Of a stretch of 64,000 bases of DNA, positions 1 through 64,000 are shown piece after piece. Location of the stretch: NCBI GenBank assembly GCA_000002445.1, contig CP000067.1, positions 576,001 through 640,000 of the forward strand, written 5' to 3'. The notes below the pieces were generated by a model, which did not search any database, was not told the DNA's origin, and saw only the letters and a list, made by a program, of their open reading frames with translations. The DNA is from Trypanosoma brucei (taxonomy: Eukaryota). The position numbers were made by a program, and so were the translations under genes. Position 1 is the stretch's first letter; each line of letters opens with the position of its first letter.

Positions 1-1
1 C

Positions 2-793
2 TTTGATAAGGCACGCACTTGTTTAGAGGATGTCCAGCAATTGGACGAAAACTGTGCCCAGTTGTTGAAGGTCCTGAATATAGTAGATGAGGGCAAGCAG
101 AAGGGGAACCAGTACTTCCAGCAGAAGAAGTTTGTAGCTGCTATGGAGCACTACACTACAGCCATCGGCGCTGCGGTAAACAACAATCAGATATTGCGCA
201 TCCTCTACTGCAATCGAGCTGCGTCCTACAAGGAAGTAGGAAAATATCGTGAAGCCATTGAAGATTGTACCAGAACCATTCAGCTCGACCCAGCCTTCTC
301 TAAGGCTTACGCGAGGCGTGCGCGGTGCCATCAGGCACTTAGTGACTTTGCTTCTGCTATCCGTGATTTCAAGGCGGCGATAAAGTACGATCCGAACGAT
401 CAGGAGTTGCCACGGGAGCTCCGGAGTTGCGAGCAGAGCATGGCGAAGGAAGGCGAACGTGAGAGGGACTATTACTACGTTCTGGGCGTCAGTCGTAATG
501 CTACCGAACGCGAAATTAAGGCAAGGTATCGTGAACTCTCACTCCGCTGGCATCCGGATAAATGCATGTCACTCCCAGAAGAGGAGCGTGTGGTTGCGGA
601 GCGCAAGTTTAAGATTATTGTGGAGGCGCACACGACGCTTATCGATGCCGTAAAGCGGCGGGACTACGACCTTAAAATGGAGAAGGAACGGCTGACGCGA
701 AGTGGCGGATTCGGTGGATTTAATGGTTACAGTTCAGAAACGTTCCGTGGGCATTCTAATCGTTTCCGTCAAGGCAGTAGTGGATTTTGGTGA
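2..793 (+). CDS. 5'-truncated TPR-repeat + J-domain co-chaperone (DNAJC7/TPR2-like). The ORF is open to the window start.
   Basis: There is no stop codon in frame back to nt 2. TPR-like repeats (AIEDCTRTIQLDPAFSKAYARRARCH...) are followed by a J domain (DYYYVLGV...RELSLRWHPDK, HPD motif) and a Gly/Phe-rich tail. The stop is at 791-793. Confidence 0.75.
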   Translation, partial: FDKARTCLEDVQQLDENCAQLLKVLNIVDEGKQKGNQYFQQKKFVAAMEHYTTAIGAAVNNNQILRILYCNRAASYKEVGKYREAIEDCTRTIQLDPAFSKAYARRARCHQALSDFASAIRDFKAAIKYDPNDQELPRELRSCEQSMAKEGERERDYYYVLGVSRNATEREIKARYRELSLRWHPDKCMSLPEEERVVAERKFKIIVEAHTTLIDAVKRRDYDLKMEKERLTRSGGFGGFNGYSSETFRGHSNRFRQGSSGFW

Positions 794-918
794 GTGAAGT
801 GCACTGCGTAGCACGTGAATATGCCTTGCAGGTAGTGCAAATGTGTGTGTTAGTTTGGAAGAAGCGGCAGGTATTTTCCTTGCCGTTACCGATAGGAGGC
901 CAAAATAACAAAAAAAAA

Positions 919-956
<38 letters not shown>
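919..956. repeat. (GT)n followed by (GA)n compound microsatellite
   Basis: Direct read: gtgtgtgtgtgtgtgtgtgagagagagagagagaga. Confidence 0.9.
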
Positions 957-3285
957 AACGAGGAGGGGAAATAAATACAAAGTTTTCGGAGGAAGAATGG
1001 CAGTGCCACTGAAGTTGTGGAAACACGTGAGTCTTCCGTATTATTCGCAAATGAACCGTTTGTTGTGAAGTAAAGTCTGTAGGAATGAGAAGATAATTTT
1101 ATTAATAGTTTTTTTTAGTTTGTTTGGTGCTCCTTCCGTGTTGTGCTTCTGCACGCCTTTATACATTTTTCTTTTCCTCATAGACACCCGTATGAACAAA
1201 TGAACATATATATGTGCATGTTTCGCTTTATGCTTCAGCTTTCCTTTTCTTCCCACCTTTTTCGGTTTCACCATTCACCACTCGAGTGCTTGGACGGGGC
1301 GCATTCGTAGATGTTGTGCGGCAAAAAAAAAAAAAGAAAAGCAAAACTGGACCGTTGGTTTTCCTTTTTTTTTTTCTTACTGGAAGTAGGGGGAGAGAAG
1401 GGAGCGGGGAAGGGAAGGGTTGGTACTTGGTAAACTTAAAAAAAAAAAACGCCTTCTCTCCGCTCTTTTTCTTTTTTCCCCTCTTTCTCTTTCGGTTGCT
1501 CGTGTGCTACAAATGATGAGATCCATCCCGTGTTGGGTATCACTGGCGCTCTTCGTTCCCTTTCCTTTTTTTTTAAAACCTTCTTCTTTGATACCGTCTC
1601 TTAATTTTCTTCTTATTCCCCTTTCCCTTTCCATTTCCCTCTCTCCCTCTGCTTTTCTGCACTTTGCAACCCACTTTTTTTTGTTTTGGCGTTTGTTACC
1701 GTTATGGGATTGCAGAGGTAAAAGAAAAGGGAAAAATGTGTTTGATGTGAGCGCATGTGCGAGAAGGTGAAGGGAATTGGAACTGATGCGGGTATGCTGT
1801 CGTGAAACCAAATGCATTGAAGGTAACTCTTGCGCCTGCGTCTTTGTTTTTTGTTTTTGTTTTGATTTCTTTCTTTTACTTGTTTTCTTTAGGTTGCTTC
1901 CCTCTCGTTATTACTTTCCCTTTTTTTTTTATATCAGAACGCGTTGTTACGCTTCGTGTGGTAGAAAAGGTACTAAAGAGTGGAAAGGTCAACAAAACCG
2001 AGGTCCAATTGGGGGGAGGGGGAGGAGTGGAGGGAAATGAAAAGAAAAAGGGAATAAGAAGGGATTTGTTGTCACCGCTTGTGAGCGTCCTGTATTTACT
2101 CTCTCTTTTTTTTCTTTTCCTGTTCTCTTTCTCTTTCTCTTTCTCTCGATATTTTCTCTGCGGTTCTATTTCTTTTTCTTTTTTTGTTTCCCCCCCCTTT
2201 CCTCTGCGCGTGCGTTTATTTGCGTACACCTCCGTCTCTCTTTTTTTTTCCATTTCTTTGGATTTTGCGTTTCACTCCCCCTCCCATTTTTTTTTGAAGT
2301 TGTTTCTTTTTTTTCTTTTTTTTTTCTCCTCTCCGATACTTCTTTTCATCGGTTGTATTGGTTTTCACTCCCCTCCATACTCTTTTTTTCTTTTTGTTCT
2401 GTTTTTTGTTTTTGTTTGTGTTTGTGTACCCTTGCGTGGTGGCATGTTAACGGCCAATCAATTATATTTGTGGTGTTTTCTTCATTAATGTGAATTAATT
2501 AAACAACTTCAATTCCTCATGGTGTGATACACGGGGGGGGGGAATCACAGGAGATTATTTGGAGGGATAACAAATGAGACGCCTCGGGGGGGGGGGATTT
2601 GGAGGGGAAAAAATAAATAAATAAATAACACAACAATAACAATAAAAAACAAAAGGAAACCATTTGGTGATGCAAGAAGGATGATGGAACAAATGGATAC
2701 GTGAATGGAAAGAAGGAAGGGTAGAGAATATGATATGTGTTTTCTTTGGCAGGTAAGGGAGGGTGGTGGAGGAAAAAAAAAGTGAAATGTACCGAAGAAA
2801 GAGCCCAAGAAAACAAATAAAAAAAGGAAAAAAAAAAGAAAACAGAAAAAAAAAGAGTCCGAAATGAAGCGAATGATATGGTCATGGGTGGAGGGAGAAG
2901 GGACGGGGAGGCAAAAGGGAATTTTTCATTTGCCGATGAGTAAAGAGGTTGTTACTTCACAGGAATAGAGCGTACCGGTGCGGGAGGGAAGAAGGTGAAA
3001 GAAAGAATAAAGCAAAATAAAAAGAGGAAAAGAAAGGGGCATTTGTTAAGGTACCAAATATGCCTCTCTTCTGCTGACCATAGAAAGAGGAGGCAGTGTT
3101 CTTTTTCATGTTCCTTTTTTACTTGTTTGCCTCACTGTGTGAGTGTATATAGGTGCACCTCATCTCACCATACGGTTTTGGGGGAGGGAAATAGAGTCGC
3201 TACACTTTAATTACTACTACATAAACTCTCGTGACCGCCGTGTGGGGGCCATGTTGTCCTCGCTACCCAGGCATTTGCGGTGATA

Positions 3286-3332
3286 CGTTATTTGACTTTT
3301 CCTCCTTCAATTTTACTTTGTTGTCTTTTAAA
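3286..3332 (+). promoter_or_regulatory. Polypyrimidine tract plus first downstream AG. Putative trans-splice acceptor region for the ALG2 gene.
   Basis: The pyrimidine-rich run ttatttgacttttcctccttcaattttactttgttgtctttta is followed by AG 22 nt before the ATG at 3354. Confidence 0.4.
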
Positions 3333-3353
3333 GGAAATATTCAAGAAAGCGTG

Positions 3354-4883
3354 ATGATTTACGAACTTGCGCTACTTATATCCACCTTCCTTGGACTTTC
3401 CATCTTTGTTATTCCCTTTTCCCTGCTGCGAACATGGACACGTAGGCAGGCGAGTAGTCGTTTCGATTCTTCTTCTGCTCGTCAACGGCACCCAACGAAG
3501 TTGGATGAGCAGGTCAACGCGAAACGTCCGTTGAAGGTTGTGTTTCTTCACCCCGATCTTGGCATTGGTGGCGCCGAACGGCTTGTCGTTGACGCTGCTA
3601 TTGCACTTCAGAGGTACCAGAAAGTGACGCCTGTGCAAGTTATTATTGTGACAAACCATCATGATCCCCAGCGTGCTTTTGCTGAGACGGTGGACGGGAC
3701 AGTGACCGTGCAGGTATTCGGTTCGTGGCTTCCCGCCTCCATAAAGGGGCGAGCCAAAGTGTTTGCTGCAACCCTTCGCATGTGCTGGGCGGCGTGGGTT
3801 ACGTGTTGGATGCACCCTGATGCGGACTGTTTCATGGTGGATCAAGTAGCCGCAGTTCTTCCGCTGCTCTCATTTGTGGCACCGCAAATTCCTCGGCTCT
3901 TTTATTGTCATTTTCCCGATCAGTGCTGTGACGGGAACCGCGATGAAAACCAGCAATACAAGAAGAAACCGTCTATCTTTCGCCTGCTTTATCGGAAGCT
4001 ATTTGATGAGGTTGAAGTCTTTGCTATGAACTATGCCAGCAGTATCGTGTCGAATTCCAAATTCAGTAGAGCGGCTACTCTGAAGGTTTTTCCCAAACTA
4101 AGCAACAGGATTGACGCCGAGGCTGACATATTCTACCCTCCTGTGTCATTGGCTGTTAGGGAAGGAGCTAAACCTAACGGTGACACAAAAGTATTTGACA
4201 CCGAGGAACTCGACAAGCTCCGGGACGCTATTCAGGGAAGAAGTGTGGTGCTCAGTATCAACCGCTACGAGCGTAAGAAGAACCTTGTATTGGCTATTGA
4301 AGCATTTGCACGTTTGTTAAACTCGGGGAAAACGACATGCAGTGGTGCTCCGTTGCTCGTTCTGGCTGGTGGGTACGACACACGGTTGGAAGAGAATGTT
4401 GCACATTTGAATGAGCTCCAAAAGGTTGCTGACACATACAAGCTTATGGATAGTCAGATTCTTTTCCTGAAGAATATAACCGAACTCGAAAAGCGCTACC
4501 TTCTTTCCCAATGTTGCTGTCTTCTCTACACACCCACATCGGAGCATTTCGGTATTGTTCCGACTGAGGCAATGATTAGTGCGAAGCCAGTTGTAGCTGT
4601 CAACCGCGGTGGACCATGTGAAAGTGTGGGTGAAGGTGGCACACTTTGTGACCCAACGCCTGAGGCTTTTGCGGAGGCTATACTTTTATATCTGAATGAT
4701 GATGAATTAAGGAGGCGGGTGGGAGAGGCGGGAAGGAAACGGGCGAGCGATGTTTTCACTATTGAAAGGTTTGGGGAGAAGCTGGCCACACGTTTTGTGA
4801 AGCTATGGACTGAAACGAACGCGGCTATGGGCAGAGCGGCGTTTTGGGGGAAATGGCTTGAGGGAGGAAAAAAGGCGGACTGA
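3354..4883 (+). CDS. ALG2: Alpha-1,3/1,6-mannosyltransferase ALG2 (GT4 family)
   Basis: The N-terminal motif [21 protein letters not shown] matches the ALG2 signature [21 protein letters not shown]. The GT4 C-terminal region is typical ([11 protein letters not shown]). The ORF-track start at 3231 is GTG, so I moved it to the in-frame ATG at 3354, downstream of a polyY tract and AG. Confidence 0.8.
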   Translation: [509 protein letters not shown]

Positions 4884-4971
4884 CTGAGGGGCTGCGATCG
4901 GTTTGCCCCATCCTGGTCACCTTCGCTTCTGTCGGTAGTGGTACCTGCTACATCAGCGGACTATCGGTCAT

Positions 4972-5303
4972 CTCGTTCCTTTTTCATCCCTATCCTATCT
5001 GAGTTTTTTTTTTTTTGATGGACTGTTATCCCTTCTTGTGCTGTGATATGTTGCGTGTCTCTCCGCGCTTTGTATTTGTATTCACGAGGTGGCACCCGCC
5101 TGCGTAAGTTTAGCCAATGATGGAATGGTGTTCGCGGTCTCAACAGTTGAGCACCTCCCCACACCTCAAATCCACCTCTTTTTTTTTTCCACTCTACCTC
5201 TTCCATCGTGTTGTGATGAACCGTTGTGCATTATGTATTTCATTTACGTGTGCTATGGAGAGGAAGTGTAGGTGCTTGTTGTGCGGTGGTTTTACTTCTT
5301 TAT
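4972..5303. repeat. Copy A of a ~332 bp dispersed element, near-identical to 21001-21331
   Basis: Direct comparison shows identity over the full length except a T-run length difference (T13 here; T9 plus CTT in copy B, 1 nt shorter) and 1 mismatch. Copy A starts 89 nt after the ALG2 stop. Confidence 0.9.
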
Positions 5304-5396
5304 TTCCCTTGCGGCACCCGGTAGCGGTGGTTGTCCAGTTTCATTCTTCCTAGTAGGGTCTTATCGTTCAATTTTATCCCTGGATTGGTGCTGATA

Positions 5397-6569
5397 ATGC
5401 AGACCGGCCCATTCGCCGCCGTTACACGCGTTCCCGATCATGTGCGCAACATGATTCTGAACGAAATTGCTTCCGAGAACATATGGCTATTTGATCGTGG
5501 CCGGTGCGAAGCGGTAACGGTGGGCGATATGCGGTCCTCCTCCTTTTCTATCCCGATGGCCGAGTCTCCCCCTGCAGTTGGATGCGAATTGGATAACAAT
5601 GAACATCTTCTTCTCTACGATCTGATGCGCGTGCGTAACGGCCAGGTTATGTTTGAGAACGACCATTTCAGTCGGATACGGCAAAATTGTATATTGACTG
5701 CCCCTACAGCCTGCGATGCCGCTAACGTATCGGAGGATGAGGACCTGGGGAAACTCTCAACTTACATTGAGGGTGTGCGGTCGACGACACGAGATTTCAT
5801 TAAATGTAACCCATGGGAAAATGGAGACGTCAATCTCAAGTTTGTTACATGGGTGCTTCCTTCCCAGTTGAGCGACGTATCAACGGCAGAGAGGCGAAGC
5901 GAGCTTCTTCGAACTCTTTCCTACGCGGTTTACTACGTAACTTCCTTTTTCCCTCCGGAGGATTGGTACGAGGAGGGAACGCGTTATGCCATGCTTTATG
6001 ATGCTCAGCGGCATACACCAAATGCAAAGATCCTGCAAGTCCCCCTGCGTGAGCGAGCAAAGGCGCTTCAACAGACCACTAACGCATTCGAGGTGCTTCT
6101 TGTGTCGGATAACAGGCGGCACTATCTTGTTCCTGAAGGATCACGCTCAAACTATCTTATTGTCTCCGGTGACGAGTCATTGCTCTGTTCATTGGAGGAA
6201 GACATTCTTGTTGGCATTACTCTCCGTGTTGCTCGAAGGGCTGCTGCATGTGCTCGCCTTCCACCCCTGCGACACCGTAAGCTTGTTTTGGGGGACATTT
6301 GCCTGGCGAAGAGCATTGCAATGTTGGGTACAAGCCCCGGTGTATTACCCATCAAAGAGATTCAAGTATTCTACGATGAGGAAAGTAAACAGAATTTCCT
6401 TTTAGCAATGGAAGATTATATGCAAGACAAGGATGAAGAGATCCAGCGTGCTGTCATCAATGTGCGTGGCCGCATATTGAATGATGACGGACTACTCCGA
6501 TTGGAAAGTCCAAGCTGCGATACGCTGAAGCGCCTCAGAGCGGCCTATGAAGCGGAGGCTCTTCTTTAA
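5397..6569 (+). CDS. Class IV aminotransferase-fold protein (PabC/ADC-lyase-like), possibly catalytically divergent
   Basis: LLLYDLMRVRNGQVMFENDHFSRIRQNC resembles the class IV N-terminal GxFET/R...H..RL block. FEVLLVSDNRRHYLVPEGSRSNYLIVSGDESLLCSLEEDILVGITLRV resembles E.L.L...G.v.EgsxsNxF.v..g.L.TP.....L.GITR. KSIAMLGTSPGVLPIKEI resembles EvFlTgTa.eV.PV..I. The ORF-track start is TTG, so I moved it to the ATG at 5397. Confidence 0.45.
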   Translation: MQTGPFAAVTRVPDHVRNMILNEIASENIWLFDRGRCEAVTVGDMRSSSFSIPMAESPPAVGCELDNNEHLLLYDLMRVRNGQVMFENDHFSRIRQNCILTAPTACDAANVSEDEDLGKLSTYIEGVRSTTRDFIKCNPWENGDVNLKFVTWVLPSQLSDVSTAERRSELLRTLSYAVYYVTSFFPPEDWYEEGTRYAMLYDAQRHTPNAKILQVPLRERAKALQQTTNAFEVLLVSDNRRHYLVPEGSRSNYLIVSGDESLLCSLEEDILVGITLRVARRAAACARLPPLRHRKLVLGDICLAKSIAMLGTSPGVLPIKEIQVFYDEESKQNFLLAMEDYMQDKDEEIQRAVINVRGRILNDDGLLRLESPSCDTLKRLRAAYEAEALL

Positions 6570-7449
6570 TTACTGTAGGAAAAGGGTATAAAGGACTGTG
6601 CTCGTTAATGTGGAAGAGGTAGCATCCCCTCGCTTGCTTTGTTATTATTAATATTAAATTGCGGGCGACAATGCCCTAGTAAGAGATGGCTAGAGGGGGG
6701 GGGGCCGTAAGTGTTTTTTTTTTTTTAATCGCTTGTTCGTTTTACTTTATTTTTTCCCCCTAATTATTTGTTTAGTGTTCGGTTTGACACGTAATAGTAC
6801 AAGTGCCTGAACGTGAATGCGGAGAAGATGACACGACTCCGAAACTTTTGTGGTTTTGCTAAGCATTTCGGAGATCGACGGAGGGGGGAGGGTTAAAGAG
6901 TGTTTTTGTAGTGAGTTGCTTTTATATTTGTTTAGAGATCCATGCGCGTTGAAAACGACGCTTCGTAATTGAAAGATACATTTTCCCCCATTCAGTTTGT
7001 TATCGGCTCCTGTTTACTTTGATTGGGCGTCCCTCCCCATGGTGAGGCGCCTGAGTGGAAAAGAAAATATTTTTTTAAAAAAAAGACGAGTGAAAAAGGA
7101 TGCCGCTACTTGTTTTTATGACTCCGTGCCTATTACCTTACATATGGCTAACGGTTTGACAGGCAAACCTGCGAAAGCTCCACACTTCTCTTCCGCCGCT
7201 CCGTTTTCTCACCACGGCGTGTCGTCGGCTCTTTCCAACGCATTAAACGTCGTCTGTTCGGAGCTTATGATTAGTATTCGCAGAAAGTTCTAGAAGGTAA
7301 AACAATATAGTAGACGAGGGAGGTGCAGCGAGAAGGAAGGAACGTCGACCACCAGTTTGTGTGTGTGTTTTGCATTGTGAACGGGAGCCATCTACCTCAA
7401 TACCTGACATCCCCGTTGGTGCTTCCGCAGCTTTATCCGAACTGGAGCG

Positions 7450-8451
7450 ATGATATTACGGCACTCTCGCCGCCTGTTGGCGATGGAGGGGGAGCGCAAA
7501 TTCACATTTCCAAGCACTCCAGCAACTCTCAGTACTGGCGGCGTGCCCTTCTATGGTAATATTTACGCAGGACGTGTTGACACACAAAATTATGTGCCTC
7601 CACCACAAGAGGGGTCTGGACTTATCAAACCAAACAGTAGCGCGTGGGACGACCCTCAGGTGCGCTCTAAGATTGAGCGGTGCCCGTATTTTGCGCTCTG
7701 CGATCAGGTTGTATGGCACAATATGGATCCAGCTTACTTGGACCCCGGCCTCCTTACAATGGAGGAGCACCAGTTGCTGCTACTATTTAGCCGTGCATAC
7801 TATGAAAAGTGGAAGTTAATCCACAAGCGGCCGCCCAATGCTCTTCCACGCGTGCGCATTAAGTACGGGTCCACCGTTCTTTTAGAAGAAATGTTGGAGC
7901 TCATCGACGTTCCGGTGCCCGTGCGGCGTGCACTGGTAAGGGAGTTTCAGGTCGACGACGCCTCCCTTATCGCTATGGACCCCGACTGCTGGTCAGCCGC
8001 GTACCTCGACCCGTTTAACAGGGATCATTTTTCCGGTCGCGTGCTGGAGTTTGCTGACATGAGTGAGGCTCATCGTGAGAAGTTCTACCTCCTTCTGCGG
8101 CAGATGCGTCGTATTGTTGTGGTGCGACGGGATACACCAGAAGAGGAGCGGTTGGTGCTACCCTTTTCGTCTGGTATAACATTGTATGACCTTTCTAAAT
8201 ATTTAGGTATTGAGCCGTACGGTGGTCAACTGAAGGTTTACGATTATGTGGACCTCCAGAAGACACAACAGGTGATTACACTGAAGGATGAGGACAGTTA
8301 CTTTGACTACCTCGTCACGACTTTCTTTAAGGCAAACCTCCGCAACGCCACCCTTAGCGACGTTGCTGACGACATGGACAACACAGCGCGGTACACCATT
8401 ACCGTGGAGCCCTTCACTGTTGCCGAGAGGCGCATCGGACGATGGTTTTGA
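7450..8451 (+). CDS. Hypothetical protein (333 aa); no recognisable domain
   Basis: A long ORF with an ATG start, in the same orientation as its neighbours, and complex non-repetitive sequence. Confidence 0.5.
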   Translation: MILRHSRRLLAMEGERKFTFPSTPATLSTGGVPFYGNIYAGRVDTQNYVPPPQEGSGLIKPNSSAWDDPQVRSKIERCPYFALCDQVVWHNMDPAYLDPGLLTMEEHQLLLLFSRAYYEKWKLIHKRPPNALPRVRIKYGSTVLLEEMLELIDVPVPVRRALVREFQVDDASLIAMDPDCWSAAYLDPFNRDHFSGRVLEFADMSEAHREKFYLLLRQMRRIVVVRRDTPEEERLVLPFSSGITLYDLSKYLGIEPYGGQLKVYDYVDLQKTQQVITLKDEDSYFDYLVTTFFKANLRNATLSDVADDMDNTARYTITVEPFTVAERRIGRWF

Positions 8452-9250
8452 TTTCCTTTTTTTTTCTCGCTACGTAGCGTTCTACATACTGTACTCTGCA
8501 GGTCGCATTTCATCGCCCTGGTCGGCGTCTTCAAGTGTTATTGTCGCTTCTGTGTTATCTGGTTGGGGCACTGTATACCCAGTATTTGGATGTGGCCAAT
8601 TTTGCCTTTCTTCCACTGGGGAGGGGGAGGAATGCTATTTGTTACCAGTTATTGTTGCCGCATCAAACACTGGCTCTGAGTTTTGTAGAACAGGGGACGA
8701 TTTGAGGTCACGAAGCGGTGTGAGGAGTTCGGCAGTTCTGTGTACTTTTCACCGCATCTTATTACACGACCCACCAGCTTTCACTTCTTTTACATGAACG
8801 CTCGCACTCGCTCACAATGATATACGTTAAGGATTCCTGTTTTGGGTTTCTCATTTGCACCGATCCAATTGTCGCTCACCTCCACACACACACACGGTAC
8901 CTTTACGCTAACGTACGATTTCCTATTTTTCTTTTTTTTTTTTTAAAAAATCTTTCTCCGCTTTCTTTTGTATCTTTCGGCGCATTCGTGTGTATCGTGC
9001 CGTAAAGGAAGCGACTACAATCTAGGGGCACAAGAGGAGAAAGTCAGGTAGTCTCTACGATAACGCAAGCGCCATCAGCAACATCCACTACAGTTGTGGG
9101 GAAACACAGAGCCGGTTGACATTTGTAATCATATACGTTTTCTCTCGTTGCCGACGCATCGCAAGATAAGTCACATATTGACAACTTTAGTTCTCATAGA
9201 AGTGACATAGTTACATTAACTAGGAGGAGTGAGTCTTTACGGTTAGTGCC

Positions 9251-9799
9251 ATGTCCTCATCTCGTCCTGCCACTGGGAACCGCTTAGCCGTTCCTATCCG
9301 GACAAATCTTCCCGTTCCCGCACCCCGTAAGCGCCGATTTGAATTAACGGATGAGCAACGACAGGAGATTCGCGAAGCATTCGAGCTGTTCGACTCCGAC
9401 AAGAACGGTCTTATCGATGCGCATGAAATGAAGGTTAGCATGCGGGCACTTGGATTTGATGCAAAGAAAGAGGAGGTCTTGCGCATGATGCAAGACTGCG
9501 CGGCGCGGGATCAGCATAATAACCCACTTATGGACTTAGCGGGATTCACTGATTTGATGACCGAACGCTTTGCTCAACGGGACCCACGGCAGGAGATGAT
9601 CAAAGCGTTTCAACTGTTCGATGAGAACAATACGGGGAAAATATCTCTGCGTTCCCTCCGTAGGGTTGCAAGAGAATTGGGCGAGAACATGACGGATGAA
9701 GAATTGCAAGCCATGATTGACGAGTTCGACACAGATCAAGATGGCGAGATTAATCTTGACGAATTCCTTGCCATCATGCTGGAAGATGATGACTACTGA
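9251..9799 (+). CDS. Centrin (caltractin), an EF-hand calcium-binding protein
   Basis: EF-hand loops [12 protein letters not shown] and [13 protein letters not shown] are present. A basic N-terminal extension is typical of centrins. The protein is 182 aa and starts at an ATG. Confidence 0.85.
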
Positions 9800-11498
9800 G
9801 AGGAAGGGGTGTGATTTCAAGGAGTTGGCGTGCGAATTTATCCCTTCCCCCGATCCGGTGGGCGTAACGGTGGATGAAGTACGCGGAAACGGGGGTGAAT
9901 AGAGCGAGTTCTACTGCTATCATCAAAATTATCACTGCTATTGTTGACATTCATAGAATAAAGGTGAAAATGACGAAATGTGCGTCCACCCGTCGGCGGT
10001 GATATATATATATATATATATTTATTTATTTATTTATTTATACGATACATACTCGATGTTGGTGTGCCTTCTTGCCTGCTAAGGTTATAGACAAGGATCG
10101 TTATATGAGCTGTGTCCGCCTTGTCGATTCCCCCCAAAAAATTCACTCTTCCTTTTTTCGGCTGTCGTAAAATGTCTTTTATTGTTATTACCACTATTAA
10201 AACTATCATATTTCTGTTGGATTGCGATAAAAGAAGTTGGCGGAGGGAAAAAGAAGAAAAGCAAATGAAAGAAATTATTTCCCCCCCCCCCTGTTGGCTT
10301 ACGAACATCCAAACTTTTCCTTGCCGCTACTTTTTGCGGTGGGAGTCCCTGCCAGGTGAAGGCCGGAGAGCAGTGAATTAATCCCTTCATTTTGTTGTTG
10401 TTTGCTCCTGCCTAAACGCGGTTTGCCCCCATATCGCATTCTCAACTACCGCATCTTTACCTCATACACGTTCCTTTCTCTCTTTCCTTCTTTCTTACAG
10501 TGTAGCGCCTTCAATACCACTTTTGCATATGATTTAATAACCCGCGCAAAACGTCTGGCCTCCATTAAATGGCATTAGAACTCGGCTGAATTTTCAGTAC
10601 CTTAGCGCGGAGTGAGAGGGGCCCTTCCTCCTCCTCCTACTCCTACTCCTCCTTTATTTTTATTTTTTTTGGAAGTGTGTGCCTCTTTTATTATCGTGTT
10701 AACTGTGGTCCACTCATTCTCTATTCATTGGCCTACCACCGCAATTAAAATACACGTGTGGATGAAGACGATCCGCATGAAGGAATTACATACAGCTTCT
10801 AAGGGATGACGGGGCACATGTTTCCGTAGGGAGAAGAGGTTTATGGGTGCACATATGCATGTATGTTTGTTTGTATGCGTATGGATTTGCTTTCATATGT
10901 CTGTCCACCCTTATTTCTCAATGTATCTTGTTGCTGCCACCGCCTTTTCCCATATTTCCCTTTCGTATTCTTGACTTGGTGCTGTTGTTGCTCCCACTTT
11001 TAAAAAAAGGGGGAAAATAAAGAACAAAAAAAAAAAAGAAGAAAATACAGATATTGCTACAAACAGCGCGTGCGGTGGTGCGAAGGTAGAAAGTGTTTGT
11101 AGCAATATCCCAAAATAAATTGATTCTCTCCAAAGGTGTGGCAAAGCACAGAGTAACGAGGGGGTTGGGCGAAAATTAAAGCGGGAAAAGAATTCGAAAA
11201 AAAAACAAAAAGAAAGAAATAAAGAGAGGTGAAAGGTGAAAGAGGAAATACAAAAAGTGAAAAGTGAAAGGAAACTGGATCAAAACATTTGTCCCACGAG
11301 AACAAAAACAAAAACAATAGCAACAATAGCAGCAATAATAACAACAACAATAGTTTCCTTTTTCCCCTCTCCTCTCCCCCATCCATACATCCCTAGGGGT
11401 GGAGACGATAAGAAAAGATAAGGTAAGATAAAGAGAAATAAGGGGAGATTTCTTTTTTTTTTTTTAGATAGGAAATACAGGAGAGTAGCGGGATATCG

Positions 11499-12062
11499 AT
11501 GACGCAAAACAAGGTGAGGAAGTCCAGTTCCATCATTTCTACCATACGTGGAGCTCTCTCCTTTACACGGAAGGATGAAGGGAGTCCTGCGGGTTCGCTC
11601 GGCACCCCGCTGATACGCAGCGACCCGGTTCCCATGTGTTTCCGTCGACCCCAATCATCACATGGCTGCCCGGCTGCCAGCAATCCAACTTCTTTTACTC
11701 TTCGCTCTCATGCGATGGATGACAGGAGGGATTTACTGGAAGAGGAGGAGGCGATGTTTGGTGGATTCCGACCAAAGGAGGAGGCCCTTCGAGGGAGTTC
11801 TGGTTTTTGTATTTCATCACTTTCCTTTTCACCACAACTCGTCGCAATGAATGGGGACCTTTCACCCAGTGAGCGATGGGATGATTATGATGGTTATGAT
11901 CAATATAATAATAATAATATTAATGGTGATGATGATGATGATGATGATGATTCGAACTGTAAGTTTCATGTACACAGTGAGGAGCCGCCTGCTGGCACCC
12001 GCAAGCGAGTGGAGGAATGGATAAAGACTCAAATGCCTACCGTCAAACCAGCCGCTTCATGA
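11499..12062 (+). CDS. Hypothetical acidic low-complexity protein (187 aa) with an Asn-rich and poly-Asp tract
   Basis: The ORF starts at an ATG and is co-oriented. A (GAT)8 run encodes DDDDDDDD. There is no recognisable domain, so it could be non-coding. Confidence 0.3.
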   Translation: MTQNKVRKSSSIISTIRGALSFTRKDEGSPAGSLGTPLIRSDPVPMCFRRPQSSHGCPAASNPTSFTLRSHAMDDRRDLLEEEEAMFGGFRPKEEALRGSSGFCISSLSFSPQLVAMNGDLSPSERWDDYDGYDQYNNNNINGDDDDDDDDSNCKFHVHSEEPPAGTRKRVEEWIKTQMPTVKPAAS

Positions 12063-13994
12063 GGCGGGGGGGGGAGGGGGAAAAAAAGAAAAAAAAAGAA
12101 AGAAAGAAGGTTTTACTTTCTCCTATTACCTTGATTTCAATGAACATTGGATTCAACTTTTTCATTTGGTTTTTTTTCTTGGTTTGTGCTTGTGTTTAAA
12201 GTTTTACACCCACTCGTTATTTTCGTTTCGATTTTTTCCCCCATCCATTTCTTTTCGTTTCTACACGCTGCATAGACTGATTTATATATTTATTTATTTA
12301 TTTATTTGAATGCACGAATAAAGTAAATAAATAAATAAATTAGACGATGCTGCAAGGGTTTTTGACTTAGTTTCTTGCAGTAAATATGCAGTGATTGGTA
12401 AAAGAAAAAAAAAAGATAAATGGACAACGGGTGGGTTGTTGGGGAGTTTTTTTTTTTTGAATTAATATTATTGATTTTTTTCCACTTCTTTTTTTTTTCG
12501 TGCTGTTTCCCGTTTTCTTTTTTTTTTTTTTACTTTGGTTAACTGAGATGGTAATTGCTTTTTCTTCATTTTTTTTTAATTTTTTTTTTTTCGCGTGTGT
12601 GTGTCTGAGTGGGTTTGTGTGGCCGTGTCTCTGCCTGTTTTTTGTTTGTTTGTTTTTTTTTTTTTTTTGGTGGTGGTGGTGGTGATGGTTTAAATGAAGT
12701 GATGATCAGAAGGTGAAGGAGAAAAGTGACAAAAATGGTATAATTAATTTTAAAAAAAAGAAAAGGAGAAAAAGAAAAATTGACAACGCGTGAGAATTTG
12801 ATTGTGTGCGGGTGGGAAAATTTTTTTTTTCCTTTCCTTCCTTTTTACATGATATCAACTTTGCATCTCCATTCATGATGCCAGACACAAGAACTTATGT
12901 ATGTATGAATTAAATAATTTATATTTATTTATCTCAACATTAAAATATACGAGTACGCACATGTGTGTATTCATGATTGGAGAAAATAGAAAGGAAAGGA
13001 GGAAGTGTTTGGTTGGGTGCAAATCTTCTTCTTTCTTTCTTTCTTTCTTCTTTGTTTTTTTATATTATTATTATTATTATTTTATTTATTACTTCATTCC
13101 ATTTCCCCATCCTGTGCTTTGCCCATCTGAAGCAAACAACTGATTATTTAAGTAAAATAATAATAATATTATTGTTATTATTGGTATTGGTATTGTATTA
13201 AGATGAATTCACGGATGGAGACAAAATGAAGAGGAAAGTCGATAAGCTTCCCAGTTTGTATGCGTATTTGTCTGTTTTCGTTTTTTTTGTTTTTTGTTTT
13301 GTTATTTAGAGTGGGGAGGAGGTTTGGACGAATGAAAAAAAAATAAATGCTCTCATGCTTGCTTATACGTTGCCGCGCCCGCGTTTGTGTCTCTTTAGTT
13401 CTTAATATATTTTATGTGCTGCATTCTCTTAAGTAGTAAAGGAGAAGAGGAAGGAAAATGAAGGAAAGAGAAGAAAAGTCAAGTAAATCTTAAATTTACA
13501 GGAAAAAGAGGGAATAGGAGAACACGATAGAGTGAATAAATAAATATATCAACGGAAACGAATACATATATATATATATATATATTACAAAAGAGTCCAA
13601 CTGGAAGGTAACACGGTTGCGCGCCTATTTTGCGGATCGGTAATATATATATATATATATATATGTTTATTTGTGGATTTTGTAATTCAGTTTCCTCCTT
13701 TCCTGTGATTGTGCAATTTGGATATTTGTATTATCCATATGTGTTTGTACATTTACGCGCCCTTGTGTAATAATAGTAATTACGGTAGTATTGAGCCCCC
13801 ACACCCACATGAAGCGGCACATATATTTATTTATTTATTTTGTTTATCCCGTAGCGCTTTCTTTCGTTTTTATCTATTTTATGTTTGTAGTGGTGGTAAC
13901 GTAAGTTATTGTCACCGCTTTCCTGTGCCGTCCCGTACTGTACTGTACTGTACTGTACTGTACTGTACTGTACTGTACTGTACTAGGCCGTCTC

Positions 13995-14029
<35 letters not shown>

Positions 14030-15890
14030 TTATCTTGGAATATATTTCACACTACCAATTTCGCAGTGGCGCAATGGAAATAAGGAAAGAATTAGCGGTG
14101 TCAGTTCTATCGTCACTGTTTCAACATTTCATCACAGTCAGATGCGTCTGTGTGCAGTTTTCAATGTAGATATTTTAAGGAACAATCACCATAATAATTA
14201 AGGCGCTTTTGATGCATTAAACCGCAGAGTCACGCGGTGTCGCTCTTTTTTTTTTTTTTTGTTGTTGTTATTGTTGTGTTTGCCGAGTGTTTCACCTCTC
14301 AAATAAATTTAAAATTACACAAACGTATTTACGCATATTTATATGTGTGCGCTTTGTTTTTTGTTCCCGCATGTTGTACATACCTCCGCTTCCCTTTTGC
14401 GATTATTATTTCCATTTATTTGTGTATTAATAATATAATTAGTGTTTCGACACGTGCTTCTTTTTTTTTTTTTGCTTTCCGTTATTTTACATTATTATTG
14501 CCTCGTCAAGCGACCCGGATGGCGTTATCTGTTTTGTTGTATGTCTTCATCTATGTCTTGTCTGTTTTCTGATTATCTTAGTTTAGTTTAGTTTTTTTTT
14601 CCTGTTCATCTACTCGTCTTTCCTCTTATTTTTTCCTTCCAGCATTTGTTTAAATTATTGTTGTTTAGTATGTTTTTTTTTTCTTCTATTTTCGCTATTA
14701 CTTATCACCATTGGTTTTGGAGGCTCGTCAATTATTTATTTATTTATTTACTTTTCTGCTGTGCTATTTTATTGTTATTATTTTTTCGTTCTTCTAAATA
14801 ATTCCTTCGAAGGGGAGCGGAGAATAATGTGGGTGTCATCAGAGAATGGTGAAGGGGAACTCCACTCCTTTAAAAAAAAAAAAAGAAGAAAAGGAGAAAA
14901 AAACGGCAACACAAAACAACACATGTCGTGTTGAATTGTTTAGTTGTTTGAGTGCTTAAATTGTGGTTTCGCTGGAGCAGTGAAGAGAACAAGAAATATA
15001 TGAGCATAAATAAATAAATATATTTTTATCATGGAAGTGATGAATCATTGAGTGAAATGAGTGAGTTTTGTTTTAGTGTTGTGTTGTGTTGTGTTGTGTG
15101 CTTACCTTCTTGAGGACGCGTTTGGGAGGATTATGTTGTGAGCGGAGTTACCACTCAACTTGGAGTGGAGGTGCACATTATTAATATTATTATTTTAGTA
15201 TCTGCCTTTACATACGTGGTTCTGTGGGCGTAAATATAAATATACATGTGTGACTCAGTACAAAATGTAGGAGGCAAGTTATAAGCAGCGGGAGTGCTTG
15301 TCCATGTAACCGGCCTGTGTAACGCAGCAGTTTTCTTTTCTTTTCTTTTTTTCCTTTTCCTCTTGCTCGTCTCGTTGCAAAGAGAAATTGAAAACAAAAA
15401 AAAAAAAGAAAAATAGGAGAGCAGAAAAAAAAAAACAACAAAATTGACTTCACTGGAATGGGAATTCGTTCATTACCTTTTCATTTCATTCGTACTTCTC
15501 TTTTTTTTTTTTTGACTCCCGCGTTTCTTTCTTACCTTCCACTACTCATTCAAGGTAATTGATGTTTTACTTTCTTCTTTTTCTTTTTGTTTTTTTTTGT
15601 CAAAAATAAGTAAACCGGTCCGTGGTTTTTTTATATCTGTAGGTCGTTGATCGAAACAACCACCGCCGATCAGTTTCCGAAGTGAAGGGCGGTCTCCCCC
15701 TCCTCTTTTGGGCCCGACACGTGAATAGACAAACTCACATTCATATTTAAGGAGAACGAAAGGTGTGGCAAGAACCAACCAAACAAAACACAAGGATTAA
15801 ATAAAGGGAGAATAAAAAATAAAAAATACGGTATAGATCTTCTTCATAGAAACTATCGTCCCACTCTTCTTCCTACTGCTTACAGAAATC
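12063..15890. repeat. 3.8 kb gene-free, low-complexity microsatellite-rich intergenic tract
   Basis: No ORF with complex sequence is present. The tract contains T/C-rich and A/G-rich blocks, (TTTA)n, (TA)n, (TACTG)n, (TGTTG)n and (ATT)n. Confidence 0.8.
13936..13984. repeat. (TACTG)~10 perfect pentanucleotide tandem repeat
   Basis: Direct read: gtactgtactgtactg... x10. Confidence 0.9.
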
Positions 15891-15903
15891 AAAAGTGTGC
15901 GAC

Positions 15904-16842
15904 ATGGACGAATACGGTGATTTTGACAATAGAGACACATATGATACGGATGAGGCGGCCTTCCTCACGTCCCGCCTTGCAATGCGTGCTGAGGAAGTGG
16001 AAGCGAATGTGAGCGGCTCGCAGTTTCTTAACTCACCTCGCAATGGCAGCACTTTAGACGCAGAAGAGGACGAGGAGGCCAATTTTACACCAAATGTGTT
16101 GGGAGGTCCAACGAATGACACGCCATTATTTTACGGGGAGGAACTTGACTCGTTGATACAGTCACAAGAGCGAAATGTGGCTGGAAACGTCACGACTCAA
16201 AACATAGATGCCAGTGAGGGGGATGCGCTGCACATTGACGAGCATGAAGAAAATGATGACATCGACAATAATGACGTTGATGACGACGACGAAGGTGATG
16301 ATGATGATGATGATAATAATAATAATAATTTTCTAATTGATAACTACGAACCCCCGGAGCACACGGATATGGCGAGTGGCGGTTCCGGTTGTGAGGGAGG
16401 GGGCGACCGTACGCCGTTCGCCCTTTCCCGTGTGAGGGAGCTACTAAAATTTCATAGCAATTCGACTATTGTTTCCAAGGATGCGGTTACTACGGCATCG
16501 GAGGCTGTGGTACTCATTTTACAGGATTTGACACGAATGGCTGCGGCACAGGCGGAGCGGAACAACCGCAAAACTGTGAGATATTCCGACGTGGCGACTG
16601 TGGTGCAGCACTATGACCGGTTTTCCTTCCTTTTAGATATCCTACCACCAGTACCTGAGGTTAAGAAGCACTCATCTAAGCCAGTGCAGAGGCAAACTGC
16701 TATCGTACCGACAGGTTCAAAGGTTGGCCAAACACCGCGGAGTTCTCAGAAGCAACAGCAGCTGCAGCAGACGGGCACCCAGCGGGGCAGCCACATGCGA
16801 CAGGCCAAACTTAGTTTCGGCAATGCGGCCGACTGCATATAA
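15904..16842 (+). CDS. Histone-fold protein of the H2A-like NC2alpha(DRAP1)/Dpb3/NF-YC/CHRAC family with an acidic N-terminal region
   Basis: TPFALSRVRELLKFHSNSTIVSKDAVTTASEAVVLILQDLTRMAAAQAERNNRKTVRYSDVATVVQHYDRFSFLLDILP parallels the NF-YC/Dpb3 consensus LPLARIKKIMK...[35 protein letters not shown]..DIA.A....D.FDFL.DIVP. The ORF-track start is GTG, so I moved it to the ATG at 15904. Confidence 0.6.
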   Translation: MDEYGDFDNRDTYDTDEAAFLTSRLAMRAEEVEANVSGSQFLNSPRNGSTLDAEEDEEANFTPNVLGGPTNDTPLFYGEELDSLIQSQERNVAGNVTTQNIDASEGDALHIDEHEENDDIDNNDVDDDDEGDDDDDDNNNNNFLIDNYEPPEHTDMASGGSGCEGGGDRTPFALSRVRELLKFHSNSTIVSKDAVTTASEAVVLILQDLTRMAAAQAERNNRKTVRYSDVATVVQHYDRFSFLLDILPPVPEVKKHSSKPVQRQTAIVPTGSKVGQTPRSSQKQQQLQQTGTQRGSHMRQAKLSFGNAADCI

Positions 16843-17289
16843 GTCCACGTGGTACCGCTCACTACTGTGCAGCGGCACCGTTGAATGTGGCGTGAGCGAC
16901 ACGATGCCAGTTTTTTGACATTTAGGTTCGTGTACATGCTAATGAGGAGGTGTACTTTTTGTTTGGTCTCCTTACGTCTACACAAGCTATTACCCCCCCC
17001 CTTCTCTCTCTCTCTCCACCGTGTGAGTATCGTTAAATGCCTTGTAGTTGACTTATACCTATGGCATTGTGTTGTGGGAAGAGAGACACTAAACTGCTTT
17101 TCCCTTCCCTTGTTTTCGCTGTGTCTTTGTTGTTGTACTGCCTTCGCTTCCTAACAAGTATGCTTCTGTGTTACTTGTTTCATTCTCTTGTACTTGTTTG
17201 CACTACAACGACTCTAGTGTGGTAGTTTGTTGGCTATATTTACTGCTGCAAGGGAAGGTAAAACTACAGGTAAGAAACTGGCCGAAGAT

Positions 17290-18438
17290 ATGTTGCCTCA
17301 TTCGGTGCCCACGTCGCCTCATCAGGAACGTGACCGGCCCTTAGAGCAGATGACGGATGAGGAGTTACGACGTGAGTTGGTGATGCTCATTCGTACGAAT
17401 GCCATTCTCGCTGAAGAGTCTGCAGGCCTCCAAGCAGATATTAGTGCCCTCTGTGAGGAGTCTGTGAGGTTTCAACAGAGTACAGAAATTGAAGAAGACA
17501 AGGTGACAAATCAGTTGTTGCGGCGCCTTCAGAGCGAGGAGGTGCAGAAACACCGCTTCCACCACCAGATCCTCTGTGAGGAAAAGGCGCGACGAAAGAT
17601 CATGGATCAAATCACACAGGTCCGGCAGCAGATGGAGCTAGAGAAACAGCTTGAACAAGAACAGGAAGTGCAGCGGATGGAACTTCAGCGAAAGCTGATC
17701 GATGTGGTGAATAAAAAGATTGAGGTGGAGCGACAGCTGCTGGAAGAACGTCGTGTCCAACTTGAGGCACTAACGACAAAACTAGCTTCCATAAAGGAAG
17801 GATCATTGGCGGCAAAGTCGAAGGTCGACGGGGCTGTTGGTTCTCGAGGAACTCAGGGGCCAAGCGCATCTTCACAGCAGTGTCAGTCGGGAACAGCAAA
17901 TATGACGCATGAATCGCCTGCTGCTGCTGCTGCTGCTGCTGTCGCAGCATCCTCTCAGCCTCCACCCGTGAAAACAGAGACGGTACCGTCATCGGTAGAC
18001 TTGCCTGCTTCCGACGTTGCGGGCGATGACACGCATGGCACCATCATTAGGTTAGAGGAGCAGTTGAACCGACTCTTAGAACAACATGCCGCCGCAACAC
18101 AGGCAAGTGCAACCAACGAGAGTCTGTGCACAGAGTTGGGTAGGAACCTAGAAACTATTCAGCAAGCAGCTTCGGTTGATAGAGCTCGTACGCTGAAGTT
18201 AAAGGAAGAGCTGCAGGAAACCAAGCGAAGAGTGGCCGTACTGGAGCAGCGCGCTGCCGTTGGCACGGCGTATGCCGCATCCGATGATAGTTCTGATTTG
18301 CCTACGCCATCGGTCTCCTCCTTGTACGATGACAAGAGACGGGAATCGCTCCTCAATTGCCACCAGCGGTACCCAAGCAGTTGTGTACCACCATCATGCT
18401 CCGCTTCTGAAGCCGGTGAAGATACACGATCCGTCTAA
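17290..18438 (+). CDS. Coiled-coil protein (Glu/Gln/Leu/Arg-rich heptads) with poly-Ala tract and Ser/Pro-rich C-terminus
   Basis: A long charged heptad-like region runs ELRRELVMLIRTNAILAEE...QQMELEKQLEQEQEVQRMELQRKLIDVVNKKIEVERQLLEERRVQLEAL. A (GCT)n run encodes AAAAAAA. The ORF-track start is TTG, so I moved it to the ATG at 17290. Confidence 0.5.
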   Translation: MLPHSVPTSPHQERDRPLEQMTDEELRRELVMLIRTNAILAEESAGLQADISALCEESVRFQQSTEIEEDKVTNQLLRRLQSEEVQKHRFHHQILCEEKARRKIMDQITQVRQQMELEKQLEQEQEVQRMELQRKLIDVVNKKIEVERQLLEERRVQLEALTTKLASIKEGSLAAKSKVDGAVGSRGTQGPSASSQQCQSGTANMTHESPAAAAAAAVAASSQPPPVKTETVPSSVDLPASDVAGDDTHGTIIRLEEQLNRLLEQHAAATQASATNESLCTELGRNLETIQQAASVDRARTLKLKEELQETKRRVAVLEQRAAVGTAYAASDDSSDLPTPSVSSLYDDKRRESLLNCHQRYPSSCVPPSCSASEAGEDTRSV

Positions 18439-19289
18439 GCAGCTGACAATACCAATGCATGGGAACAACTCGGCGTCTAGGGAAGTGGAGAATTAGTCAC
18501 GTGATGTTACAAAGTAGTGGGAATGGGTATATTCGGTTTTTGAGTTTTTTTTTTGGGGGGGGGGAAACATCTTAGAAGGAATTTGGGGATCAGGGAGACA
18601 GAGTTGTGTGTGTGTAAATTCTGTGGTTGGTCCGGCAAGAAGAAAGTAACCGGAGTGATATCGGCGGGCGCTCGTCTGTGGGCACGGGTGGTTACTGCAC
18701 TTTTTTTTTTTTGGCCGTTGAGTTTTCAGTCGATTCTACCTTACTGCGCTGAAGTCCTTCGACTTAACTCTCACCTCATTTCTTTCGATCGTTCTTTTAC
18801 TTTATTCTCTCTATTTTGTTTTTTACCACAGCGATGCAGAAAAAAGGCACTTTTCAACCTGTCCTATTTCCTCCCGTCCCCATTACTCCTCCGGCTGTGA
18901 CGGTGCACTTCCCCTATTTTCTTATTCCCTCTTTGTTGTTTTTGGTTTTTTTTTTCCGCGTTTCCCCTTATGTTTCCCTTATATTTGAAACTACCAATTA
19001 TTTTCTTCATGGAAACGCAGGTACAAAAGAAAAATAGTTGTTCCTTGAGGGCGACGAGTGCTTATGTGGTGGAGCCAGTCCCCTTTCTTTACAAAATGAT
19101 GCGATCACCCTTGTAAATCCTTTTCCTCCACATGTTTGCGCTCCGTGCGTTGAGCTCGTTTTGCAAAAATCGGTTCAGTTTTGTTTTATATCATTTTTCT
19201 CACCTTGCTATTTCCGTTTGTTTTTTTCCTTTCCACCTCCTACTTCCTAATGACCAGCGGGGTACCTCTAGTATCTTTGCTTACCCATT

Positions 19290-20948
19290 ATGATTGAGGG
19301 AAGCAGAAACTCAAGCGCCGTAAAGAAGCGGCTGGTCGCCAAACCGTTGGAGGAGTGTGCGCCGCTTAACTTGTTGGGTGCGGAAGATGTGATGGGAGCT
19401 CTTCACACTTCTTCAGTGTCATTCTTTACATGGGGAATTCTTCAGACCGTCATCGTGCACTGCTTCGCAGGTGCGCTCTTCGGTTATGGTATAGGTTTTG
19501 TAGGGCCGTACTACACACTTTACAAAATGGGAAGCGATTGTATGACAGTGACGACTCAATCCACCTGCCCGATGTTTATCCCAGAAAAGTGTACCTGGAA
19601 GGACAATGCATGTAAGTTTGTCGTTGACAACTGTAGCGGACAGTTAAAGGAGGCTTGTGGCGCCAGCAGTTCCTCAAGTGTTTCTCAAACGTGCTACTGG
19701 AACCACAAAACGAACGTGTGCCAGCCGATGGCTGGTTTTACAGCATTACAAAACGGTATCTTTGCTGGCGCGTTTATTTTTGGAGGCTGCATCGGGTCTC
19801 TCATATCCGCTCCTCTTCTCTCAGTGTCGGGACATCGAATAACCTTTCTTTTGTGTGGATTCGTTGGTACGGTAGGGGGTGCGCTGACACACTTTGCAAC
19901 TTATACGGATTCATACATGCTCTTGGTGGCGGGGCGCTTTCTTACTGGAGTTTCGGCCGGTGTACTTTGTGTGAGTTCTCCCGCGTATGTGGAGGAAACG
20001 GCACCAATACAACATCGGCAGCTCGTTGGAGTTTTCTTCCAGATTGCATGTACGTTCGGTATTCTCAGTGCTTCGGCCATGGGCTTAGGTCTTGCACAGC
20101 GAAGCTTCTCCACACAACACGACATGCAACAACGACAACAGATGTTTTGTTTGCCAGGAACAATCATCGCGCTGCTCATGATGTTTATTAGTGGACCCAT
20201 GAGGGAGAGCGTTGTGTGGATGGAACAGCGCCACCTTTCCAGGCCAGGGGAGCAGGACGATTTGGTCACCTTTGCTGAGGGCCGCGTTTCGTACGGAACA
20301 GTGATATCAAGTGATCCGAAGCCTGGATGGGGAGGTGTTAAGGGACAGCTGCTCACCGCTTTAGTTCTGTGCATTGCACAGCAACTTACTGGCATGAATG
20401 CCATTATGAACTACGCCCCCATTATCACGGACAGAATGGGCCTGGAGCCACTTTTTGGAAACTTCGTTGTTATGGCATGGAACTTCATTACGGTACTTAC
20501 TTCGATTCCAATATCCTCCAGGGCGCATGCGGACCGCGCTTACGTTGTGGCTCTGCTTTTGGCCTCCTTATCGTGCTTGCTGGTGGCCGTGGCGGTGCTA
20601 CCATTTTTTGGCTTTAGTAGCAATCTAAAAGTAAAACTGTCGGCTACCGGAATACTGCTTTTTATCACCTTCTTTGAGTTGGGAATGGGAAGTTTCTTTT
20701 GGACTCTCTCGCAGGGCATCTTCCCCCCAAACTTCCGTCACCGAGGATCAAGTTTTACGGTGCTTGTTCATTTTTTAATTAACATCGTTATTAACGTAGG
20801 GTTTCCCCTTGCGGTGGAGTGGCTCTCGGGTGGTCCCTCAGGAAACCAAGATGTTGGAATGGGCATTGCTTTCCTCTTTTTTGGTATTGTGGGTCTCCTG
20901 TCAACTGCCTACCTGCACAGGCATTTACGCTTATGGCAATCATCTTAG
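19290..20948 (+). CDS. Hexose transporter, an MFS sugar porter of the trypanosome THT/TcrHT type
   Basis: It has 12-TM architecture and a Cys-rich first exofacial loop. The C-terminal half has strong family motifs: LTGMNAIMNYAPIITDRMGLEPLFGNFVVMAWNF is comparable to THT INAVMNYAPKITENLGMDPSLGNFLVMAWNF. PESVEW-like and FPPNFR/GSSF motifs are present. The start is an ATG. Confidence 0.85.
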   Translation: MIEGSRNSSAVKKRLVAKPLEECAPLNLLGAEDVMGALHTSSVSFFTWGILQTVIVHCFAGALFGYGIGFVGPYYTLYKMGSDCMTVTTQSTCPMFIPEKCTWKDNACKFVVDNCSGQLKEACGASSSSSVSQTCYWNHKTNVCQPMAGFTALQNGIFAGAFIFGGCIGSLISAPLLSVSGHRITFLLCGFVGTVGGALTHFATYTDSYMLLVAGRFLTGVSAGVLCVSSPAYVEETAPIQHRQLVGVFFQIACTFGILSASAMGLGLAQRSFSTQHDMQQRQQMFCLPGTIIALLMMFISGPMRESVVWMEQRHLSRPGEQDDLVTFAEGRVSYGTVISSDPKPGWGGVKGQLLTALVLCIAQQLTGMNAIMNYAPIITDRMGLEPLFGNFVVMAWNFITVLTSIPISSRAHADRAYVVALLLASLSCLLVAVAVLPFFGFSSNLKVKLSATGILLFITFFELGMGSFFWTLSQGIFPPNFRHRGSSFTVLVHFLINIVINVGFPLAVEWLSGGPSGNQDVGMGIAFLFFGIVGLLSTAYLHRHLRLWQSS

Positions 20949-21000
20949 ACACCGAGTGGTGTGTACAGGCTGCTTTCTCTTTTCAGAGTAATGCAGCTGG

Positions 21001-21331
21001 CTCGTTCCTTTTTCATCCCTATCCTATCTGAGTTTTTTTTTCTTGATGGACTGTTATCCCTTCTTGTGCTGTGATATGTTGCGTGTCTCTCCGCGCTTTG
21101 TATTTGTATTCACGAGGTGGCACCCGCCTGCGTAAGTTTAGCCAATGATGGAATGGTGTTCGCGGTCTCAACAGTTGAGCACCTCCCCACACCTCAAATC
21201 CACCTCTTTTTTTTTTCCACTCTACCTCTTCCATCGTGTTGTGATGAACCGTTGTGCATTATGTATTTCATTTACGTGTGCTATGGAGAGGAAGTGTAGC
21301 TGCTTGTTGTGCGGTGGTTTTACTTCTTTAT
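21001..21331. repeat. Copy B of the ~332 bp dispersed element, in the 3' flank of the hexose transporter
   Basis: Near-identical to 4972-5303. It starts 52 nt after the transporter stop. Confidence 0.9.
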
Positions 21332-21748
21332 CTTTTGCTTTTTCGCTTCACCAAAAATGTTTACCCTGCCGGGGAGGGAGGAGAGGAGCTTACGATTTTT
21401 TACTGTACTGAAGATTGCATTTTCTTCTAGATACATTTCTGAGGCCGTTCCACACAAACACAGTATTACTGTCGAGAATTTGGATAGTTATTTTATTTCC
21501 TTGTTGTTTCGATTTTTCTTTTATTCATCCATGCCTCAGGCTCTGCGTGTTTATCATTCCATCTGTACGCGCATATCTGTGTTTTGGTTCGTTGGTTGGT
21601 GTGCAGCGAGGTGGATCATCCTTGATATACATACATATATATATATATTTATATATATATTTGTTTCACTCTCTCCTGTTAGGTAAAGCATCACGAGGAA
21701 GAGGGAAAGCAAGAGTAAAAGTAACTAATTGGCGCCCCAGAAGGGAAA

Positions 21749-23869
21749 ATGTCTGCGGTTTCTTCTCCTAAGCAGTCTCAGCATTCCGATGTGAAATTTC
21801 CTGAGATTGTGCCACGGATGGATGAAGCGATGGATGAGGTAAAAGAGGAGGCGCAAGTGGAGAGAGAGGAAGTAGAAGAAGAATTCCACTTACCTGTCTG
21901 TTTTCGCATGCATTATGATGCACTTCCATATCCACGAACAAATGTCTTCCGTGGGCCAAGTACGTATCGATTGCATTCCCAGATTGTTTTGCCGTTCATA
22001 AAACCGCTGTCCTCCGCCACTGTTGGTGAGTTGGTGTCCCGCTTCACCGCACGGGCGTTCAAGTGTTACCCTGAGCTATCTGATTTTGTGGTTGAGGCCT
22101 TGTATCCGTGCTTTCAAGGGACGACAACTAGTGGTGATAATGTATTCATTGGTCATTTGTCGGACCGTATTGTTGTCAAGGAGCATGCAGCGTCCCCGCT
22201 GTTGAGCTTCCTCGCTCCCACCACACCGGGCAAAACGGCGGTGTATGACCTTTTCACGCTATGGAGGGGGACAAAAACGCGTTGTGGATCAGCACAAATG
22301 CCGGTGCTGGCTCCCATATGCCATAATGCTGACATGAAAAATGGTGGAAGGCAGCAGGAAAACGCAATGATTTACACGTGGCCCAACGTGTCTCTCAGTG
22401 AAATCCCCTACCCGCTCAAGCACAGATGTCCCCTCACGAAGTTGCCTCCACTCTTCAGCTCAGGAGAGGAAGGTGGTTTATGCGATGGCTTACCTGCGGT
22501 TCATTCGCGATTAAACCCGGAGCAGAGGAAGCTGCTGGACCAACTCGTTGGTTTTGAGTCGGAGGAACGTCACGCTCGCAGTAGTATTTTGGAAGATGAA
22601 GGAGTGTCTTGGAGAAGCTTTCGGGAATGGGAATTAGACGCTAGGCGACGTACAGTGGTTCTGTTGCGTCTGAAGAGTAGAGATGCATCTAAAGTACCAT
22701 TATGTGGTCTTGAAGAGTTTAATGTACCCGAGTTTCCCCGCACGTACCCTGTGGATACGGTTCCACTAATATCCCCCGAAAAGATGGTAAAGCTTGAAAA
22801 GGTGAAGGAGTACTCGATAGACACTGTTTGGCTATCCCGCGCATTTGCCAGGTATGAGAAACGTCAATCTTGCGACACCAACGACACCCAACCGCAGCCG
22901 CTGCCCTCAAAGCTTCGTGAATGCAATGGGAATGCCGTTGCATCAAGCGCACAACTAGGTGAGAACATAGACAATAGTGTTGATAAGGGCGATGAGTCCG
23001 ATGAGATGGACGAGCTCATTGATCAGTTCGCAGATTTCCGTCGCGACTTGCTAATGTTGGAGCGCAAAGAGTTCCGTAGTCTTACAGCAGGATTTCGGCT
23101 CATTCTGGAGCGGCAGAGAGAGTTTGAAGAGGAGTACATGAAGGAAATAATGGCTGATGAGCTACGCGGTACGGATGTGTTAGATGCTGAAAGCTATGAG
23201 GCGCCTTATGATTCGCAGAATGTCAATGGCGCATGGACTTGTGTCGCAAGAATGAGCGCATCTCCACAAGATTATAGTGCAAATCTGCCAAATGGGTGCG
23301 CTGCGTCGTCGCCGGCGCCACCGTCCACATGCGCATCACCTGCTAAAGTGGTAAAGGAGGTCGAGCTAGTTGGAGATTCGCCCAAGTTTCCATCTTATGA
23401 AAAGAGGGAGTGCGACATAGGCGTTAAGGCTGTCACGTGTCCGGACTTCGAGGATGGGATTCCTTACCGCAAGATTCTGACCGATAAAGAGGCACGCGTT
23501 CGGGCTGCACTCGATACCATTGAACGTATTGATTCCCAGTGGTCTGAACCCATGTGGTTGAAGGTGGGGAAACGTCGTGTGGAGCATTGTGAAGCTGATG
23601 TACGACGTAAGTTGTATGCGGACGAGGTTGCTAGGAGATGTGATATATGCATTTGTCAGAGGCAGGATGTGGAACACATGAAAGAGAAGAAACGCCTTGC
23701 GCTCGTCAGAGCCTTTGAACCTATCGTCGAGGGAGAGGAAGAGGACCGTATGGCTATTTACGAGGAAGAGGAGCGTTGGCGATCGCTTCTTCTTTCCTTG
23801 TGTCTCCGTGGTGTAGTGCTGCTGAAGACTTTTAGGCCTCAGCGTTGGGGATGGGACGATGATGTATAA
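21749..23869 (+). CDS. Hypothetical protein (706 aa) with an acidic N-terminus; no recognisable domain
   Basis: A long ORF with an ATG start and complex sequence, preceded by polyY and AG at about 21660-21680. Confidence 0.55.
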   Translation: MSAVSSPKQSQHSDVKFPEIVPRMDEAMDEVKEEAQVEREEVEEEFHLPVCFRMHYDALPYPRTNVFRGPSTYRLHSQIVLPFIKPLSSATVGELVSRFTARAFKCYPELSDFVVEALYPCFQGTTTSGDNVFIGHLSDRIVVKEHAASPLLSFLAPTTPGKTAVYDLFTLWRGTKTRCGSAQMPVLAPICHNADMKNGGRQQENAMIYTWPNVSLSEIPYPLKHRCPLTKLPPLFSSGEEGGLCDGLPAVHSRLNPEQRKLLDQLVGFESEERHARSSILEDEGVSWRSFREWELDARRRTVVLLRLKSRDASKVPLCGLEEFNVPEFPRTYPVDTVPLISPEKMVKLEKVKEYSIDTVWLSRAFARYEKRQSCDTNDTQPQPLPSKLRECNGNAVASSAQLGENIDNSVDKGDESDEMDELIDQFADFRRDLLMLERKEFRSLTAGFRLILERQREFEEEYMKEIMADELRGTDVLDAESYEAPYDSQNVNGAWTCVARMSASPQDYSANLPNGCAASSPAPPSTCASPAKVVKEVELVGDSPKFPSYEKRECDIGVKAVTCPDFEDGIPYRKILTDKEARVRAALDTIERIDSQWSEPMWLKVGKRRVEHCEADVRRKLYADEVARRCDICICQRQDVEHMKEKKRLALVRAFEPIVEGEEEDRMAIYEEEERWRSLLLSLCLRGVVLLKTFRPQRWGWDDDV

Positions 23870-24900
23870 ACAGCTTACATGCTTCTCTTTTCTTTTCTTT
23901 TTTTGTTGTTGGTGTTACAGACAGGGAAGAAGAAGAGAGAGGGTTTCAGATTTATCTGTTATGGATGGGGGCTGAAAACGCATCTGTGGGACTGCATAGG
24001 GGTGGATGCGAATGAGTAATTTATAACTCGTTCCCCATGTCCGAGTGAGCTTGTGCTCATGTTAACAACTTACTTAACTGTTTGTGCGTTGCCCTTCCTT
24101 CCTTCGTTTATGTTTTTTTTATGTTTTCCTTTTAGGGGGTTTAATTTTATTTCACCTCTCATGAGCAGCGTAAGGGGGAAACCCAGCAGTGAGCTGCCCT
24201 TCGTATGGCGTGAATGGCCCTTCCATGTAGGGTAACCTTTTGTTATTGTCGTTATCACACCGTGTTGTGGTTGTCATTTATGTAACTCTTCCGCTTCCCT
24301 CTCTTTTTTCCTGAATTTTTAAATGACCCTGTCTTTTTGTCTTGCCCGTTGTGCATTACATCATGCAGTGTGTTATCGTTTGCGTGGTTCTTCCCTATTC
24401 AACTACCCCCGCTTCGGGGAGCGTGGGGTGGGGGGAAGAGGTGGGGAAAATATGGGAGGGAAGGGAAGGAGCCGTACTACCGCGGACAACTCATGTATTT
24501 TACACTTTTTTCCCCCCCCCCCTCACTCTTGCTGTTGTTTGTTTGGAATCGTTTTGTGATGTTCCCCTCCCCCCCCCCTTCCTTTACGTTGCAGATCCGC
24601 ATCCCTTTGAGCAAGAGGGGAAAAGGAAAAAGAAAATGCCCAGGGGAGGGGGAAATGTGAAATGTATGTGATACGTAACCCCCTCCCTGTACTTGTACAT
24701 TTTTTTTCTTTTAATTGTTATTATCACAAGCACTGTATCAGAGAGCAAGGGTGTAAAAAACAAAGACAATACCAAAAGGAATCATTAAGCTTTTAGAAAG
24801 AGGGGAATACAAAAATTAGGGGAAAGGGTAGAGAAGTTGCCGTGTGTATCGATACTTGCGTTCGTGTTTGTATCCTTGTTGACACTCACAAGAGTAGTGG

Positions 24901-24944
24901 TGGTGACGTCTGTGTGTGTGTGTGCGTGTGTGTGTGTATGTGTG
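24901..24944. repeat. (TG)n imperfect microsatellite
   Basis: Direct read: tgtgtgtgtgtgtgcgtgtgtgtgtgtatgtgtgtatatatg. Confidence 0.85.
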
Positions 24945-25241
24945 TATATATGGGAGAGTAAAAAAGGAGGAGGAATCAACATCGACACTAACAGAAAACA
25001 TCTAATGGTGTTGATGCGTAAGTTTCGATGCCATGGCGGGGTGCAGTGCAACTGTGCCCTCCACTGCTTTTACTTTTATCGCTGCCCCTTATTATGTACA
25101 AATATACCGATACGTACTGCTGCGGTACTGAGCTCCCTTAGAAGATCCTCACCACTGCTGTCTGATCCCTACGAAAGCGGCACAAAAAAAACCTTCTCCC
25201 CCCGTCGAGCCTTTATTCACACCACAGAAAGAAGCAAATTG

Positions 25242-27245
25242 ATGTCGGAGGAAATAATTACAAAGCTTCGGGAGGTTGTTGGCTTGGATGAAAAGAATGC
25301 GAAGGATTTGTCCACGAAGCCTGAACGTGTGACGGACCTTCTCGAGTTCTTCGGCGTCCAGGGAATTACGGCCGCCTCGCCTCGGGAGCAAAAGGTGATG
25401 ATGTTCAATATTTGGACAAAGGTGAAACTCTCCGAGCATCGTGACCACATCGCCACTTACGTAAAGAATAATAAGCTCGACTCCACGCAGAAGGTGGACG
25501 CTGCCGTGCGGTTTGTTAATGCCCTCAAGGCGAACGCCGCGTTTGAAGTTGCGAAGTTTGAGGAAGAGTGCGGTGTCGGTGTTGTATTGTCCCGTGATGA
25601 TACCGTCAGGCTTGTGAAGGAGGCACTGGAAGCGGAGGATCCCAAAGTGCTCAAGGCTTCGTGGGTGAAGAATCCCAATATGCTCATTGGTAAGGTGAAA
25701 CGAGCAAAGGGACTGCAGTGGGCCGACATCAGCGTGGTAAAGTCTGCAGTGGAGGAAATGGTGCCCCCCATGATTGAAGGTGTTGTACTTGAGGAAGCAC
25801 CCAGTAAACCAAAGCAGGCAGCACCGTCTGCTCCGTCCGGTAAGGGAGCGGGAGGCGCACAGCAGTGCCCACGCAACGATGACTGGAAGAACGTCGTTGA
25901 TACGAAGAAACGCAATCTTATTGGCGATTTACCCAAGTGCAAGGAAGGTGAAATTGTGCACGTAATTGGGTGGGCGCATCGTGTCCGGCATCAGTCACGC
26001 ATTTCCTTTGTTGTACTACGTGATGGTTCGGGCTACATTCAAGTGGTTTTTGGAGGCGAAACGGAACCGTTTCATCGAGAGACGTCGTTGGCTATCCGTG
26101 GAAGACTGAAACACGAACCAAAGGCCAAAGCCGAGTTGCAGCCCCCGTACGAACTGCACGTGGAGGAGTACGCTATCATTGGCAACTCAGACGGAAGCAT
26201 TGAAAACGTTATTACAGCTGAAAGCTCCCCTGATAAATTGCTGGATGATAGACATTTAGTCATTAGAGGAACGTATGGATCTACAACACTAAAGGTGCGG
26301 CATGAACTTATTCGTGCCTTCCGCGAGTACTTCTGGTCCAAGGGGATGTACGAAGTAACACCGCCAACGCTTGTGGGTACTCAGTGTGAGGGTGGGTCAA
26401 CTCTTTTTGACGTGATGTATTACGGAAAGAAGGCGTATCTCACTCAGTCCTCTCAGTTATACCTGGAAGCCTGCACAGCTTCCCTTGGAGATGTTTACTG
26501 TCTCCTTTCAAGCTACAGAGCAGAGAAATCCAAAACGAAACGCCATCTAAGTGAGTACACACACTTGGAAGTGGAGTATGCGGTGTGCAATTTTGAGGAG
26601 ATGTTGACATATATTGAGGACCTCATCGTGTCGGTGTTCAACATGGTGATTGAACGTGTCGGTGACCTCATTGCCTTCATGAATCCCAAGCAATTGGTCG
26701 ATCCGAACGGCAACCCACGCGATCCCAAGAACTGGAAACTGGCGCCGAAGAAACCCTTCAGGCGGCTCAAGTATGCTGATGCAATTAAATTCTGCAACGA
26801 GCACAACATATTAAACCCCGAGACCAATGAGCCATTCAAATTCGGTGAGGACATCACTGATCAACCGGAGCGGGCAATGGTGGGAATGATTGGCGAGATT
26901 GTTTTAATGACGCATTTCCCTGCCGAAATGAAGTCCTTTTACATGGCTCGGGATGATCATGACAACCGGCTCACGGAGTCAGTGGATGTGTTGGCGCCCG
27001 GCATTGGTGAAGTGGTTGGCGGCTCGATGCGTATGTGGGATTATGATGAGTTAATGGAGGCATACAAACGCGAGGGTCTCGACCCCGAGGTGTACTACTG
27101 GTATACGGAGCAGCGGAAGTACGGCTCAACTCCGCACGGTGGTTTCGGGTTGGGGCTGGAGCGGCTGCTTGTGTGGCTGTTGGATCTTGACTCCGTAAGG
27201 GATGCGTGTTTGTTCCCACGTTATATGGGTCGATGCCAACCCTAA
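25242..27245 (+). CDS. Asparaginyl-tRNA synthetase (class IIb) with a eukaryote-type N-terminal extension
   Basis: Class II motif 2 (YRAEKSKTKRHLSEYTHLEVE) and motif 3 (GGFGLGLERLLVWLL) are present. An AsnRS-type AYLTQSSQLYLE block and an OB anticodon-binding region (IGWAHRVRHQSRISFVVLRDGSGYIQVV) are also present. The upstream part of the track ORF is a (TG)n-containing non-coding translation, so I moved the start to the ATG at 25242 (MSEEIITKL...). Confidence 0.85.
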   Translation: MSEEIITKLREVVGLDEKNAKDLSTKPERVTDLLEFFGVQGITAASPREQKVMMFNIWTKVKLSEHRDHIATYVKNNKLDSTQKVDAAVRFVNALKANAAFEVAKFEEECGVGVVLSRDDTVRLVKEALEAEDPKVLKASWVKNPNMLIGKVKRAKGLQWADISVVKSAVEEMVPPMIEGVVLEEAPSKPKQAAPSAPSGKGAGGAQQCPRNDDWKNVVDTKKRNLIGDLPKCKEGEIVHVIGWAHRVRHQSRISFVVLRDGSGYIQVVFGGETEPFHRETSLAIRGRLKHEPKAKAELQPPYELHVEEYAIIGNSDGSIENVITAESSPDKLLDDRHLVIRGTYGSTTLKVRHELIRAFREYFWSKGMYEVTPPTLVGTQCEGGSTLFDVMYYGKKAYLTQSSQLYLEACTASLGDVYCLLSSYRAEKSKTKRHLSEYTHLEVEYAVCNFEEMLTYIEDLIVSVFNMVIERVGDLIAFMNPKQLVDPNGNPRDPKNWKLAPKKPFRRLKYADAIKFCNEHNILNPETNEPFKFGEDITDQPERAMVGMIGEIVLMTHFPAEMKSFYMARDDHDNRLTESVDVLAPGIGEVVGGSMRMWDYDELMEAYKREGLDPEVYYWYTEQRKYGSTPHGGFGLGLERLLVWLLDLDSVRDACLFPRYMGRCQP

Positions 27246-28608
27246 TGTTCATGTGGCGTGTCAATTAACTATTTAATCGAAGTAAAGCAATCAAGGGGGG
27301 GGGCAACCGTAGGCAAAGCATATATATATATATATACTAAAAATGAAGTAGACCTGCGATGATTGGGAATCCAACAATGAAACTAAGTGAAAACTATCCG
27401 GGAAAAGAGGAAAACGGGGGAAGACAATCCGCTAATTATCCGTTACTGCATTAAAATAGAGCGGAGAGAGTGCGTGCAAAACGATTTCTGTAGTGGACTG
27501 TTGGCCCGGCGGGAGAGCATGTGGTGTGACGAGAGGGCGAGTTATGGAAAGTTTTTTTTTTCTTACGTGTTGCATTTGGGCGGAGTGGGGGCTGAAACTG
27601 AACTCCTTATCATTTATTCGCTATTTAATCTCAGTTGAGCTCCACTCGCATCCCTTGAGGAAGGTGTCAGCAGGATGATGGGAATACCTTTTAAGGTTAC
27701 GAAGCGTACGTGTGTGTGTGTGTGTGTTTTGATCTTGCCAACCTTTTTGCTGTTGTTTCCAGCATTAGACGGGGGCTTGTCCAACCTGAGCTCTCCGGTG
27801 TTGTGAATATTCCCAATTTCCTGTGATTGTTTTCCTTTTTGTTTTGTTTTGTTATTGCTTGGTTGCTCCCTGTTTGTATCTCTTTCCCTGACCGGAGAGG
27901 GGGCCAAAACGAAGTGGCAGCGTGCAGCCAGTCGCAGGATTGCGGAAGACCTTTGGAAAGAAGGAGGAAAAAGGCGGTTGGGGGTGAAGTGTGACATGAC
28001 GTAATGTAAAAAACAAAACAAATAACAATGGTAATTAGTTAAATAAAATGGAGGAGGGGTTAATAGTGTAACACTTTAAAAATAAAAGTTTTTTTTTTAA
28101 AAAAGGAGGTGTTTATATTTACATTTAGGTGTAATTCGTGTTAAAACATCGTAGCGGCAGGTGAATTACACCTTTGATGTTGCAGATGGTGTTGGCGTTC
28201 AAATTAAAGGGGGAAAAACACATTCACGTTGATGCCTCTTTGGAAAATATTACTTTTATTCTTTTTTTCTTATTGTTGCCGACATCAATAACGCGGTTGG
28301 CGCTCATAACTCTCGTACATATATATATATATACAGAAGGTGTGAGCGAGGTAATTACTTAGAGGTAGCCAAAGCATTTTTTTTCCACATCGCGGGAAAC
28401 AATTCAGAAGGAGGAGACGAGCAGACTCATCGACACCCAGATTAAAATACACGCAGGTATCCCTTTTATTAAACTGAGGGCAAAGGAGTACTTCGTGCTT
28501 CAGTTTTCCCTCCGGGGGCCTAACTTTCGTCTCAGCCACACCCGCTGATTTTTTTTATTATTATCACTACTATTATTTTACGAGTAACTTCCCCGTCACG
28601 CGCTACTA

Positions 28609-29043
28609 ATGGTTGTGTTTCACCAATTGATACTTCCACTAGGGGTACTGCTTTTACTGCACAGTATTTACCTCGCGCTGAGTGCTCGTGAGCAACTTCA
28701 GGAACAGCACCACGGGACTGGTGAATCCCTCAATAGAGGCGACTATTTTCCCATGACGTCTTTACGCACGGGAGCTGTGACAGGCAGCAGTGGCGCAACA
28801 TTGTACATCTTCGCAGAGTTACTTGTAGGTGTCGCTGTATCGATAATTGGATATGTGAAGCGCTCAACCTTCAAACCCGCGCGACTCATCGACAAAAACT
28901 GTTTTGACCGTTACGACAGCATTGCTTACACAGGTGTGGGTTTTATGCATTTCAATCATCGCGGAGCAGGAACAGCAAGGCGAAGCGCAAAGACACCCAA
29001 CGGGGAGAGCATTCGAGCATCAACAGGGAAGAAACATGCGTAA
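28609..29043 (+). CDS. Small hypothetical protein (144 aa) with an N-terminal hydrophobic signal/anchor
   Basis: The ORF starts at an ATG immediately downstream of a polyY tract, with a second hydrophobic segment. There is no homology I can recognise. Confidence 0.3.
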   Translation: MVVFHQLILPLGVLLLLHSIYLALSAREQLQEQHHGTGESLNRGDYFPMTSLRTGAVTGSSGATLYIFAELLVGVAVSIIGYVKRSTFKPARLIDKNCFDRYDSIAYTGVGFMHFNHRGAGTARRSAKTPNGESIRASTGKKHA

Positions 29044-30107
29044 GATGTTGTCGGTTCTCTCGTTATTTGTTTGTGTAGTCGGCGGCAACAGAGACTGTTG
29101 CAGTTTTGGATCCTTCTTTGGTGTGGTGTAAATGGGATAAGGACGAGAAGTGCATTGTGGTGGCTAGTGAAGGAAAAGCACCAGTGAGTGCGAGTAAGAT
29201 AGATGTGTAGCGTACGCACGGCTTCTCTTTTATTGGTTATCTGTGCGGCCGTCCCGAGGGAAGGGACGACACATCATGTAGGAGGAAATTTGTTTATTCT
29301 CCCCCTGGTTACTGTTTTGTGCTTTACCTTCTATCTGATTGTAACGTTTTGTTGTCTTATTTTTGTAATGGGGCCCATCTTCCGCCATGACGTTGTATTG
29401 CTGTGTATGGGAACAGGGGAAGGGCGAGAATGATGGCGGATGCGTTAAAAGGGAAGAGGGGAAGAATTCAAAAAGAGGACGAGAGGTGGGAGGCCCTTTG
29501 AGCAACAATGGCGGAAAGGGGTGTTCAAACCATACCGTCAATAAAGTGAGACAAGTAAGATGTATGCCGTGGGAAGTAGGGAGGCATCAGGGATATCCGA
29601 TGCCGCTCCTATCGACTTAGCAGTAAATCATCTCTAGCTGTCGCAAATCTGTTTTAAAAGTGCGTGTTTCGTTTTCGTTATTCCTGTTATTATTACTGTC
29701 AATGGCCGAGTCACTTTTGACATAGCGGGGCTCATTGGTGTGACGTTCCCACTTTCGATGGTGACGTGTGTTGCATTTACTTACTTCAACTCCCCTCCCT
29801 TTCACTTTTAATTAATACCTTCGGGTGTGCAAATTATGTTCTTTGCTTCCCTCAGTGGACTTTGTACAGACGTTCACGCCCCATTGTAGGTAATCGTTAA
29901 CCTACTACCCGCACACGGCTCTACATATTTTTTTGTCGAGCAGTGGACTACCGCCTGGGCAAGTGGTTGGCAGGACGGGCATATTAGGTGATTCGTCACC
30001 GCTACAGGGAAAGCAACTGTGAAACCAAAAAGTCAGGAAACCCGAAGGGGGAAAACACAACACGGCGAAGTGAAGCAAAGGGGCGCACATTTTGTTTGTT
30101 TTAGCAA

Positions 30108-30350
30108 ATGTTTAGGAGGACATTCTTTACACCAATGATTGCACAACCAACGCTGTTGATGCTTGGAAACAAGGGCGGTACGCCGAAGCGCAAGAAGAAC
30201 CCGATGCAGCTACGCCGCAAGGTGTACGGGCTGCACTTCAAGGAAAAATACCTCAAAATGGAGGAGTGGTACTACTGCCCGCTGTGCGCAGAGCCCAAGA
30301 AACCCGGCGAATGGTGCCGTCGAGAGGACTGCCGTCAAATTAAACCGTAG
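30108..30350 (+). CDS. Mitochondrial ribosomal protein bL32-like, a zinc-ribbon protein with a putative presequence
   Basis: GGTPKRKKNPMQLRRK resembles the bL32 N-terminus (VPKRRTSKTRKRKRRTH). YYCPLCAEPKKPGEWCRREDC resembles the bL32 zinc ribbon (CPSCGEMKLSHRVCKACG). The N-terminus MFRRTFFTPMIAQPTLL is presequence-like. Confidence 0.5.
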   Translation: MFRRTFFTPMIAQPTLLMLGNKGGTPKRKKNPMQLRRKVYGLHFKEKYLKMEEWYYCPLCAEPKKPGEWCRREDCRQIKP

Positions 30351-30739
30351 GGCTCCAGTGAGTGGTAACATTATCGGAATTCTCAATGATTTCTCCCGCA
30401 CAATCGGTGTCCAACGTCTTCACTTTGAGAAAAGCAGGTGAGACCATGACGTTTTTCTTTTTATGCGAGACAATTATGGAAGGGGAGCTGGAAAAGAAAG
30501 AGAGAGTCGAAGTATTCTCAGAGTCTTTTGTCCTTGTTTCCTTTCAGGCGTTTCACGCTTTATTTCTCCTCTTCCCCCCCCCCTGTTGTGGATCACGTCA
30601 CAAACTTATGCGTCACAAATGTAACGGGTCCGTCCTCACTGTATGTTGTGCCTGTTGGTGAGGTGAGGCGAGGCGTAGTTGCGTGGTGTTTTGAATTGGT
30701 TACTCCGACACCGCACCATGGCTGTTCCACCACGGTGGC

Positions 30740-30845
30740 AATAATTGTAACGACTACGTTTTCCCTGCTTTTCTCTTTCCCCTTTGGATAATTTACTTCG
30801 GCCTGGCACATCACATCACATGATACATATATGTAACCCCACAGA
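30740..30845 (+). promoter_or_regulatory. Polypyrimidine tract plus first downstream AG. Putative trans-splice acceptor for the gene starting at 30859.
   Basis: The polyY run gttttccctgcttttctctttcccctttgg is followed by no AG until cacAG at 30844-30845. The first ATG after that is 30859. Confidence 0.4.
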
Positions 30846-30858
30846 GGAAAGGTGCAGA

Positions 30859-32397
30859 ATGGACTTGATCTTCCCCGAAGAGGCCCACACTGTCACGGTA
30901 AGACACTTTTCGGTTCCCGAACCCCCGGGTGCACCGGAGTTAAGGCAACAAAGTAATTTCCCCATCACCTCCAATCCTCAAATCTCTCCCGCACCTGACC
31001 CTGTTGTCGTGGCCGCAATTCAGCGCCGGATTGAGTGCGGCAGCGGGTTATCTAGTTGTGGTGAAAGTGGTGACTCAATGGATAATGCCAGTGATCCGGC
31101 ACGTCGATTAGCACACCTGCAGTCCGCCCTCTCGATCCTTTGCCACACGGCTGCGATGGATAAGTCGCAATTCTTTCTATACCGGAAACAAGTAAGCAAA
31201 AAAAGCACAAATGATAACGCAGAATGTGCTTCAACAACGGATTATTCAATCACCGACATTTATACTACCGTGCGGGCGTTGAAATTAGAGTATGATGAAG
31301 CAGTAAAACACTCAAGGGATGAAAAAGGAACCCAAACGGCAAACGCAGAAGTCTTGGAGTTGGCGCGCCGCAGAACCGAGTGCCGTGTGGATGACTGCTT
31401 GCGCCTTTTGGAGCCAACTATCACTGAACTTATACTCGACTTTACCCACGTGAAGAAAGTACCTGTCGCCTACACTGAGGAGATGCTTCAAGGGTTGCCG
31501 CAGGTGTTCGCCATGGAGAGGTGGCCGTGTACTATTTTGCGGAAGGAAACTGACGATTTCGTTGGGCAAAAGCGTCCACGTGTCTCTTCGCGACCTCTCG
31601 CAGGCGAAAGCGGTCGTGGTGAGTCTTTTTTTGAGCATAACGATGTGGCACACGCGGCTACCGCAGTTGTCTTTAAAGCCCTGCGGGACCTGAGGAAAAA
31701 CGACTACATGTGCCTGCTCGGCGATAAAACATTAACTTCAGCTCCAAAAGCAGCCGATGTGTCGCGATCGCATCTTACTTATGGAGAGCTGGTTGAAAGA
31801 ACCCTCAGCGGTGTTTATCGGGAGCGGGGTCTATTAGCTGCATTGTATGACGTCAAGCGGCTTCTCTACGGTGCATACGATGCCGCACCTGCTGAGCACG
31901 CTCCAACTATCAAGTCACTTCACGCTCAGTTTGAGCAAGATTTGCGCCGCCATTACAGTGCGTTTCTCAGCAAAACTGGACTGCGCTGCAGGGCTAACGA
32001 CTTTGTTCTTCAGGTGAAAACAATGTTTGACATAAACCCACTTCCCGCTTCTAGAGAAGTGAAGGATGGCGAAGGAGGGGTGCCGTTGTACAGCGAGACG
32101 CAGAAGAAGTGTCTGAAACTTTTGGGTCATCTACGCGCTGTAGACAGCAAAGGGTGGTTTGAGTACCCGGCATTTGACTTGGCGAACATTGAACTCAGTA
32201 GCATTGAGCGCTGGATTTGCGGGCCACCCTTCAGCACCAAAACAGACCGTGAGGCGTTTGTGGCATTGCGTGATGTGTTGGAACAAATGGTGGATAACTG
32301 TGTGTTAAGTTATGGACCTACCAGCCAGTATAGTCGTGTGATTACGATGGTGCGGCAACGCCTGGTGGAGGCTTCTCAAGAGGTTGGACTTCTGTAG
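30859..32397 (+). CDS. Hypothetical protein (~512 aa); no recognisable domain
   Basis: A long complex ORF. The ORF-track start is TTG. In-frame ATGs lie at 30820 and 30859. The first AG after the polyY tract lies between them, so 30859 is favoured. Confidence 0.5.
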   Translation: MDLIFPEEAHTVTVRHFSVPEPPGAPELRQQSNFPITSNPQISPAPDPVVVAAIQRRIECGSGLSSCGESGDSMDNASDPARRLAHLQSALSILCHTAAMDKSQFFLYRKQVSKKSTNDNAECASTTDYSITDIYTTVRALKLEYDEAVKHSRDEKGTQTANAEVLELARRRTECRVDDCLRLLEPTITELILDFTHVKKVPVAYTEEMLQGLPQVFAMERWPCTILRKETDDFVGQKRPRVSSRPLAGESGRGESFFEHNDVAHAATAVVFKALRDLRKNDYMCLLGDKTLTSAPKAADVSRSHLTYGELVERTLSGVYRERGLLAALYDVKRLLYGAYDAAPAEHAPTIKSLHAQFEQDLRRHYSAFLSKTGLRCRANDFVLQVKTMFDINPLPASREVKDGEGGVPLYSETQKKCLKLLGHLRAVDSKGWFEYPAFDLANIELSSIERWICGPPFSTKTDREAFVALRDVLEQMVDNCVLSYGPTSQYSRVITMVRQRLVEASQEVGLL

Positions 32398-32836
32398 AGG
32401 TTTTTTTTAAATCTTCCCCAGCTGTTTGTCTCATCCTTTCGCCTTCCACTGCATTTGGATTCGTGTCTGTCTGCCTTTGTGTTGATGTACCTTCCCTTTC
32501 CACTGGTCATCGGTGTCTTTTATATTTTTCTTTGCTGCTCCTGTGGGTACGCTTCAACGCTTCGTTTTTTCTTTCCTTGTTGATCGTTCTCTCTCCTCAT
32601 CACAAACAACATCCGGCATGATGTTGTTGCTGGCGTACGGGACCGAGGAATTTCCCCTTCACACAAACGTGAGAAGCGAATCGTAAGGAAAGGACGGACC
32701 CATCCGCTGGAAAAAAAACAGTTTATTTACTTACTTTATTTGTAGCTCATAGAGAACAAAGGAAGAGAAGGTGCGACTCGGCACTGGAAGGAGTTGTTGC
32801 AACTGAGACGAAATAACTCAAAAAAGGTATCCTATA

Positions 32837-33799
32837 ATGGCAAAAGCCCTTAGTGTCAGTTTCAAAATAGACTCCGTACTGCAAGAGGCGTTTGGTAAAA
32901 TAGCAGCTGAGGATTCTCGTCTTCGTGCGTTGGTCATTACTGTTGAGGATGAAACAATGCGGCTCCGCGGTGCGCCGCTGGAAGCCACAGGGAACCAAAG
33001 TGATGATTTGGTCAAGCTGCGAGACGCCATTACCGAAGACGGCTTGAGTGCTGCCTTTCTAATTGTTAAACTTGCTAAAGGTGAATTTGCTCAAATATCG
33101 TTTTGCTCAGAAGATGTAAAACCAAAGGTGAGAATGATGCATTCGTCGGGGGCGATGCATCTCGCCGAAGTTTCTGGGCTGCAGAAGCCGCCCTTCAAGT
33201 TAACGAAGCGCAATGTTGAGCGCATGGATGACATCTGTGAATCACTATTTAAAAAGGAATCAGAGAGTAGTCGCGCTGAGCTCATGACGGAGGAAGAGAA
33301 ACTTCATGCTGCCGTGGCTAAGCTGGAGGTGGCTCCACCTGTTGCCGTCATGCCGGGTGTAACTGTGCCTATAAGTGAGGAGGGAGTTCTTCTGCTGAAG
33401 CGTATGGCAAATAGTGAAGTGAACGCGGTAACGTTTGCGATTGACAAGGAGAAGTTTGTGGTGGAAAAGTCACTTGAAGCTGCCGCGGCGGTGAGCGCTT
33501 TGACGGCTGCTTCACTCGCGGATGATGTTGTGGCCCTCCTTCCTGAAGGTCAGCCGCGTGTGGTGGTGATGCGGTGTCCAACCGCAGAGGCGGGGGTAAT
33601 CATCGTGAACGTGTGCCCACCCACGTGCAAACCTCGTGAACGTATGACATACTCATCTTGCAGGGCCTCGTTTGTGCAACAGGCGCAACAACATAACGTG
33701 AAGTGCGTGAGGCGAATGGAAGTTGGTGAGATGGATGAGTTTCGTGAGGCCGTGGTGGAAGCATTCGCGGAGCAAACCAGTGGAGACGGAAAACCGTAA
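32837..33799 (+). CDS. Twinfilin-like actin-monomer-binding protein (two ADF-H domains)
   Basis: The 320 aa protein has two tandem ~140 aa halves. The first half aligns loosely with the twinfilin N-terminal ADF-H domain (GKIAAEDSRLRALVITVEDETMRL...AFLIVKL...ISFCSEDVKPKVRMMHSSGAMHL vs ...YRLLKISIENEQLVV...YVLFRL...[23 protein letters not shown]). Confidence 0.5.
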   Translation: MAKALSVSFKIDSVLQEAFGKIAAEDSRLRALVITVEDETMRLRGAPLEATGNQSDDLVKLRDAITEDGLSAAFLIVKLAKGEFAQISFCSEDVKPKVRMMHSSGAMHLAEVSGLQKPPFKLTKRNVERMDDICESLFKKESESSRAELMTEEEKLHAAVAKLEVAPPVAVMPGVTVPISEEGVLLLKRMANSEVNAVTFAIDKEKFVVEKSLEAAAAVSALTAASLADDVVALLPEGQPRVVVMRCPTAEAGVIIVNVCPPTCKPRERMTYSSCRASFVQQAQQHNVKCVRRMEVGEMDEFREAVVEAFAEQTSGDGKP

Positions 33800-34166
33800 T
33801 GATTAGCTTTCAACTGAATGGTTGGTTGTTTCTGCGGGCTAGCGGTGTGTATGCGAACAAAACTCTCCATCCTCACACGCATATATACGCGGGCGGGCAC
33901 ACACTCGATGTGCCCGAGGATGCGACGACGGGGGAACGAAGTGAGTATATATTGGTTTTTTTTTGTGTGGTGGGGAGCTGGAATGGGTGCAGGACCAACC
34001 AGATTTATTGCGCAAAGAGTTGAAGCGAGTTCTCTTACCTGTTTTTGTTCGCTGTCTACGTTCCCGTTCACTTCACGCTTCGCCATCGGTGTTGGCACCT
34101 ACATGCCATGTTAAATGGTTGTCTTGGTTGTTAAGATACGGATCAGCGCGCTCACCTATTGTCCCC

Positions 34167-35156
34167 ATGCTTTGTTTGTTATTTAAGTGTGGAATGTTCC
34201 TGCGGCGTCTGATTGTCTCCCAGAGACGCCACGTCTTTTGCGCTGGTGTGGTATTGTCTGCGTCCCGCTTTTGCAGTGGATGTGGAACAACTTCCAGTAG
34301 AGCAGATTCCCCACCCACCTCCGCAGTGAATGTGGAGAGTTTCACCCTAAACGAGGAGGTTGTGAAGAGGGATATGGAGGCGCTTGCAAAGTGGAACGAC
34401 CTATCGAGCAGAATGGATGCATATAGGGAAGAGAAGCAGTATGGAAAGATATTGTCCGCTGTGGACGAAGGCATAGCAATGCTGGAAGAAATGGGAGCAC
34501 TGAGTGCCCCTATCCAATGTGAGACGCTGCTGTTACTGGAGGCTTCCCAGGCTCACTACAACCTACAGCAGTACGATTTGGCTCTGGAAAGGGCTAAGAA
34601 GGCGAAACAGACGCTGATGGCAGCACCGGAAGGAATGCGAGACGCTGCAAAGCTTGGTGAAACGAATCAGCTCATCGGTTATATCCACCTTAAAAGTGGG
34701 AAACTTGAAGAAGCGAACTCTGTTTTCACAGATATACTTCGCTGGATCGATGTCGATGCACGGACGGCGACCCCGATGCAAGCGGTCGCAGCTGTTAATA
34801 TGCGCCGCTTTATTGTCACCGGTATCGCACTCTGTTGGCACAAGGTTGCTGAAAGAGAATGTGCAACTGGTGGTGACGGCAGGGAAATGTATGGAAAGGC
34901 ACTCGATTTGCTTCTCGAGGCCCTCAATACTCATATCGACGAGAACGATCATGAAATGGTGAAGATGTCGCTGCTGAGCATCCTGCAATGTTTTGATGGT
35001 GTCGGAGATGGTAGCCAGGCTGTGATAACGGCAGAGAAGTTGGTGCGTTGGTGTTCACGTCATAAGGATGAGCAAGGCATCGCAGAAGGAAACGAATGGC
35101 TCACAAAGATGCAGGAAAAGTACCCGCAGAAAAAAGAGGAGGGAGATAAAGTGTAG
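34167..35156 (+). CDS. Helical-repeat (TPR-like) protein with a presequence-like N-terminus, possibly mitochondrial
   Basis: The C-terminal 270 aa are all-helical repeat-like (LLLLEASQAHYNLQQYDLALERAKKAKQTL...). The N-terminus MLCLLFKCGMFLRRLIVSQRRHVF is Arg-rich and hydrophobic. The ORF-track start is TTG at 33963; the first ATG after polyY and AG is 34167. Confidence 0.45.
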   Translation: MLCLLFKCGMFLRRLIVSQRRHVFCAGVVLSASRFCSGCGTTSSRADSPPTSAVNVESFTLNEEVVKRDMEALAKWNDLSSRMDAYREEKQYGKILSAVDEGIAMLEEMGALSAPIQCETLLLLEASQAHYNLQQYDLALERAKKAKQTLMAAPEGMRDAAKLGETNQLIGYIHLKSGKLEEANSVFTDILRWIDVDARTATPMQAVAAVNMRRFIVTGIALCWHKVAERECATGGDGREMYGKALDLLLEALNTHIDENDHEMVKMSLLSILQCFDGVGDGSQAVITAEKLVRWCSRHKDEQGIAEGNEWLTKMQEKYPQKKEEGDKV

Positions 35157-35656
35157 GTAAGGGGCGTACTTTATTGGGTGAATGATCATGTGGACGGACT
35201 GTTAGCGACGTAAACAACTTGTGAGTTTGAGGTGTTTTATACGCGGCGATTCTGCTCCTTTTTTTTCCTTCTGTTCGACGAAAACAAATGTTGTGTGTGG
35301 GGAACACACCTCAGAAAAGGAGGCGGAAGGACAGGTAGGAAAACCAGTGCATAACAGAGACGGTTTGTGTGTGACCCCCGCTGCTCTGCATGCGAAGCAG
35401 TATGGAATCTGAGGAAAAGTATTATCCGGTTCTTAAAGAACAGGAGATACGCGGGAGGAAGAAACGGCCTCTTCGCAAGGGGTTCAGATGAATCAATACC
35501 TGTTTGCAAAAATATATATATATATATCCTTATTGTAACCGTCTTACCCTCTTTCTTTTTTTTTTGGGGTGGGGGGGAGGGGACCCTTTTCTTTATATCC
35601 TTTATTTTCTTCGTTCCCTCTCCACTTCTGGGTCACTGCAAGGTTAGAGGGAATCC

Positions 35657-37375
35657 ATGGCGAAAGGTAATGAGGAGTGTGTTGATCTTCGTCAGTCGTG
35701 GAGACATTTCATGGTGACACCTGTAGAGCAAACACATGCGCCAGTTGGTGTTGAGCAAGCGCAGATAAAACGCGGTGAATTTACACTCCTTCAGCGTTAC
35801 CACCTGGTGGGGACAAACGCAGACGAGCAGTCGCTGTTCTTCCTATCGCTAATCAGCCCAAACGCGGAATTGTTGCGGGCGACGTGCCATCTGTTCATTC
35901 AATTGAATTTTCAGTATAGGCAACTCCTGCTTGATAACGAGGAGAAGCTGACGTTGCTTCGCTTCCATCATGAGGAGCAGTTGACAAGTTTGCTTGAGGC
36001 CTCGAATGCAGAGACACGAGATATGGTTGTGGGGTCAGATGTTACGGAACATTTCGTCCTGAAGCATCAACGTGAGTTAGAGGAACACCAGGAAGAAAAC
36101 CGCTTTTCCGAAAACACCCTCCTCTTAGAGCTCCGCCAAAATTTCTTTACTTTCCTGAAGGCATCTGCACAGGGTACGATGGATTCACTTGAAGGGGAGC
36201 CTGGGTGGTTGAAGCTGCGACAAAACGATGAGCAGCACAAACGAGGGATGAATATTGGATATTTTTGCGACGGTCGTGTTCCAGTACGTGTGGTGGAGCT
36301 GCCAAACCTTCTTGGGAGGAACTTAACTGGTTTTAGGCCAAAGGATCCACTACTTCGGCCGATTGTAGTCGATATCTCACCGCTGACGTCCTTGCGCGAA
36401 TGCCTTCATTGTCTTTACTCGGAGGAGCGAGATTCTGTTTTAGCTGTGGAGGAGCACCTGCTTCGCTTGTCGCGACAAGTCCATGCGGTGTTGTTATTCA
36501 TTGGTCTCGAGGACGAGGCAATGCGCATACTTTCCAGCAATTATGCGGAACTCTTCCTCGACCAAGAAAGCATCTCCCCGTCAAGGCCAGCGCCATGTTT
36601 CGTGCCTCTGCGCCATCACCGCTGCTTGAGGGTTATGCTTTCCACTCAACTGTGGGGAGCTAATATTATCCTCCTGTGGACACCACAAGCTGCCAATGGA
36701 CGCCATAACTGCGAACCGCTCATTGTAGAAGATGCCCTAAATTTAGCTCTTTCTTGGAATGCCGACATGTTTACTGTTGCCGTGCTAGGCTCTGCAGCGC
36801 GTTCCCATGCAACTTCCTCTCTGCACACCGAGGATCCGACACGTGAAATACCAATGGAGGTTCTGCGCCAGCTGCAGTGCGGTGTAGGTCGGTTGGTATT
36901 TGAGGCTGCAACCATGAAAGCCTCTGCTGTATGGGGTGGCTCCGAAGAAACGGAGCAGCGGCAGCAAAAGAACAATTGGGATGCCGGTCAGACAGTCCCT
37001 CAACTTGTGTCGGCCAGGGAGCCGCAATTGGAGTTCAACTTGCCCATGTCTATACGTGTGTTCCTTCCTACCACTATGGCCTCGCTAGATGAAAGTGGTG
37101 ATCGCAGTGAGTCGTTGGAGCTCTCCCTTCAAGGAGGTGGTGGCGCTGCTGGACGGGTGGAGCGTCACGGGTTTAGGCAAGATGAAGATGTAGGTGATGT
37201 GAGTGTTATTGATTCATCGTCGCTCACAGATGTGCACAGTATAAGGCATACCACCAACAGTAGTTTCTCCAGCAACATCGGCAGCCGGAGAGAAACAGAT
37301 CGCCGTGGTCGACGGCAAATGACTTTTGGAAGATTGCTTGCATACAACTTTGGTGAGTCGGCCGTACTCCGATAA
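35657..37375 (+). CDS. Hypothetical protein (572 aa); no recognisable domain
   Basis: A long complex ORF with an ATG start, co-oriented with its neighbours. Confidence 0.5.
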   Translation: MAKGNEECVDLRQSWRHFMVTPVEQTHAPVGVEQAQIKRGEFTLLQRYHLVGTNADEQSLFFLSLISPNAELLRATCHLFIQLNFQYRQLLLDNEEKLTLLRFHHEEQLTSLLEASNAETRDMVVGSDVTEHFVLKHQRELEEHQEENRFSENTLLLELRQNFFTFLKASAQGTMDSLEGEPGWLKLRQNDEQHKRGMNIGYFCDGRVPVRVVELPNLLGRNLTGFRPKDPLLRPIVVDISPLTSLRECLHCLYSEERDSVLAVEEHLLRLSRQVHAVLLFIGLEDEAMRILSSNYAELFLDQESISPSRPAPCFVPLRHHRCLRVMLSTQLWGANIILLWTPQAANGRHNCEPLIVEDALNLALSWNADMFTVAVLGSAARSHATSSLHTEDPTREIPMEVLRQLQCGVGRLVFEAATMKASAVWGGSEETEQRQQKNNWDAGQTVPQLVSAREPQLEFNLPMSIRVFLPTTMASLDESGDRSESLELSLQGGGGAAGRVERHGFRQDEDVGDVSVIDSSSLTDVHSIRHTTNSSFSSNIGSRRETDRRGRRQMTFGRLLAYNFGESAVLR

Positions 37376-37830
37376 AACGAATTGCCGGCTCCATTTCTAT
37401 GTGCTTGCCGTTACATTTCCTCCCTAAATATTTCACGTAAACCTGCACTCGAACGCACAATTTTTTTCTTCTTTGTGCTCAATCATTGTTTTGCTTGCTG
37501 GGAAGTGCTTTGTGTGTGTCTGTCTCTCTTTCTCTCAGTAAGTTTTGCGACATTGGCGTGTACAGTGGTTGCACTGCCACCCCCATTCACCAACGACAGC
37601 GTTCGTTTTGCTCGTTCATCTGCCTTTTCGGATGTGGATTTGTTTATGGCACAGTGATACCTCCAATAGGGGCATTTCGTTAATAATCTCTTTTTATTTA
37701 TTTTCTTTCCTTTCTCCTTCTTTGTTGACCAACGTAAAGTAACAAGTAGCAAACAGAGGGACGCATAGTGTCACATCGCGCGGCTGAAGAAAACAGTAAA
37801 ATAACAGCATAACGTGTTTTACTGCACCTC

Positions 37831-39705
37831 ATGTCGTCACACGGCAAATTAGTAAGGAAAGCTGAAGATCTTCAAGAGGACTTGTCGTGGGATTCCCATA
37901 TTAAACATGTGCTAATAGAACTCGAAAAGATTTATTTTCAGCGCATTAGGCCAATAGAGGTGAAGTTTGACTACGATATGTGCTGTCCTTCGTGGTTTGG
38001 GGAATCCATGGTGCAAAAGAAGCCATTCATCACGTTCTTAGGACCCTTCTCAGCGGGAAAGTCTACGTTCATAAATTACCTTTTACAAGGTAATCTATTA
38101 TCCACAGGTCCTCAACCTGTGACGGATCGGTTCACCGTAATTTCCCATGCGAAAGACGTACAAAAAATACCTGGCCGCGTTTTGATGGCTGACTCCAAGC
38201 AGCCTTTTCGTGGCCTCAATCAATTTGGTGGTGTATTCGGAGAGGTATTGGAGGGTATTACACATCCTCACCCCATCCTGCAATCTGTTACACTCATTGA
38301 TACACCGGGTGTTTTGGAAACCGCGGGGAATGCTCACAGTCGTCGATATGACTACGTTAACGCTTGTCGGTGGTTTGTGGAGAAAAGCGACCTTGTGTTT
38401 GTCATGTTTGACCCAACGAAACTAGATTCTGGGGAGGAGTTACGTGCTGTGTTTCAGCAAGCCCTGAGAGGACATGAAAGTAAAATCCGTATTATTTTGA
38501 ACAAGGCTGATACGGTGGAGCCACAAGAACTTATGCGCGTGTATGGCGCATTGTTTTGGAATCTCTCAGCCCTTGTCGCTACGACAGAGCCACCGCGCGT
38601 TTTCATTTCAAGTTTCTGGGAACAGCCGTACCGCATGGGCACAGATCATGAACTATTTACGGAAGAAAAGGCGGACCTTATTTACCATATAACAACGGTA
38701 GTCCCCATGCAGGCCCTTGACCGACGTGTGGCTTCTGTGCTTCAGCGCGCAACTCGAGTAATTGCGTTTGCGATTCTCTGCGCCACTTATAAAACCAAGA
38801 TGCCCTCGCTGTTTGGTAAGGCTAAGGCAAGGAAACAGTTTATTGAAGATCTACCACAGATATGTGAAGACCTGGCGAACAAGTACCGCTGCAGTGTTGC
38901 TGATTTCCCGAAGAAAGAGGTACTGGAGAATTTTTTTTCGAGGGCTAAAACTAGTGACTTCTTTGACATGAATCAACTGCTGAAACGGAAGTGGATAGAG
39001 CTTATGAGGATCACAGTAGACCGGGACCTTCCAATGTTGCTGAAGCCCCTTGAAGAATCGGCCGTTGTTGATCCCAATGATCGTAAGCATGCCCTCCTTC
39101 TCCAGCGAGAATACTTTAAAAGGATGTCCATGGAAGCCCATGGTCAGCTGTTTGTCGAGGACGTTTGTCAGAACTTAGGTACTGTGCCCATGATTCAGAG
39201 CCAGTTCACGGATCGGCCGGCCATCTGTGATGTACCCGCGAATAACACGTCGATGCAACTGCAGAGCACAGCTCCACCCAACGGCGCAGGTGGAAACGTT
39301 AACCAGGAACAACTTGCGGTGATGATGCAAATGATGCAAACGATGATGGCCGCCCAGCAAGGGCAGAAGCCGAGTCCACAACAGCAAGGGGTTCCGTTGA
39401 TCTCACAACAAGCTTACGCACCCCAGCAGGTGCAACCAGAGCAGGGAGGGCCGCTGTTTCCGCCGTCGCAGCAGATCTCTACAACCACGCAACAGATGAA
39501 TCCGTACCAACAGATGCAAACAATGGATACACTTCAACAGGGCGTACCACAGTTTCCGCCGTCGCAGGTCTGTATCGAAATGCCACAGTCTAACCCATAT
39601 CAGCAGGGGCAACCAACATTTATGCCTTACGGAGGTTTCCCATCGGATCCCCAAGGACAGGGACTTCCACAGAATCCACAGCAGCAGGGACAATTGTTTC
39701 CTTAG
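37831..39705 (+). CDS. EHD/RME-1-family dynamin-like ATPase with a Q/P-rich low-complexity C-terminal tail
   Basis: [24 protein letters not shown] matches EHD1 [62 protein letters not shown] (vs [28 protein letters not shown]) and [19 protein letters not shown] (vs EMPSVFGKDNKKKELVNNL) also match. The last ~150 aa are Gln/Pro-rich. Confidence 0.75.
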   Translation: [624 protein letters not shown]

Positions 39706-40566
39706 TTGTTTGCTTGTGGTATCCGCAATGACATGCGCGTCTGGTAAGTGCTCAATAGTAATAAGTCCTGTACCTCTTTCAAGACAACTTGGTGCAATAA
39801 TGGCTTCTCCTCCCCTGGTCATAATGAACGTGTACCAAAGGTGATGAGACTGCCCAAAAAGAAAAAAAGAAAAAAGAGGCAGTATAAATATGGCATTACA
39901 GCTGTTTTTTCCCCCCCTATGCAGCAGCTTTCTACCATTGTGTAAGGAAGATCGGAAATGCGAGATCTTCACGCAAGTGTATGCGGTCGTGATGAAGTGG
40001 ATGCGATAGGGAGGGTTTCCCACTCTCCCCAATAACAACACTGTGAAAAGGTGTTTTAACTTGCTCTAATTTCTCTTTGCAACTTTCTACGAGCAGCCGT
40101 ACGCTGTTTCCGTGGGCGTGTAAAATTTGCGTTTCTGATGGGTTTCAACCATATATTTCACTTGCTGAGCATCGACTCGCCTTTATTACCATCTATTACC
40201 TCAACCATTCTGCTGGCGTTGTTGTGTTAATGTTTCACTTTTTTTTTTTTGTCGGCACCGAATGAGACGCGCTCTTCGAGGCATTAAAGGTCATTTCCTT
40301 TTCTCTCCTTTTTTTTCTTCACAACCTTTGCACATGCACATATATATTATATCATTATTATTTTTTTTTTGCATTGGTGGCGCGTGTACAAACGGTATTC
40401 TCCTTTATGTGAACATGGGAATAAGGAAACTAAGCTCCCCCGATTGTCCGCTACTGTAACGGGTGGACCCTCACCAGAGGAACGGGAGGGGAGGGACGAG
40501 ACGGTTGGGCGCGAGAAAAAACAAAAAAGAAACGATATATAAATTCCTTCGTAGCACCGTGAGTCA

Positions 40567-42795
40567 ATGGAAGGTACAAATAGCGGTAATGAAGGAAGTA
40601 GCGGGGGACAACGATTTGTGAAACCGAGATGGGAAAACCACTCAACATTGCCCACCGCCGTAACAAATAACAGCAACAACGACAAGAATAGTGGTGGTGG
40701 GGGTGGACATTCCACACGTGAGGAATCTTCGGCTATGTTGCCTAAACTAAACCCATTTACGAAGAAGCCATACACACCGCAATATTACAAGATCCTTGCT
40801 CAAAGGACTACGCTTCCCGTGTACCAGAGAGCAAAGGAGCTTACTCAAAATGTGCGTGACCACCAGGTTGTACTCTTTGTGGGTGAAACAGGAAGTGGTA
40901 AAACAACGCAAGTGCCACAGTTCATATCAGAGATGGAATTACCAGGGGTTGTTGTTTGTACACAACCGCGTCGTATCGCTGCAATGTCTATTGCTGTGCG
41001 GGTTGCCGCTGAAATGGATGTGCAGTTGGGTGAGGAGGTAGGTTACCGCGTGCGATTTAAGTCTATGGTATCTGATAAGACAAAATTGCTTTATATGACA
41101 GATGGTATGCTTTTGCGTGAGGCCTTTTCGGACCGCGATTTGTCACGGATTTCAGTAGTTGTTGTGGATGAGGCTCATGAACGTACGGTCGAAACGGATG
41201 TGCTTCTTGGGGTGTTGCGTTTGCTTATGCAACGCCGTCAAGACTTTAGGCTCGTTGTCATGTCTGCGACGCTTGACATGGAGAGGTTTCAGGCGTACTT
41301 TCCGAAAGCACCACTCATACAGGTGGAGGGCCGCATGTATGATGTTCAAGTGCTTTACTCTACAGTACCGGTGAAGGATTATGTGGAAGCTTGCGTGGAA
41401 CGTGTGTGTGATATCCACTTGAACGAACCACCTGGCGATATCTTGTGTTTTCTCACCGGTGAGGCAGAAATTGAAAGAGCTGTTTCGCGCACGAAGTTAA
41501 AACTTGAGCATCTTCTTGCCGATGATGGAAACACGGTGTCTAGCAATGGTGCCCAGTTGCTTGCAAGGGTCTTACCACTGTATGGTTCCTTGGGCGTCGA
41601 TGACCAGGGGCGTGTGTTTTCTAACGCTGGCAAGAACACGCGGAAAATTATTTTTGCAACAAATATTGCCGAAACATCGTTAACTATCGACGGGATTGTA
41701 TACGTGGTGGATTGTGGATACCACAAACAGAGTTTGTACAACGCGGAAGCCCGCGTCGACTACCTATTACCCGCTGTTATCAGTAAAGCTTCGGCAGAGC
41801 AGCGGAAAGGTCGTGCGGGCCGTACTCGTCCAGGGAAGTGTTTCCGACTTTTTCAACAGAGTGACTTTTCCTCTTTCCCTAATCAAACTCACCCGGAGGT
41901 GCTGCGTTCCAACATGATCAACACTGTACTTTTGCTGCTGAAACTTGATGTTGCCAATCCATACCAGTTTGCCTTCATTGATCCCCCATCGCAGCAGAGT
42001 GTTATGGATGCGTATTGTCAACTCAGTCTTTTCGGGGCTGTAGACGACGACTTACAACTCACGGACTTTGGGCGTCTGATGGCCGATTTTCCCGTGGACG
42101 CCTGTTTGGCCCGTGTGCTTATGCGTTCCGCGCAATACGGCTGTGCAGCAGACGCAGCGGTTATAGTAGCGATGTTAGAAACGAGGAATGTGCTGGTGCG
42201 CCCAGCATCCCGTGGGATCGAGGCGGAGCAGAAACACGTGATGTTTCGTCATCCTGATGGCGACCATTTGACTCTCTTTAAGGTTTTTCACGCTTTTTGG
42301 CGTAGCGGCCAGTCCTCGCAGTACTGCTTCGATAACTTCCTTGCCTATCAAGCGCTGCAGCAAGCGGTGAATGTGTATACTCAGCTTACCAAGTTGATGA
42401 AGAAAAAAAACATTTGTTTTGTGTCCACGTATGATGACAGGTCGGGAAAACTGGACTCCGTGGCGATCCGGAAAGCGGTACTTGAGGGATTCTTCACTCA
42501 AGTGGCGTATAAACCACCCGGTGGAGAGCTGTACAAAACTGTAAGGGACTCGCAGATGGTTGCACTTCACCGCCACTCGTTCCCTTCAATGAGCGGATCC
42601 CCGTCTTGGATTGTATACGACCGACTTGAGGTGCAGGGGCAAGGTGGTACGTTTATCCGGGTGGCGTCTGCAATTGAGCCGGAGTGGTTGCTCGAAGTTA
42701 GCGACTTTTTTAATGACACGTCAGAGTTTGGGGATGGTGAGATCTGCCGCATCCTCCAGGACCTGAAAGCGGGGGGCACAACACAAAAGGGATAA
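40567..42795 (+). CDS. DEAH-box ATP-dependent RNA helicase, Prp43/DHX15-like
   Basis: Motifs GETGSGKTTQVPQF, VVVDEAHERTVETDVL, SATLD, FLTGEAEIE, TNIAETSLTIDGIVYVVD and QRKGRAGRTRPGKCFRL are present. The 742 aa length and a C-terminal OB/ratchet region fit Prp43. Confidence 0.85.
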   Translation: MEGTNSGNEGSSGGQRFVKPRWENHSTLPTAVTNNSNNDKNSGGGGGHSTREESSAMLPKLNPFTKKPYTPQYYKILAQRTTLPVYQRAKELTQNVRDHQVVLFVGETGSGKTTQVPQFISEMELPGVVVCTQPRRIAAMSIAVRVAAEMDVQLGEEVGYRVRFKSMVSDKTKLLYMTDGMLLREAFSDRDLSRISVVVVDEAHERTVETDVLLGVLRLLMQRRQDFRLVVMSATLDMERFQAYFPKAPLIQVEGRMYDVQVLYSTVPVKDYVEACVERVCDIHLNEPPGDILCFLTGEAEIERAVSRTKLKLEHLLADDGNTVSSNGAQLLARVLPLYGSLGVDDQGRVFSNAGKNTRKIIFATNIAETSLTIDGIVYVVDCGYHKQSLYNAEARVDYLLPAVISKASAEQRKGRAGRTRPGKCFRLFQQSDFSSFPNQTHPEVLRSNMINTVLLLLKLDVANPYQFAFIDPPSQQSVMDAYCQLSLFGAVDDDLQLTDFGRLMADFPVDACLARVLMRSAQYGCAADAAVIVAMLETRNVLVRPASRGIEAEQKHVMFRHPDGDHLTLFKVFHAFWRSGQSSQYCFDNFLAYQALQQAVNVYTQLTKLMKKKNICFVSTYDDRSGKLDSVAIRKAVLEGFFTQVAYKPPGGELYKTVRDSQMVALHRHSFPSMSGSPSWIVYDRLEVQGQGGTFIRVASAIEPEWLLEVSDFFNDTSEFGDGEICRILQDLKAGGTTQKG

Positions 42796-43196
42796 TGCTT
42801 TTTTTTTCTTTTTGACCAGTGGTGTTGCATCCTTATTCTCTCCCACGTCTTTCCCTTCTCGTTTTCCCGCCGAATTCACCATGTCATGACGAATATGTGT
42901 GAGACCACATCCGCTGTTGTGTGGAGGAGACCGGTGGAATAGGAGGATGATAAAAATTGTATGGGGAAGCAATCCGTGTCTCAACATAAAGTAACCAAGC
43001 AAGAAACAGAAACAGTTCGATCGACCCGAGCTGCACTTGTTATGGCAAACATGATGCCACTATTTTTGTTTCAGGTTAATCTATCCCTTCGTTTTCCTTT
43101 TTGTGCTTCGTTCTGTGAAATATCTACTATAAACTGGGTATACTCTTTCATTCTTATTTCTCCTTCCCCACCTATCGTTCTTCGCATAGCGCAAGC

Positions 43197-46100
43197 ATGG
43201 AGGGAGAGCGTGGCCGCAATAGCCAAAACCAAAAGTTGGGGCTGGAACTGGTTCATGATGACGGGCGACCCATCGCCTCATGTCCGATTGACATGAATGA
43301 ACTGCTGAAGAAGATGGGGAAAACAGTAGAGGTGAAGGAGGGCGTTCGCGTCCGTTTGGAGGAATATAACGAAGATGAGGGTCTTTACTACTCTGAAGAC
43401 AGCTGGTCCGAGGAAAGTGAGGAAGAATCTCAAAGCGAGGAAAATGATAGTGCGGAGGACATTGCGGAAACACCTCCTCCAGGGTGTCGCAGAGTGGAAG
43501 ATTGGAACAGTGCTGTTAGGGCAACACAGCGAGGAGAAAAGCCACCGATGGTGCAAGCATCCGGAATTCTTTCACGGTCCCCCAAACACGTCAAAGAGAA
43601 GGGTACAGCAGATATCAAAGCAGGACAGATTCCACGTCGGGAGTTATGGGTTTCACGAGCGCCACCCGCAGATACCGAAAGAACGTACAAGCGGCTCCAG
43701 ACAGTACGACTCATGCCCTGTCCAACATCGCGTCGCTTTTGCCTTCCACCACTGACGTTTCACGCCGCAGCATCTTATACAGGGAACGCCGCCCGTGGCC
43801 CACGAATGCTTGTGTACGGCGGCACAACAAACCTCGGCAAAACTACCGAGAACGAGCTGTACGAGTTCTCGCTATTGTCTGGTGATTGGCGTCGGGTGGA
43901 GGGAAAGCAGTCCCACTCTCCTGGCGTGTACGGGCATACCGCTGTTGTGTTGAAGAAGCATCGGCGTGTCGTCTTGACGGGAGGCGTAGGCTATGGTGGC
44001 GTCCCTCCCGAGCCTTTGGAGTCCCTTACGGACGACTACCGCAGAGCGCGCTTTCATCTCCTTTTCCCCCATAAAGAACCTATTCAATCCAACGCGCAAG
44101 CAATACCGGAAACCGTGGCCAATACGGAGTTGCCAACGTTGTGGACTCTAGCCCACGCAGCGGAGTCGGTACCAACCTTTGGTTTTCTACCGGTGATATT
44201 TGACGTGGACCTGAGAACCCGCAGGTGGCGCACTATCGAGACAAGCCCTAAACTTCCTGTCGTCTTCCATAGTGCCGTTGCTATCGGGACCAGGCTATAC
44301 ATCTTTGGGGGTATGAATACCCATCTTCAGGTTTCTTCACAGTTGATCCTTGTTGATGGTGAGACCTATAAGATTTCTCTTATTCCCCCATCCACCGACC
44401 CACCCAAAGCTCGCTTCCTACACTCCGCTGTCGTTTACGCTCATTGGATGATTATTTATGGTGGGTTCGATGCCCACAACCAACCGTTAGACGATGCGTG
44501 GGCCTTTGATACGGTAAATGAGCGTTGGGAACAGCTTCATTGCCACGGGTCGCATGCCCGTGGTGCTCACGCTGCGTGTGTTGTGGGTTCGCGGCTAATT
44601 GTAGTGGGAGGCTTCGACAGCAGTTTTGATGGTGATGAGGCTCCCGCCAGCACTTGCCTTGAGCTCAACCTTATTCCAAATCATGAGGATAAACATTTAT
44701 GGAGACCTCTCCCTTTGCATCCGACGGTTCCACCCGTGGCGTTTGCAGCGGTGTGCCCGTGTGGAGACGACGCATCTTTCCTTCTTTATGGCGGCTGCAT
44801 AGCTGCCAAAAAAGGAGATGACTCCAAAAAGGCACAAGGAGGCGGAGGAAAGTCACCAGGGCGTGGAAGGCATACGAATAGCGGGCATACTGGCTATAGC
44901 GACTGCATAGGTGACGACGGCGACAATTTAACTATCTGGAAGCGGCTCGTCCCATCGAATGAAGGTTTCCTCCTCACGTTTCCTGTGAAGCGCCCAGAAA
45001 AGAACAATGAAGGAGACGCTGAGCCCCGTTACAACGCGCTGGGGGTGGAAATTGATCCTGATGAGGTACCGGCGGAGTTTCTGGCGTTTGTGAAGCGGCA
45101 ACATGATTTCCTCCTGAAGAAAACCGGGAACGTTGAACAGACAATGAAGAAGATATTCCTTGAAGAGCGCGAAAGCATGGAGCCACATCTTTACCTCACC
45201 CCTGATGAGGTAGAAAGGCTGATAGAAGAGAGTGAGGAGTTATGCACGCGGTTTAGTGAGTATAAGATGGAGGAACTTCCACCTCACGTGCCCGAAAGGC
45301 AGCTTCGGTTGCACCTCAATGAAGAATGTGTTTCACTCAGCCGGCAAGTGAGAGACGTAATAAAGTCCATGAAGGGGAACCCCGCTGCCGCCGCTGCTGT
45401 GAAGTCAAAGACTCATCGGTTTAAAGTAGGACAGAAGTTCGAGAGTCACTCAGCGCCGAAACCATTCCGTCGTGTTGTTATCATGTCACTCATGAAAGAA
45501 ATAAAAAGAAATATCAAGCGGGTGCTCTTATCCAACAAGGCTCTGAAGACAGTAGAGTGGCCAAACAAGGCAGAGTACCTTGAAGCTATTCGAAGAATGC
45601 AGGAGACAGCGGATACTTTTCTTCTTTCCGTGAAGGAGATTCTCGACGTTTACATTGAGAAACGTGTGGATTCGCTAGTCAGCGCGATTGACACTCGTAA
45701 GAACAAGTTGAAGCGGTTGACAGAAGCCGTGGAGCGAAGCCGGCAAAGTTTTCCCGTTCACCCTCTGGATATTGTGGCAAGGGTGGGAGGGAGAGGGGGT
45801 CGGTCCTCTCCATCTCCGCAATCCATTAGCAGCCGTGCAAGGTCTCGCTCTCCGAGCGCAAGACACTTTAAAGGTGGCGAAGAAGCAACGCATACACTAA
45901 ATAAAGGAGAAGTTGGTGTTCTACTTAACAAGGCTTCTGCTGTGAGGACGAATGCTTCCCTATTCGGTGAGAGCTGTCAGTCAATGATACCACCGGCACC
46001 CAAGCAGGTGGCTACTGCGCTTCTAGTGCCCGGTATGACTCCTCCACCGGAAGGGGAAGATGCAGCAGCTTCCAGAGAAACTGTGTGGCATACAGCCTGC

Positions 46101-47600
46101 GGTCAGGTTCAACAAATTGTGAAGTGCGTCGATAGGTTCATTGAAGGTATTCGAGCCTCGCAATTAGAGCAGAAACCACTGAACGAGGCAGGAGATGGCA
46201 CAGAGGAGGGTTCATATAGAGTGAACCTGGCCCTTGCAACAGTTTGGCCGTTGGAAACATGCAAGGACAAACTTGATGAATTAAAAAAGGGCATGCCCGA
46301 GGTCCGCAATCCCTCACCTGCAGCTGGGGGTGATGAGGCTGCAAAGCTAAAGAAAACGCAACAACATTATACTCGGCTTTCAAAGAGCCTTACTGCTCTC
46401 GTGCAGAGTGTCAAAATGAGTATTCTCAGTAGAGCCGGGGCGAAACCACCGCCAGCAGTTCACATCACCTCGCGGGATGTTGTGGCAGCCAGTCCTTCAT
46501 CAAAGGGAAGGGCATGGAGACCCCCACAATCCAGACGGCAAAGGTCCACTATAGAGGTGCTGGACTTACATGCTGATGACGCCACAGAGCCTGAAGGATA
46601 TTCGCCCACTGCTGAGGAAGAGCAGCGTCATTGTCACGCTGTACTTTCACCACTTAGCCCCAAGCTCGTTCCGATCGAAGATTTATTTGCCTCACCGAGG
46701 ACCGCACCTGCCGTGGAGGCCCCTAATCGGATACCGATAACTTCCAGGGAGGCTGCCGCGCTCGTGTCAGCACCCCAAGCGGCGGTTGCTGCAACGGGTG
46801 AATGTGTTATTGTACCTTCCAAGAAGGATGTTAGGGTGGTGAAAAACTCATCGTCGGCATCACTGCTTTTTCATGAAGGTGATGACACCAGCGCTGCGAT
46901 GCACTCCCGCCTCTTTCCCCCTCAGGCATACCACGACTATTATGCGGCGGCGGCGACGCCACAACAACCGACGTGCATTGCTGTTTCCAACGGGCCGAAG
47001 ATGGTAGCAGCTGGAGAAAATCGCAGCTCCGATGCGGTGATATCACTTATAGACGTTTTCGACGGTGTACATCCGGTGACAGTGACTGACGAAGGGAAAC
47101 AAGACTTAAAGGCGATGGTGAGTGTTACCCCAGGGTTCTTCCACGCGCACCCTTCTGCGGTTGACACGGGTACATCCGAGACATCCGATCATGTCAAATA
47201 CTGTGACTCTCCGATGCTTGAGGATGATTACTTTTTCTTTGGTCGCCGTCTTGAGTCCAGTTGTTTGCCTACGGGCCCCGTCCAACCCCTTTCTACACCC
47301 AGTGCTAAGGGCACTACGAGGAAAAAGACTCAGAAGAGAGAACCATCAGTTAAACTGGCAGCCAAAAGCAGGACACGTGACACTAAATCATCCCCTCACT
47401 GCCTGTCGTTTTCAGCAACCCCTCTTCGTGACAGCAAGCGCCGCTCAGTTTCACGAGGAGAGCGCGCAGTCCGTCAGTTGATGGAGCCCGACTCTTTTGC
47501 TCGAGGCGGCGGTGGCGGTCCCTTACGCGGGAAGTTAACACCTGGAGAAGCACGAATCGCGGAGGCGAGGAAACGTGGCAGCCTCATGTCTGGTAGTTAG
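43197..47600 (+). CDS. Kelch-repeat beta-propeller protein with a long (~1000 aa) low-complexity Ser/Ala/Pro/Arg-rich C-terminal region
   Basis: Kelch blades are recognisable: RMLVYGGTT...NELYEF, HTAVVLKKHRRVVLTGG, TRLYIFGG, HSAVVYAHWMIIYGGFD...DDAWAFDTVNERWEQL and HAACVVGSRLIVVGGFD. Confidence 0.6.
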   Translation: MEGERGRNSQNQKLGLELVHDDGRPIASCPIDMNELLKKMGKTVEVKEGVRVRLEEYNEDEGLYYSEDSWSEESEEESQSEENDSAEDIAETPPPGCRRVEDWNSAVRATQRGEKPPMVQASGILSRSPKHVKEKGTADIKAGQIPRRELWVSRAPPADTERTYKRLQTVRLMPCPTSRRFCLPPLTFHAAASYTGNAARGPRMLVYGGTTNLGKTTENELYEFSLLSGDWRRVEGKQSHSPGVYGHTAVVLKKHRRVVLTGGVGYGGVPPEPLESLTDDYRRARFHLLFPHKEPIQSNAQAIPETVANTELPTLWTLAHAAESVPTFGFLPVIFDVDLRTRRWRTIETSPKLPVVFHSAVAIGTRLYIFGGMNTHLQVSSQLILVDGETYKISLIPPSTDPPKARFLHSAVVYAHWMIIYGGFDAHNQPLDDAWAFDTVNERWEQLHCHGSHARGAHAACVVGSRLIVVGGFDSSFDGDEAPASTCLELNLIPNHEDKHLWRPLPLHPTVPPVAFAAVCPCGDDASFLLYGGCIAAKKGDDSKKAQGGGGKSPGRGRHTNSGHTGYSDCIGDDGDNLTIWKRLVPSNEGFLLTFPVKRPEKNNEGDAEPRYNALGVEIDPDEVPAEFLAFVKRQHDFLLKKTGNVEQTMKKIFLEERESMEPHLYLTPDEVERLIEESEELCTRFSEYKMEELPPHVPERQLRLHLNEECVSLSRQVRDVIKSMKGNPAAAAAVKSKTHRFKVGQKFESHSAPKPFRRVVIMSLMKEIKRNIKRVLLSNKALKTVEWPNKAEYLEAIRRMQETADTFLLSVKEILDVYIEKRVDSLVSAIDTRKNKLKRLTEAVERSRQSFPVHPLDIVARVGGRGGRSSPSPQSISSRARSRSPSARHFKGGEEATHTLNKGEVGVLLNKASAVRTNASLFGESCQSMIPPAPKQVATALLVPGMTPPPEGEDAAASRETVWHTACGQVQQIVKCVDRFIEGIRASQLEQKPLNEAGDGTEEGSYRVNLALATVWPLETCKDKLDELKKGMPEVRNPSPAAGGDEAAKLKKTQQHYTRLSKSLTALVQSVKMSILSRAGAKPPPAVHITSRDVVAASPSSKGRAWRPPQSRRQRSTIEVLDLHADDATEPEGYSPTAEEEQRHCHAVLSPLSPKLVPIEDLFASPRTAPAVEAPNRIPITSREAAALVSAPQAAVAATGECVIVPSKKDVRVVKNSSSASLLFHEGDDTSAAMHSRLFPPQAYHDYYAAAATPQQPTCIAVSNGPKMVAAGENRSSDAVISLIDVFDGVHPVTVTDEGKQDLKAMVSVTPGFFHAHPSAVDTGTSETSDHVKYCDSPMLEDDYFFFGRRLESSCLPTGPVQPLSTPSAKGTTRKKTQKREPSVKLAAKSRTRDTKSSPHCLSFSATPLRDSKRRSVSRGERAVRQLMEPDSFARGGGGGPLRGKLTPGEARIAEARKRGSLMSGS

Positions 47601-48427
47601 CGGAGCGCCAGTACCGGGTAGAATGCCGAAATAAGAACTGTAGGAGAGGGGAGTTTGAATGCCCATTTTGCCTGGACTAAGCCCCTTAACCATAGAACAT
47701 ATGATATAGAGCATTAAATAAGGCAAGTGGTTTTTCGCTATTGTCTTTACTTAAAACTACCTTCCCACCCTTACCCTACTATCTGTTGGCTTTTCGGGTG
47801 TGGGTTTCTTTTCTTTTCTTATCAAAATCTTATGCCGCGCACCGAAGGGTTATTCGTGCTGAGGTGCGCGTTTTTTGATGTCGTCTCGTCCGTCCGAGGT
47901 ATGATTTCTGGGGGTTCCCTTCGTTAGGAACTTCAGTAGATCAAACAACGCTTTGACTTCAGGAGTGCACAAAATTCATGCTGTCAATCTCTTGTGCGAA
48001 AGGGACATCCTGAGAAGGTTGCTCCCGTTTCGTAGGGGACGGGGCTATGACGCTCTGTGCATCTCTCAATACTATTGCCTCATTTCCTACTGAATTTACA
48101 TAGTTTTACTTCTCTAATTCCTATTTTATTTACTGCCTCTTTCTGCGCCTGTACAAAGGCTCCCGTACCGTAGCGCAAAGGTGTTCCTTTGTCGCCGTCC
48201 CCGGAAAGAAAAAAAAGGGAGAAAGGAAACAAAGCGGAACAAAAATAAAAAGGAAGAACAAATAAGAAATAAGGGGAGCTAATAGAGCAAACTACACATC
48301 TGTGTGCCACGAAAGCGACACCATCATCAATAGTCGTCCTGATTTTCTTCCCCTCTCTTTTTCCCGCAGAGGTTTGAGGGTTTTGGTGAAACTGTCCGGA
48401 GGGGGAGGTGGGCTCTTGTAAGCGCGC

Positions 48428-48430
<3 letters not shown>

Positions 48431-48458
<28 letters not shown>
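48431..48458. repeat. (TA)14 microsatellite
   Basis: Direct read. Confidence 0.9.
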
Positions 48459-48461
<3 letters not shown>

Positions 48462-48604
48462 TACAGATATACGTTTGCACGTACACGTAACGAACAGGTC
48501 GAGGGAGACCTTTAAGTATATCGAGTAAGCGTACCTGAGATACAAAAGCAGAAAAAAAAAAGAGAGTCCGAAGTGGAGGTAACGTACCGCGGAAGGTGAG
48601 AGCC

Positions 48605-51600
48605 ATGGGGTTTTGGCCGCGTTCCTTACTTGCCAGAGACTATGAGGTACCGAAGCGTCCCATTTTCCACCTCGAAGGATGGGATGTGGTTCAGGGAACA
48701 GACGCAGCCACTTACGTTTCGGGTGTTGTGCCCGACGGCGTTATGTACGGTACCAACGGGTGTTTAGGCGTACGGCATCATTGTGAGTCGGAAACGGTAG
48801 GGTACCGAACAAGTCTTTACATGAACGGCGTCTACCACAGTGCTCCCCTTAACGCGTACGTTGACAGTGAAGCGCTGCCAGAAGAGATTCAAGTTGGTGC
48901 CACCGTATGTGAAGTGACTCTCGACTGCTTCATTGATGGAGAGTCTGGGACCCTTGGCGAGGCACCATCGCAGAGGTTGAACTTGCGAGACGCCACGTAT
49001 TCTAGCACCAGCGTGGATGTTGTCAGCGGTGACGGTGGGCTTACTTTTGACTCCACATATCGCCAGGTTGTATCTTTGAACGAGTTGGACCTCTGGTGCG
49101 CTGAGACTGTATGCACCAACTTTTCCATCGACGCCTTGTCGAGTGGAACAGATTTTGCTTCACAAAACAATTCCGAGTCCTCAGCAAAACACATCGAAGA
49201 GGACATGTACAGCACTGAGTCCTCTACTTATTCTGTTGTTTTTATCGTTTCTGTTACTGTATCGCTGGATGACTGGTATCTTGTGGGTGGTGACTCCACG
49301 GAAAAACTGCTCATCGAATCCACCACGTCCGGCATATTGGTAGGCACTGAAACGGAAGCCTCATGCACAGTAGAATGCGGCGACCGAACATACAAGATAG
49401 TCCCGGAGCAACAAGTGAGAAATGTTCCGGAGGACTTTTATACGCCCCACCGTGATTGCGGCTTCTCCCATGCAGCGTACGTAAGCGAAAGCGAGAGTGA
49501 GCACCCACACTCTTCCCGTGCCGCTTGGAGAGGCACCTCCGGCTCGCGGGGTCGTGTATGCTTCCAAAAACAGTTCCCCTATACAATTACCCCCGACAAC
49601 GTGCCTCAAAAGGTAACGTTGAGCTTTCATGCACGACATCACAATGGGGGGCTTCCACTTTCGCGGCCGTTTCCGTCTTTTGCGGATGTCGTGGCCGAGC
49701 AACGTCTCGTGTTGGACAATTTCTGGAGTACCTTTTGGATTGATATCCAGCGACAGGACGAACTGCCGCCTAATCGCATGAAACTTGGCCTAATATTTAA
49801 TTCGTTTCGGTTGTTCTGTGTTTCTCGCAACCTGCAAAACGGCCTGCCACAGGCTGGCTGCTCAACAACTAAGAGTAATTTGCTGTATGACCTCCAACAG
49901 TACGTTTACCATGGCATCTACTATATTCTCACGTCGCCATCAAGTGCGCTTGCGCTCCTTCGCAGCCTCTATTGTATGCTTTCTCAGGCTCGAATGAACG
50001 CCCTTCGTCTATCGCTTGAACACGGCGCCGTATACCCACGCAGAACGATCACAGGGACGGAGTGTTGGCATTGTAGTACCCTCAACAACGCCCGGTTTCA
50101 CGTCAATGCTGAGGTGGGCTATATAATAAATATGTATTTTTCTGCCGTGGAAAGCATTGCCACGAGCGATCGCTTGTGGCTGTTGGAGCTCATGTTAGAG
50201 ACAGCACGTGTTTGGTCGCAAGTTGGGGAGTGGGTGGAAAATGAAGGTGTGTTTCGTTTGGACAATATTGCCGGCCCGGATGAGTACAACGGTAACGCGG
50301 CAGGGAACTTTTACGTTCACCTCTCGGCAAAGCTACATTTGAGAAATGCTTACAATCTTTACGAGGAACAACAAAAAATCGTTGGTGATGAAGCTATATT
50401 TTGTCTGCTGCAGGGAATTAACATGGACATATCGGAACTTGAAAACTTCAGGACCATCTCCAACGAGATTGTTGTGCGACGTGACAACCACCTTGATGTT
50501 TTTTTGGTGCATGATCACTTTGACACACTGAAAGAATGGAAGGGGGAGCGTCCAAAGCACCCCTTGTCCATGAACTACCACCCTCTTGCAATATACCGTC
50601 ATAAAGTTGTGAATATTCCCGAAGTCCTTCTCGGCATGTTGTTGTACCCAGCCGAGTTTGAGCGAAAGGATTTGCTGCAGAACTTGTCCTACTACGCCCC
50701 GCTCTGCACGCATGACTCGGCGGAGTCATTGGCTATTGTTGCGTGTGTGGAGTTCCGAGCGAACGGTCGCTTCACTCACGGCATGCCGCTACTATGTTCA
50801 TTGGCTAGCTTGGATTTAGATAACATCATTTACGCTGCCGACGAAGGACTTGATTTTGGTGCCATGTCCGCAACGTGGATTGCCGTTGTCATGGGTATTG
50901 GTGGTGTTAAGATCACGTCTCGTAGTCTGCATTTAGACCCTTCCTTTCCCGCTGGGTTGAGTGTACTTAGTTTCACTCTGCACTGGCGTGGGGCGACCCT
51001 GCGGACGCGTGTAGAGAAGGACTGCATAACGTATGACCTGATGGCAGGGGATAGCATACGATTTATTCATGCCAGCAGACATCGCATCCATTTGCATTCC
51101 GGATGCAGGCAGAGCGTCGCCCGCAAGCAAGTCGCTATACCGCAGCCCATGAGCAGCATGCATGGGGAATTTGCCGGTGCCATTTTTTTGTGCGAGACGC
51201 TTTTTGACAGCGTCATGGAGATGAACTTCATTGCGTGGGGCAAGACGCTGGAGTCACTCTATGAGAACTATCGGGCGCTGCACCTCCGCCACATCCCACC
51301 GCTCACAGCGGAAGAGTTCGTCGATAAAGTTATTTATCAGGCAGAGCACCGTGAGATTGCCTTCAGTGGGATTCACAATGTGCTACTGGACCGTGGAATA
51401 GACCTCCCACTCGGTTCACCCGACGATGCCGAAATTGTAGAGACGCGTTATGGTTTAGCCAACGCCAAGGTGGCAGAGTTGGAGGAGATGTGGTCTCGCG
51501 AGGCACCGTGTGTGAATCCAGCGATGCGGGCATTGCTGCGCGATTTGGAGGATAATGGAATACCGCTTGCGCTTGTGTCGTACAGTCGAACCCTTAAGAC

Positions 51601-52051
51601 ACTGATGCAGTATCATCCAGAGGAGGCACTGCGTTTCCTCACGGCTATTGATGGCGATGAGGCGCATGAGCGGCACATCAAGAGCCGACCGCATCTCGAC
51701 ATTTTCGTTCGTGCAGCCGAAAAGATCCACGTGGAGCCGAGTCGTTGTCTGATCTTCTCTTCTCACATCGACAGTAACTTCAAAGTGTCGGAGCTCTCTT
51801 ACTTCCGCATGGTGTTTGATGTGGAGGATCCCTTTGCGGCGCGGGTGCGGGGATCCAAAACCTGCGAGTATCCCTCCATGCTGAGGCCCGCAGCGGCTGA
51901 TGGGGATGTGCGGCCACTTGTGATTAACTTGAAGCGGGATAAGTTTCCCACAACTGTAGACGGGTTGGAAAGCATTTTATGCGGCCCAGTGGCGTCGGGT
52001 TCTGATCTCGCCGCTGCGGGCGATGCTCCGCCAAGTGATCCCTGCAGTTAA
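48605..52051 (+). CDS. Glycoside hydrolase family 65-like disaccharide phosphorylase/hydrolase with a fused C-terminal HAD (beta-phosphoglucomutase)-like domain
   Basis: The N-terminus IFHLEGWDVVQGTDAA...VMYGTNGCLGVRHHCES...GYRTSLYMNGVY parallels the GH65 N-terminal domain of maltose phosphorylase (WNVITHTF...SLGNGYMGMRG...GIYLGGVW). The C-terminus carries HAD motif II (IPLALVSYSRT), motif III (KSRPHLDIFVRAAEKIHVEPSRCLIF) and a motif IV region. The ORF-track start is GTG, so I moved it to the ATG at 48605. Confidence 0.65.
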   Translation: MGFWPRSLLARDYEVPKRPIFHLEGWDVVQGTDAATYVSGVVPDGVMYGTNGCLGVRHHCESETVGYRTSLYMNGVYHSAPLNAYVDSEALPEEIQVGATVCEVTLDCFIDGESGTLGEAPSQRLNLRDATYSSTSVDVVSGDGGLTFDSTYRQVVSLNELDLWCAETVCTNFSIDALSSGTDFASQNNSESSAKHIEEDMYSTESSTYSVVFIVSVTVSLDDWYLVGGDSTEKLLIESTTSGILVGTETEASCTVECGDRTYKIVPEQQVRNVPEDFYTPHRDCGFSHAAYVSESESEHPHSSRAAWRGTSGSRGRVCFQKQFPYTITPDNVPQKVTLSFHARHHNGGLPLSRPFPSFADVVAEQRLVLDNFWSTFWIDIQRQDELPPNRMKLGLIFNSFRLFCVSRNLQNGLPQAGCSTTKSNLLYDLQQYVYHGIYYILTSPSSALALLRSLYCMLSQARMNALRLSLEHGAVYPRRTITGTECWHCSTLNNARFHVNAEVGYIINMYFSAVESIATSDRLWLLELMLETARVWSQVGEWVENEGVFRLDNIAGPDEYNGNAAGNFYVHLSAKLHLRNAYNLYEEQQKIVGDEAIFCLLQGINMDISELENFRTISNEIVVRRDNHLDVFLVHDHFDTLKEWKGERPKHPLSMNYHPLAIYRHKVVNIPEVLLGMLLYPAEFERKDLLQNLSYYAPLCTHDSAESLAIVACVEFRANGRFTHGMPLLCSLASLDLDNIIYAADEGLDFGAMSATWIAVVMGIGGVKITSRSLHLDPSFPAGLSVLSFTLHWRGATLRTRVEKDCITYDLMAGDSIRFIHASRHRIHLHSGCRQSVARKQVAIPQPMSSMHGEFAGAIFLCETLFDSVMEMNFIAWGKTLESLYENYRALHLRHIPPLTAEEFVDKVIYQAEHREIAFSGIHNVLLDRGIDLPLGSPDDAEIVETRYGLANAKVAELEEMWSREAPCVNPAMRALLRDLEDNGIPLALVSYSRTLKTLMQYHPEEALRFLTAIDGDEAHERHIKSRPHLDIFVRAAEKIHVEPSRCLIFSSHIDSNFKVSELSYFRMVFDVEDPFAARVRGSKTCEYPSMLRPAAADGDVRPLVINLKRDKFPTTVDGLESILCGPVASGSDLAAAGDAPPSDPCS

Positions 52052-54694
52052 GGAAAGAAAGAAAAAGAAGGAGGAGGGGAAAAAAACGCAAGGATGGAAG
52101 GGGCTTTGCTTTCCTTTTTGCCTTCCGACTAAACCCTCTATCCTTGCGTTTTTTCTCCCCTTCCTTCTTTTTCTTTCTTCTCTCTGTATACTCGCTTTTC
52201 CCTCGTCACACACGCCTTACACATGCAGGATACGTCAGTCGCAGACGGTCAAACAGCACCGGCAAGATTAGAGAGTGTCTTCGGTGATTGACCGAAAGGA
52301 CGAAAGAAAAAAACGCAAAAAAAATCCACATTAAAGAGACGGAAGAATGGAGAGAGAGAGAGAGAAAAGGGGCGAGTGAATATATCAATAAATGAAGTAG
52401 AGTGGGATTGAGAAATAATATTGCCTCGGCTGGTCAATGTGCATAATAAGGAGCGTAAATGAATGAAGAAAGGAATGGGAAACGGGATGTGTTAACTCCT
52501 AAAGGTGTAGATAAGAAAGGTGTGAAGTGTGTCTGTGTGTGTTTGTGTACGTGGGAAGGATGCACGAGAAAATATATGTGAATTGATTCTCCCCTCCTTT
52601 TCTCCCATTTGGCCGTAACGAAAGGAAACGCAAGACGAAACAAATAAAGGGTGGAGAACAAAAAAAACCGAAAGCAACATTAAAGACAACAATAACGATG
52701 GCGAAGTGTATCCTTCACAACTGTCTTCCATTTTAAATTCACCTATTTTTGTTTTATGTCAAGGTAAATTATAAACATGAGAGGGGAAAAAACAATGAGA
52801 ACGTGCGTATTTTTATTGGTTTCTTTTACCGTTTCAAGTGTCAGCAAGCGGATGACACGACTCCCAAGTTGCAAAGTAGAGGGGAATGGTAATAAGCGCA
52901 TTACACTTTACAGCGCGTGTAAGAAACGGGAAAGCAGAAGAGGAAGTCTTTTTTTTTTTTAAAGAAAAAACAAAACAGAAAACAACGGGAAGCAAAACCA
53001 AAAGTTATTGCGTCCGAATATGTGTTAATTAGTTGAATGGGAAACCCCGCTTTTGTGTTTGGCCGTATTTCAAAATGAAGAACGGCGTACCTCACACCAT
53101 GAGGGTTTTTTTCTTCTTTTTTTGTTTAAATTTTTTAAAAAAAGGTTCCGCAAAACGAAGTTATTTACGTATTATTCAACGGGTAAAACGGTGAAGGGGA
53201 AATTAATTTTAAACAATAAAAAGATTTCATGAAGAAGTGAAAGGAAAGAGGGAAAAGTAGAAGAGGCGGTAAGATAAAGTCATTAGTTTGTGTGTGCGTG
53301 TTTTTTTTTTCCAATTTTTCGCTCTTGATTCATTTGACTTTTTCGCGCTTCACCGTGGCTTTTATCATTATTAATTGATTAACCTTCCTTTCGGAAAATA
53401 ACATGTGCCCCCCCCCCCCTACGGGTCTTAACGGGACGGTCACCGAAAAAAAAAAAGAAGGGAGGAATGATGCCGAAAACGAAGGGGTATGGCGCGATTC
53501 CATAGACCCCAGTTTGCCGAGAGAAGTTTCACTTCGCATCATATTTCAGGTTGTGTGTTTTTTTTTTAATTTTCGCTTCGGATCGTCTTTTTTTTTTCCC
53601 CCTCCCCTTCCACAACTCTTTTTCACCTTCACACCTTTCATTCTCCCTTAAAGCTCTTGTCCTTATCAACATCTAGTGCTACACATTTGATGGTGTGCTC
53701 TAACCATACTCCATTTATTTATTTTTGATTTACTTCTTCATTTTCGTTTACGTGCTTAATTTCACTTTTTTTTCCTCATTCCATTCCATTCCATTTTTTG
53801 TTTTGTTTTTGATTGTTTGATACGTGATTTTGAGTTGTTGAGAAGAAGAAGTGATGGTGAGTTGAAGCGACGCCAGTGTGGTGGCATCCGCTTTTTTTCT
53901 ACACGTTTGTGCCTTCGTCTAAAAAAAGAAAAATGTGTTTGATTATCGGTTCACTTATTCCAGCATTTGACATCTTATGTATGCCTTATTTGTTGTTGTT
54001 TTTTCTTTTATTATTTTCCTTTCGATTTGAAAACTGCTATTTTATTTTTCTATTTTATTTTTTTTATTTTGCATTTTCACTTGTACTGCTATTTCCCCTT
54101 CCCTTCCTCTAACTTGAGTGCTGGCCTTTCAGCTACCCCTGGGGGAAAAAAAAAGAAATAAACGGTGAAGTTTGGGAAGGGGGTGATGAGAACCAACCTT
54201 CAGTATATATATATATATATATCTTTTTTTCTATGTTAGTGTTTACTTTTTTATTTCTAGTTGATGTGCATGTCCTCTCTTTTATCTGTTTTTTTTTTAT
54301 TTACCATAAAATCTCCAAAGTCAGCTGCTACCGTCAATCTTCCCTTATCTCGAGTAGTTTGAGGAAGAATAGAAATGCCCTTCTTAAAGCAATTGAGTGG
54401 GATTTCTGAAAAGTGAAATTAGCGTGAGACAGCTCCAGTAATTATTATTATTATTTTCTTCTTCAATCCAAGTGTCGTTTCACGTCATGGAGTGGGGCGA
54501 TATCAGCCGCGGTTGTTGCGCTCCACTTCTTCCCTCCATCTTCCTGCTTTCGCTTGAATTATATCTCTCTTAACTCATCCTACTTCCTTCTTTTTTCCTT
54601 TCCTTCTTTTTTCCTTTCCTTTTCTTCTTGACGTAAGTTTTCCCAATATTCGCATCAAGTAGGTAGTAAGTTCTACCTATAGTATTAAGAGATT

Positions 54695-55117
54695 ATGACT
54701 CTTGCGGATACGCTACACCCCGTCTTCGTATTTATTCTCATCGTTAATGCCGTTTCCTGTGCATTTCCATTACTTTCACACCGTCTTGTGTTTTACCCCA
54801 TCGTGTTTGTGGCTCTCGGCCTGCTCTACGTGACTCTGCTGGTCTTACTAATGGGTGCAACAGTTATGATGCGAAATCAATCCTTTAGTGACCATCGTGT
54901 GAAGGAAAATACTCTCATAATAATTAAGCGAGATGTGAACATGACAACATGGATGGTGATATCAACTGTAGTTATGGTTGCTTGGATGTACTGCTGGGCC
55001 CGTCGCGTGTGGTTAGTGTATATTCTTCCCATGGTGGAGGAGTACAATGCGTTCAAAAGTCGACGTTGGGCCGATGCATTAGACTTACGGGGTCGTATGA
55101 AGCCGACTGTTTCATGA
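54695..55117 (+). CDS. Small hypothetical multi-pass membrane protein (140 aa, ~4 predicted TM segments)
   Basis: The ORF starts at an ATG and has 4 hydrophobic stretches. There is no homology I recognise, so it may be non-coding. Confidence 0.3.
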   Translation: MTLADTLHPVFVFILIVNAVSCAFPLLSHRLVFYPIVFVALGLLYVTLLVLLMGATVMMRNQSFSDHRVKENTLIIIKRDVNMTTWMVISTVVMVAWMYCWARRVWLVYILPMVEEYNAFKSRRWADALDLRGRMKPTVS

Positions 55118-55853
55118 TTGCAACTACATTTCTCCATTTGTGGTGGCACGTTGGTTTGAAATTGCCGCGGCTTTTGTGCATGTGTGCATGTGTATGTGTT
55201 GTTTGCATCCATCGCGTCATTGTGACCGAATATACGAAAAGGGCACTGTAAATGAAGAGTGGGGAGTGGCATTAGTGGCGGGTGTCCACAGAAATTTGTT
55301 GTGCACCGCGCTTCTCTGGTTGAGCACTTCTCCGTGAAGTTTTGGAACTAATTTGCTTTCCTCATTTTCTTCCTCGTTGGTGTTTCGTTGTCAAATGTTT
55401 CTTTTATTTCATATACCATTTCTGCTTATTGATTTCGTTAAGTTCAACATTTCGCCGCAAAGACGACGTTAGGTTTTTTGGGGCGGCGAAACTCAGGGTG
55501 ATCATTGGAGGTGTGACGGTGCCAAAAAGTAACCTTATTTTTTTGTCAAGCGGAGACCCTCTAACTCAGGCGTACTGGACACGACATTCAGGTGTGGAAG
55601 TGCACTTAATAGAGTACGCGTTCACACACACACACACACACGCATATATATATATATAATATACGTATTCAGTAAGTGATCAACAGCAACGCTGTGGTAC
55701 GCCACCCGCCGCTTCGGGTTCTCCGTGAGAGCACTGATACCCACAAGTAATAAAAGGGTTGACATATCAAACATCGTCGTCTCTTACGCTTTTGCCTCCA
55801 CTTCTTCGTTACCTTCCGCTTCTGGAAGCAGCAGATCGGTGAGCGTGGCGCGA

Positions 55854-57818
55854 ATGGCACGGCACCCCAACACGGCGATTGTGCTGCAACCCACCAATAG
55901 TGCCATTATCACTTTGGACTTATGTCTGCAACTCGGCGGCCCATCAGCACCGTTATGGCGGAAGAGCGTAGCAAGAGACGAGAATGAGGCAGCTGACAGA
56001 GCAATTGAGCGACTTAGGATTCTCATCGCGCAGTCCGCGGGGGACAAAAAGAGCAAAAAGACGTCACGCGAGGAGATTTTGAAGAATTGTCAGCCAATTG
56101 AAGTTCTTGGCGTGTCAAGCGAGGGGGAGCAGATCTTAAATGAAGAAAATGGCCTAACCAAGCTTGACACTTCTGTTTCCAATAAGGAATTCTGGAGGAA
56201 CGTCAGACAAATGTTGATTGGGTCAACTGTTGTGCCGGTTAAATACAACGTTCCCACCATTACTGCGGTAGTGCCACCCTCAGCGCTGTACGTGGGAGCC
56301 CCAGCAGTTTGCGCGGGCATCACAGCCCTCTTTACCACAGAGGTAGATGTTCAGTATGAATGGTGCGCACGCGCCGCTCCCAAGAGTCCTGCGGGCACGG
56401 GCGCTTCTTCTGATGCCACTGTGCGCGTAATCAGTACTAAACCCGTTTTTACTCCTACAACACGGGAGTTGGGTGAGTCGCTGTTTCTTCGCGTCCTACC
56501 GGAGCCGGGTTCAGATTTGTGCACACAAGTGGAGCTCCCTCAGGTTCGTGCCGAAGTGCCTCCAATGGATCGCTGGACTCAAACAAAGCAATCTGTGGAA
56601 GCACCGAGCTTTAGGATGGTTACGTACAACGTCTTGCACGAGGAGTTCTGTAGCACGAGTTCGGCAAAGAAAACCATTTATCCCTTCGCAACAGATGACA
56701 TTCTGTCGCTAGAGTACCGACAGAGCCGTATCGTGCAGGAACTTCTTGCATACAATGGTGATATTATCTGTTTGCAGGAATGCGGGAAAAAAGTGTACCA
56801 GCAATTTTTTTCCCGTGTTATGACTCAGTACGGCTATGAGGGATGCTATACAAACAAGAATGGTGGTGTAAGGGAGGGATGTGCATGTTTTTGGAGGCGC
56901 AGTAGATTCTTCCTGCAGGAAAAGGATGAATTTCCGCTCAACTGGTCAACGATGGAGAAGGAACATCCAGCTCTGGCAGCTGAGGTGACCCGTCATCCCG
57001 AGTTGAAGGAGGCGTTGGAGAATGTTACTTCGATTGGCGCCTTGGTATTACTGAAAGATAACGCGACAAACGAAGAGTTGGTGGTTGGGAACACGCATTT
57101 GTTCTATCATGCAAACGCCTGCCATATTCGGCTTCTACAGGTATACATGCTTCTTCACAAACTGAAGAGCCGCAGTGATTCGCGCAGGGGTGTTGTCTTA
57201 TGTGGGGACTTCAACTTTACCCACACAACGGGTGGCTACAAATTAGTGACTACGGGACGTACGGAGGCGTCACATCACTCGTGGGCGAAAGGGGAAGTGT
57301 TCCACTGGGGTTGTGACCGCATGTTAGGCATCAACGCCGCTGAGGGAGCGGGGGGGTCTGCGGAAGTTGAAACGGGTTTGGACGTGAGAAGGGGAAAGGG
57401 AGAATCTGCCACATGTGCTTCGAAAAACAATAAGAATGACACAAATAACAATAATGAGAGTAATGGCAATAGTGTAGATGCGAGCACATCATGTGCCGCA
57501 ACATCAGCTGATACTGGCGTTGCGTCAAGCGTAAAGGCTGATTACCGACCTCCATTTGATGTTTTCCGTGCGGACATGGAGGCACCAATGCAGTTCACAG
57601 ATGCGTATGGTGTAACGGATCCGGAAATGCCATGGACTAATTATACAATGACATTCCGTGAGGTTATTGACTACGTTTTCTTCAACCCAGACCGCCTGCT
57701 TGTCGTTCAGACAATTCCCATTCCACCAGAGAGTGAGCTGTCAGAAAATGTGGCTCTCCCGAACCGGAAGTACCCATCAGACCACGTTGCATTGATTGCC
57801 GATTTGTCGTACAAATAG
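55854..57818 (+). CDS. Endonuclease/exonuclease/phosphatase (EEP) family protein, CCR4/nocturnin/PDE12-like
   Basis: The EEP catalytic core is present: VTYNVLHEEF, IICLQECG, CACFWRR, VVGNTHLFYH, VLCGDFNFT and YPSDHVALIADL. The ORF-track start is GTG, so I moved it to the ATG at 55854. An Asn/Ser-rich low-complexity insertion (NNKNDTNNNNESNGNS) lies inside the domain. Confidence 0.7.
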   Translation: MARHPNTAIVLQPTNSAIITLDLCLQLGGPSAPLWRKSVARDENEAADRAIERLRILIAQSAGDKKSKKTSREEILKNCQPIEVLGVSSEGEQILNEENGLTKLDTSVSNKEFWRNVRQMLIGSTVVPVKYNVPTITAVVPPSALYVGAPAVCAGITALFTTEVDVQYEWCARAAPKSPAGTGASSDATVRVISTKPVFTPTTRELGESLFLRVLPEPGSDLCTQVELPQVRAEVPPMDRWTQTKQSVEAPSFRMVTYNVLHEEFCSTSSAKKTIYPFATDDILSLEYRQSRIVQELLAYNGDIICLQECGKKVYQQFFSRVMTQYGYEGCYTNKNGGVREGCACFWRRSRFFLQEKDEFPLNWSTMEKEHPALAAEVTRHPELKEALENVTSIGALVLLKDNATNEELVVGNTHLFYHANACHIRLLQVYMLLHKLKSRSDSRRGVVLCGDFNFTHTTGGYKLVTTGRTEASHHSWAKGEVFHWGCDRMLGINAAEGAGGSAEVETGLDVRRGKGESATCASKNNKNDTNNNNESNGNSVDASTSCAATSADTGVASSVKADYRPPFDVFRADMEAPMQFTDAYGVTDPEMPWTNYTMTFREVIDYVFFNPDRLLVVQTIPIPPESELSENVALPNRKYPSDHVALIADLSYK

Positions 57819-58810
57819 CTTCGGTTTGCAACTGCCGACATCCACGCGATATGGCGGAGCACGGGCATTCGAGGATGGAATAATGTGTGAGATGCGGCGT
57901 ATAAACATGATTTTCCGTTGAGATTTGTGCCTTGACGCTGAAGCGGAGTGTGGAAATGGTGTGGCCGCGGTATTTTGTCTGCCATGACAGCGTTAATGGT
58001 AATATGTCCCCTAGTTGGGCATTATTTGTGGCTATTGGAAAGTTTGTTGATGATTGGAGGCGACGAGCTAATGGGTTTTATTTCTTCACGGAACTGATAG
58101 TACCGCTGGAGATGGTCACGGGATTTATTGAGGGGTACAGTTGTGACAAGGACGGGAATCTAACCCTTTCTCTTTCTAAAAGAAACATATTGGAACACCG
58201 GCGGATGCCAAACACCTGCCGGTCACTTTCGTGATGGGTAACAAGCAGTTTGTACGTAGCTATCATCTACCTGTGAAATGAACAACCGTTATGTTGAAGT
58301 CACTTTGATTTTACAATCTGTTGCGCACTCAGAGAAAAGAGGGTAAGTGGCAGTACCCTTCTAAATTGTGGCGGTCTCCTCTTGGCTCGAGGTACACTTA
58401 ACGTATCAACTTAGCGGGATATGTATTTCTCACACAGTAAGTGTATTTTTACGGTTAGACGTGCCTTTATTTTCAGCCAATGTGCTGTCCAACGTTCCGT
58501 CTTGAGTGGCGGAGGTTGGGACTGGTGGTTGGTAGGGATTCATAACCCCGTCGTGCGTCGTGTGAGTAATCATGATTCTTTTTTGTTGTTGTTGTTTTTG
58601 CCGGGTGTCGATGCAAGGAGGAACAAGGTGTCCTCACGTACTTTCTTTTTTTAAAAAAAAAAAATCTTGTCAACGACCCTCCTCTTTTATATGTTTCTTT
58701 TTTTTGGGGGGGGGGGAAGTGCCCGAGGGCCCCGACAAGTTAACGGGGAAAAGGAAAAAAAGTGAAAGGGTGGGAAAGGGCAGAAGGAGGCGGAAGGAAC
58801 ATTCGCCACC

Positions 58811-59965
58811 ATGTTTTCACAAACGCGCTGTTCCGCATGCATCGGGAAAGAGCTGTACAGCAGGGCGTCGACACTTCCACGCGACTTTTACGAAGCGTGC
58901 GCGAAGCACTTCGGCATTAAGATGCATCAAGAGACATTTATTGGTGTGCGGTCCTCACAGATCCGAGGGTTGTTTCTAAGCCCCAGCATTAATAAACCGC
59001 TAGAGGCAAACAAACCCATTGCAACCATTCCTCTTAGTAGTCTATACACAGTGACGAATATCCACACTAAACCAGACACACTGCACCATGTGACACTAAG
59101 CAATGTTCGTGACGCAATACGTGATGTTGAATTCAAAGCGATGACGTCACAGTTCTACCTTGGTCTGCAAATGAGTGCAATTATAAGCTCACTTCCAGAC
59201 ATAACACGAGCTCAGAATGCGGAAGAGATGGAGCGCATCACGCAGATTCTTCGCGGGGGTGCCATGCCTTGGGTGCGATTAATTGATGATGAAGATTTCA
59301 ATGAGCAGTTCGTCTTCGGCATGTACGGTATGGCGCTAGACAGCTGGCAGCGGCAGAGCTACGAGGAAATGACTAAAGTGTTCCATCGCAACATTACCTC
59401 CATCCACGAAAAGACAAACCCACCCTTCTCCGTTGATACATTTAGGCGCATCACCCGACTGATACTTGCGCGGGCAGAACACTTTCCACCACTGGAATAT
59501 TACAACGGTTCCGTGTTGTGGCGTCGTGTCCTCCGTTTCGTGCGGCGCTGGTCCAAAATTCCAGAACCTTCAGAACTGTGCCTCGTGCCACTATTGGATC
59601 TGGTAAATCATTCCAATCGGCCAAATTGTGCCATCCGTATTGGGCCCAGTGCTGCCATGGATGGCCGTCCCGCCATCACGATTTACTCCATTGCACGCAT
59701 TAACCCCGGACAGGAGATTTGCAGACACTACAACTTCGCTATCAACAGGCCTAACGCACTTTTTCGTTATGGGTTCCTTCCTTTTGATCTTATTTCTATT
59801 GTGGAACATGACGCCATTGATGAGTATTTGGTGAAGAATCAGCATATGTTACGCGAAGAAACTGAGGAGGCCCAAATCAAACGTGCGAAGGAACGGGCGG
59901 AGCTCCAGCGGCTCGAGCAAATCTTTCAAAAAGCCCGCTCAGGGAGTGTGCCAGCGGATTCGTAA
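58811..59965 (+). CDS. SET-domain protein, a putative protein lysine methyltransferase (SETD/LSMT-like)
   Basis: CLVPLLDLVNHSNRPNC is followed by GQEICRHYNF, a SET NH-motif plus C-terminal Tyr-containing segment. The start is an ATG. Confidence 0.65.
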   Translation: MFSQTRCSACIGKELYSRASTLPRDFYEACAKHFGIKMHQETFIGVRSSQIRGLFLSPSINKPLEANKPIATIPLSSLYTVTNIHTKPDTLHHVTLSNVRDAIRDVEFKAMTSQFYLGLQMSAIISSLPDITRAQNAEEMERITQILRGGAMPWVRLIDDEDFNEQFVFGMYGMALDSWQRQSYEEMTKVFHRNITSIHEKTNPPFSVDTFRRITRLILARAEHFPPLEYYNGSVLWRRVLRFVRRWSKIPEPSELCLVPLLDLVNHSNRPNCAIRIGPSAAMDGRPAITIYSIARINPGQEICRHYNFAINRPNALFRYGFLPFDLISIVEHDAIDEYLVKNQHMLREETEEAQIKRAKERAELQRLEQIFQKARSGSVPADS

Positions 59966-60839
59966 GTGTGTGCACGTGTCAAAATATTTTAAAAAAAGAA
60001 TTCAGGGGGTGCCACCGCGTCTATGATTATGTTTGATGTTGTTATTGTTGGCTGAACTTGTATTTGTGTATTGTATTCTGTGGTAGTTCTCCATATGATG
60101 GCTTAGCGCGCATTTATTTGCCGTGCTTTCGGTCACCGAAGGCGTAAACTTTGGATACCGCTGTGAGTTGTTTTTGGTGTTGTGTTACCTTATGGAATGT
60201 TGTTGAAACGGCACACTTCTTGCATTTATCGTTCGTTCAGGTAATTGCTTGCACGCAAGTAACAGTAACGTCATTGGTGTTTGTGTTGAGGGATTTTGGC
60301 GGCTCAAAGATGTGGAGTATCGTCAATTCACAACGGTTGCATGGGTTTTTCTGGTAACCTCCGCGTTTGCCTCCCGTGTGATTCGATCTTTTTTTCTCCA
60401 CAATGCTTTTGCCATTGCAACACAAAGCTGCCGCATGCGTCCGTTAGCAGCGTATACAAATTTCCCCTCTATGATGTGAGTCTTTTTCTTTTTTTCTTAA
60501 AAAATAAAAGTTCGTTGTCCCCCTCTTTTGCTTACCCGACACACTGTTAGAGAGACATGGAATTATGTGCTTCTGCTTTTCTCTCCTACCAACTATGAGG
60601 CTGTTAAGTTTTTGATCAACTTTTTTGCCAGTGAACTAACGTCGCGCGAGTTTAAACAGGTGTAATAAAAAGAAAAAAAGGACAAAATAAAAAAAAGGTT
60701 AAAGTCAACCTCTCACACAAGGAAAATACACGCTGAAGGACAGAGGAGGAAACAACGTTAACATATAACAACGACACCAACAATAACATCAAAGAAGGAA
60801 AGAAGAGCAGCAAATAATTTATTTTTGGCGCACTCACAC

Positions 60840-62081
60840 ATGACGATGAAGCGCCCTTCTTTTCTTCTTGTGAGCCTTTTGTTTTTGGCAATTGGCAGCA
60901 CTGTCATAGAAGCCTTCCCCTTCACAGCCTCCTCTGGTGTTGTGGAGCTAACCCCTGCGACTTTCAACAGCTTCCTCGGCTCTCACAAACCCGTTTTTAT
61001 CCTTTTCTACGCACCGTGGTGTGGGCACTGCAAGCGCCTTCACCCGGAGTGGGAAAAGTTTGCCAAATCTGTCGAGGGAATTGTTCGTGTGGGTGCTGTG
61101 AATGCCGATGAGCACCAGCAACTTGGCCAACAATTCAACCTGCGCGGTTTCCCTACGGTTAAGTTTTGGGGTTTGGGAGAAAAGCGTGCCAATGCAGCTA
61201 TGGACTACGCCGGTGAGCGCAGCGCGGGAGCCATTCAATCGCAAGCCATCAGTCTCATCAATGCACCAGGAATCAAGACGGTGAAAAAAGCTGAGGAGCT
61301 ACGCGAGGCGGCTCAGGCGGCACCAGAGAAGAAGGCTGTTGTACTATTCAGTGCTAAAAGCCGCGTGCCGCCAATTTATGCCGTTCTTTCGCTCTCACCC
61401 CGACTCAAGTCGATGCCGTTTTACTTTGCAGGGGAGCAAGAAAAGTCTGGATTCGCTTCAGAATTTGGCGTAAGTAAACTTCCAGCCATTGTTGTCCTCA
61501 ACACCACCGCTGGCGAAGTGAAGCCGGTGATATACCCGGGGAAGAAAGTTGCTTATGAGCCCATTGCAAAGTTTTTACTGGCCTGTGCAAACGATGCTTA
61601 CGATGAGGCTAACTTCTCCTTGGAGGGTGGTGAGAGTGAGCAAGCTACAAAGAAGGGTGCTGCAAAGTTGGCGCTGCCAGTCCGGCCGCTCCCCGCGTCA
61701 GCTCATGGTCTCGAGAATTTTTGCTCCCCTGACGCACGGAAGAAGGCTGAGCGAACGCCACTGTGTGTGATTTCACTCACTTCTGAGTTTTCGCTTAACG
61801 ACGTGCATAAAACCTTCAGCAATGAGCCACTTGTTTTCTTCGAGGCTGGGGATGCTCGTGATATCCTTCTTGGGGCCCTTCGGGGAAAGCTGGGACTAGA
61901 GAAGATTGCAGACAAACTGAAGGACGACAAGGAACACAACGCACTTCTGCTTCGCGCCTCCAAGCAGGGCACCGTACACTACAGACTCGTTGGAGGCGTA
62001 AACACAGCTGAAACTCTCAGCTCAGTCTTACAAATGGTTGTATCAGGCGAGATATCCCTCACGAAGGAGCAGCCGAAGTAA
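60840..62081 (+). CDS. Protein disulfide isomerase-like thioredoxin-domain protein with an N-terminal signal peptide
   Basis: The thioredoxin active site is FYAPWCGHCKRL. A signal-like N-terminus is MTMKRPSFLLVSLLFLAIGSTVIEA. The ORF-track start is TTG, so I moved it to the ATG at 60840. Confidence 0.75.
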   Translation: MTMKRPSFLLVSLLFLAIGSTVIEAFPFTASSGVVELTPATFNSFLGSHKPVFILFYAPWCGHCKRLHPEWEKFAKSVEGIVRVGAVNADEHQQLGQQFNLRGFPTVKFWGLGEKRANAAMDYAGERSAGAIQSQAISLINAPGIKTVKKAEELREAAQAAPEKKAVVLFSAKSRVPPIYAVLSLSPRLKSMPFYFAGEQEKSGFASEFGVSKLPAIVVLNTTAGEVKPVIYPGKKVAYEPIAKFLLACANDAYDEANFSLEGGESEQATKKGAAKLALPVRPLPASAHGLENFCSPDARKKAERTPLCVISLTSEFSLNDVHKTFSNEPLVFFEAGDARDILLGALRGKLGLEKIADKLKDDKEHNALLLRASKQGTVHYRLVGGVNTAETLSSVLQMVVSGEISLTKEQPK

Positions 62082-63438
62082 CTTGTTGGAATGGAATGCA
62101 TCGTAACGGTGCCACCGGATTTGAGTGACGGTGCCAGTTGCTGCAAACTTTGGAACAGGTGCGGTTGTGGTGTATCTTCTTGTGCGCTAGACTGTCCATG
62201 ATGGGCGCAAGAGAAATCGAACAGGGGACAGCCGTGGGGAACAATAAATCAAGACGAAAAAAAAGGAACCGAGTCGAAAGCGTTGAACCTGCAACGATTA
62301 CTTCTTGGGAGTAAACGAAGCATGCGGTTTAAAAAAAAAAAGAAACAAGAGTATGATGGGACGAGTGGAGAAAGGTCTTAACCATGTTTTCCACACACAC
62401 ACACACTTTCCATGCTCTCTGTTCTCGCTTCTTTCTTTGATATTTCCATTTGCGGCTTTTTGCTGTTCAGCCCCTCGTGTGTGCATCAGCTCCTGTCGCT
62501 CAGTAAAGTGTATGTTTGCCAACGGAAGGGAAGTTCACCGAATGAAAGTGCCGATGGAACCGGTTTCCGACAGCGTGACGGGTGTTACCTTGATGATAAA
62601 GAAGAGAAGTAAAGGAGAAGAGATGCACAGAAACCGAAAGAAAAAAACGAAGATATGTTAGGTACACCTCTGTCAATGATATTATTATTATTACTCCTAT
62701 TATTGTCTTATTTTATTACTGTCTCTATTTTCTGTTTCACAAAGTGCACAACCGGCTACAGTACTCCATAACCGGGCCGGAACTGTCGTGTGCTCAACAA
62801 CTTACCACTCTGGCTCTCCCATAAATTTTCACTTTCCTTATACCCGAGTTTCCAATCACTCACGTGTCAATGTATATCCTTCTCTTTTTTTCTTCTGTTT
62901 TACTTTACTAACATTTTTTTTTTGATTTAGCTTCTCACCGTCCCTCTCACGTCCTCCTCCTGCGGGAGAAATTCTCATTCGCCTCCTTATACTCTTCGTT
63001 CGGGTTTATTACCAGTTCGAATTACGAAGTGTCGGAAGGCGGATCTTGGAACTGCGTAAGGGACGAAAGAAGAAAGAGAGGACCCTCCAAAATTGGCGCA
63101 CAACCTTTGAAGAGATCGCTGCGTACAGTCATACCATTGTGTCATTTTGTTGTTGCTATTATTGTCCCGCAAATTTGGCTCCTTTGCTTTGTTGGTAAAC
63201 TTCCCTTACGCGGGTGGGTGCTATATAATACACCGAAGAGATCGCCAACTTAGGAAGAAAAGAAGAAAGGAAGAGGTAAAGAGATAGCGAGAGAAAGGGG
63301 GAGTAGTTGGAGAGAGTTCCGTGCTGTAAGAACGACGATAGAAGAATAACGTTTTGTTTTTCCCCCTCCTTTATAAACACGGTTTACACGCAAACAAATA
63401 AGAAAAAGAGGGAGGAGGAAGCTGAAAGAGTGGAAGGT

Positions 63439-64000
63439 ATGGGTGCTTGCATAGCCGCACTAAGAGGGAAGGTCGCGGGTAAAACAAATGATTCACACGG
63501 GATTAGCGACCAGTCGCTGCCGACCGCGGAGAGTACAGATGATAGTGTCAACAACCGTAATGGAAAGTTCAATAAATGCATCCGTGGAGAAGAGAGCATT
63601 TCCTCGGGGGATATGCACGGCAAAGAGGGCAGCGACTTAAGTAAGTCGCTAACGAGTTTATGGGGGGTTCTCTCCAAAACAGAATTTGCTGACTTCTTTC
63701 GAGCACATCCCGAATTGTTGAAGTCCAATTCAGCTGCCGTCATGTGCACTGGCGCGTTTCGTCCCGGAGAACTTGTCGGGGCTTATTGCGTAGTGAAGGA
63801 ACTTCCAGGGGGAACGGTGGGTCGAAGTTTTTTGGTTAAAGCTGTGGACGACAGTGGCCCACCGACGCCCACCGTCACGACACCTGAGGTTGAAGATTCT
63901 GGTAAACGGGAGTTTGTGTTTAAGGTGATGACATTTATTAACCGTAAGAACTTGGTGGAACCGGTATTAGACGATAAGAGGGCTCTTATGAACCTGACAG
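63439..64000 (+). CDS. 3'-truncated ORF, open to the window end. It has an N-terminal dual-acylation motif (MGxC...) and may be protein-kinase-like.
   Basis: From the ATG at 63439 there is no stop to nt 64000. The N-terminus MGACIAAL has Gly2 (myristoylation) and Cys4 (palmitoylation). GGTVGRSFLV...REFVFKVM loosely resembles a kinase Gly-loop and VAIK region. Confidence 0.3.
   Translation, partial: MGACIAALRGKVAGKTNDSHGISDQSLPTAESTDDSVNNRNGKFNKCIRGEESISSGDMHGKEGSDLSKSLTSLWGVLSKTEFADFFRAHPELLKSNSAAVMCTGAFRPGELVGAYCVVKELPGGTVGRSFLVKAVDDSGPPTPTVTTPEVEDSGKREFVFKVMTFINRKNLVEPVLDDKRALMNLT

Follow-up and report, generated by a model that had tools for sequence, protein, structure and literature searches.

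A near-identical 332-bp repeat on Trypanosoma brucei chromosome 4 is probably a young two-copy non-coding duplicate homogenised by gene conversion

A non-coding sequence of 332 bp, here termed R, occurs twice on chromosome 4 of Trypanosoma brucei in the 3' flanks of two unrelated genes, and is probably a young two-copy duplicate of the T. brucei lineage that is homogenised by gene conversion and not a mobile element. The DNA analyzed here, referred to as the window, is a stretch of 64,000 nt of chromosome 4 of T. brucei brucei TREU927 (Tb927_04_v4, 576001-640000), so that a window position equals the chromosome coordinate minus 576000. This offset was fixed by the published coordinates of Tb927.4.2300 (597749-599869) and Tb927.4.2260 (585251-585799) (Kolev et al., 2010). 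All large ORFs in the window lie on the plus strand, and the features relevant to the two copies of R are collected in Table 1.

Table 1. Features at and between the two copies of R, in window positions
Feature	Position	Strand	Remarks
Repeat copy A, 332 nt	4972..5303	+	Probably the original copy; orthologous site in DAL972 and IVM-t1 occupied
Repeat copy B, 331 nt	21001..21331	+	Probably derived and ectopic; orthologous site in DAL972 and IVM-t1 occupied
ALG2 mannosyltransferase CDS, Tb927.4.2230, 509 aa	3354..4883	+	Upstream of copy A; Pfam Glycos_transf_1; AAZ10814/XP_844373 exact match
Class-IV aminotransferase-like CDS, Tb927.4.2240, 390 aa	5397..6569	+	Downstream of copy A; Pfam Aminotran_4; AAZ10815 exact match
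Putative glucose transporter CDS, Tb927.4.2290, 552 aa	19290..20948	+	Upstream of copy B; Pfam Sugar_tr; AAZ10820 exact match
Conserved hypothetical CDS, Tb927.4.2300, 706 aa	21749..23869	+	Downstream of copy B; AAZ10821 exact match
Longest polypyrimidine tract, 44 nt	5171..5214	+	Inside copy A; duplicated at 21199-21242 in copy B; definition of Kolev et al.
Proximal polypyrimidine tract, 23 nt	5290..5312	+	Crosses the 3' end of copy A
AG acceptor and first exon base, predominant spliced-leader site of Tb927.4.2240	5323..5325	+	Kolev 2010 Table S12; AG checked in sequence
AG acceptor and first exon base, predominant spliced-leader site of Tb927.4.2300	21681..21683	+	Kolev 2010 Table S12; AG checked in sequence
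15.7-kb block between the copies of R, with six annotated genes (Tb927.4.2240 to.2290)	5304..21000	+	Gene order

Results

Two near-identical copies of R lie downstream of unrelated genes

Alignment of copies A and B over their full length gave 99.1% identity (BLASTN E = 1.3e-168), the differences amounting to two substitutions and one one-base indel. The run of 13 T residues at 5004-5016 of copy A reads T9-C-TT at 21033-21044 of copy B, which comprises the 1-nt indel and a T/C change, and the second substitution is G5272 in copy A versus C21300 in copy B. Homology breaks off sharply at both ends of R, and the flanks of the two copies are unrelated to each other. The copies form a direct repeat with a start-to-start distance of 16,029 nt. 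A sensitive BLASTN search (word size 7) retrieved no third copy from the 64-kb window, in which R is the sole long repeat, and the number of copies was likewise two when the T. brucei-group loci examined were included.

The gene upstream of copy A, named 'glycosyltransferase ALG2, putative' in the source database, encodes a group-1 glycosyltransferase, and the product of Tb927.4.2290 upstream of copy B is a sugar-porter MFS transporter. Copy A starts 88 nt past the ALG2 stop codon and takes up 332 of the 513 nt of the intergenic region between ALG2 and Tb927.4.2240 (4884-5396). In the 800-nt spacer that separates Tb927.4.2290 from Tb927.4.2300, copy B comes first, starting 52 nt past the stop codon of the transporter and leaving 417 nt between its end and the ATG of Tb927.4.2300. 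In both copies a GTG-started ORF of 60 aa is found (5089-5271 in copy A, 21117-21299 in copy B). Six-frame translations of R gave zero protein matches in a database of 5.8 billion sequences, in agreement with this ORF being spurious; the search says nothing on the copy number of R, since the known copies themselves, never called as genes, were not recovered by it. The initial annotation of this DNA had described two essentially identical elements in otherwise unrelated intergenic DNA, each beginning 50-90 nt after a stop codon and each carrying an internal polypyrimidine tract and the same spurious 60-aa ORF, and all of these statements were borne out.

The duplication predates the split of the T. 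brucei subspecies

In T. b. gambiense DAL972, copy A was found at the orthologous site (L007, 11619-11954) and so was copy B (L005, 11712-12042). The same holds for T. b. equiperdum IVM-t1, with copy A at L006, 11619-11950 and copy B at L004, 11712-12045, and the boundaries of R are the same in TREU927, DAL972 and IVM-t1. As both copies, each with variants of its own, occupy the same sites in the separate assemblies of DAL972 and IVM-t1, the pair is not an assembly artefact, and R is real and more than a chance resemblance. The presence of both copies at the same sites in three subspecies further demonstrates that the duplication is older than the subspecies split.

To place R beyond the T. 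brucei group, the gene order around the two sites was compared with that of three other trypanosomes. In T. vivax the transporter is followed by a gene for a 681-aa protein at the position of Tb927.4.2300 and by the AspRS gene, T. grayi has the same block from the aminotransferase through the transporter, and in T. melophagium ALG2 is followed by the aminotransferase through the transporter and then by a gene for a 746-aa protein at the position of Tb927.4.2300. The order of the six-gene block is thus kept in DAL972, IVM-t1, T. vivax, T. grayi and T. melophagium, and the adjacencies of ALG2 with the aminotransferase and of the transporter with the homologue of the 706-aa protein are ancestral. 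Insertion of the 16-kb block together with a duplication of 332 bp of flank was ruled out on the grounds of these adjacencies in T. vivax, T. grayi and T. melophagium. The proposal that a tandem transporter array collapsed and left the pair as its footprint likewise did not hold, as the transporter gene is single and the same single-copy order recurs in T. vivax, T. grayi and T. melophagium.

The orthologous spacers of T. melophagium (381 and 623 nt) have no repeat in common and share homopolymer runs only. In the loci examined from T. vivax, T. grayi and T. melophagium no R-like sequence was detected beyond homopolymer and (TA)n matches, indicating that the pair is not an ancient conserved arrangement. 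Judged from these comparisons, the duplication appears to have arisen in the T. brucei lineage.

R diverges at the neutral intergenic rate and its copies evolve in concert

The rate at which R changes was determined from ~31 kb of aligned sequence of TREU927, DAL972 and IVM-t1, with divergence taken between TREU927 and DAL972 and between TREU927 and IVM-t1. For R, with both copies pooled, divergence from TREU927 was 1.36-1.66% (9-11 substitutions in ~660 nt), for the other intergenic DNA (~14.9 kb) it was 1.34-1.35%, and for coding sequence 0.56-0.60%. R evolves at the neutral intergenic rate with no extra constraint.

Subsequently, the copies were compared with each other and between strains. 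Inside one genome, copies A and B differ by 2 (TREU927), 3 (DAL972) or 1 (IVM-t1) substitutions, and the same locus in TREU927 and in DAL972 or IVM-t1 differs by 4 substitutions for copy A and by 5-7 for copy B. Three alignment columns (204, 226 and 281) are informative: they read A/C/T in TREU927 and C/T/C in DAL972 and IVM-t1, in each case in both copies, and thus sort by strain and not by locus. Given that the duplication predates the strain split, variants that are shared by both copies of a strain imply that sequence has been exchanged between the copies. The copies of R are therefore under concerted evolution via gene conversion, with a tract of at least 78 nt, a conclusion that rests on the three informative sites. 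Together with the neutral rate, these sites explain the likeness of A and B by recombination and not by recent insertion or selection.

R was also considered as a small structured RNA, which was ruled out on two grounds. The predicted fold of R was not significant (MFE -76.9 kcal/mol, z = -1.21), 13 of 100 shuffled sequences folding at least as well, and no Rfam match was obtained in the window at the gathering threshold or in positions 4884-5400 at E values up to 1, the HDV-like ribozyme included.

RNA processing signals point to copy A as the original

To understand which copy is the original, published trans-splicing data were examined. The predominant spliced-leader site of Tb927.4.2240 was mapped to 581325 (window 5325; 5'UTR of 72 nt) and that of Tb927.4.2300 to 597683 (window 21683; 5'UTR of 66 nt) with a low dispersion of 5.4 (Kolev et al., 2010; Table S12), and the splice site of Tb927.4.2230 (ALG2) lies at chromosome coordinate 579334, corresponding to window position 3334 (Kolev et al., 2010). 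The acceptor of Tb927.4.2240 thus follows the end of copy A at a distance of ~20 nt, and that of Tb927.4.2300 follows the end of copy B at ~350 nt. From this distance it follows that the splice signals inside copy B are not those mainly used for Tb927.4.2300.

The polypyrimidine tract was taken, according to the definition of Kolev et al., as the longest one in the 200 nt upstream of the trans-splice site. All candidate tracts upstream of the Tb927.4.2240 acceptor lie inside copy A or straddle its end, and the proximal tract is the only one that is nearer to this acceptor than the longest one. When R is subtracted, the spacer between ALG2 and Tb927.4.2240 is reduced to 181 nt in which a pyrimidine tract is almost absent, and the spacer between Tb927.4.2290 and Tb927.4.2300 still has 469 nt with its own pyrimidine tracts and the acceptor that is actually used. 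Since only the Tb927.4.2240 acceptor relies on splice signals within R, and in view of the intergenic lengths, copy A is probably native and copy B ectopic, the direction of copying being from A to B. Copy B is dispensable for the processing of Tb927.4.2300, because this gene is spliced at 21683 with low dispersion and has pyrimidine tracts of its own.

The poly(A) sites were predicted from the splice sites. The median distance from a poly(A) site to the downstream splice site is 142 nt (Kolev et al., 2010), and subtraction of this value from 5325 and 21683 predicts polyadenylation of ALG2 near 5183, inside copy A, and of the transporter near 21541, beyond copy B, with all of copy B falling within a 3'UTR of ~590 nt. 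By this rule of thumb, the 3'UTRs of the upstream genes would take in copy B entirely and copy A for the most part. The Kolev 2010 table gives splice sites for all four flanking genes and no poly(A) sites for Tb927.4.2230 and Tb927.4.2290, and these two gene IDs are absent from the supplements of Nilsson 2010 and Jensen 2014. Taken together, copy B is probably a functionally passive rider in the 3'UTR of the transporter.

A junction in the OVI draft assembly

Contig L001 of T. equiperdum OVI is a circular permutation of the 16-kb unit, in which the transporter, R and the aminotransferase follow one another. In the same assembly, the contig that carries ALG2 stops 32 nt into R, and the contig that carries Tb927.4.2300 begins ~31-34 nt (~k-1) before the end of R. 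For OVI, digitally normalised 2x150 reads were assembled with Velvet at k=33 and the result was then extended greedily with SSAKE, and the IVM-t1 assembly was made from 2x300 reads and PacBio data. The gene order is canonical in IVM-t1 and in DAL972. The join in L001 is probably a repeat-induced misjoin, given that no read spans 332 nt, that coverage has been flattened and that the break points correspond to k-1. L001 was also considered as evidence of a real tandem duplication and was set aside in this role on account of the assembly method (Velvet, k=33).

Discussion

The origin of copy B and the likeness of the copies

The results are best accommodated by the following scenario. Copy A is probably a native RNA-processing region, which holds the distal ALG2 3'UTR together with the predicted poly(A) zone and with the pyrimidine tracts that serve Tb927.4.2240. 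Through ectopic templated repair or some comparable event at the level of DNA, 332 bp of this region were probably duplicated to a site 52 nt downstream of Tb927.4.2290, which lies 16 kb further along the same polycistronic unit, and this took place before the T. brucei subspecies diverged. Copy B is probably carried inside the inferred transporter 3'UTR, with no demonstrable role, and occasional intrachromosomal gene conversion has since kept the two copies alike. As direct repeats of 332 bp, the copies could also recombine in such a way that the 16-kb block is deleted, excised as a circle or duplicated.

The initial annotation had put forward, as one of three readings, a recently mobilised, SINE-like element comparable to RIME or SIRE. 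R is short, non-coding and located in 3' flanks, much as TbRIME, TbSIDER1/2 and the Leishmania SIDER are short non-coding repeats that often lie in 3' flanks or 3'UTRs, and its copies are nearly identical, as would be expected after a recent insertion. TbRIME measures ~500 bp. SIRE of T. cruzi is a short interspersed repeat of intergenic and UTR regions that can supply RNA-processing signals; it is a high-copy family specific to T. cruzi, and by this description R, with two copies seen at fixed sites, is set apart from it. The hallmarks of the Ingi clade's short retroposons are a 3' poly(dA), a 12-bp target-site duplication and a 5' signature of 76-79 bp (Bringaud et al., 2007, 2011; PMC2323293, PMC3820030). 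The TbSIDER1 consensus has 571 bp (Bringaud et al., PMC2323293 / PMC3820030), and the Leishmania SIDER can affect mRNA stability or translation and act as recombination substrates (PMC2323293, PMC3820030). Neither end of R carries a terminal poly(dA), the plus strand ending in ...ACTTCTTTAT and the minus strand in ...AAAAAGGAACGAG at the 3' side, and the T13 run, the only long homopolymer in R, lies 32 nt inside the repeat. A 12-bp target-site duplication is absent from both copies, as neither the flanks of copy A (ACTATCGGTCAT and TTCCCTTGCGGC) nor those of copy B (TAATGCAGCTGG and CTTTTGCTTTTT) form a direct repeat. In addition, R has the wrong size, 332 bp versus the 571 bp of the TbSIDER1 consensus, and no further copy was found in the 64-kb window or at any locus examined, whereas Ingi-clade retroposons (~500-570 bp) form a divergent, dispersed family. 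Both insertions would moreover predate the subspecies split and yet have stayed 99% alike, and the sites that co-vary by strain show that this likeness stems from exchange and not from recent insertion. The claim of mobility was thus not upheld, and it is extremely improbable that R belongs to a dispersed SINE-like or degenerate retroposon family (RIME/TSIDER-like) whose members were inserted independently at the two sites.

A regulatory role was considered as well, in which R would be a portable post-transcriptional control module under selection that co-regulates the stability or translation of the ALG2 and transporter mRNAs, with selection keeping the copies alike. In line with this idea, the greater part of copy A and the whole of copy B are predicted 3'UTR sequence of the upstream genes, and R contains U13 and U10 runs. 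Such U-runs are of the kind recognised by U-rich-element binding proteins. Furthermore, in the part of Jensen et al. (2014) considered here, Tb927.4.2290 appears in a short list of genes with mainly translational stage regulation, its translation efficiency being ~four-fold higher in bloodstream than in procyclic forms. ALG2 does not stand beside it among the rows of Table 2 considered (Jensen et al., 2014), and the 3'UTR placement of R is for both genes a prediction only. R diverges at the neutral intergenic rate (1.4-1.7% vs 1.35%), the strain-specific variants common to both copies point to exchange and not to constraint, and R has neither a significant fold nor an Rfam match. A counterpart of R is lacking in T. 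melophagium and in the transporter flank of T. vivax. We therefore regard a selected control module as distinctly unlikely. Of the earlier suggestion that a shared 3'UTR had undergone gene conversion with possible co-regulation of the two mRNAs, the first part stood insofar as concerted evolution of the copies was demonstrated and most of each copy is predicted to be 3'UTR, while co-regulation found no support in a sequence with neutral divergence, no significant fold and no Rfam match.

The pair might also be what is left of a tandem duplication of 16 kb, reaching from copy A to just past the transporter, of which the second unit was deleted save for its first 332 bp. As such a remnant would, the pair forms direct repeats on either side of a contiguous six-gene block, and the order transporter-R-aminotransferase in the OVI contig is the junction expected from a tandem duplication, or likewise from an excised circle. 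That junction is unreliable, however, as the reads cannot span 332 nt, and no other trace of a second unit is present in TREU927, DAL972 or IVM-t1. The remnant would moreover take two events whose breakpoints are unrelated, whereas a single templated insertion would suffice, and we consider it unlikely. Very improbable are two further possibilities, namely that the pair may be an active recombination hotspot with a real circular or tandem 16-kb amplicon in OVI, or that copy B may be the source of the bloodstream-biased translation of Tb927.4.2290. If the OVI amplicon were true, it would represent repeat-mediated segmental amplification at an assembly-visible frequency in a Trypanozoon strain, affecting the six genes Tb927.4.2240 to.2290. 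Repeat-mediated segmental amplification is well known in Leishmania.

R as a member of the low-copy intergenic repeats

The preferred reading, a young duplicate kept alike by gene conversion, can be compared with T. brucei tandem gene arrays, in which concerted evolution has reportedly been described (Jackson, 2007; BMC Evol Biol). As in these arrays, gene conversion keeps the copies of R on one chromosome alike, and more so than the same locus is across strains. Unlike the arrays, R contains no coding sequence, its copies are flanked by unrelated genes, and they lie 16 kb apart instead of being adjacent. The pair thus offers a clean, small example of non-coding concerted evolution between the flanks of unrelated genes, and illustrates that in T. 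brucei a conspicuous non-coding repeat with nearly identical copies need be neither mobile nor regulatory. It is also a predicted substrate for deletion or amplification of the six-gene block. In practical terms, short-read assemblies are interrupted or wrongly joined at R, as in the OVI draft and in Logan contigs, and short RNA-seq end-tags within R do not map uniquely. In other respects the pair is ordinary and has little significance beyond housekeeping.

The megabase chromosomes of T. brucei amount to ~26 Mb. A screen of trypanosomatid chromosomes for intergenic repeats of 0.2-2.5 kb with at least 85% identity showed that most repeat groups are low-copy and do not extend beyond one chromosome, the members of a pair lying 1-100 kb from each other, and that 242 of the 507 repeat alignment groups of L. 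major have only two members (Ubeda et al., 2014; PLoS Biol, PMC4028189). For T. brucei, 773 such repeats were reported, and recombination junctions were obtained at selected pairs by PCR and sequencing; stable amplification is, unlike in Leishmania, not described (PMC4028189). R is a non-coding intergenic sequence of 332 nt with 99% identity between copies that are both on chromosome 4, in agreement with the sequence criteria of this screen, and its copies have a direct orientation and lie 16 kb apart. It differs from the confirmed pairs in that its only rearrangement junction is the OVI draft contig, probably an artefact. By its sequence features, the pair appears to fit the known class of low-copy intergenic direct repeats of trypanosomatids. 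By our own arithmetic, 773 repeats in ~26 Mb amount to approximately one per 34 kb, and a single pair per 64 kb is close to what this density predicts.

Assembly junctions through the repeat

In the draft assembly of T. equiperdum OVI, R (the ~332-nt direct repeat) connects the transporter flank directly to the aminotransferase flank (contig CZPT02000920.1, L001). The layout of this contig is a circular permutation, in which window positions 13647-21331 are followed by 4972-11919. The OVI assembly was made with Velvet at k=33 from normalised reads, and the OVI contigs carrying ALG2 (L002, at its end) and Tb927.4.2300 (L003, at its start) break off ~k-1 nt within R. The transporter-R-aminotransferase join is probably a repeat-induced misjoin arising from these assembly conditions; a genuine duplication of 16 kb, or a circle of that size, would be expected to give the identical junction.

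An ALG2-bearing Logan unitig (ERR7929159_3428, L008) stops exactly 30 nt inside R. Therefore, R also breaks k=31 assemblies of further T. brucei-group read sets, and the break agrees with at least two copies of R in sample ERR7929159.

Coordinates of features in the window and in the compared contigs
Feature	Sequence	Position	Remark
Junction through R	L001 (OVI)	7287-7617	
End of ALG2 unitig in R	L008	1650-1679	
Tb927.4.2250	window	7450-8451	
Tb927.4.2250 orthologue	L001 (OVI)	9764-10984	
Second ORF	window	8288-8797	overlaps 3' end of Tb927.4.2250, different frame
Spacer, 6 kb, unusually long	window	9800-15894	flanked by centrin (Tb927.4.2260) and histone-fold gene (Tb927.4.2270)
Splice sites, Tb4.NT.19 and Tb4.NT.20	window	10506, 11010	Kolev 2010
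Poly(A) site, same transcripts	window	~14870	Kolev 2010
Low-complexity ORF, 187 aa	window	11499-12062	annotated as gene in DAL972 and IVM-t1
Tb927.4.2290	window	19290-20948	putative glucose transporter
(CA)n/(TA)n microsatellite	window	21626-21680	
(CA)n/(TA)n microsatellite	L010 (T. vivax)	~11880-11960	

The transporter and its spacer

A microsatellite lies just 5' of the start of the gene that follows the transporter in T. brucei as well as in T. vivax; in T. brucei it directly precedes the mapped trans-splice acceptor of that gene. Its conserved position in the two species points to the distal portion of the transporter spacer as the native one. The transporter itself is listed by Jensen et al. 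(2014) among the few genes with mainly translational stage regulation, with a log2 translation efficiency of ~2 in bloodstream over procyclic forms.

Neighboring genes and the long spacer

Homologues of the aminotransferase-like protein were retrieved by a word-based search from T. congolense, T. melophagium, T. theileri, T. grayi, T. cruzi, T. rangeli and Leishmania, and none from T. vivax was among the matches. T. vivax may lack the gene or carry it in a degraded or unannotated form; alternatively, this type of search may have overlooked it.

Tb927.4.2250 and its orthologues comprise 332-333 aa in TREU927, DAL972, IVM-t1, T. vivax, T. grayi and T. melophagium, whereas the OVI orthologue is annotated with 402 aa. 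Together with the overlapping out-of-frame ORF in TREU927, this difference points either to an indel of a single base in the OVI assembly or to a frameshift specific to the strain.

The spacer between the centrin and histone-fold genes is AT-rich (GC 33-36%) and dense in (TA)n, (TTTA)n and GAT/AAT repeats. For the 187-aa ORF within it, the TREU927 v4 list examined gives no gene ID. Two novel transcripts, Tb4.NT.19 and Tb4.NT.20, were placed in this spacer by Kolev 2010.

What the first reader, a model, noticed from the sequence alone, without database searches (positions are those of the whole stretch)
37831..39705. EHD-family membrane-remodelling ATPase that lacks the EH domain and instead ends in a Q/P-rich prion-like tail
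The G-domain and helical domain align closely with mammalian EHD1 (P-loop, switch regions, the [10 protein letters not shown]...[12 protein letters not shown] block). Canonical EHDs end in an EH domain that binds NPF motifs. Here the last ~150 residues are a Gln/Pro/Tyr-rich low-complexity region ([31 protein letters not shown]... with repeated GVPQFPPSQ and NPYQQ motifs). Note the NPY/NPF-like motifs sit within the tail itself. This may represent a lineage-specific rewiring of EHD recruitment (in cis rather than via an EH domain) or a phase-separating tail.
Basis: partly seen in the sequence, partly recalled or inferred. Interest (0 to 1): 0.5.

Follow-up and report, generated by a model that had tools for sequence, protein, structure and literature searches.

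The report
EH-less EHD-like ATPase of T. brucei
This is the annotated Trypanosoma brucei gene Tb927.4.2380, a membrane-remodelling EHD-type enzyme with no EH domain, as in all its euglenozoan relatives, and a disordered tail holding one conserved Met/Gln-rich helix plus a species-group-specific Gln/Pro-rich extension; it is real, mostly ordinary and not prion-like.

Summary
Window 37831-39705 (+) is one intact 624-aa ORF with an EHD-type G domain and helical domain (EHD2 E=4e-71; Foldseek EHD4 E=9e-30), no EH domain, and a tail with 46% Gln+Pro. The tail is not an artefact: the other frames are closed, and independent assemblies at 99.5% identity keep the ORF.

The interpretation needs correcting.
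- The window is T. brucei TREU927 chromosome 4 and the gene is Tb927.4.2380, already annotated "sarcoplasmic reticulum glycoprotein, putative".
- Lack of an EH domain is not lineage-specific rewiring in this species. None of 117 kinetoplastid, diplonemid and euglenid homologues has one, and the EHD/sarcalumenin relationship is published.
- The protein has no signal peptide and keeps the EHD membrane-binding tip. It is therefore probably cytosolic and EHD-like, not a luminal sarcalumenin.
- The conserved tail element is a Met/Gln-rich helix (aa 492-509). It occurs in 78/106 euglenozoan homologues and 0/103 other family members.
- The P/Q/aromatic extension (aa 510-624) was seen only in Trypanozoon. 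It arose by internal duplication and decay of a second Met/Gln motif, and holds every amino-acid difference between strains.
- "Prion-like" and "NPF in cis" are unsupported.

Interest is low to moderate.

The parts
37831..39705 (+). Complete CDS of Tb927.4.2380 (624 aa plus stop); protein AAZ10829.1 / XP_844388.1, annotated 'sarcoplasmic reticulum glycoprotein, putative'
   Evidence: The ORF is listed. The exact sequence is in NCBI for T. brucei TREU927 and T. equiperdum. TrypTag primers for Tb927.4.2370 end at 37372 and those for Tb927.4.2390 end at 42792, so this ORF is Tb927.4.2380.
38029..38505 (+). Dynamin-type G domain (aa 67-225). It holds the P-loop GPFSAGKS (aa 71-78), switch I T98, switch II DTPG (aa 157-160) and G4 NKAD (aa 224-227).
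   Evidence: Pfam Dynamin_N 9e-17. These motif residues are invariant in 77 homologues. AF2 pLDDT is above 90.
38722..39039 (+). EHD helical domain (Pfam DUF5600, aa 298-403)
   Evidence: Pfam 1.1e-13. It aligns to the EHD2 helical domain. The best Foldseek match is EHD4 5mtv, E=8.7e-30.
38800..38835 (+). Putative membrane-binding tip of the helical domain, [12 protein letters not shown] (aa 324-335)
   Evidence: K330 is invariant, and P325, F328, G329 and K332 are nearly invariant, in 77 homologues. The tip aligns with EHD 'MPALFGKES' but not with sarcalumenin 'MTFFSDGEL'. Its role in lipid binding is taken from what is known of EHD2, not tested here.
39070..39138 (+). Conserved post-helical linker: DPN (aa 414-416) followed by a helix at aa 415-436 ([23 protein letters not shown])
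   Evidence: P415 is invariant and Y428 nearly invariant. AF2 predicts a helix at 415-436 with pLDDT of about 72. The DP[RN] position aligns with the NPF of a canonical EHD (P0118) and of the Leishmania paralogue.
39160..39303 (+). Poorly conserved, disordered spacer (aa 444-491)
   Evidence: AF2 pLDDT below 50. The alignment is gappy here.
39304..39357 (+). Met/Gln-rich helix [18 protein letters not shown] (aa 492-509), the clade-wide tail motif
   Evidence: AF2 predicts a helix at 492-509 with pLDDT of about 75. The motif is found in 78/106 euglenozoan homologues and 0/103 other family representatives. TRF finds a 9-nt period ATGATGCAA at 39322-39345. The equivalent motifs in the T. cruzi orthologue are also predicted as helices.
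39358..39702 (+). P/Q/aromatic-rich disordered extension (aa 510-624), seen only in Trypanozoon sequences
   Evidence: AF2 pLDDT is below 50 over almost all of 512-624. Q is 27% and P 18%. The other named orthologues lack this extension. All amino-acid differences between strains (positions 528, 540, 550) lie here.
39442..39471 (+). Repeat D1, reference copy ([10 protein letters not shown])
   Evidence: the repeat finder family D1.
39538..39567 (+). Repeat D1, second copy ([10 protein letters not shown]), 83% identical at the DNA level
39658..39687 (+). Repeat D1, degenerate third copy ([10 protein letters not shown]), 63% identical
39499..39525 (+). First NPY motif followed by QQMQTM (aa 557-565), a decayed second Met/Gln motif
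   Evidence: The segment 39508-39525 is 83% identical to the QMMQTM part of the intact motif (family D2). It aligns with the second motif (TPDQMSMMMQMMQN) of T. cruzi-clade orthologues.
39592..39600 (+). Second NPY motif (aa 588-590)

Best explanation
The ORF is a real, transcribed T. brucei gene, Tb927.4.2380. It encodes a cytosolic, EHD-type member of the dynamin superfamily.

Shown here:
- The nucleotide-binding G domain, the helical domain and the helical-domain tip (MPxxFGKxKAK) are intact and conserved.
- There is no signal peptide and no transmembrane segment.
- The protein belongs to a Euglenozoa-wide clade in which no member has an EH domain.
- After the helical domain come a conserved DP-x-D-R-K linker helix and a disordered Gln-rich tail carrying one or two short Met/Gln-rich helices.
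- In T. brucei the first Met/Gln helix is intact (aa 492-509). The second has decayed ([18 protein letters not shown]).
- The distal tail has expanded by internal duplication into an almost uncharged P/Q/G segment with 9 spaced aromatic residues. This segment varies between strains.

Inferred, not shown:
- By analogy with EHD1-4, the core dimerises, binds membranes through the helical-domain tips, and uses nucleotide-dependent oligomerisation to tubulate or sever endosomal or flagellar-pocket-derived membranes.
- The Met/Gln helix, not the P/Q extension, is the element that took over the partner-recruiting and/or auto-regulatory role played by the EH domain elsewhere.
- The P/Q extension is at most a weak multivalent or spacer region under relaxed constraint.
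- Higher mRNA in bloodstream forms fits a role in that stage's very active endocytic recycling.
For: Identity and reality of the gene.
- ORF; exact protein in NCBI for TREU927; locus tag fixed by the flanking TrypTag primers.
- Independent 2.4-kb Logan contigs are 99.5% identical with the ORF intact. Of 8 nucleotide differences in the CDS, 6 are synonymous.
- Only frame 0 of the tail is open, and its Gln codons are mixed (13 CAA, 20 CAG).

EHD core.
- Pfam; EHD2 E=4e-71; AF2 core pLDDT above 90; Foldseek EHD4/EHD2 at E of 1e-30 to 1e-23.
- P-loop, T98, DTPG and NKAD are invariant. W243 is invariant, and F126 and F132 nearly invariant. In the tip, K330 is invariant and P325, F328, G329 and K332 nearly so.

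Cytosolic rather than luminal.
- There is no hydrophobic N-terminus, in contrast to vertebrate sarcalumenins.
- The membrane tip is shared with EHD but not with sarcalumenin.

Clade-wide lack of an EH domain.
- 0/77 by Pfam and 0/117 by the local HMM.
- Euglenozoa form a separate cluster in the NJ tree.

Met/Gln helix.
- Present in 78/106 euglenozoan homologues and 0/103 others.
- Predicted helical in both T. brucei and T. cruzi proteins.

Origin of the tail.
- Internal repeats and a decayed second motif.
- All amino-acid variation between strains is in the tail.

Expression.
- Tb927.4.2380 is 3.4-5.2-fold up in bloodstream forms (PMC2443814) and is listed at 2.0-fold in a second study (PMC2771046).
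Against: - No experimental localisation, phenotype or biochemistry was found for this protein. The stored TrypTag table is truncated and lacks its row.
- Nucleotide specificity is unknown. The residue after NKAD is Thr here and Ser/Thr across the clade, where EHD2 has Met.
- The NPF of the EHD 'KPFxxxNPF' loop is NQF here, so oligomer contacts may differ.
- The Met/Gln helix is only weakly amphipathic (muH 0.13). It matches no known domain, so its proposed role is pure inference.
- Bootstrap support for euglenozoan monophyly in my NJ tree is only 52/100, and the tree is unrooted.
Confidence: 0.7

Rival explanations
1. The database name is right. The protein is a sarcalumenin-like glycoprotein of the ER or Ca2+-store lumen that buffers Ca2+ or regulates SERCA.
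For: It is annotated 'sarcoplasmic reticulum glycoprotein / sarcalumenin'. Vertebrate sarcalumenins are slightly closer in the core than EH-bearing EHDs: 37% versus 33.5% mean identity, and 262-281 bits versus about 250 bits. PMC7016017 proposes that metazoan sarcalumenin derives from the kinetoplastid lineage.
Against: There is no signal peptide or TM segment, whereas frog and other sarcalumenins have an obvious one. There is no long acidic N-terminal region, since the core starts at about aa 20. The EHD lipid-binding tip is conserved here but not in sarcalumenin. The sarcalumenin-like proteins and the Euglenozoa form separate clusters in the tree.
Confidence: 0.05
2. The Q/P tail is a prion-like or phase-separating module whose NPY/NPF-like motifs replace EH-domain recruitment 'in cis'.
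For: The tail is disordered and nearly uncharged. By direct count in aa 510-624 it has 9 spaced aromatic residues (4 Y, 5 F) in a Q/P/G context. NPYQQ and G-x-P-x-FPPSQ each occur twice. From general knowledge, P/Q-rich disordered regions are common in endocytic proteins.
Against: The protein has no EH domain to read such motifs. NPY is not the canonical NPF ligand. The NPY motifs and the whole extension are absent from T. vivax, the T. cruzi clade and Leishmania orthologues. The 18% Pro and roughly 3% Asn are unlike amyloid-type prion domains. All non-synonymous differences between strains fall here, which suggests weak constraint.
Confidence: 0.12
3. The P/Q extension (aa 510-624) is a functionless, neutrally drifting low-complexity appendix left by duplication and decay of the ancestral second Met/Gln motif. 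Only the core and the first Met/Gln helix matter.
For: Five of the 8 nucleotide differences between strains, and all amino-acid differences, lie in codons 527-571. Repeats are degenerate. Other trypanosomes lack the extension. One T. b. equiperdum assembly has a +1 frameshift at codon 613 that replaces the last 12 residues.
Against: The 115-codon frame is kept open with no indels in TREU927, T. b. gambiense, T. equiperdum OVI and the Logan strain. Three of the 5 nucleotide differences in codons 527-571 are synonymous. These strains are very closely related, so this is a weak test.
Confidence: 0.3
4. The tail is an assembly or frameshift artefact that hides a genuine EH domain or a shorter C-terminus.
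For: One related assembly (RHW72898.1, 670 aa) does carry a frameshift near the 3' end.
Against: The other two forward frames contain stop codons and encode nothing recognisable. The 624-aa product is the same in four independent sources. The conserved Met/Gln motif is in frame. No EH domain exists in any euglenozoan homologue.
Confidence: 0.02

Closest known systems
Mammalian EHD1-4 / C. elegans RME-1 (Eps15-homology-domain-containing ATPases; structures 2qpt, 4cid, 5mtv, 7sox)
   Same: It has the same G domain plus helical domain fold. The sequence match covers aa 24-407 (E=4e-71), and Foldseek gives E=9e-30. The P-loop, switch I Thr, DTPG, NKAD and the Trp of the dimer helix (W243) are conserved, as are the two Phe of the KPFxxxNPF loop and the basic/Phe membrane-binding tip. 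It is probably cytosolic.
   Different: It has no EH domain at either end. The loop NPF is NQF. The linker position that is NPF or GPF in EHDs is DPN. The residue after NKAD is Thr, not Met. The EHD_N match is below threshold. The C-terminus is a disordered Q-rich tail with a Met/Gln helix.
Vertebrate sarcalumenin (SRL)
   Same: It is an EH-less member of the same EHD-like GTPase family. Its core is slightly more similar to the T. brucei protein than EHDs are (39-43% versus 34-37% identity). This is the source of the database name.
   Different: Sarcalumenin has a signal peptide and a long N-terminal extension before the GTPase domain, and it is luminal. It lacks the EHD-type lipid-binding tip. 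It has no Met/Gln tail motif (0/103 non-euglenozoan representatives).
Second kinetoplastid paralogue (T. brucei 'sarcalumenin precursor', P0106; probably Tb927.10.14910)
   Same: It has the same architecture: an EHD core, no EH domain, the DP-x linker and one Met/Gln motif followed by poly-Q. It belongs to the same euglenozoan clade.
   Different: It is only about 42% identical and 517 aa long, with no P/Q extension. Leishmania members of this paralogue group keep an NPF at the linker position.
Met-rich STI1/DP-type motifs of ubiquilins, SGTA and Hop (a resemblance recalled from memory)
   Same: These are also short helices rich in Met and Gln, often N-capped by [DN]-P. An example from the homologues here is 'NPAMMAQMMQ'.
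   Different: The resemblance is not supported by any test. No Pfam STI1 hit was found in 77 homologues, and a profile of the motif had no PDB match (best E=0.79).

Membership tests
EHD proteins (EH-domain-containing dynamin-like ATPases) | Dynamin-type G domain with P-loop, switch I/II and NKxD | tested here: met
   Pfam Dynamin_N 9e-17. GPFSAGKS, T98, DTPG and NKAD are invariant in 77 homologues.
EHD proteins (EH-domain-containing dynamin-like ATPases) | EHD-specific helical domain (Pfam DUF5600) with a basic/Phe membrane-binding tip | tested here: met
   DUF5600 1.1e-13. Top fold matches are EHD4 and EHD2. K330 is invariant and P325, F328, G329 and K332 nearly invariant.
EHD proteins (EH-domain-containing dynamin-like ATPases) | An EH (Eps15-homology, EF-hand-type) domain, C-terminal in animals or N-terminal in plants | tested here: not met
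   No EH/EF-hand hit at E<=10. The tail alone has no hit. A local EH HMM finds 43 EH-bearing relatives but not this protein or any of 117 euglenozoan homologues. The alternative frames are closed.
EHD proteins (EH-domain-containing dynamin-like ATPases) | KPFxxxNPF loop in the G domain and a GPF/NPF linker motif that engage the EH domain | tested here: not met
   The loop reads QPFRGLNQF and the linker reads DPN, so both Asn-Pro-Phe motifs are lost. The two loop Phe residues and linker Pro415 are conserved.
EHD proteins (EH-domain-containing dynamin-like ATPases) | Binds and hydrolyses ATP rather than GTP; nucleotide-dependent oligomerisation on membranes | not testable with these tools
   Sequence shows only that the nucleotide-binding motifs are intact. 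The residue after NKAD differs from EHD2 (Thr versus Met).
Sarcalumenin | EHD-like GTPase core without an EH domain | tested here: met
   Sarcalumenin-like long proteins are the best non-euglenozoan hits.
Sarcalumenin | N-terminal signal peptide giving a location in the SR/ER lumen | tested here: not met
   The maximum 10-aa Kyte-Doolittle hydropathy in the first 40 aa is 1.14, against 2.8-3.0 for vertebrate sarcalumenins. No TM-like segment was found.
Sarcalumenin | Long N-terminal (acidic, Ca2+-binding) region preceding the GTPase domain | tested here: not met
   The core starts at about aa 20 here. In the sarcalumenin-like representatives it starts at residue 400-790.
Euglenozoan EH-less EHD-like clade (defined here) | EHD core, conserved DP-x-D-R-K...Y linker helix, and a Q-rich disordered tail with at least one Met/Gln-rich helix | tested here: met
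   P415 is invariant and Y428 nearly invariant. The motif is at aa 492-509, predicted helical, and occurs in 78/106 clade members against 0/103 others.
Prion-like (Q/N-rich amyloid-forming) domain | Q/N-rich, Pro-poor, low-charge disordered segment able to form self-templating aggregates | tested here: inconclusive
   The tail is disordered and low in charge, and 27% Q. But it is 18% Pro and holds only 3 Asn in 115 aa (direct count). No dedicated predictor was available, and aggregation cannot be tested here.
STI1 / DP Met-rich helical domain | Match to the STI1 profile or to solved STI1/DP structures | tested here: not met
   No STI1 hit in 77 homologues at E<=1. The motif profile against PDB gave a best E of 0.79, to an unrelated designed protein.

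The most novel reading that the evidence does not exclude
The short Met/Gln-rich helix ([T/D/N]-P-[E/D]-Q-M-x-M-M-M-Q-M-M-Q followed by poly-Q) is conserved from euglenids and diplonemids to trypanosomes in both paralogue lineages, and is absent from all other EHD/sarcalumenin relatives. It could be an undescribed interaction or auto-regulatory module that functionally replaced the EH domain in Euglenozoa. The Trypanozoon-specific aromatic P/Q extension could add multivalent, condensate-type assembly at the bloodstream-form endosomal or flagellar-pocket membranes.
Probability: 0.2. Interest if true: 0.5.

Novelty: new variant of a known kind. Interest (0 to 1): 0.28.

Why it matters
EHD proteins are central to endocytic recycling in animals. 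Bloodstream T. brucei depends on extremely fast endocytosis and recycling of its surface coat.

If Tb927.4.2380 and its paralogue are the trypanosome EHD equivalents, they work without the EH-NPF recruitment code that organises EHD function elsewhere. The conserved Met/Gln helix would then be the place to look for the replacement code.

The "sarcoplasmic reticulum glycoprotein" label on this gene is probably misleading, and that affects how the gene is read in omics studies.

The gene itself is annotated. Its EH-less architecture is visible in public domain annotations, and the family relationship is published. The P/Q tail looks weakly constrained. The finding is therefore a modest refinement, not a discovery.

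Tried and rejected
- Hidden EH domain or frameshift: the other frames are closed, and neither the tail nor the local EH HMM gives a hit. Rejected.
- STI1/ubiquilin-like Met-rich domain for the Met/Gln motif: no Pfam STI1 hit in 77 homologues and no PDB hit for a 44-sequence motif profile. Unsupported; kept only as a remembered resemblance.
- Classical amphipathic membrane helix for aa 492-509: the Eisenberg hydrophobic moment is only 0.13. Not supported.
- Homology search with the tail alone (aa 430-624): it returned nothing, not even the protein itself. It is therefore uninformative about how far the extension is distributed, for example in T. congolense.
- Microsatellite slippage (a pure CAG tract) as the origin of the tail: Gln codons are mixed (13 CAA, 20 CAG), and TRF finds only the 9-nt MMQ period. 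Rejected in favour of older, degenerate duplications.
- Direct localisation or phenotype data: the stored TrypTag supplementary table is truncated and lacks Tb927.4.2380. The RIT-seq paper is not held. The ribosome-profiling supplements hold no entry.
- The first bootstrap attempt timed out and was redone with numpy distances. My a-priori 'sarcalumenin-like' label set was not monophyletic, because one unlabelled sequence nests within it.
- Sister-group relations among EHD, sarcalumenin and Euglenozoa cannot be resolved from an unrooted NJ tree.
Full report
**1. The observation**

The ORF at 37831..39705 (+) exists exactly as described and encodes 624 aa.
- Pfam finds Dynamin_N at aa 67-225 (E=9e-17), the EHD helical domain DUF5600 at aa 298-403 (1e-13), and a sub-threshold EHD_N hit. 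No EH or EF-hand family appears even at E<=10.
- The C-terminal 201 residues scanned alone hit nothing.
- Against PDB sequences, aa 24-407 align to EHD2 residues 25-404 with E=4e-71.
- An AlphaFold2 model has pLDDT above 90 across aa 18-408. Its best structural matches are EHD4 and EHD2 (E=9e-30 to 2e-23), far ahead of mitofusins and bacterial dynamins.
- The tail is compositionally extreme. Residues 521-624 are 27% Q and 18% P, and QQGVP, FPPSQ and NPYQQ each occur twice.
- The maximum Q+P per 100 aa is 0.46, against <=0.20 in the 19 other long ORFs of the window.

**2. Is the tail an artefact?**

No.
- The other two forward frames over the tail contain stop codons, and so do all three reverse frames.
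- Two independently assembled Logan contigs (2.4 kb, window 37779-40204) are 99.5% identical and keep the 624-aa ORF. They show 8 nucleotide differences in the CDS, of which 6 are synonymous.
- The same 624-aa product is recorded for T. b. brucei TREU927, T. equiperdum OVI and T. b. gambiense. The last differs by A528P, G540E and S550C.
- A 670-aa T. b. equiperdum entry results from a +1 frameshift at codon 613 in that assembly, not in the window.
- Gln codons in the tail are mixed (13 CAA, 20 CAG), so this is not a slippage tract.

**3. What and where it is**

- Exact-sequence look-ups place the window on T. brucei brucei TREU927 chromosome 4. The protein is AAZ10829.1 / XP_844388.1, "sarcoplasmic reticulum glycoprotein, putative".
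- TrypTag tagging primers for Tb927.4.2370 match the window up to 37372, and those for Tb927.4.2390 up to 42792. The ORF between them is therefore Tb927.4.2380.
- Two microarray studies list Tb927.4.2380 under an older name, "HSR1-related GTP-binding protein". One reports it as 3.4-5.2-fold up-regulated in bloodstream forms, together with Rab11 and other trafficking GTPases. It adds that no experimental information exists for the protein (PMC2443814). The second lists it at 2.0-fold (PMC2771046).
- It is the only GTPase-type ORF in the window.
- I found no functional or localisation study. The stored TrypTag table is truncated and lacks its row.

**4. Lack of an EH domain is a clade feature**

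- The closest relatives are kinetoplastid proteins: T. grayi 71%, T. theileri 68%, T. cruzi 65% and T. vivax 57% identity over the core. Diplonemid and euglenid proteins follow.
- None of 77 such homologues has an EH domain by Pfam.
- An EH HMM built locally detects 43 EH-bearing proteins among more distant relatives, but none among 117 euglenozoan sequences.
- An exhaustive representative search finds 3137 relatives. After the euglenozoan hits come sarcalumenin-type long proteins (39-43% identity, domain in the C-terminal half), then canonical EHDs (34-37%).
- An NJ tree of the core gives three clusters: EH-bearing EHDs, sarcalumenin-like proteins, and Euglenozoa. The last contains two kinetoplastid paralogue lineages, and the T. 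brucei protein pairs with T. vivax.
- Support for euglenozoan monophyly is only 52/100 and the tree is unrooted.
- Schäffer et al. 2020 (PMC7016017) already describe EHD and sarcalumenin as one bacterial-derived family and propose a kinetoplastid origin of metazoan sarcalumenin.
- A 2026 EHD review does not mention these protist proteins (PMC13282721).

**5. EHD-like or sarcalumenin-like in function?**

- The T. brucei protein has no signal peptide and no TM segment, unlike the vertebrate sarcalumenins, which have obvious signal peptides.
- Its core starts at about residue 20, not after a long N-terminal region.
- The helical-domain tip [12 protein letters not shown] is conserved across the clade: K330 is invariant, and P325, F328, G329 and K332 are nearly so. 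It matches the EHD tip but not the corresponding sarcalumenin segment.
- From published EHD2 work (my knowledge, not tested here), this tip binds lipids, and the invariant W243 lies in the dimer interface.
- The database name is therefore probably misleading. The protein most likely behaves as a cytosolic, peripheral-membrane EHD-type mechano-enzyme.
- Features tied to the EH domain are gone. The G-domain loop KPFxxxNPF reads QPFRGLNQF. The linker position that is NPF in a canonical EHD, and in the Leishmania paralogue, reads DPN.
- Nucleotide specificity cannot be inferred. The residue following NKAD is Thr, whereas EHD2 has Met.

**6. Anatomy of the tail**

- After the helical domain there is a conserved DP-x-D-R-K...Q-R-x-Y segment, predicted helical at aa 415-436 with pLDDT of about 72. 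P415 is invariant. A disordered spacer follows at aa 444-491.
- Then comes the one conserved tail element: a Met/Gln-rich helix, [18 protein letters not shown] (aa 492-509, pLDDT of about 75).
- The motif has the consensus [T/D/N]-P-[E/D]-Q-M-x-M-M-M-Q-M-M-Q followed by poly-Q. It occurs one to five times in 78 of 106 euglenozoan homologues of at least 480 aa, in both paralogue lineages. It occurs in 0 of 103 other EHD/sarcalumenin representatives.
- In the T. cruzi orthologue both copies are predicted as isolated helices (489-505 and 526-539) in a disordered tail.
- T. brucei has one intact copy. The position of the second aligns with [22 protein letters not shown]. At the DNA level, QQMQTM (39508-39525) is 83% identical to the QMMQTM part of the first motif. 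The second motif has therefore decayed.
- The rest of aa 510-624 consists of degenerate duplications: [20 protein letters not shown] and [10 protein letters not shown] at 100%, 83% and 63% DNA identity, and [10 protein letters not shown] with [10 protein letters not shown].
- This segment is predicted disordered. By direct count it holds 5 charged and 9 aromatic residues in 115.
- It is absent from T. vivax, the T. cruzi clade and Leishmania orthologues, and it holds every amino-acid difference between strains.

**7. What the tail probably does**

- The Met/Gln helix matches no Pfam family and no solved structure. Its resemblance to STI1/ubiquilin Met-rich motifs, recalled from memory, did not survive testing. 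It is only weakly amphipathic (muH 0.13).
- Its strict restriction to the clade that lacks the EH domain, and its position where the EH domain would sit, make it the best candidate for a replacement partner-binding or auto-regulatory element. This is inference only.
The motifs are NPY, and they are Trypanozoon-specific.
- "Prion-like" is doubtful given 18% Pro and about 3% Asn. A weakly sticky disordered region is not excluded.
- A tail-only homology search was uninformative, since it did not even recover the query. Whether T. congolense shares the extension remains open.

**8. Verdict**

- This is an annotated but experimentally uncharacterised member of a Euglenozoa-wide, EH-less branch of the EHD/sarcalumenin family.
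- It is most likely a cytosolic membrane-remodelling NTPase of the endocytic or recycling system. That assignment is inferred from the conserved core and tip, the absence of a signal peptide, and the bloodstream-form up-regulation.
- The part not previously described, as far as the searched literature shows, is the clade-specific Met/Gln helix.
- Interest is low to moderate. The novelty is at most a variant of a known kind.

Noticed in passing
window 35657-37375 (+): The upstream neighbour Tb927.4.2370 is a 572-aa protein with no Pfam domain. In the TrypTag supplementary table its row carries the localisation term 'endocytic'. An uncharacterised endocytic-system protein therefore sits directly next to the EHD-like gene in the same transcription unit.
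   Followed up: partly
window 40567-42795 (+): This is a Prp22-type DEAH helicase (Tb927.4.2390; its TrypTag row reads 'nucleoplasm'). The window ORF is 742 aa from the ATG at 40567, matching the T. b. gambiense and T. equiperdum entries. The TREU927 entry is 686 aa, so the annotated start codons differ by 56 residues.
   Followed up: no
window about 39667-39669 (codon 613 of the CDS): The T. b. equiperdum entry RHW72898.1 (670 aa) matches the +1 frame of the window from codon 613 onward. This is a single-base frameshift in that assembly. It replaces the last 12 residues and reads through by 46 residues. It is probably a sequencing error, but it could be a real variant.
   Followed up: partly
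window 39403-40041 (-): A 212-aa antisense ORF overlaps the tail and the 3' UTR. It is most likely a by-product of the CAG/CCG-rich coding strand and not a gene.
   Followed up: no
P0106 (T. b. gambiense chr 10 protein, 517 aa), not in the window: T. brucei has a second EH-less EHD-like paralogue, about 42% identical, with one Met/Gln motif and no P/Q extension. It is probably Tb927.10.14910 'sarcalumenin'. That gene has higher translational efficiency in bloodstream forms (log2 1.6-2.1; PMC4210626). The link between P0106 and the locus tag is not verified.
   Followed up: partly
window 48596-52051 (+): A 1151-aa ORF carries glycoside hydrolase family 65 domains (N-terminal, catalytic and C-terminal). 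This is a mostly bacterial-type phosphorylase/hydrolase family.
   Followed up: no
window 32837-33799 (+): A 320-aa ORF has two cofilin/ADF-homology stretches, a twinfilin-like architecture. It is an actin regulator lying three genes upstream of the EHD-like gene.
   Followed up: no
window 8451-15895: This 7.4-kb stretch has no ORF of 250 aa or more. Only ORFs of 124-187 aa are present. All 20 long ORFs of the window are on the + strand, as expected for one polycistronic unit.
   Followed up: no

What the first reader, a model, noticed from the sequence alone, without database searches (positions are those of the whole stretch)
48605..52051. GH65 phosphorylase-like enzyme fused to a HAD (beta-PGM-like) domain whose nucleophile motif appears degenerate
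GH65 disaccharide phosphorylases (maltose, trehalose, kojibiose) produce beta-glucose-1-phosphate, and beta-phosphoglucomutase (HAD) is their usual partner, often an operon neighbour in bacteria. Here the two are fused in one 1148 aa polypeptide. HAD motifs II (LALVSYS), III (K...CLIF) and IV are visible. Where motif I (hhhDxDG[TV]) should sit, I can only find GAIFLCETLFDS, with no DxD nucleophile. Either the HAD domain is a non-catalytic sugar-phosphate-binding module, or motif I is elsewhere and I missed it. A phosphorylase-type carbohydrate enzyme is itself notable for trypanosomatids, which are not known to store maltose or trehalose.
Basis: partly seen in the sequence, partly recalled or inferred. 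Interest (0 to 1): 0.55.

Follow-up and report, generated by a model that had tools for sequence, protein, structure and literature searches.

The report
Doubly dead GH65–β-phosphoglucomutase fusion protein
This Trypanosoma brucei gene encodes a sugar phosphorylase fused to a β-phosphoglucomutase-like domain; both folds are kept, but nearly all catalytic and substrate-binding residues of both are replaced, and the gene is still under strong selection, so it most likely has a non-enzymatic job.

Summary
Window 48605-52051 (+) encodes a 1148-aa protein identical to T. b. brucei TREU927 XP_844391.1 (UniProt Q584E6; by product name Tb927.4.2410). It has a GH65 region followed by a β-phosphoglucomutase-type HAD domain.

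- **HAD motif I is degenerate.** Profile-profile alignment and a confident model put invariant Leu862 at the Asp nucleophile position. There is no alternative DxD.
The motif III Lys is Arg, the motif IV acids are gone, and the cap Arg for the distal phosphate is gone.
- **The GH65 domain has also lost its active site.** It lacks the Phe/Trp/Asp and Lys/Gln of subsite -1, which the literature calls fully conserved. It also lacks the phosphate-site Lys and the second Ser. These are 0 of 31 in the query clade against 98-100% of 105 canonical relatives. Five clade members have lost the general-acid Glu.
- **The gene is strongly constrained.** dN/dS is 0.059, and it is conserved across trypanosomatids and kinetoplastid-type metagenome contigs.
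- **A second paralogue exists.** It is partly degenerate.

Best reading: an ancient double pseudoenzyme with a non-catalytic role. No functional study was found.

The parts
48605..52051 (+). Complete CDS (1148 aa plus TAA stop). It is T. b. brucei TREU927 XP_844391.1 / UniProt Q584E6, and probably Tb927.4.2410.
48662..49645 (+). N-terminal β-sandwich-like region (aa 20-347). It resembles the GH65 N domain and carries two low-complexity insertions.
   Evidence: Pfam Glyco_hydro_65N scores 3.9e-4, below the gathering score. The model shows β-strands. This is the least conserved folded part, with 14% invariant columns.
49670..50899 (+). Helical linker plus (α/α)6 GH65 catalytic-domain homologue (aa 356-765).
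   Evidence: Pfam Glyco_hydro_65m 2.5e-42. 1h54 maltose phosphorylase 6.6e-25. hhalign against canonical GH65 gives probability 100%, E 8e-98. Foldseek top hit is 1h54 at 2.5e-18.
49853..49903 (+). Remodelled loop AGCSTTKSNLLYDLQQY (aa 417-433). It replaces the canonical 'KGLTGEGYxGHYFWDxE', which carries the phosphate Lys K330 and the subsite -1 residues F342/W343/D344.
   Evidence: K, F, W and D are 98-100% conserved in 105 canonical sequences and present in 0 of 31 clade members.
50273..50287 (+). GPDEY, the general-acid motif. E560 is retained in T. brucei.
   Evidence: Glu is kept in 26 of 31 clade members. It is lost in Phytomonas (T), Leptomonas pyrrhocoris (Q), P0025 (R), P0029 (A) and P0032 (A).
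50612..50617 (+). N670-I671, at the position of the subsite -1 Lys-Gln (CsKP K596/Q597).
   Evidence: Lys is 105/105 in canonical sequences and 0/31 in the clade.
50711..50728 (+). HDSAES, at the position of the phosphorylase 'HDSSLS' phosphate loop. The first Ser (S705) is kept. The second Ser is Ala here and Pro in most orthologues.
50852..50854 (+). D750, at the position of the phosphate-site His.
   Evidence: The clade shows H19, D5, N4, R3.
50918..51076 (+). GH65 C-terminal β-sheet domain (aa 772-824).
   Evidence: Pfam Glyco_hydro_65C 6.1e-10, above the gathering score.
51161..51844 (+). β-phosphoglucomutase-type HAD-fold domain (aa 853-1080): Rossmann-like core plus a helical cap.
   Evidence: PDB 8h5s (Rv3400) 2.8e-12. 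hhalign 99.8%. AlphaFold model pLDDT 89.8, pTM 0.86. Foldseek to 8h5s gives E 7.8e-15, TM 0.75.
51176..51211 (+). Degenerate motif I, GAIFLCETLFDS. L862 (nt 51188-51190) replaces the Asp nucleophile. E864 replaces the acid/base Asp. T865 replaces the Gly.
51392..51481 (+). HAD cap loop RGIDLPLGSPDDAEIVETRYGLANAKVAEL (aa 930-959). This is the most conserved 30-residue window of the whole protein and the candidate functional surface.
   Evidence: mean top-residue frequency is 0.92, and aa 918-958 are 61% invariant across 19 trypanosomatids. It is shared with Rv3400 as 'GSPDD..ETvYGLgNrK'.
51566..51592 (+). Motif II region LALVSYSRT. S992 (the motif II Ser/Thr), S994 and R995 are retained.
51680..51700 (+). 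Motif III region KSRPHLD. R1028 replaces the catalytic Lys.
   Evidence: Lys is 30/30 in canonical sequences. The clade shows R20, Q7, P2.
51746..51772 (+). Motif IV region CLIFSSHID. S1052/S1053 replace the Glu-Asp Mg2+ ligands. D1056 is invariant in trypanosomatids.

Best explanation
The gene encodes a catalytically dead descendant of an α-glucoside (probably trehalose-type) phosphorylase fused to a β-phosphoglucomutase.

**Shown**
- Both folds are intact.
- The HAD domain lacks the Asp nucleophile, the motif III Lys, the motif IV Mg2+ ligands and the cap Arg.
- The GH65 domain lacks all universally conserved subsite -1 residues and most of the phosphate site.
- These losses are shared by the whole kinetoplastid clade.
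- The gene is under strong purifying selection.

**Inferred**
- The protein no longer performs phosphorolysis, hydrolysis or phosphoryl transfer.
- It is kept for a non-catalytic role, as a ligand-binding, regulatory or scaffolding protein.
- The likeliest functional surface is the hyper-conserved HAD cap loop (aa 930-959), together with a residual polar and basic pocket (E864, S992, S994, R995, K955, R1028). That pocket could still hold an anionic ligand or a partner without turning it over.
- Because solved GH65 phosphorylases are dimers (own knowledge), it may act as a homo-oligomer or together with the second, partly degenerate paralogue.
For: **Fold and homology:**

**HAD residues** (30 canonical β-PGM domains against 29 clade members)
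- D8: D30 canonical; L23/T2/Q/S/M/V in the clade.
- G11: G30 canonical; 0 in the clade.
- R49: R30 canonical; 0 in the clade.
- N77: 29 canonical; 0 in the clade.
- N118: 30 canonical; 1 in the clade.
- K145: K30 canonical; R20/Q7/P2 in the clade.
- E169: 29 canonical; 0 in the clade.
- Retained: an acidic residue at D10 (29/29), W24, K76, S114, S116, K117 as Arg, and P146.

**GH65 residues** (105 canonical sequences against 31 clade members)
- K330, F342, W343, D344 and K596 are each 98-100% conserved in canonical sequences and 0 in the clade.
- Q597 is replaced throughout the clade (I671 in the query).
- The second Ser is Pro in 27 of 31.
- The acid Glu is lost in 5 of 31.

**Literature.** W, D, K and Q of subsite -1 and the catalytic acid are conserved in all characterised GH65 hydrolases, phosphorylases and transferases. 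Mutating the acid abolishes activity (PMC11442529; PMC8626586).

**Constraint**
- dN/dS is 0.059 against T. b. gambiense.
- Against T. vivax, pN is 0.18-0.19 in both domains while synonymous sites are saturated.
- Full-length orthologues occur in more than 20 trypanosomatids.
- Orthologues also occur in kinetoplastid-type metagenome contigs, one with the same Kelch-GH65-Exo_endo_phos synteny.

**Context.** A 2026 survey finds no trehalose breakdown pathway in Trypanosoma or Leishmania (PMC13237430).
Against: - No experiment was done or found, so inactivity is inferred from sequence alone.
- The general acid E560 and the first phosphate Ser are retained in T. brucei and most orthologues. The phosphate His is retained in 19 of 31.
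- The catalytic domain is well conserved (27% invariant columns). This would also fit an enzyme with a rebuilt substrate pocket.
- The position of the hydrolase-type general base could not be tested.
- The full-length model is poor (pLDDT 57.6), and I had no coordinates to inspect the pockets.
- No partner, ligand or localisation is known, so the positive part of the explanation (what it binds) is speculative.
Confidence: 0.65

Rival explanations
1. Neofunctionalised enzyme. The GH65 domain is still a glycoside phosphorylase, hydrolase or transferase, but with a rebuilt -1 subsite for a different, non-glucosyl substrate. Only the HAD domain is dead.
For: - E560 is kept in 26 of 31 members, S705 in 22 of 31 and the His in 19 of 31.
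- Clade-specific invariant residues replace the lost ones, for example Y433, P672-E673 and D704.
- The catalytic domain is strongly constrained.
- GH65 is known to have evolved hydrolase, phosphorylase and transferase chemistries (PMC11442529).
Against: - The general acid is replaced by T, Q, R, A and A in five lineages. These include full-length, otherwise well-conserved Phytomonas and Leptomonas orthologues.
- All six universal sugar-contacting residues, plus K330 and S632, are gone at once.
- No characterised GH65 enzyme lacks them.
Confidence: 0.2
2. An active α-glucoside (maltose, trehalose or kojibiose) phosphorylase carries a non-catalytic HAD module that binds β-glucose-1-phosphate or another sugar phosphate.
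For: - The domain order matches intact GH65-βPGM fusions found in the deep search: P0044, P0052, P0056 and others, and P0022.
- The motif II Ser, S116, K117 as Arg, and K76 equivalents are retained.
Against: - Subsite -1 (F/W/D and K/Q), the phosphate Lys and the second Ser are all absent.
- In the HAD cap, the Arg that binds the distal phosphate and the N77, N118 and H20 equivalents are lost.
- Trypanosomes are reported to lack trehalose catabolism.
Confidence: 0.07
3. Dead-partner ('prozyme'-type) subunit. Paralogue A heterodimerises with paralogue B and regulates it, as in trypanosomatid AdoMetDC/prozyme and DHS.
For: - Two ancient paralogues co-exist in trypanosomatids. An A-like and a B-like copy also turn up in kinetoplastid-type contigs from one sampling project.
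- Metagenomic B-like copies (P0036, P0039) keep most GH65 signatures, with Q597 and F342 altered, and both motif I Asp residues. B of T. cruzi, T. rangeli and T. conorhini keeps the acid Glu and both motif I Asp.
- Solved GH65 phosphorylases are dimers (own knowledge).
- Dead-paralogue activation is established in trypanosomatids (PMC3663545, PMC5201418).
Against: - In T. brucei itself, paralogue B is also degenerate: acid Glu to Asp, K596 to Arg, Q597 lost, nucleophile Asp to Asn. There is no obviously active partner to regulate.
- There is no interaction evidence of any kind.
Confidence: 0.06
4. A decaying gene or annotation artefact with no function.
For: Loss of catalytic residues is what decay would produce.
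Against: - An intact ~1150-aa ORF is present in every species examined.
- dN/dS is 0.059.
- Constraint is very uneven: the cap loop is 61% invariant against 4% for the C-terminal tail.
- The transcript was detected and regulated in RNA-seq (PMC7952579).
Confidence: 0.02

Closest known systems
GH65 glycoside phosphorylases (L. brevis maltose phosphorylase 1H54; C. saccharolyticus kojibiose phosphorylase 3WIQ/3WIR; trehalose phosphorylases)
   Same: - Same multi-domain fold: N β-sandwich, linker, (α/α)6 barrel and C β-sheet.
- Pfam GH65m and GH65C score above threshold.
- The GPDEY general-acid motif, the first phosphate Ser and many scaffold motifs are kept (HxNAE, ETARxW, NYHPLxIYR, LDLDN).
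- The canonical relatives carry a 'FPWR' motif that fits the trehalose-phosphorylase 'WRA' signature described in PMC11442529. This is a lead only.
   Different: - F342, W343, D344, K596 and Q597 (subsite -1) are replaced.
- K330 and S632 (phosphate site) are replaced.
- The phosphate His is Asp in T. brucei.
- The general acid is not invariant within the clade.
β-Phosphoglucomutase (L. lactis PgmB 1LVH and related entries; M. tuberculosis Rv3400, 8H5S), HAD subfamily IA
   Same: - Same core-plus-cap fold: TM 0.75 to Rv3400 and about 0.6-0.7 to L. lactis β-PGM.
- Shares the long cap loop 'GSPDD..ET.YGL.N.K' with Rv3400.
- The motif II Ser/Thr, S116, K117 (as Arg), K76, W24 and P146 equivalents are kept.
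   Different: - The nucleophile Asp is Leu and the motif I Gly is Thr.
- The T16, H20, R49, N77 and N118 equivalents are lost.
- The motif III Lys is Arg.
- The motif IV Glu/Asp are Ser/Ser.
- Scores fall far below the NCBIfam and Pfam cut-offs.
Intact GH65-βPGM fusion proteins (uncharacterised; P0044, P0052, P0056, P0079 and others of ~970-1030 aa; P0022)
   Same: Same domain order, with GH65 N-terminal and HAD C-terminal. They are homologous over both domains.
   Different: All GH65 and all four HAD motifs are intact in those proteins. The diplonemid Flectonema P0037 and P0035 keep an intact GH65 part, but their HAD domains have already lost the motif I Gly and the motif IV Glu. The query lies on a long branch that has lost the motifs of both domains.
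Trypanosomatid GH65-HAD paralogue B (T. brucei P0216, T. vivax P0065, T. cruzi P0220, Strigomonas P0078)
   Same: - Same architecture and size (~1150-1270 aa).
- Sister group in the NJ tree (64% bootstrap support).
- Shares the derived HAD changes: G11 to Ser, K145 to Arg, E169 lost.
   Different: - B keeps W343/D344 and the His, and uses conservative K-to-R changes.
- Its general acid varies by species (E/D/G/N/M/T/I).
- Its nucleophile is D, N or E.
- Metagenomic B-like copies from kinetoplastid-type contigs (P0036, P0039) keep most GH65 signatures, though their Q597 and F342 equivalents are altered.
Trypanosomatid dead-paralogue regulators (AdoMetDC prozyme, DHS dead paralogue)
   Same: A catalytically dead paralogue is kept under selection alongside a second paralogue in the same lineage (PMC3663545, PMC5201418).
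   Different: There, an active partner and heteromer formation are demonstrated. Here both T. brucei paralogues look impaired and no interaction is known.
Glucoamylase-like (GH15, same clan GH-L as GH65) domains of phosphorylase kinase α/β regulatory subunits (own knowledge, not tested here)
   Same: An (α/α)6 glycosidase-type fold embedded in a large (~1100-1200 aa) non-catalytic regulatory protein of carbohydrate metabolism.
   Different: A different family (GH15, not GH65), with no HAD domain, and an analogy only.

Membership tests
GH65 (CAZy family / Pfam Glyco_hydro_65) | Significant sequence match to the central catalytic and C-terminal domains | tested here: met
   PF03632 scores 145.6 bits (cut-off 27) and PF03633 scores 39.2 bits (cut-off 22). 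hhalign gives 100% probability, E 8e-98.
GH65 (CAZy family / Pfam Glyco_hydro_65) | N-terminal GH65 β-sandwich domain | tested here: inconclusive
   PF03636 scores 20.6 bits, below the cut-off of 26.6. The model shows a β-rich region at low confidence. The relative P0027 has a recorded PF03636 hit.
GH65 (CAZy family / Pfam Glyco_hydro_65) | Overall GH65 fold | tested here: met
   Foldseek top hits are 1h54, 6w0p, 4ktp and 3wiq, with E 1e-15 to 1e-18. TM scores are low because the model is poor.
GH65 active enzymes (all reaction types) | Catalytic acid Glu (CsKP E483 / LbMP E487) | tested here: met
   E560 sits in GPDEY. It is not invariant in the clade, which shows E26/A2/Q1/T1/R1.
GH65 active enzymes (all reaction types) | Fully conserved subsite -1 residues Trp, Asp, Lys, Gln (CsKP W343, D344, K596, Q597) plus the Phe342 platform | tested here: not met
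   In the query these positions are L430, Q431, N670, I671 and D429. The clade has 0 of 31 with W, D, K or F, against 105 of 105 canonical sequences. The definition comes from PMC11442529.
GH65 glycoside phosphorylases | Phosphate site: Lys (K330), two consecutive Ser (S631, S632) and His | tested here: not met
   The query has A417, S705 (kept), A706 and D750. The clade has K in 0/31, the second Ser in 2/31 and His in 19/31. The definition comes from PMC8626586.
GH65 glycoside hydrolases | General-base Glu (FjGH65A E616) with the supporting Tyr337 | tested here: inconclusive
   No hydrolase sequence could be aligned over this region. Counting nine residues upstream of the His-equivalent gives I741, but indels cannot be excluded.
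HAD superfamily / β-phosphoglucomutase (PGMB-YQAB) | Rossmannoid core plus C1 helical cap fold | tested here: met
   The model has pLDDT 89.8. Foldseek to 8h5s gives TM 0.75, E 7.8e-15, and β-PGMs give TM about 0.6-0.7.
HAD superfamily / β-phosphoglucomutase (PGMB-YQAB) | Curated HMM thresholds | tested here: not met
   PF00702 scores 19.9 against 26.4, and PF13419 scores 12 against 23.8. TIGR02009 scores 40.2 against 153, and TIGR01990 scores 25.5 against 189.
HAD superfamily / β-phosphoglucomutase (PGMB-YQAB) | Motif I hhhhDxDG[TV]: Asp nucleophile and Asp+2 acid/base | tested here: not met
   L862 is at the nucleophile position (0 of 29 clade members have Asp). E864 is at Asp+2 and T865 at the Gly. 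There is no alternative DxD.
HAD superfamily / β-phosphoglucomutase (PGMB-YQAB) | Motif II Ser/Thr | tested here: met
   S992 is present. The clade shows S18/T11.
HAD superfamily / β-phosphoglucomutase (PGMB-YQAB) | Motif III Lys | tested here: not met
   R1028 is present. The clade shows R20/Q7/P2 against K30/30 in canonical sequences.
HAD superfamily / β-phosphoglucomutase (PGMB-YQAB) | Motif IV acidic Mg2+ ligands (E169, D170) | tested here: not met
   S1052/S1053 are present. The E169 column shows S17/A8/G3/L1. The invariant D1056 lies three to four residues downstream, and its role is unknown.
HAD superfamily / β-phosphoglucomutase (PGMB-YQAB) | β-PGM substrate residues in the cap (R49, K76, N77) and core (S116, K117, N118) | tested here: not met
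   R49 is Ala (0/29 Arg), N77 is Val (0/29) and N118 is Thr (1/29). K76, S116 and K117 (as Arg) are kept.

The most novel reading that the evidence does not exclude
Kinetoplastids have kept, since before the origin of parasitism, a pair of GH65-βPGM fusion paralogues. Copy A lost both active sites early. Copy B lost its active sites later, and only in some lineages. In this reading the two form a non-enzymatic or semi-enzymatic complex: either a prozyme-like regulator, or a sugar or sugar-phosphate sensor built from a retired trehalose-phosphorylase pathway. That complex would control some aspect of carbohydrate metabolism or differentiation.
Probability: 0.12. Interest if true: 0.7.

Novelty: new variant of a known kind. 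Interest (0 to 1): 0.45.

Why it matters
- **It corrects a tempting metabolic inference.** The database label 'GH65 / HAD hydrolase, putative' should not be read as evidence for disaccharide phosphorylase or β-phosphoglucomutase activity in trypanosomes.
- **It gives a clean, datable example of two fused enzymes dying together.** Both became pseudoenzymes yet stayed under strong selection across kinetoplastids, a lineage already known for functional dead paralogues.
- **It could point to new parasite biology.** If a ligand or partner is found, it could reveal a regulatory module specific to these parasites and absent from their hosts.

The value is moderate, because no phenotype, localisation or partner is known yet.

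Tried and rejected
1. **Motif I elsewhere.** Rejected. Only two DxD triplets exist in the HAD region, and both are misplaced and not fully conserved.
2. **phmmer pairwise register for subsite -1.** This put Y428/D429 on the Trp/Asp with a 2-residue gap. I replaced it with the gap-free MAFFT and hhalign register, L430/Q431. The conclusion holds in either register: no Trp and no conserved Asp.
3. **Enrichment test.** I compared loss of active-site columns with loss of other conserved columns in the query alone. The result is only suggestive: 2 of 9 kept against 32 of 56, Fisher p = 0.07. That call also mislabelled K596/Q597 by one column, which I corrected by hand to N670/I671.
4. **Full-length AlphaFold model.** It was too poor (pLDDT 57.6) to judge the GH65 pocket or inter-domain contacts. 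No coordinates are available to inspect.
5. **Experimental data on the gene.** The ID appears in one paper only, as a transcript up-regulated after CSD1 knock-down. The held supplements of the TrypTag and Dejung 2016 papers do not contain it. The RIT-seq paper is not held.
6. **T. congolense DNA for dN/dS.** Not on record. T. vivax is saturated at synonymous sites.
7. **First phylogeny attempt.** It timed out. I redid it with a faster distance routine.
8. **Rfam scan of the window.** No hits.

Full report
**1. What is there**

Window 48605-52051 (+) holds an ATG-initiated ORF of 1148 codons ending in TAA.
- The product is identical to T. brucei brucei TREU927 XP_844391.1 / AAZ10832.1 / UniProt Q584E6, on the 1,590,432-bp chromosome 4 record.
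- It differs at four residues from the T. b. gambiense protein.
[quoted passage not shown] A T. brucei RNA-seq paper gives the same product name to Tb927.4.2410 (PMC7952579). That is the only paper in the library that holds this ID.
- So the two-domain composition is already in public annotation. I found no functional study.

**2. Domains**

- Pfam finds Glyco_hydro_65m (2.5e-42, aa 439-758) and Glyco_hydro_65C (6e-10) above threshold.
- Glyco_hydro_65N, Hydrolase and HAD_2 fall below threshold. The HAD matches cover only the motif II-IV half of the profiles.
- NCBIfam β-PGM models hit weakly: TIGR02009 scores 40 bits against a cut-off of 153.
- Against PDB sequences the best matches are L. 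brevis maltose phosphorylase 1H54 (6.6e-25) for the GH65 part, and Rv3400 β-PGM of M. tuberculosis, 8H5S (2.8e-12), for the HAD part.
- The full-length AlphaFold model is poor (pLDDT 57.6). It still retrieves GH65 phosphorylases first (1h54, E 2.5e-18).
- A HAD-only model built from a 63-sequence alignment is confident (pLDDT 89.8, pTM 0.86). It matches Rv3400 with TM 0.75 and L. lactis β-PGM with TM about 0.6-0.7.

**3. The HAD motifs**

hhalign compared 29 members of the query clade with 32 β-PGM domains carrying a DxDG-type motif I, taken from GH65-HAD fusions. It gives probability 99.8% and E 7.7e-30 with an unambiguous register:

| Query residue | β-PGM position |
|---|---|
| L862 | nucleophile Asp |
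| E864 | Asp+2 acid/base |
| T865 | motif I Gly |
| W878 | Trp24 |
| R1028 | motif III Lys |
| S1052 | motif IV Glu |

L862 is the last residue of strand β1 in both models.

Residue counts, after dropping the two non-canonical rows P0039 and P0078, so 30 canonical domains against 29 clade members:

| β-PGM position | Canonical (n=30) | Clade A (n=29) |
|---|---|---|
| D8 | D30 | L23, T2, Q, S, M, V |
| D10 | D30 | E15, D14 |
| G11 | G30 | 0 Gly |
| T16 | 29 | 1 |
| H20 | 30 | 4 |
| R49 | 30 | 0 |
| K76 | 30 | 28 |
| N77 | 29 | 0 |
| S114 | 29 (plus T1) | S18, T11 |
| S116 | 30 | S18, T10 |
| K117 | R16, K11 | R28 |
| N118 | 30 | 1 |
| K145 | K30 | R20, Q7, P2 |
| E169 | 29 | 0 |

The only DxD triplets in the region are misplaced and not fully conserved. 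Motifs III and IV are also degenerate, and so is the cap site for the distal phosphate.

**4. The GH65 active site**

The literature defines the family's active site as follows (CsKP numbering).
- Phe342, Trp343, Asp344, Lys596 and Gln597 form subsite -1. The review calls these 'fully conserved'.
- Glu483 is the catalytic acid, 'conserved in all GH65 enzymes'.
- Phosphorylases and transferases add Lys330, Ser631 and Ser632 plus a His.
- Hydrolases instead have a general-base Glu.

These definitions come from PMC11442529 Table 2 and PMC8626586.

A deep profile search returned 3292 relatives. I aligned the 164 listed sequences of at least 600 residues. I confirmed the register by hhalign against up to 60 canonical sequences (probability 100%, E 8e-98).

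| Position | Canonical (n=105) | Query | Clade A (n=31) |
|---|---|---|---|
| K330 | 103 | A417 | 0 Lys |
| F342 | 105 | D429 | 0 Phe |
| W343 | 105 | L430 | 0 Trp (L24, F4, M2, V1) |
| D344 | 105 | Q431 | 0 Asp |
| E483 (acid) | 105 | E560 | E26, A2, Q1, T1, R1 |
| K596 | 105 | N670 | 0 Lys |
| Q597 | see note | I671 | replaced throughout |
| S631 | 105 | S705 | S22 |
| S632 | S79, T26 | A706 | P27 |
| His | 105 | D750 | H19, D5, N4, R3 |

Note on Q597: the canonical set was selected on the 'KQ[AP]D' motif, so Gln is present there by construction.

One search mislabelled K596/Q597 by one column, which I corrected here.

The five members without the acid include Phytomonas (Thr) and Leptomonas pyrrhocoris (Gln). 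Overall the query keeps 52% of the 65 columns that are at least 95% conserved in canonical sequences, but only 2 of 9 literature-defined active-site columns. The GH65 half is therefore not a canonical phosphorylase or hydrolase. Its general acid is not under uniform constraint in the clade.

**5. Evolutionary setting**

Three tiers appear in the alignment.
- **(i) Intact fusions.** These are GH65-βPGM proteins of ~970-1030 aa, plus P0022, with all motifs of both domains.
  - The diplonemid Flectonema P0037 and P0035 also have an intact GH65 part.
  - Their HAD domains keep both motif I Asp and the motif III Lys but lack the motif I Gly and the motif IV Glu.
- **(ii) The 'B/I' group.**
  - The GH65 motifs are mostly intact in metagenomic members (P0036, P0039).
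  - The HAD domain is already altered: DxDS instead of DxDG, Lys145 to Arg, Glu169 lost.
  - This group contains a second trypanosomatid paralogue: T. brucei P0216, T. vivax P0065, T. cruzi P0220 and Strigomonas P0078.
  - In that paralogue the acid varies (E/D/G/N/M/T/I), K596 is Arg, and the nucleophile is D, N or E.
- **(iii) The query clade A.** Both sites are dismantled.

An NJ tree with 100 bootstraps gives A 100%, B+I 100%, and A sister to B+I at 64%. A lies on a long branch. NJ with long branches is a weak method, so I treat the sister relationship as provisional.

Clade A reaches beyond trypanosomatids.
- The metagenomic contig L001 carries P0031 with the same Kelch - GH65/HAD - Exo_endo_phos gene order as the window, on a single strand.
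- L002 (A-like P0027) and L005 (B-like P0036) come from one sampling project and are also one-strand arrays of intronless eukaryotic genes.

I infer the following order of events, which is not proven.
- The fusion duplicated in an early kinetoplastid.
- A lost both sites before trypanosomatids arose.
- B degenerated later, lineage by lineage.

**6. Selection**

- Against T. b. gambiense there are 20 synonymous and 4 non-synonymous differences, giving dN/dS 0.059.
- Against T. vivax, synonymous sites are saturated (pS 0.82). pN is 0.19 in the GH65 catalytic domain, 0.18 in HAD, 0.29 in the N domain and 0.41 in the C-terminal tail.
- Across 19 trypanosomatid orthologues, the most conserved 30-residue window of the protein is the HAD cap loop, aa 930-959 (RGIDLPLGSPDDAEIVETRYGLANAKVAEL). 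aa 918-958 are 61% invariant. This compares with 27% for the GH65 catalytic domain and 4% for the tail.

This is a functional gene, not a relic.

**7. Interpretation**

*Shown*
- The folds are retained and the catalytic and substrate residues of both domains are replaced.
- The gene is old and under strong constraint.

*Inferred*
- The protein is a double pseudoenzyme with a non-catalytic role.
- The cap loop, plus the residual polar and basic pocket (E864, S992, S994, R995, K955, R1028), is the most probable functional surface.

*Rivals*
- The main rival (about 0.2) is a neofunctionalised GH65 enzyme with a rebuilt pocket. Sporadic loss of the general acid argues against it, but only experiments can exclude it.
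- A prozyme-like partnership with paralogue B has precedent in trypanosomatids (PMC3663545, PMC5201418). It lacks an evidently active partner in T. brucei.
- A recent survey reports that Trypanosoma and Leishmania lack trehalose breakdown pathways (PMC13237430). This agrees with the loss of the ancestral chemistry.

**8. Verdict**

- The gene is known and domain-annotated. As far as the searchable literature shows, the finding that both halves are catalytically degenerate, ancient and paired with a second degenerate paralogue has not been described.
- It is a new variant of known kinds (GH65, β-PGM/HAD, pseudoenzymes) and is of moderate interest.

Noticed in passing
window 43197-47600 and 55725-57818; locus L001 5029-16516: The gene order is Kelch-repeat protein (1467 aa), then GH65/HAD, then an Exo_endo_phos/PDE12-like protein (697 aa). 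A metagenomic kinetoplastid-type contig shares this order, so the neighbourhood is ancient. In polycistronic genomes this need not imply a functional link.
   Followed up: partly
not in window: P0216 (T. brucei), P0065 (T. vivax), P0220 (T. cruzi), P0078 (Strigomonas): Trypanosomatids carry a second GH65-HAD paralogue of ~1150-1270 aa. Its general-acid position varies between species (E/D/G/N/M/T/I). Its HAD nucleophile is D, N or E. Metagenomic kinetoplastid-type relatives (P0036, P0039) keep most GH65 signatures.
   Followed up: partly
window 1-64000: All 20 ORFs of at least 250 aa lie on the + strand, which is consistent with one polycistronic transcription unit. No Rfam family reaches its gathering score anywhere in the window.
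   Followed up: partly
window ~8450-15900: An ORF-poor, AT-rich stretch with GC 0.33-0.36 at 12-16 kb, against about 0.48 elsewhere. It contains a perfect (GTACT)x10 microsatellite at 13935-13984.
   Followed up: no
window 52052-55724: About 3.7 kb without a long ORF, at GC 0.39-0.43, lies downstream of the gene. This is an unusually long intergenic or 3' UTR region.
   Followed up: no
P0022 (1767 aa), P0118 (1870 aa), P0127 (2856 aa): These are giant relatives from unnamed assemblies that embed the GH65-HAD unit in much longer proteins. P0022 has fully intact motifs plus a 640-aa N-terminal extension with no Pfam match listed.
   Followed up: no
window 51941-51976 (aa 1113-1124): A short conserved C-terminal motif, [FIV]P[TS][ST][IV]D.[LV]E, sits inside an otherwise poorly conserved tail. 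The HAD-only model predicts it as a strand-helix element packed on the domain.
   Followed up: no
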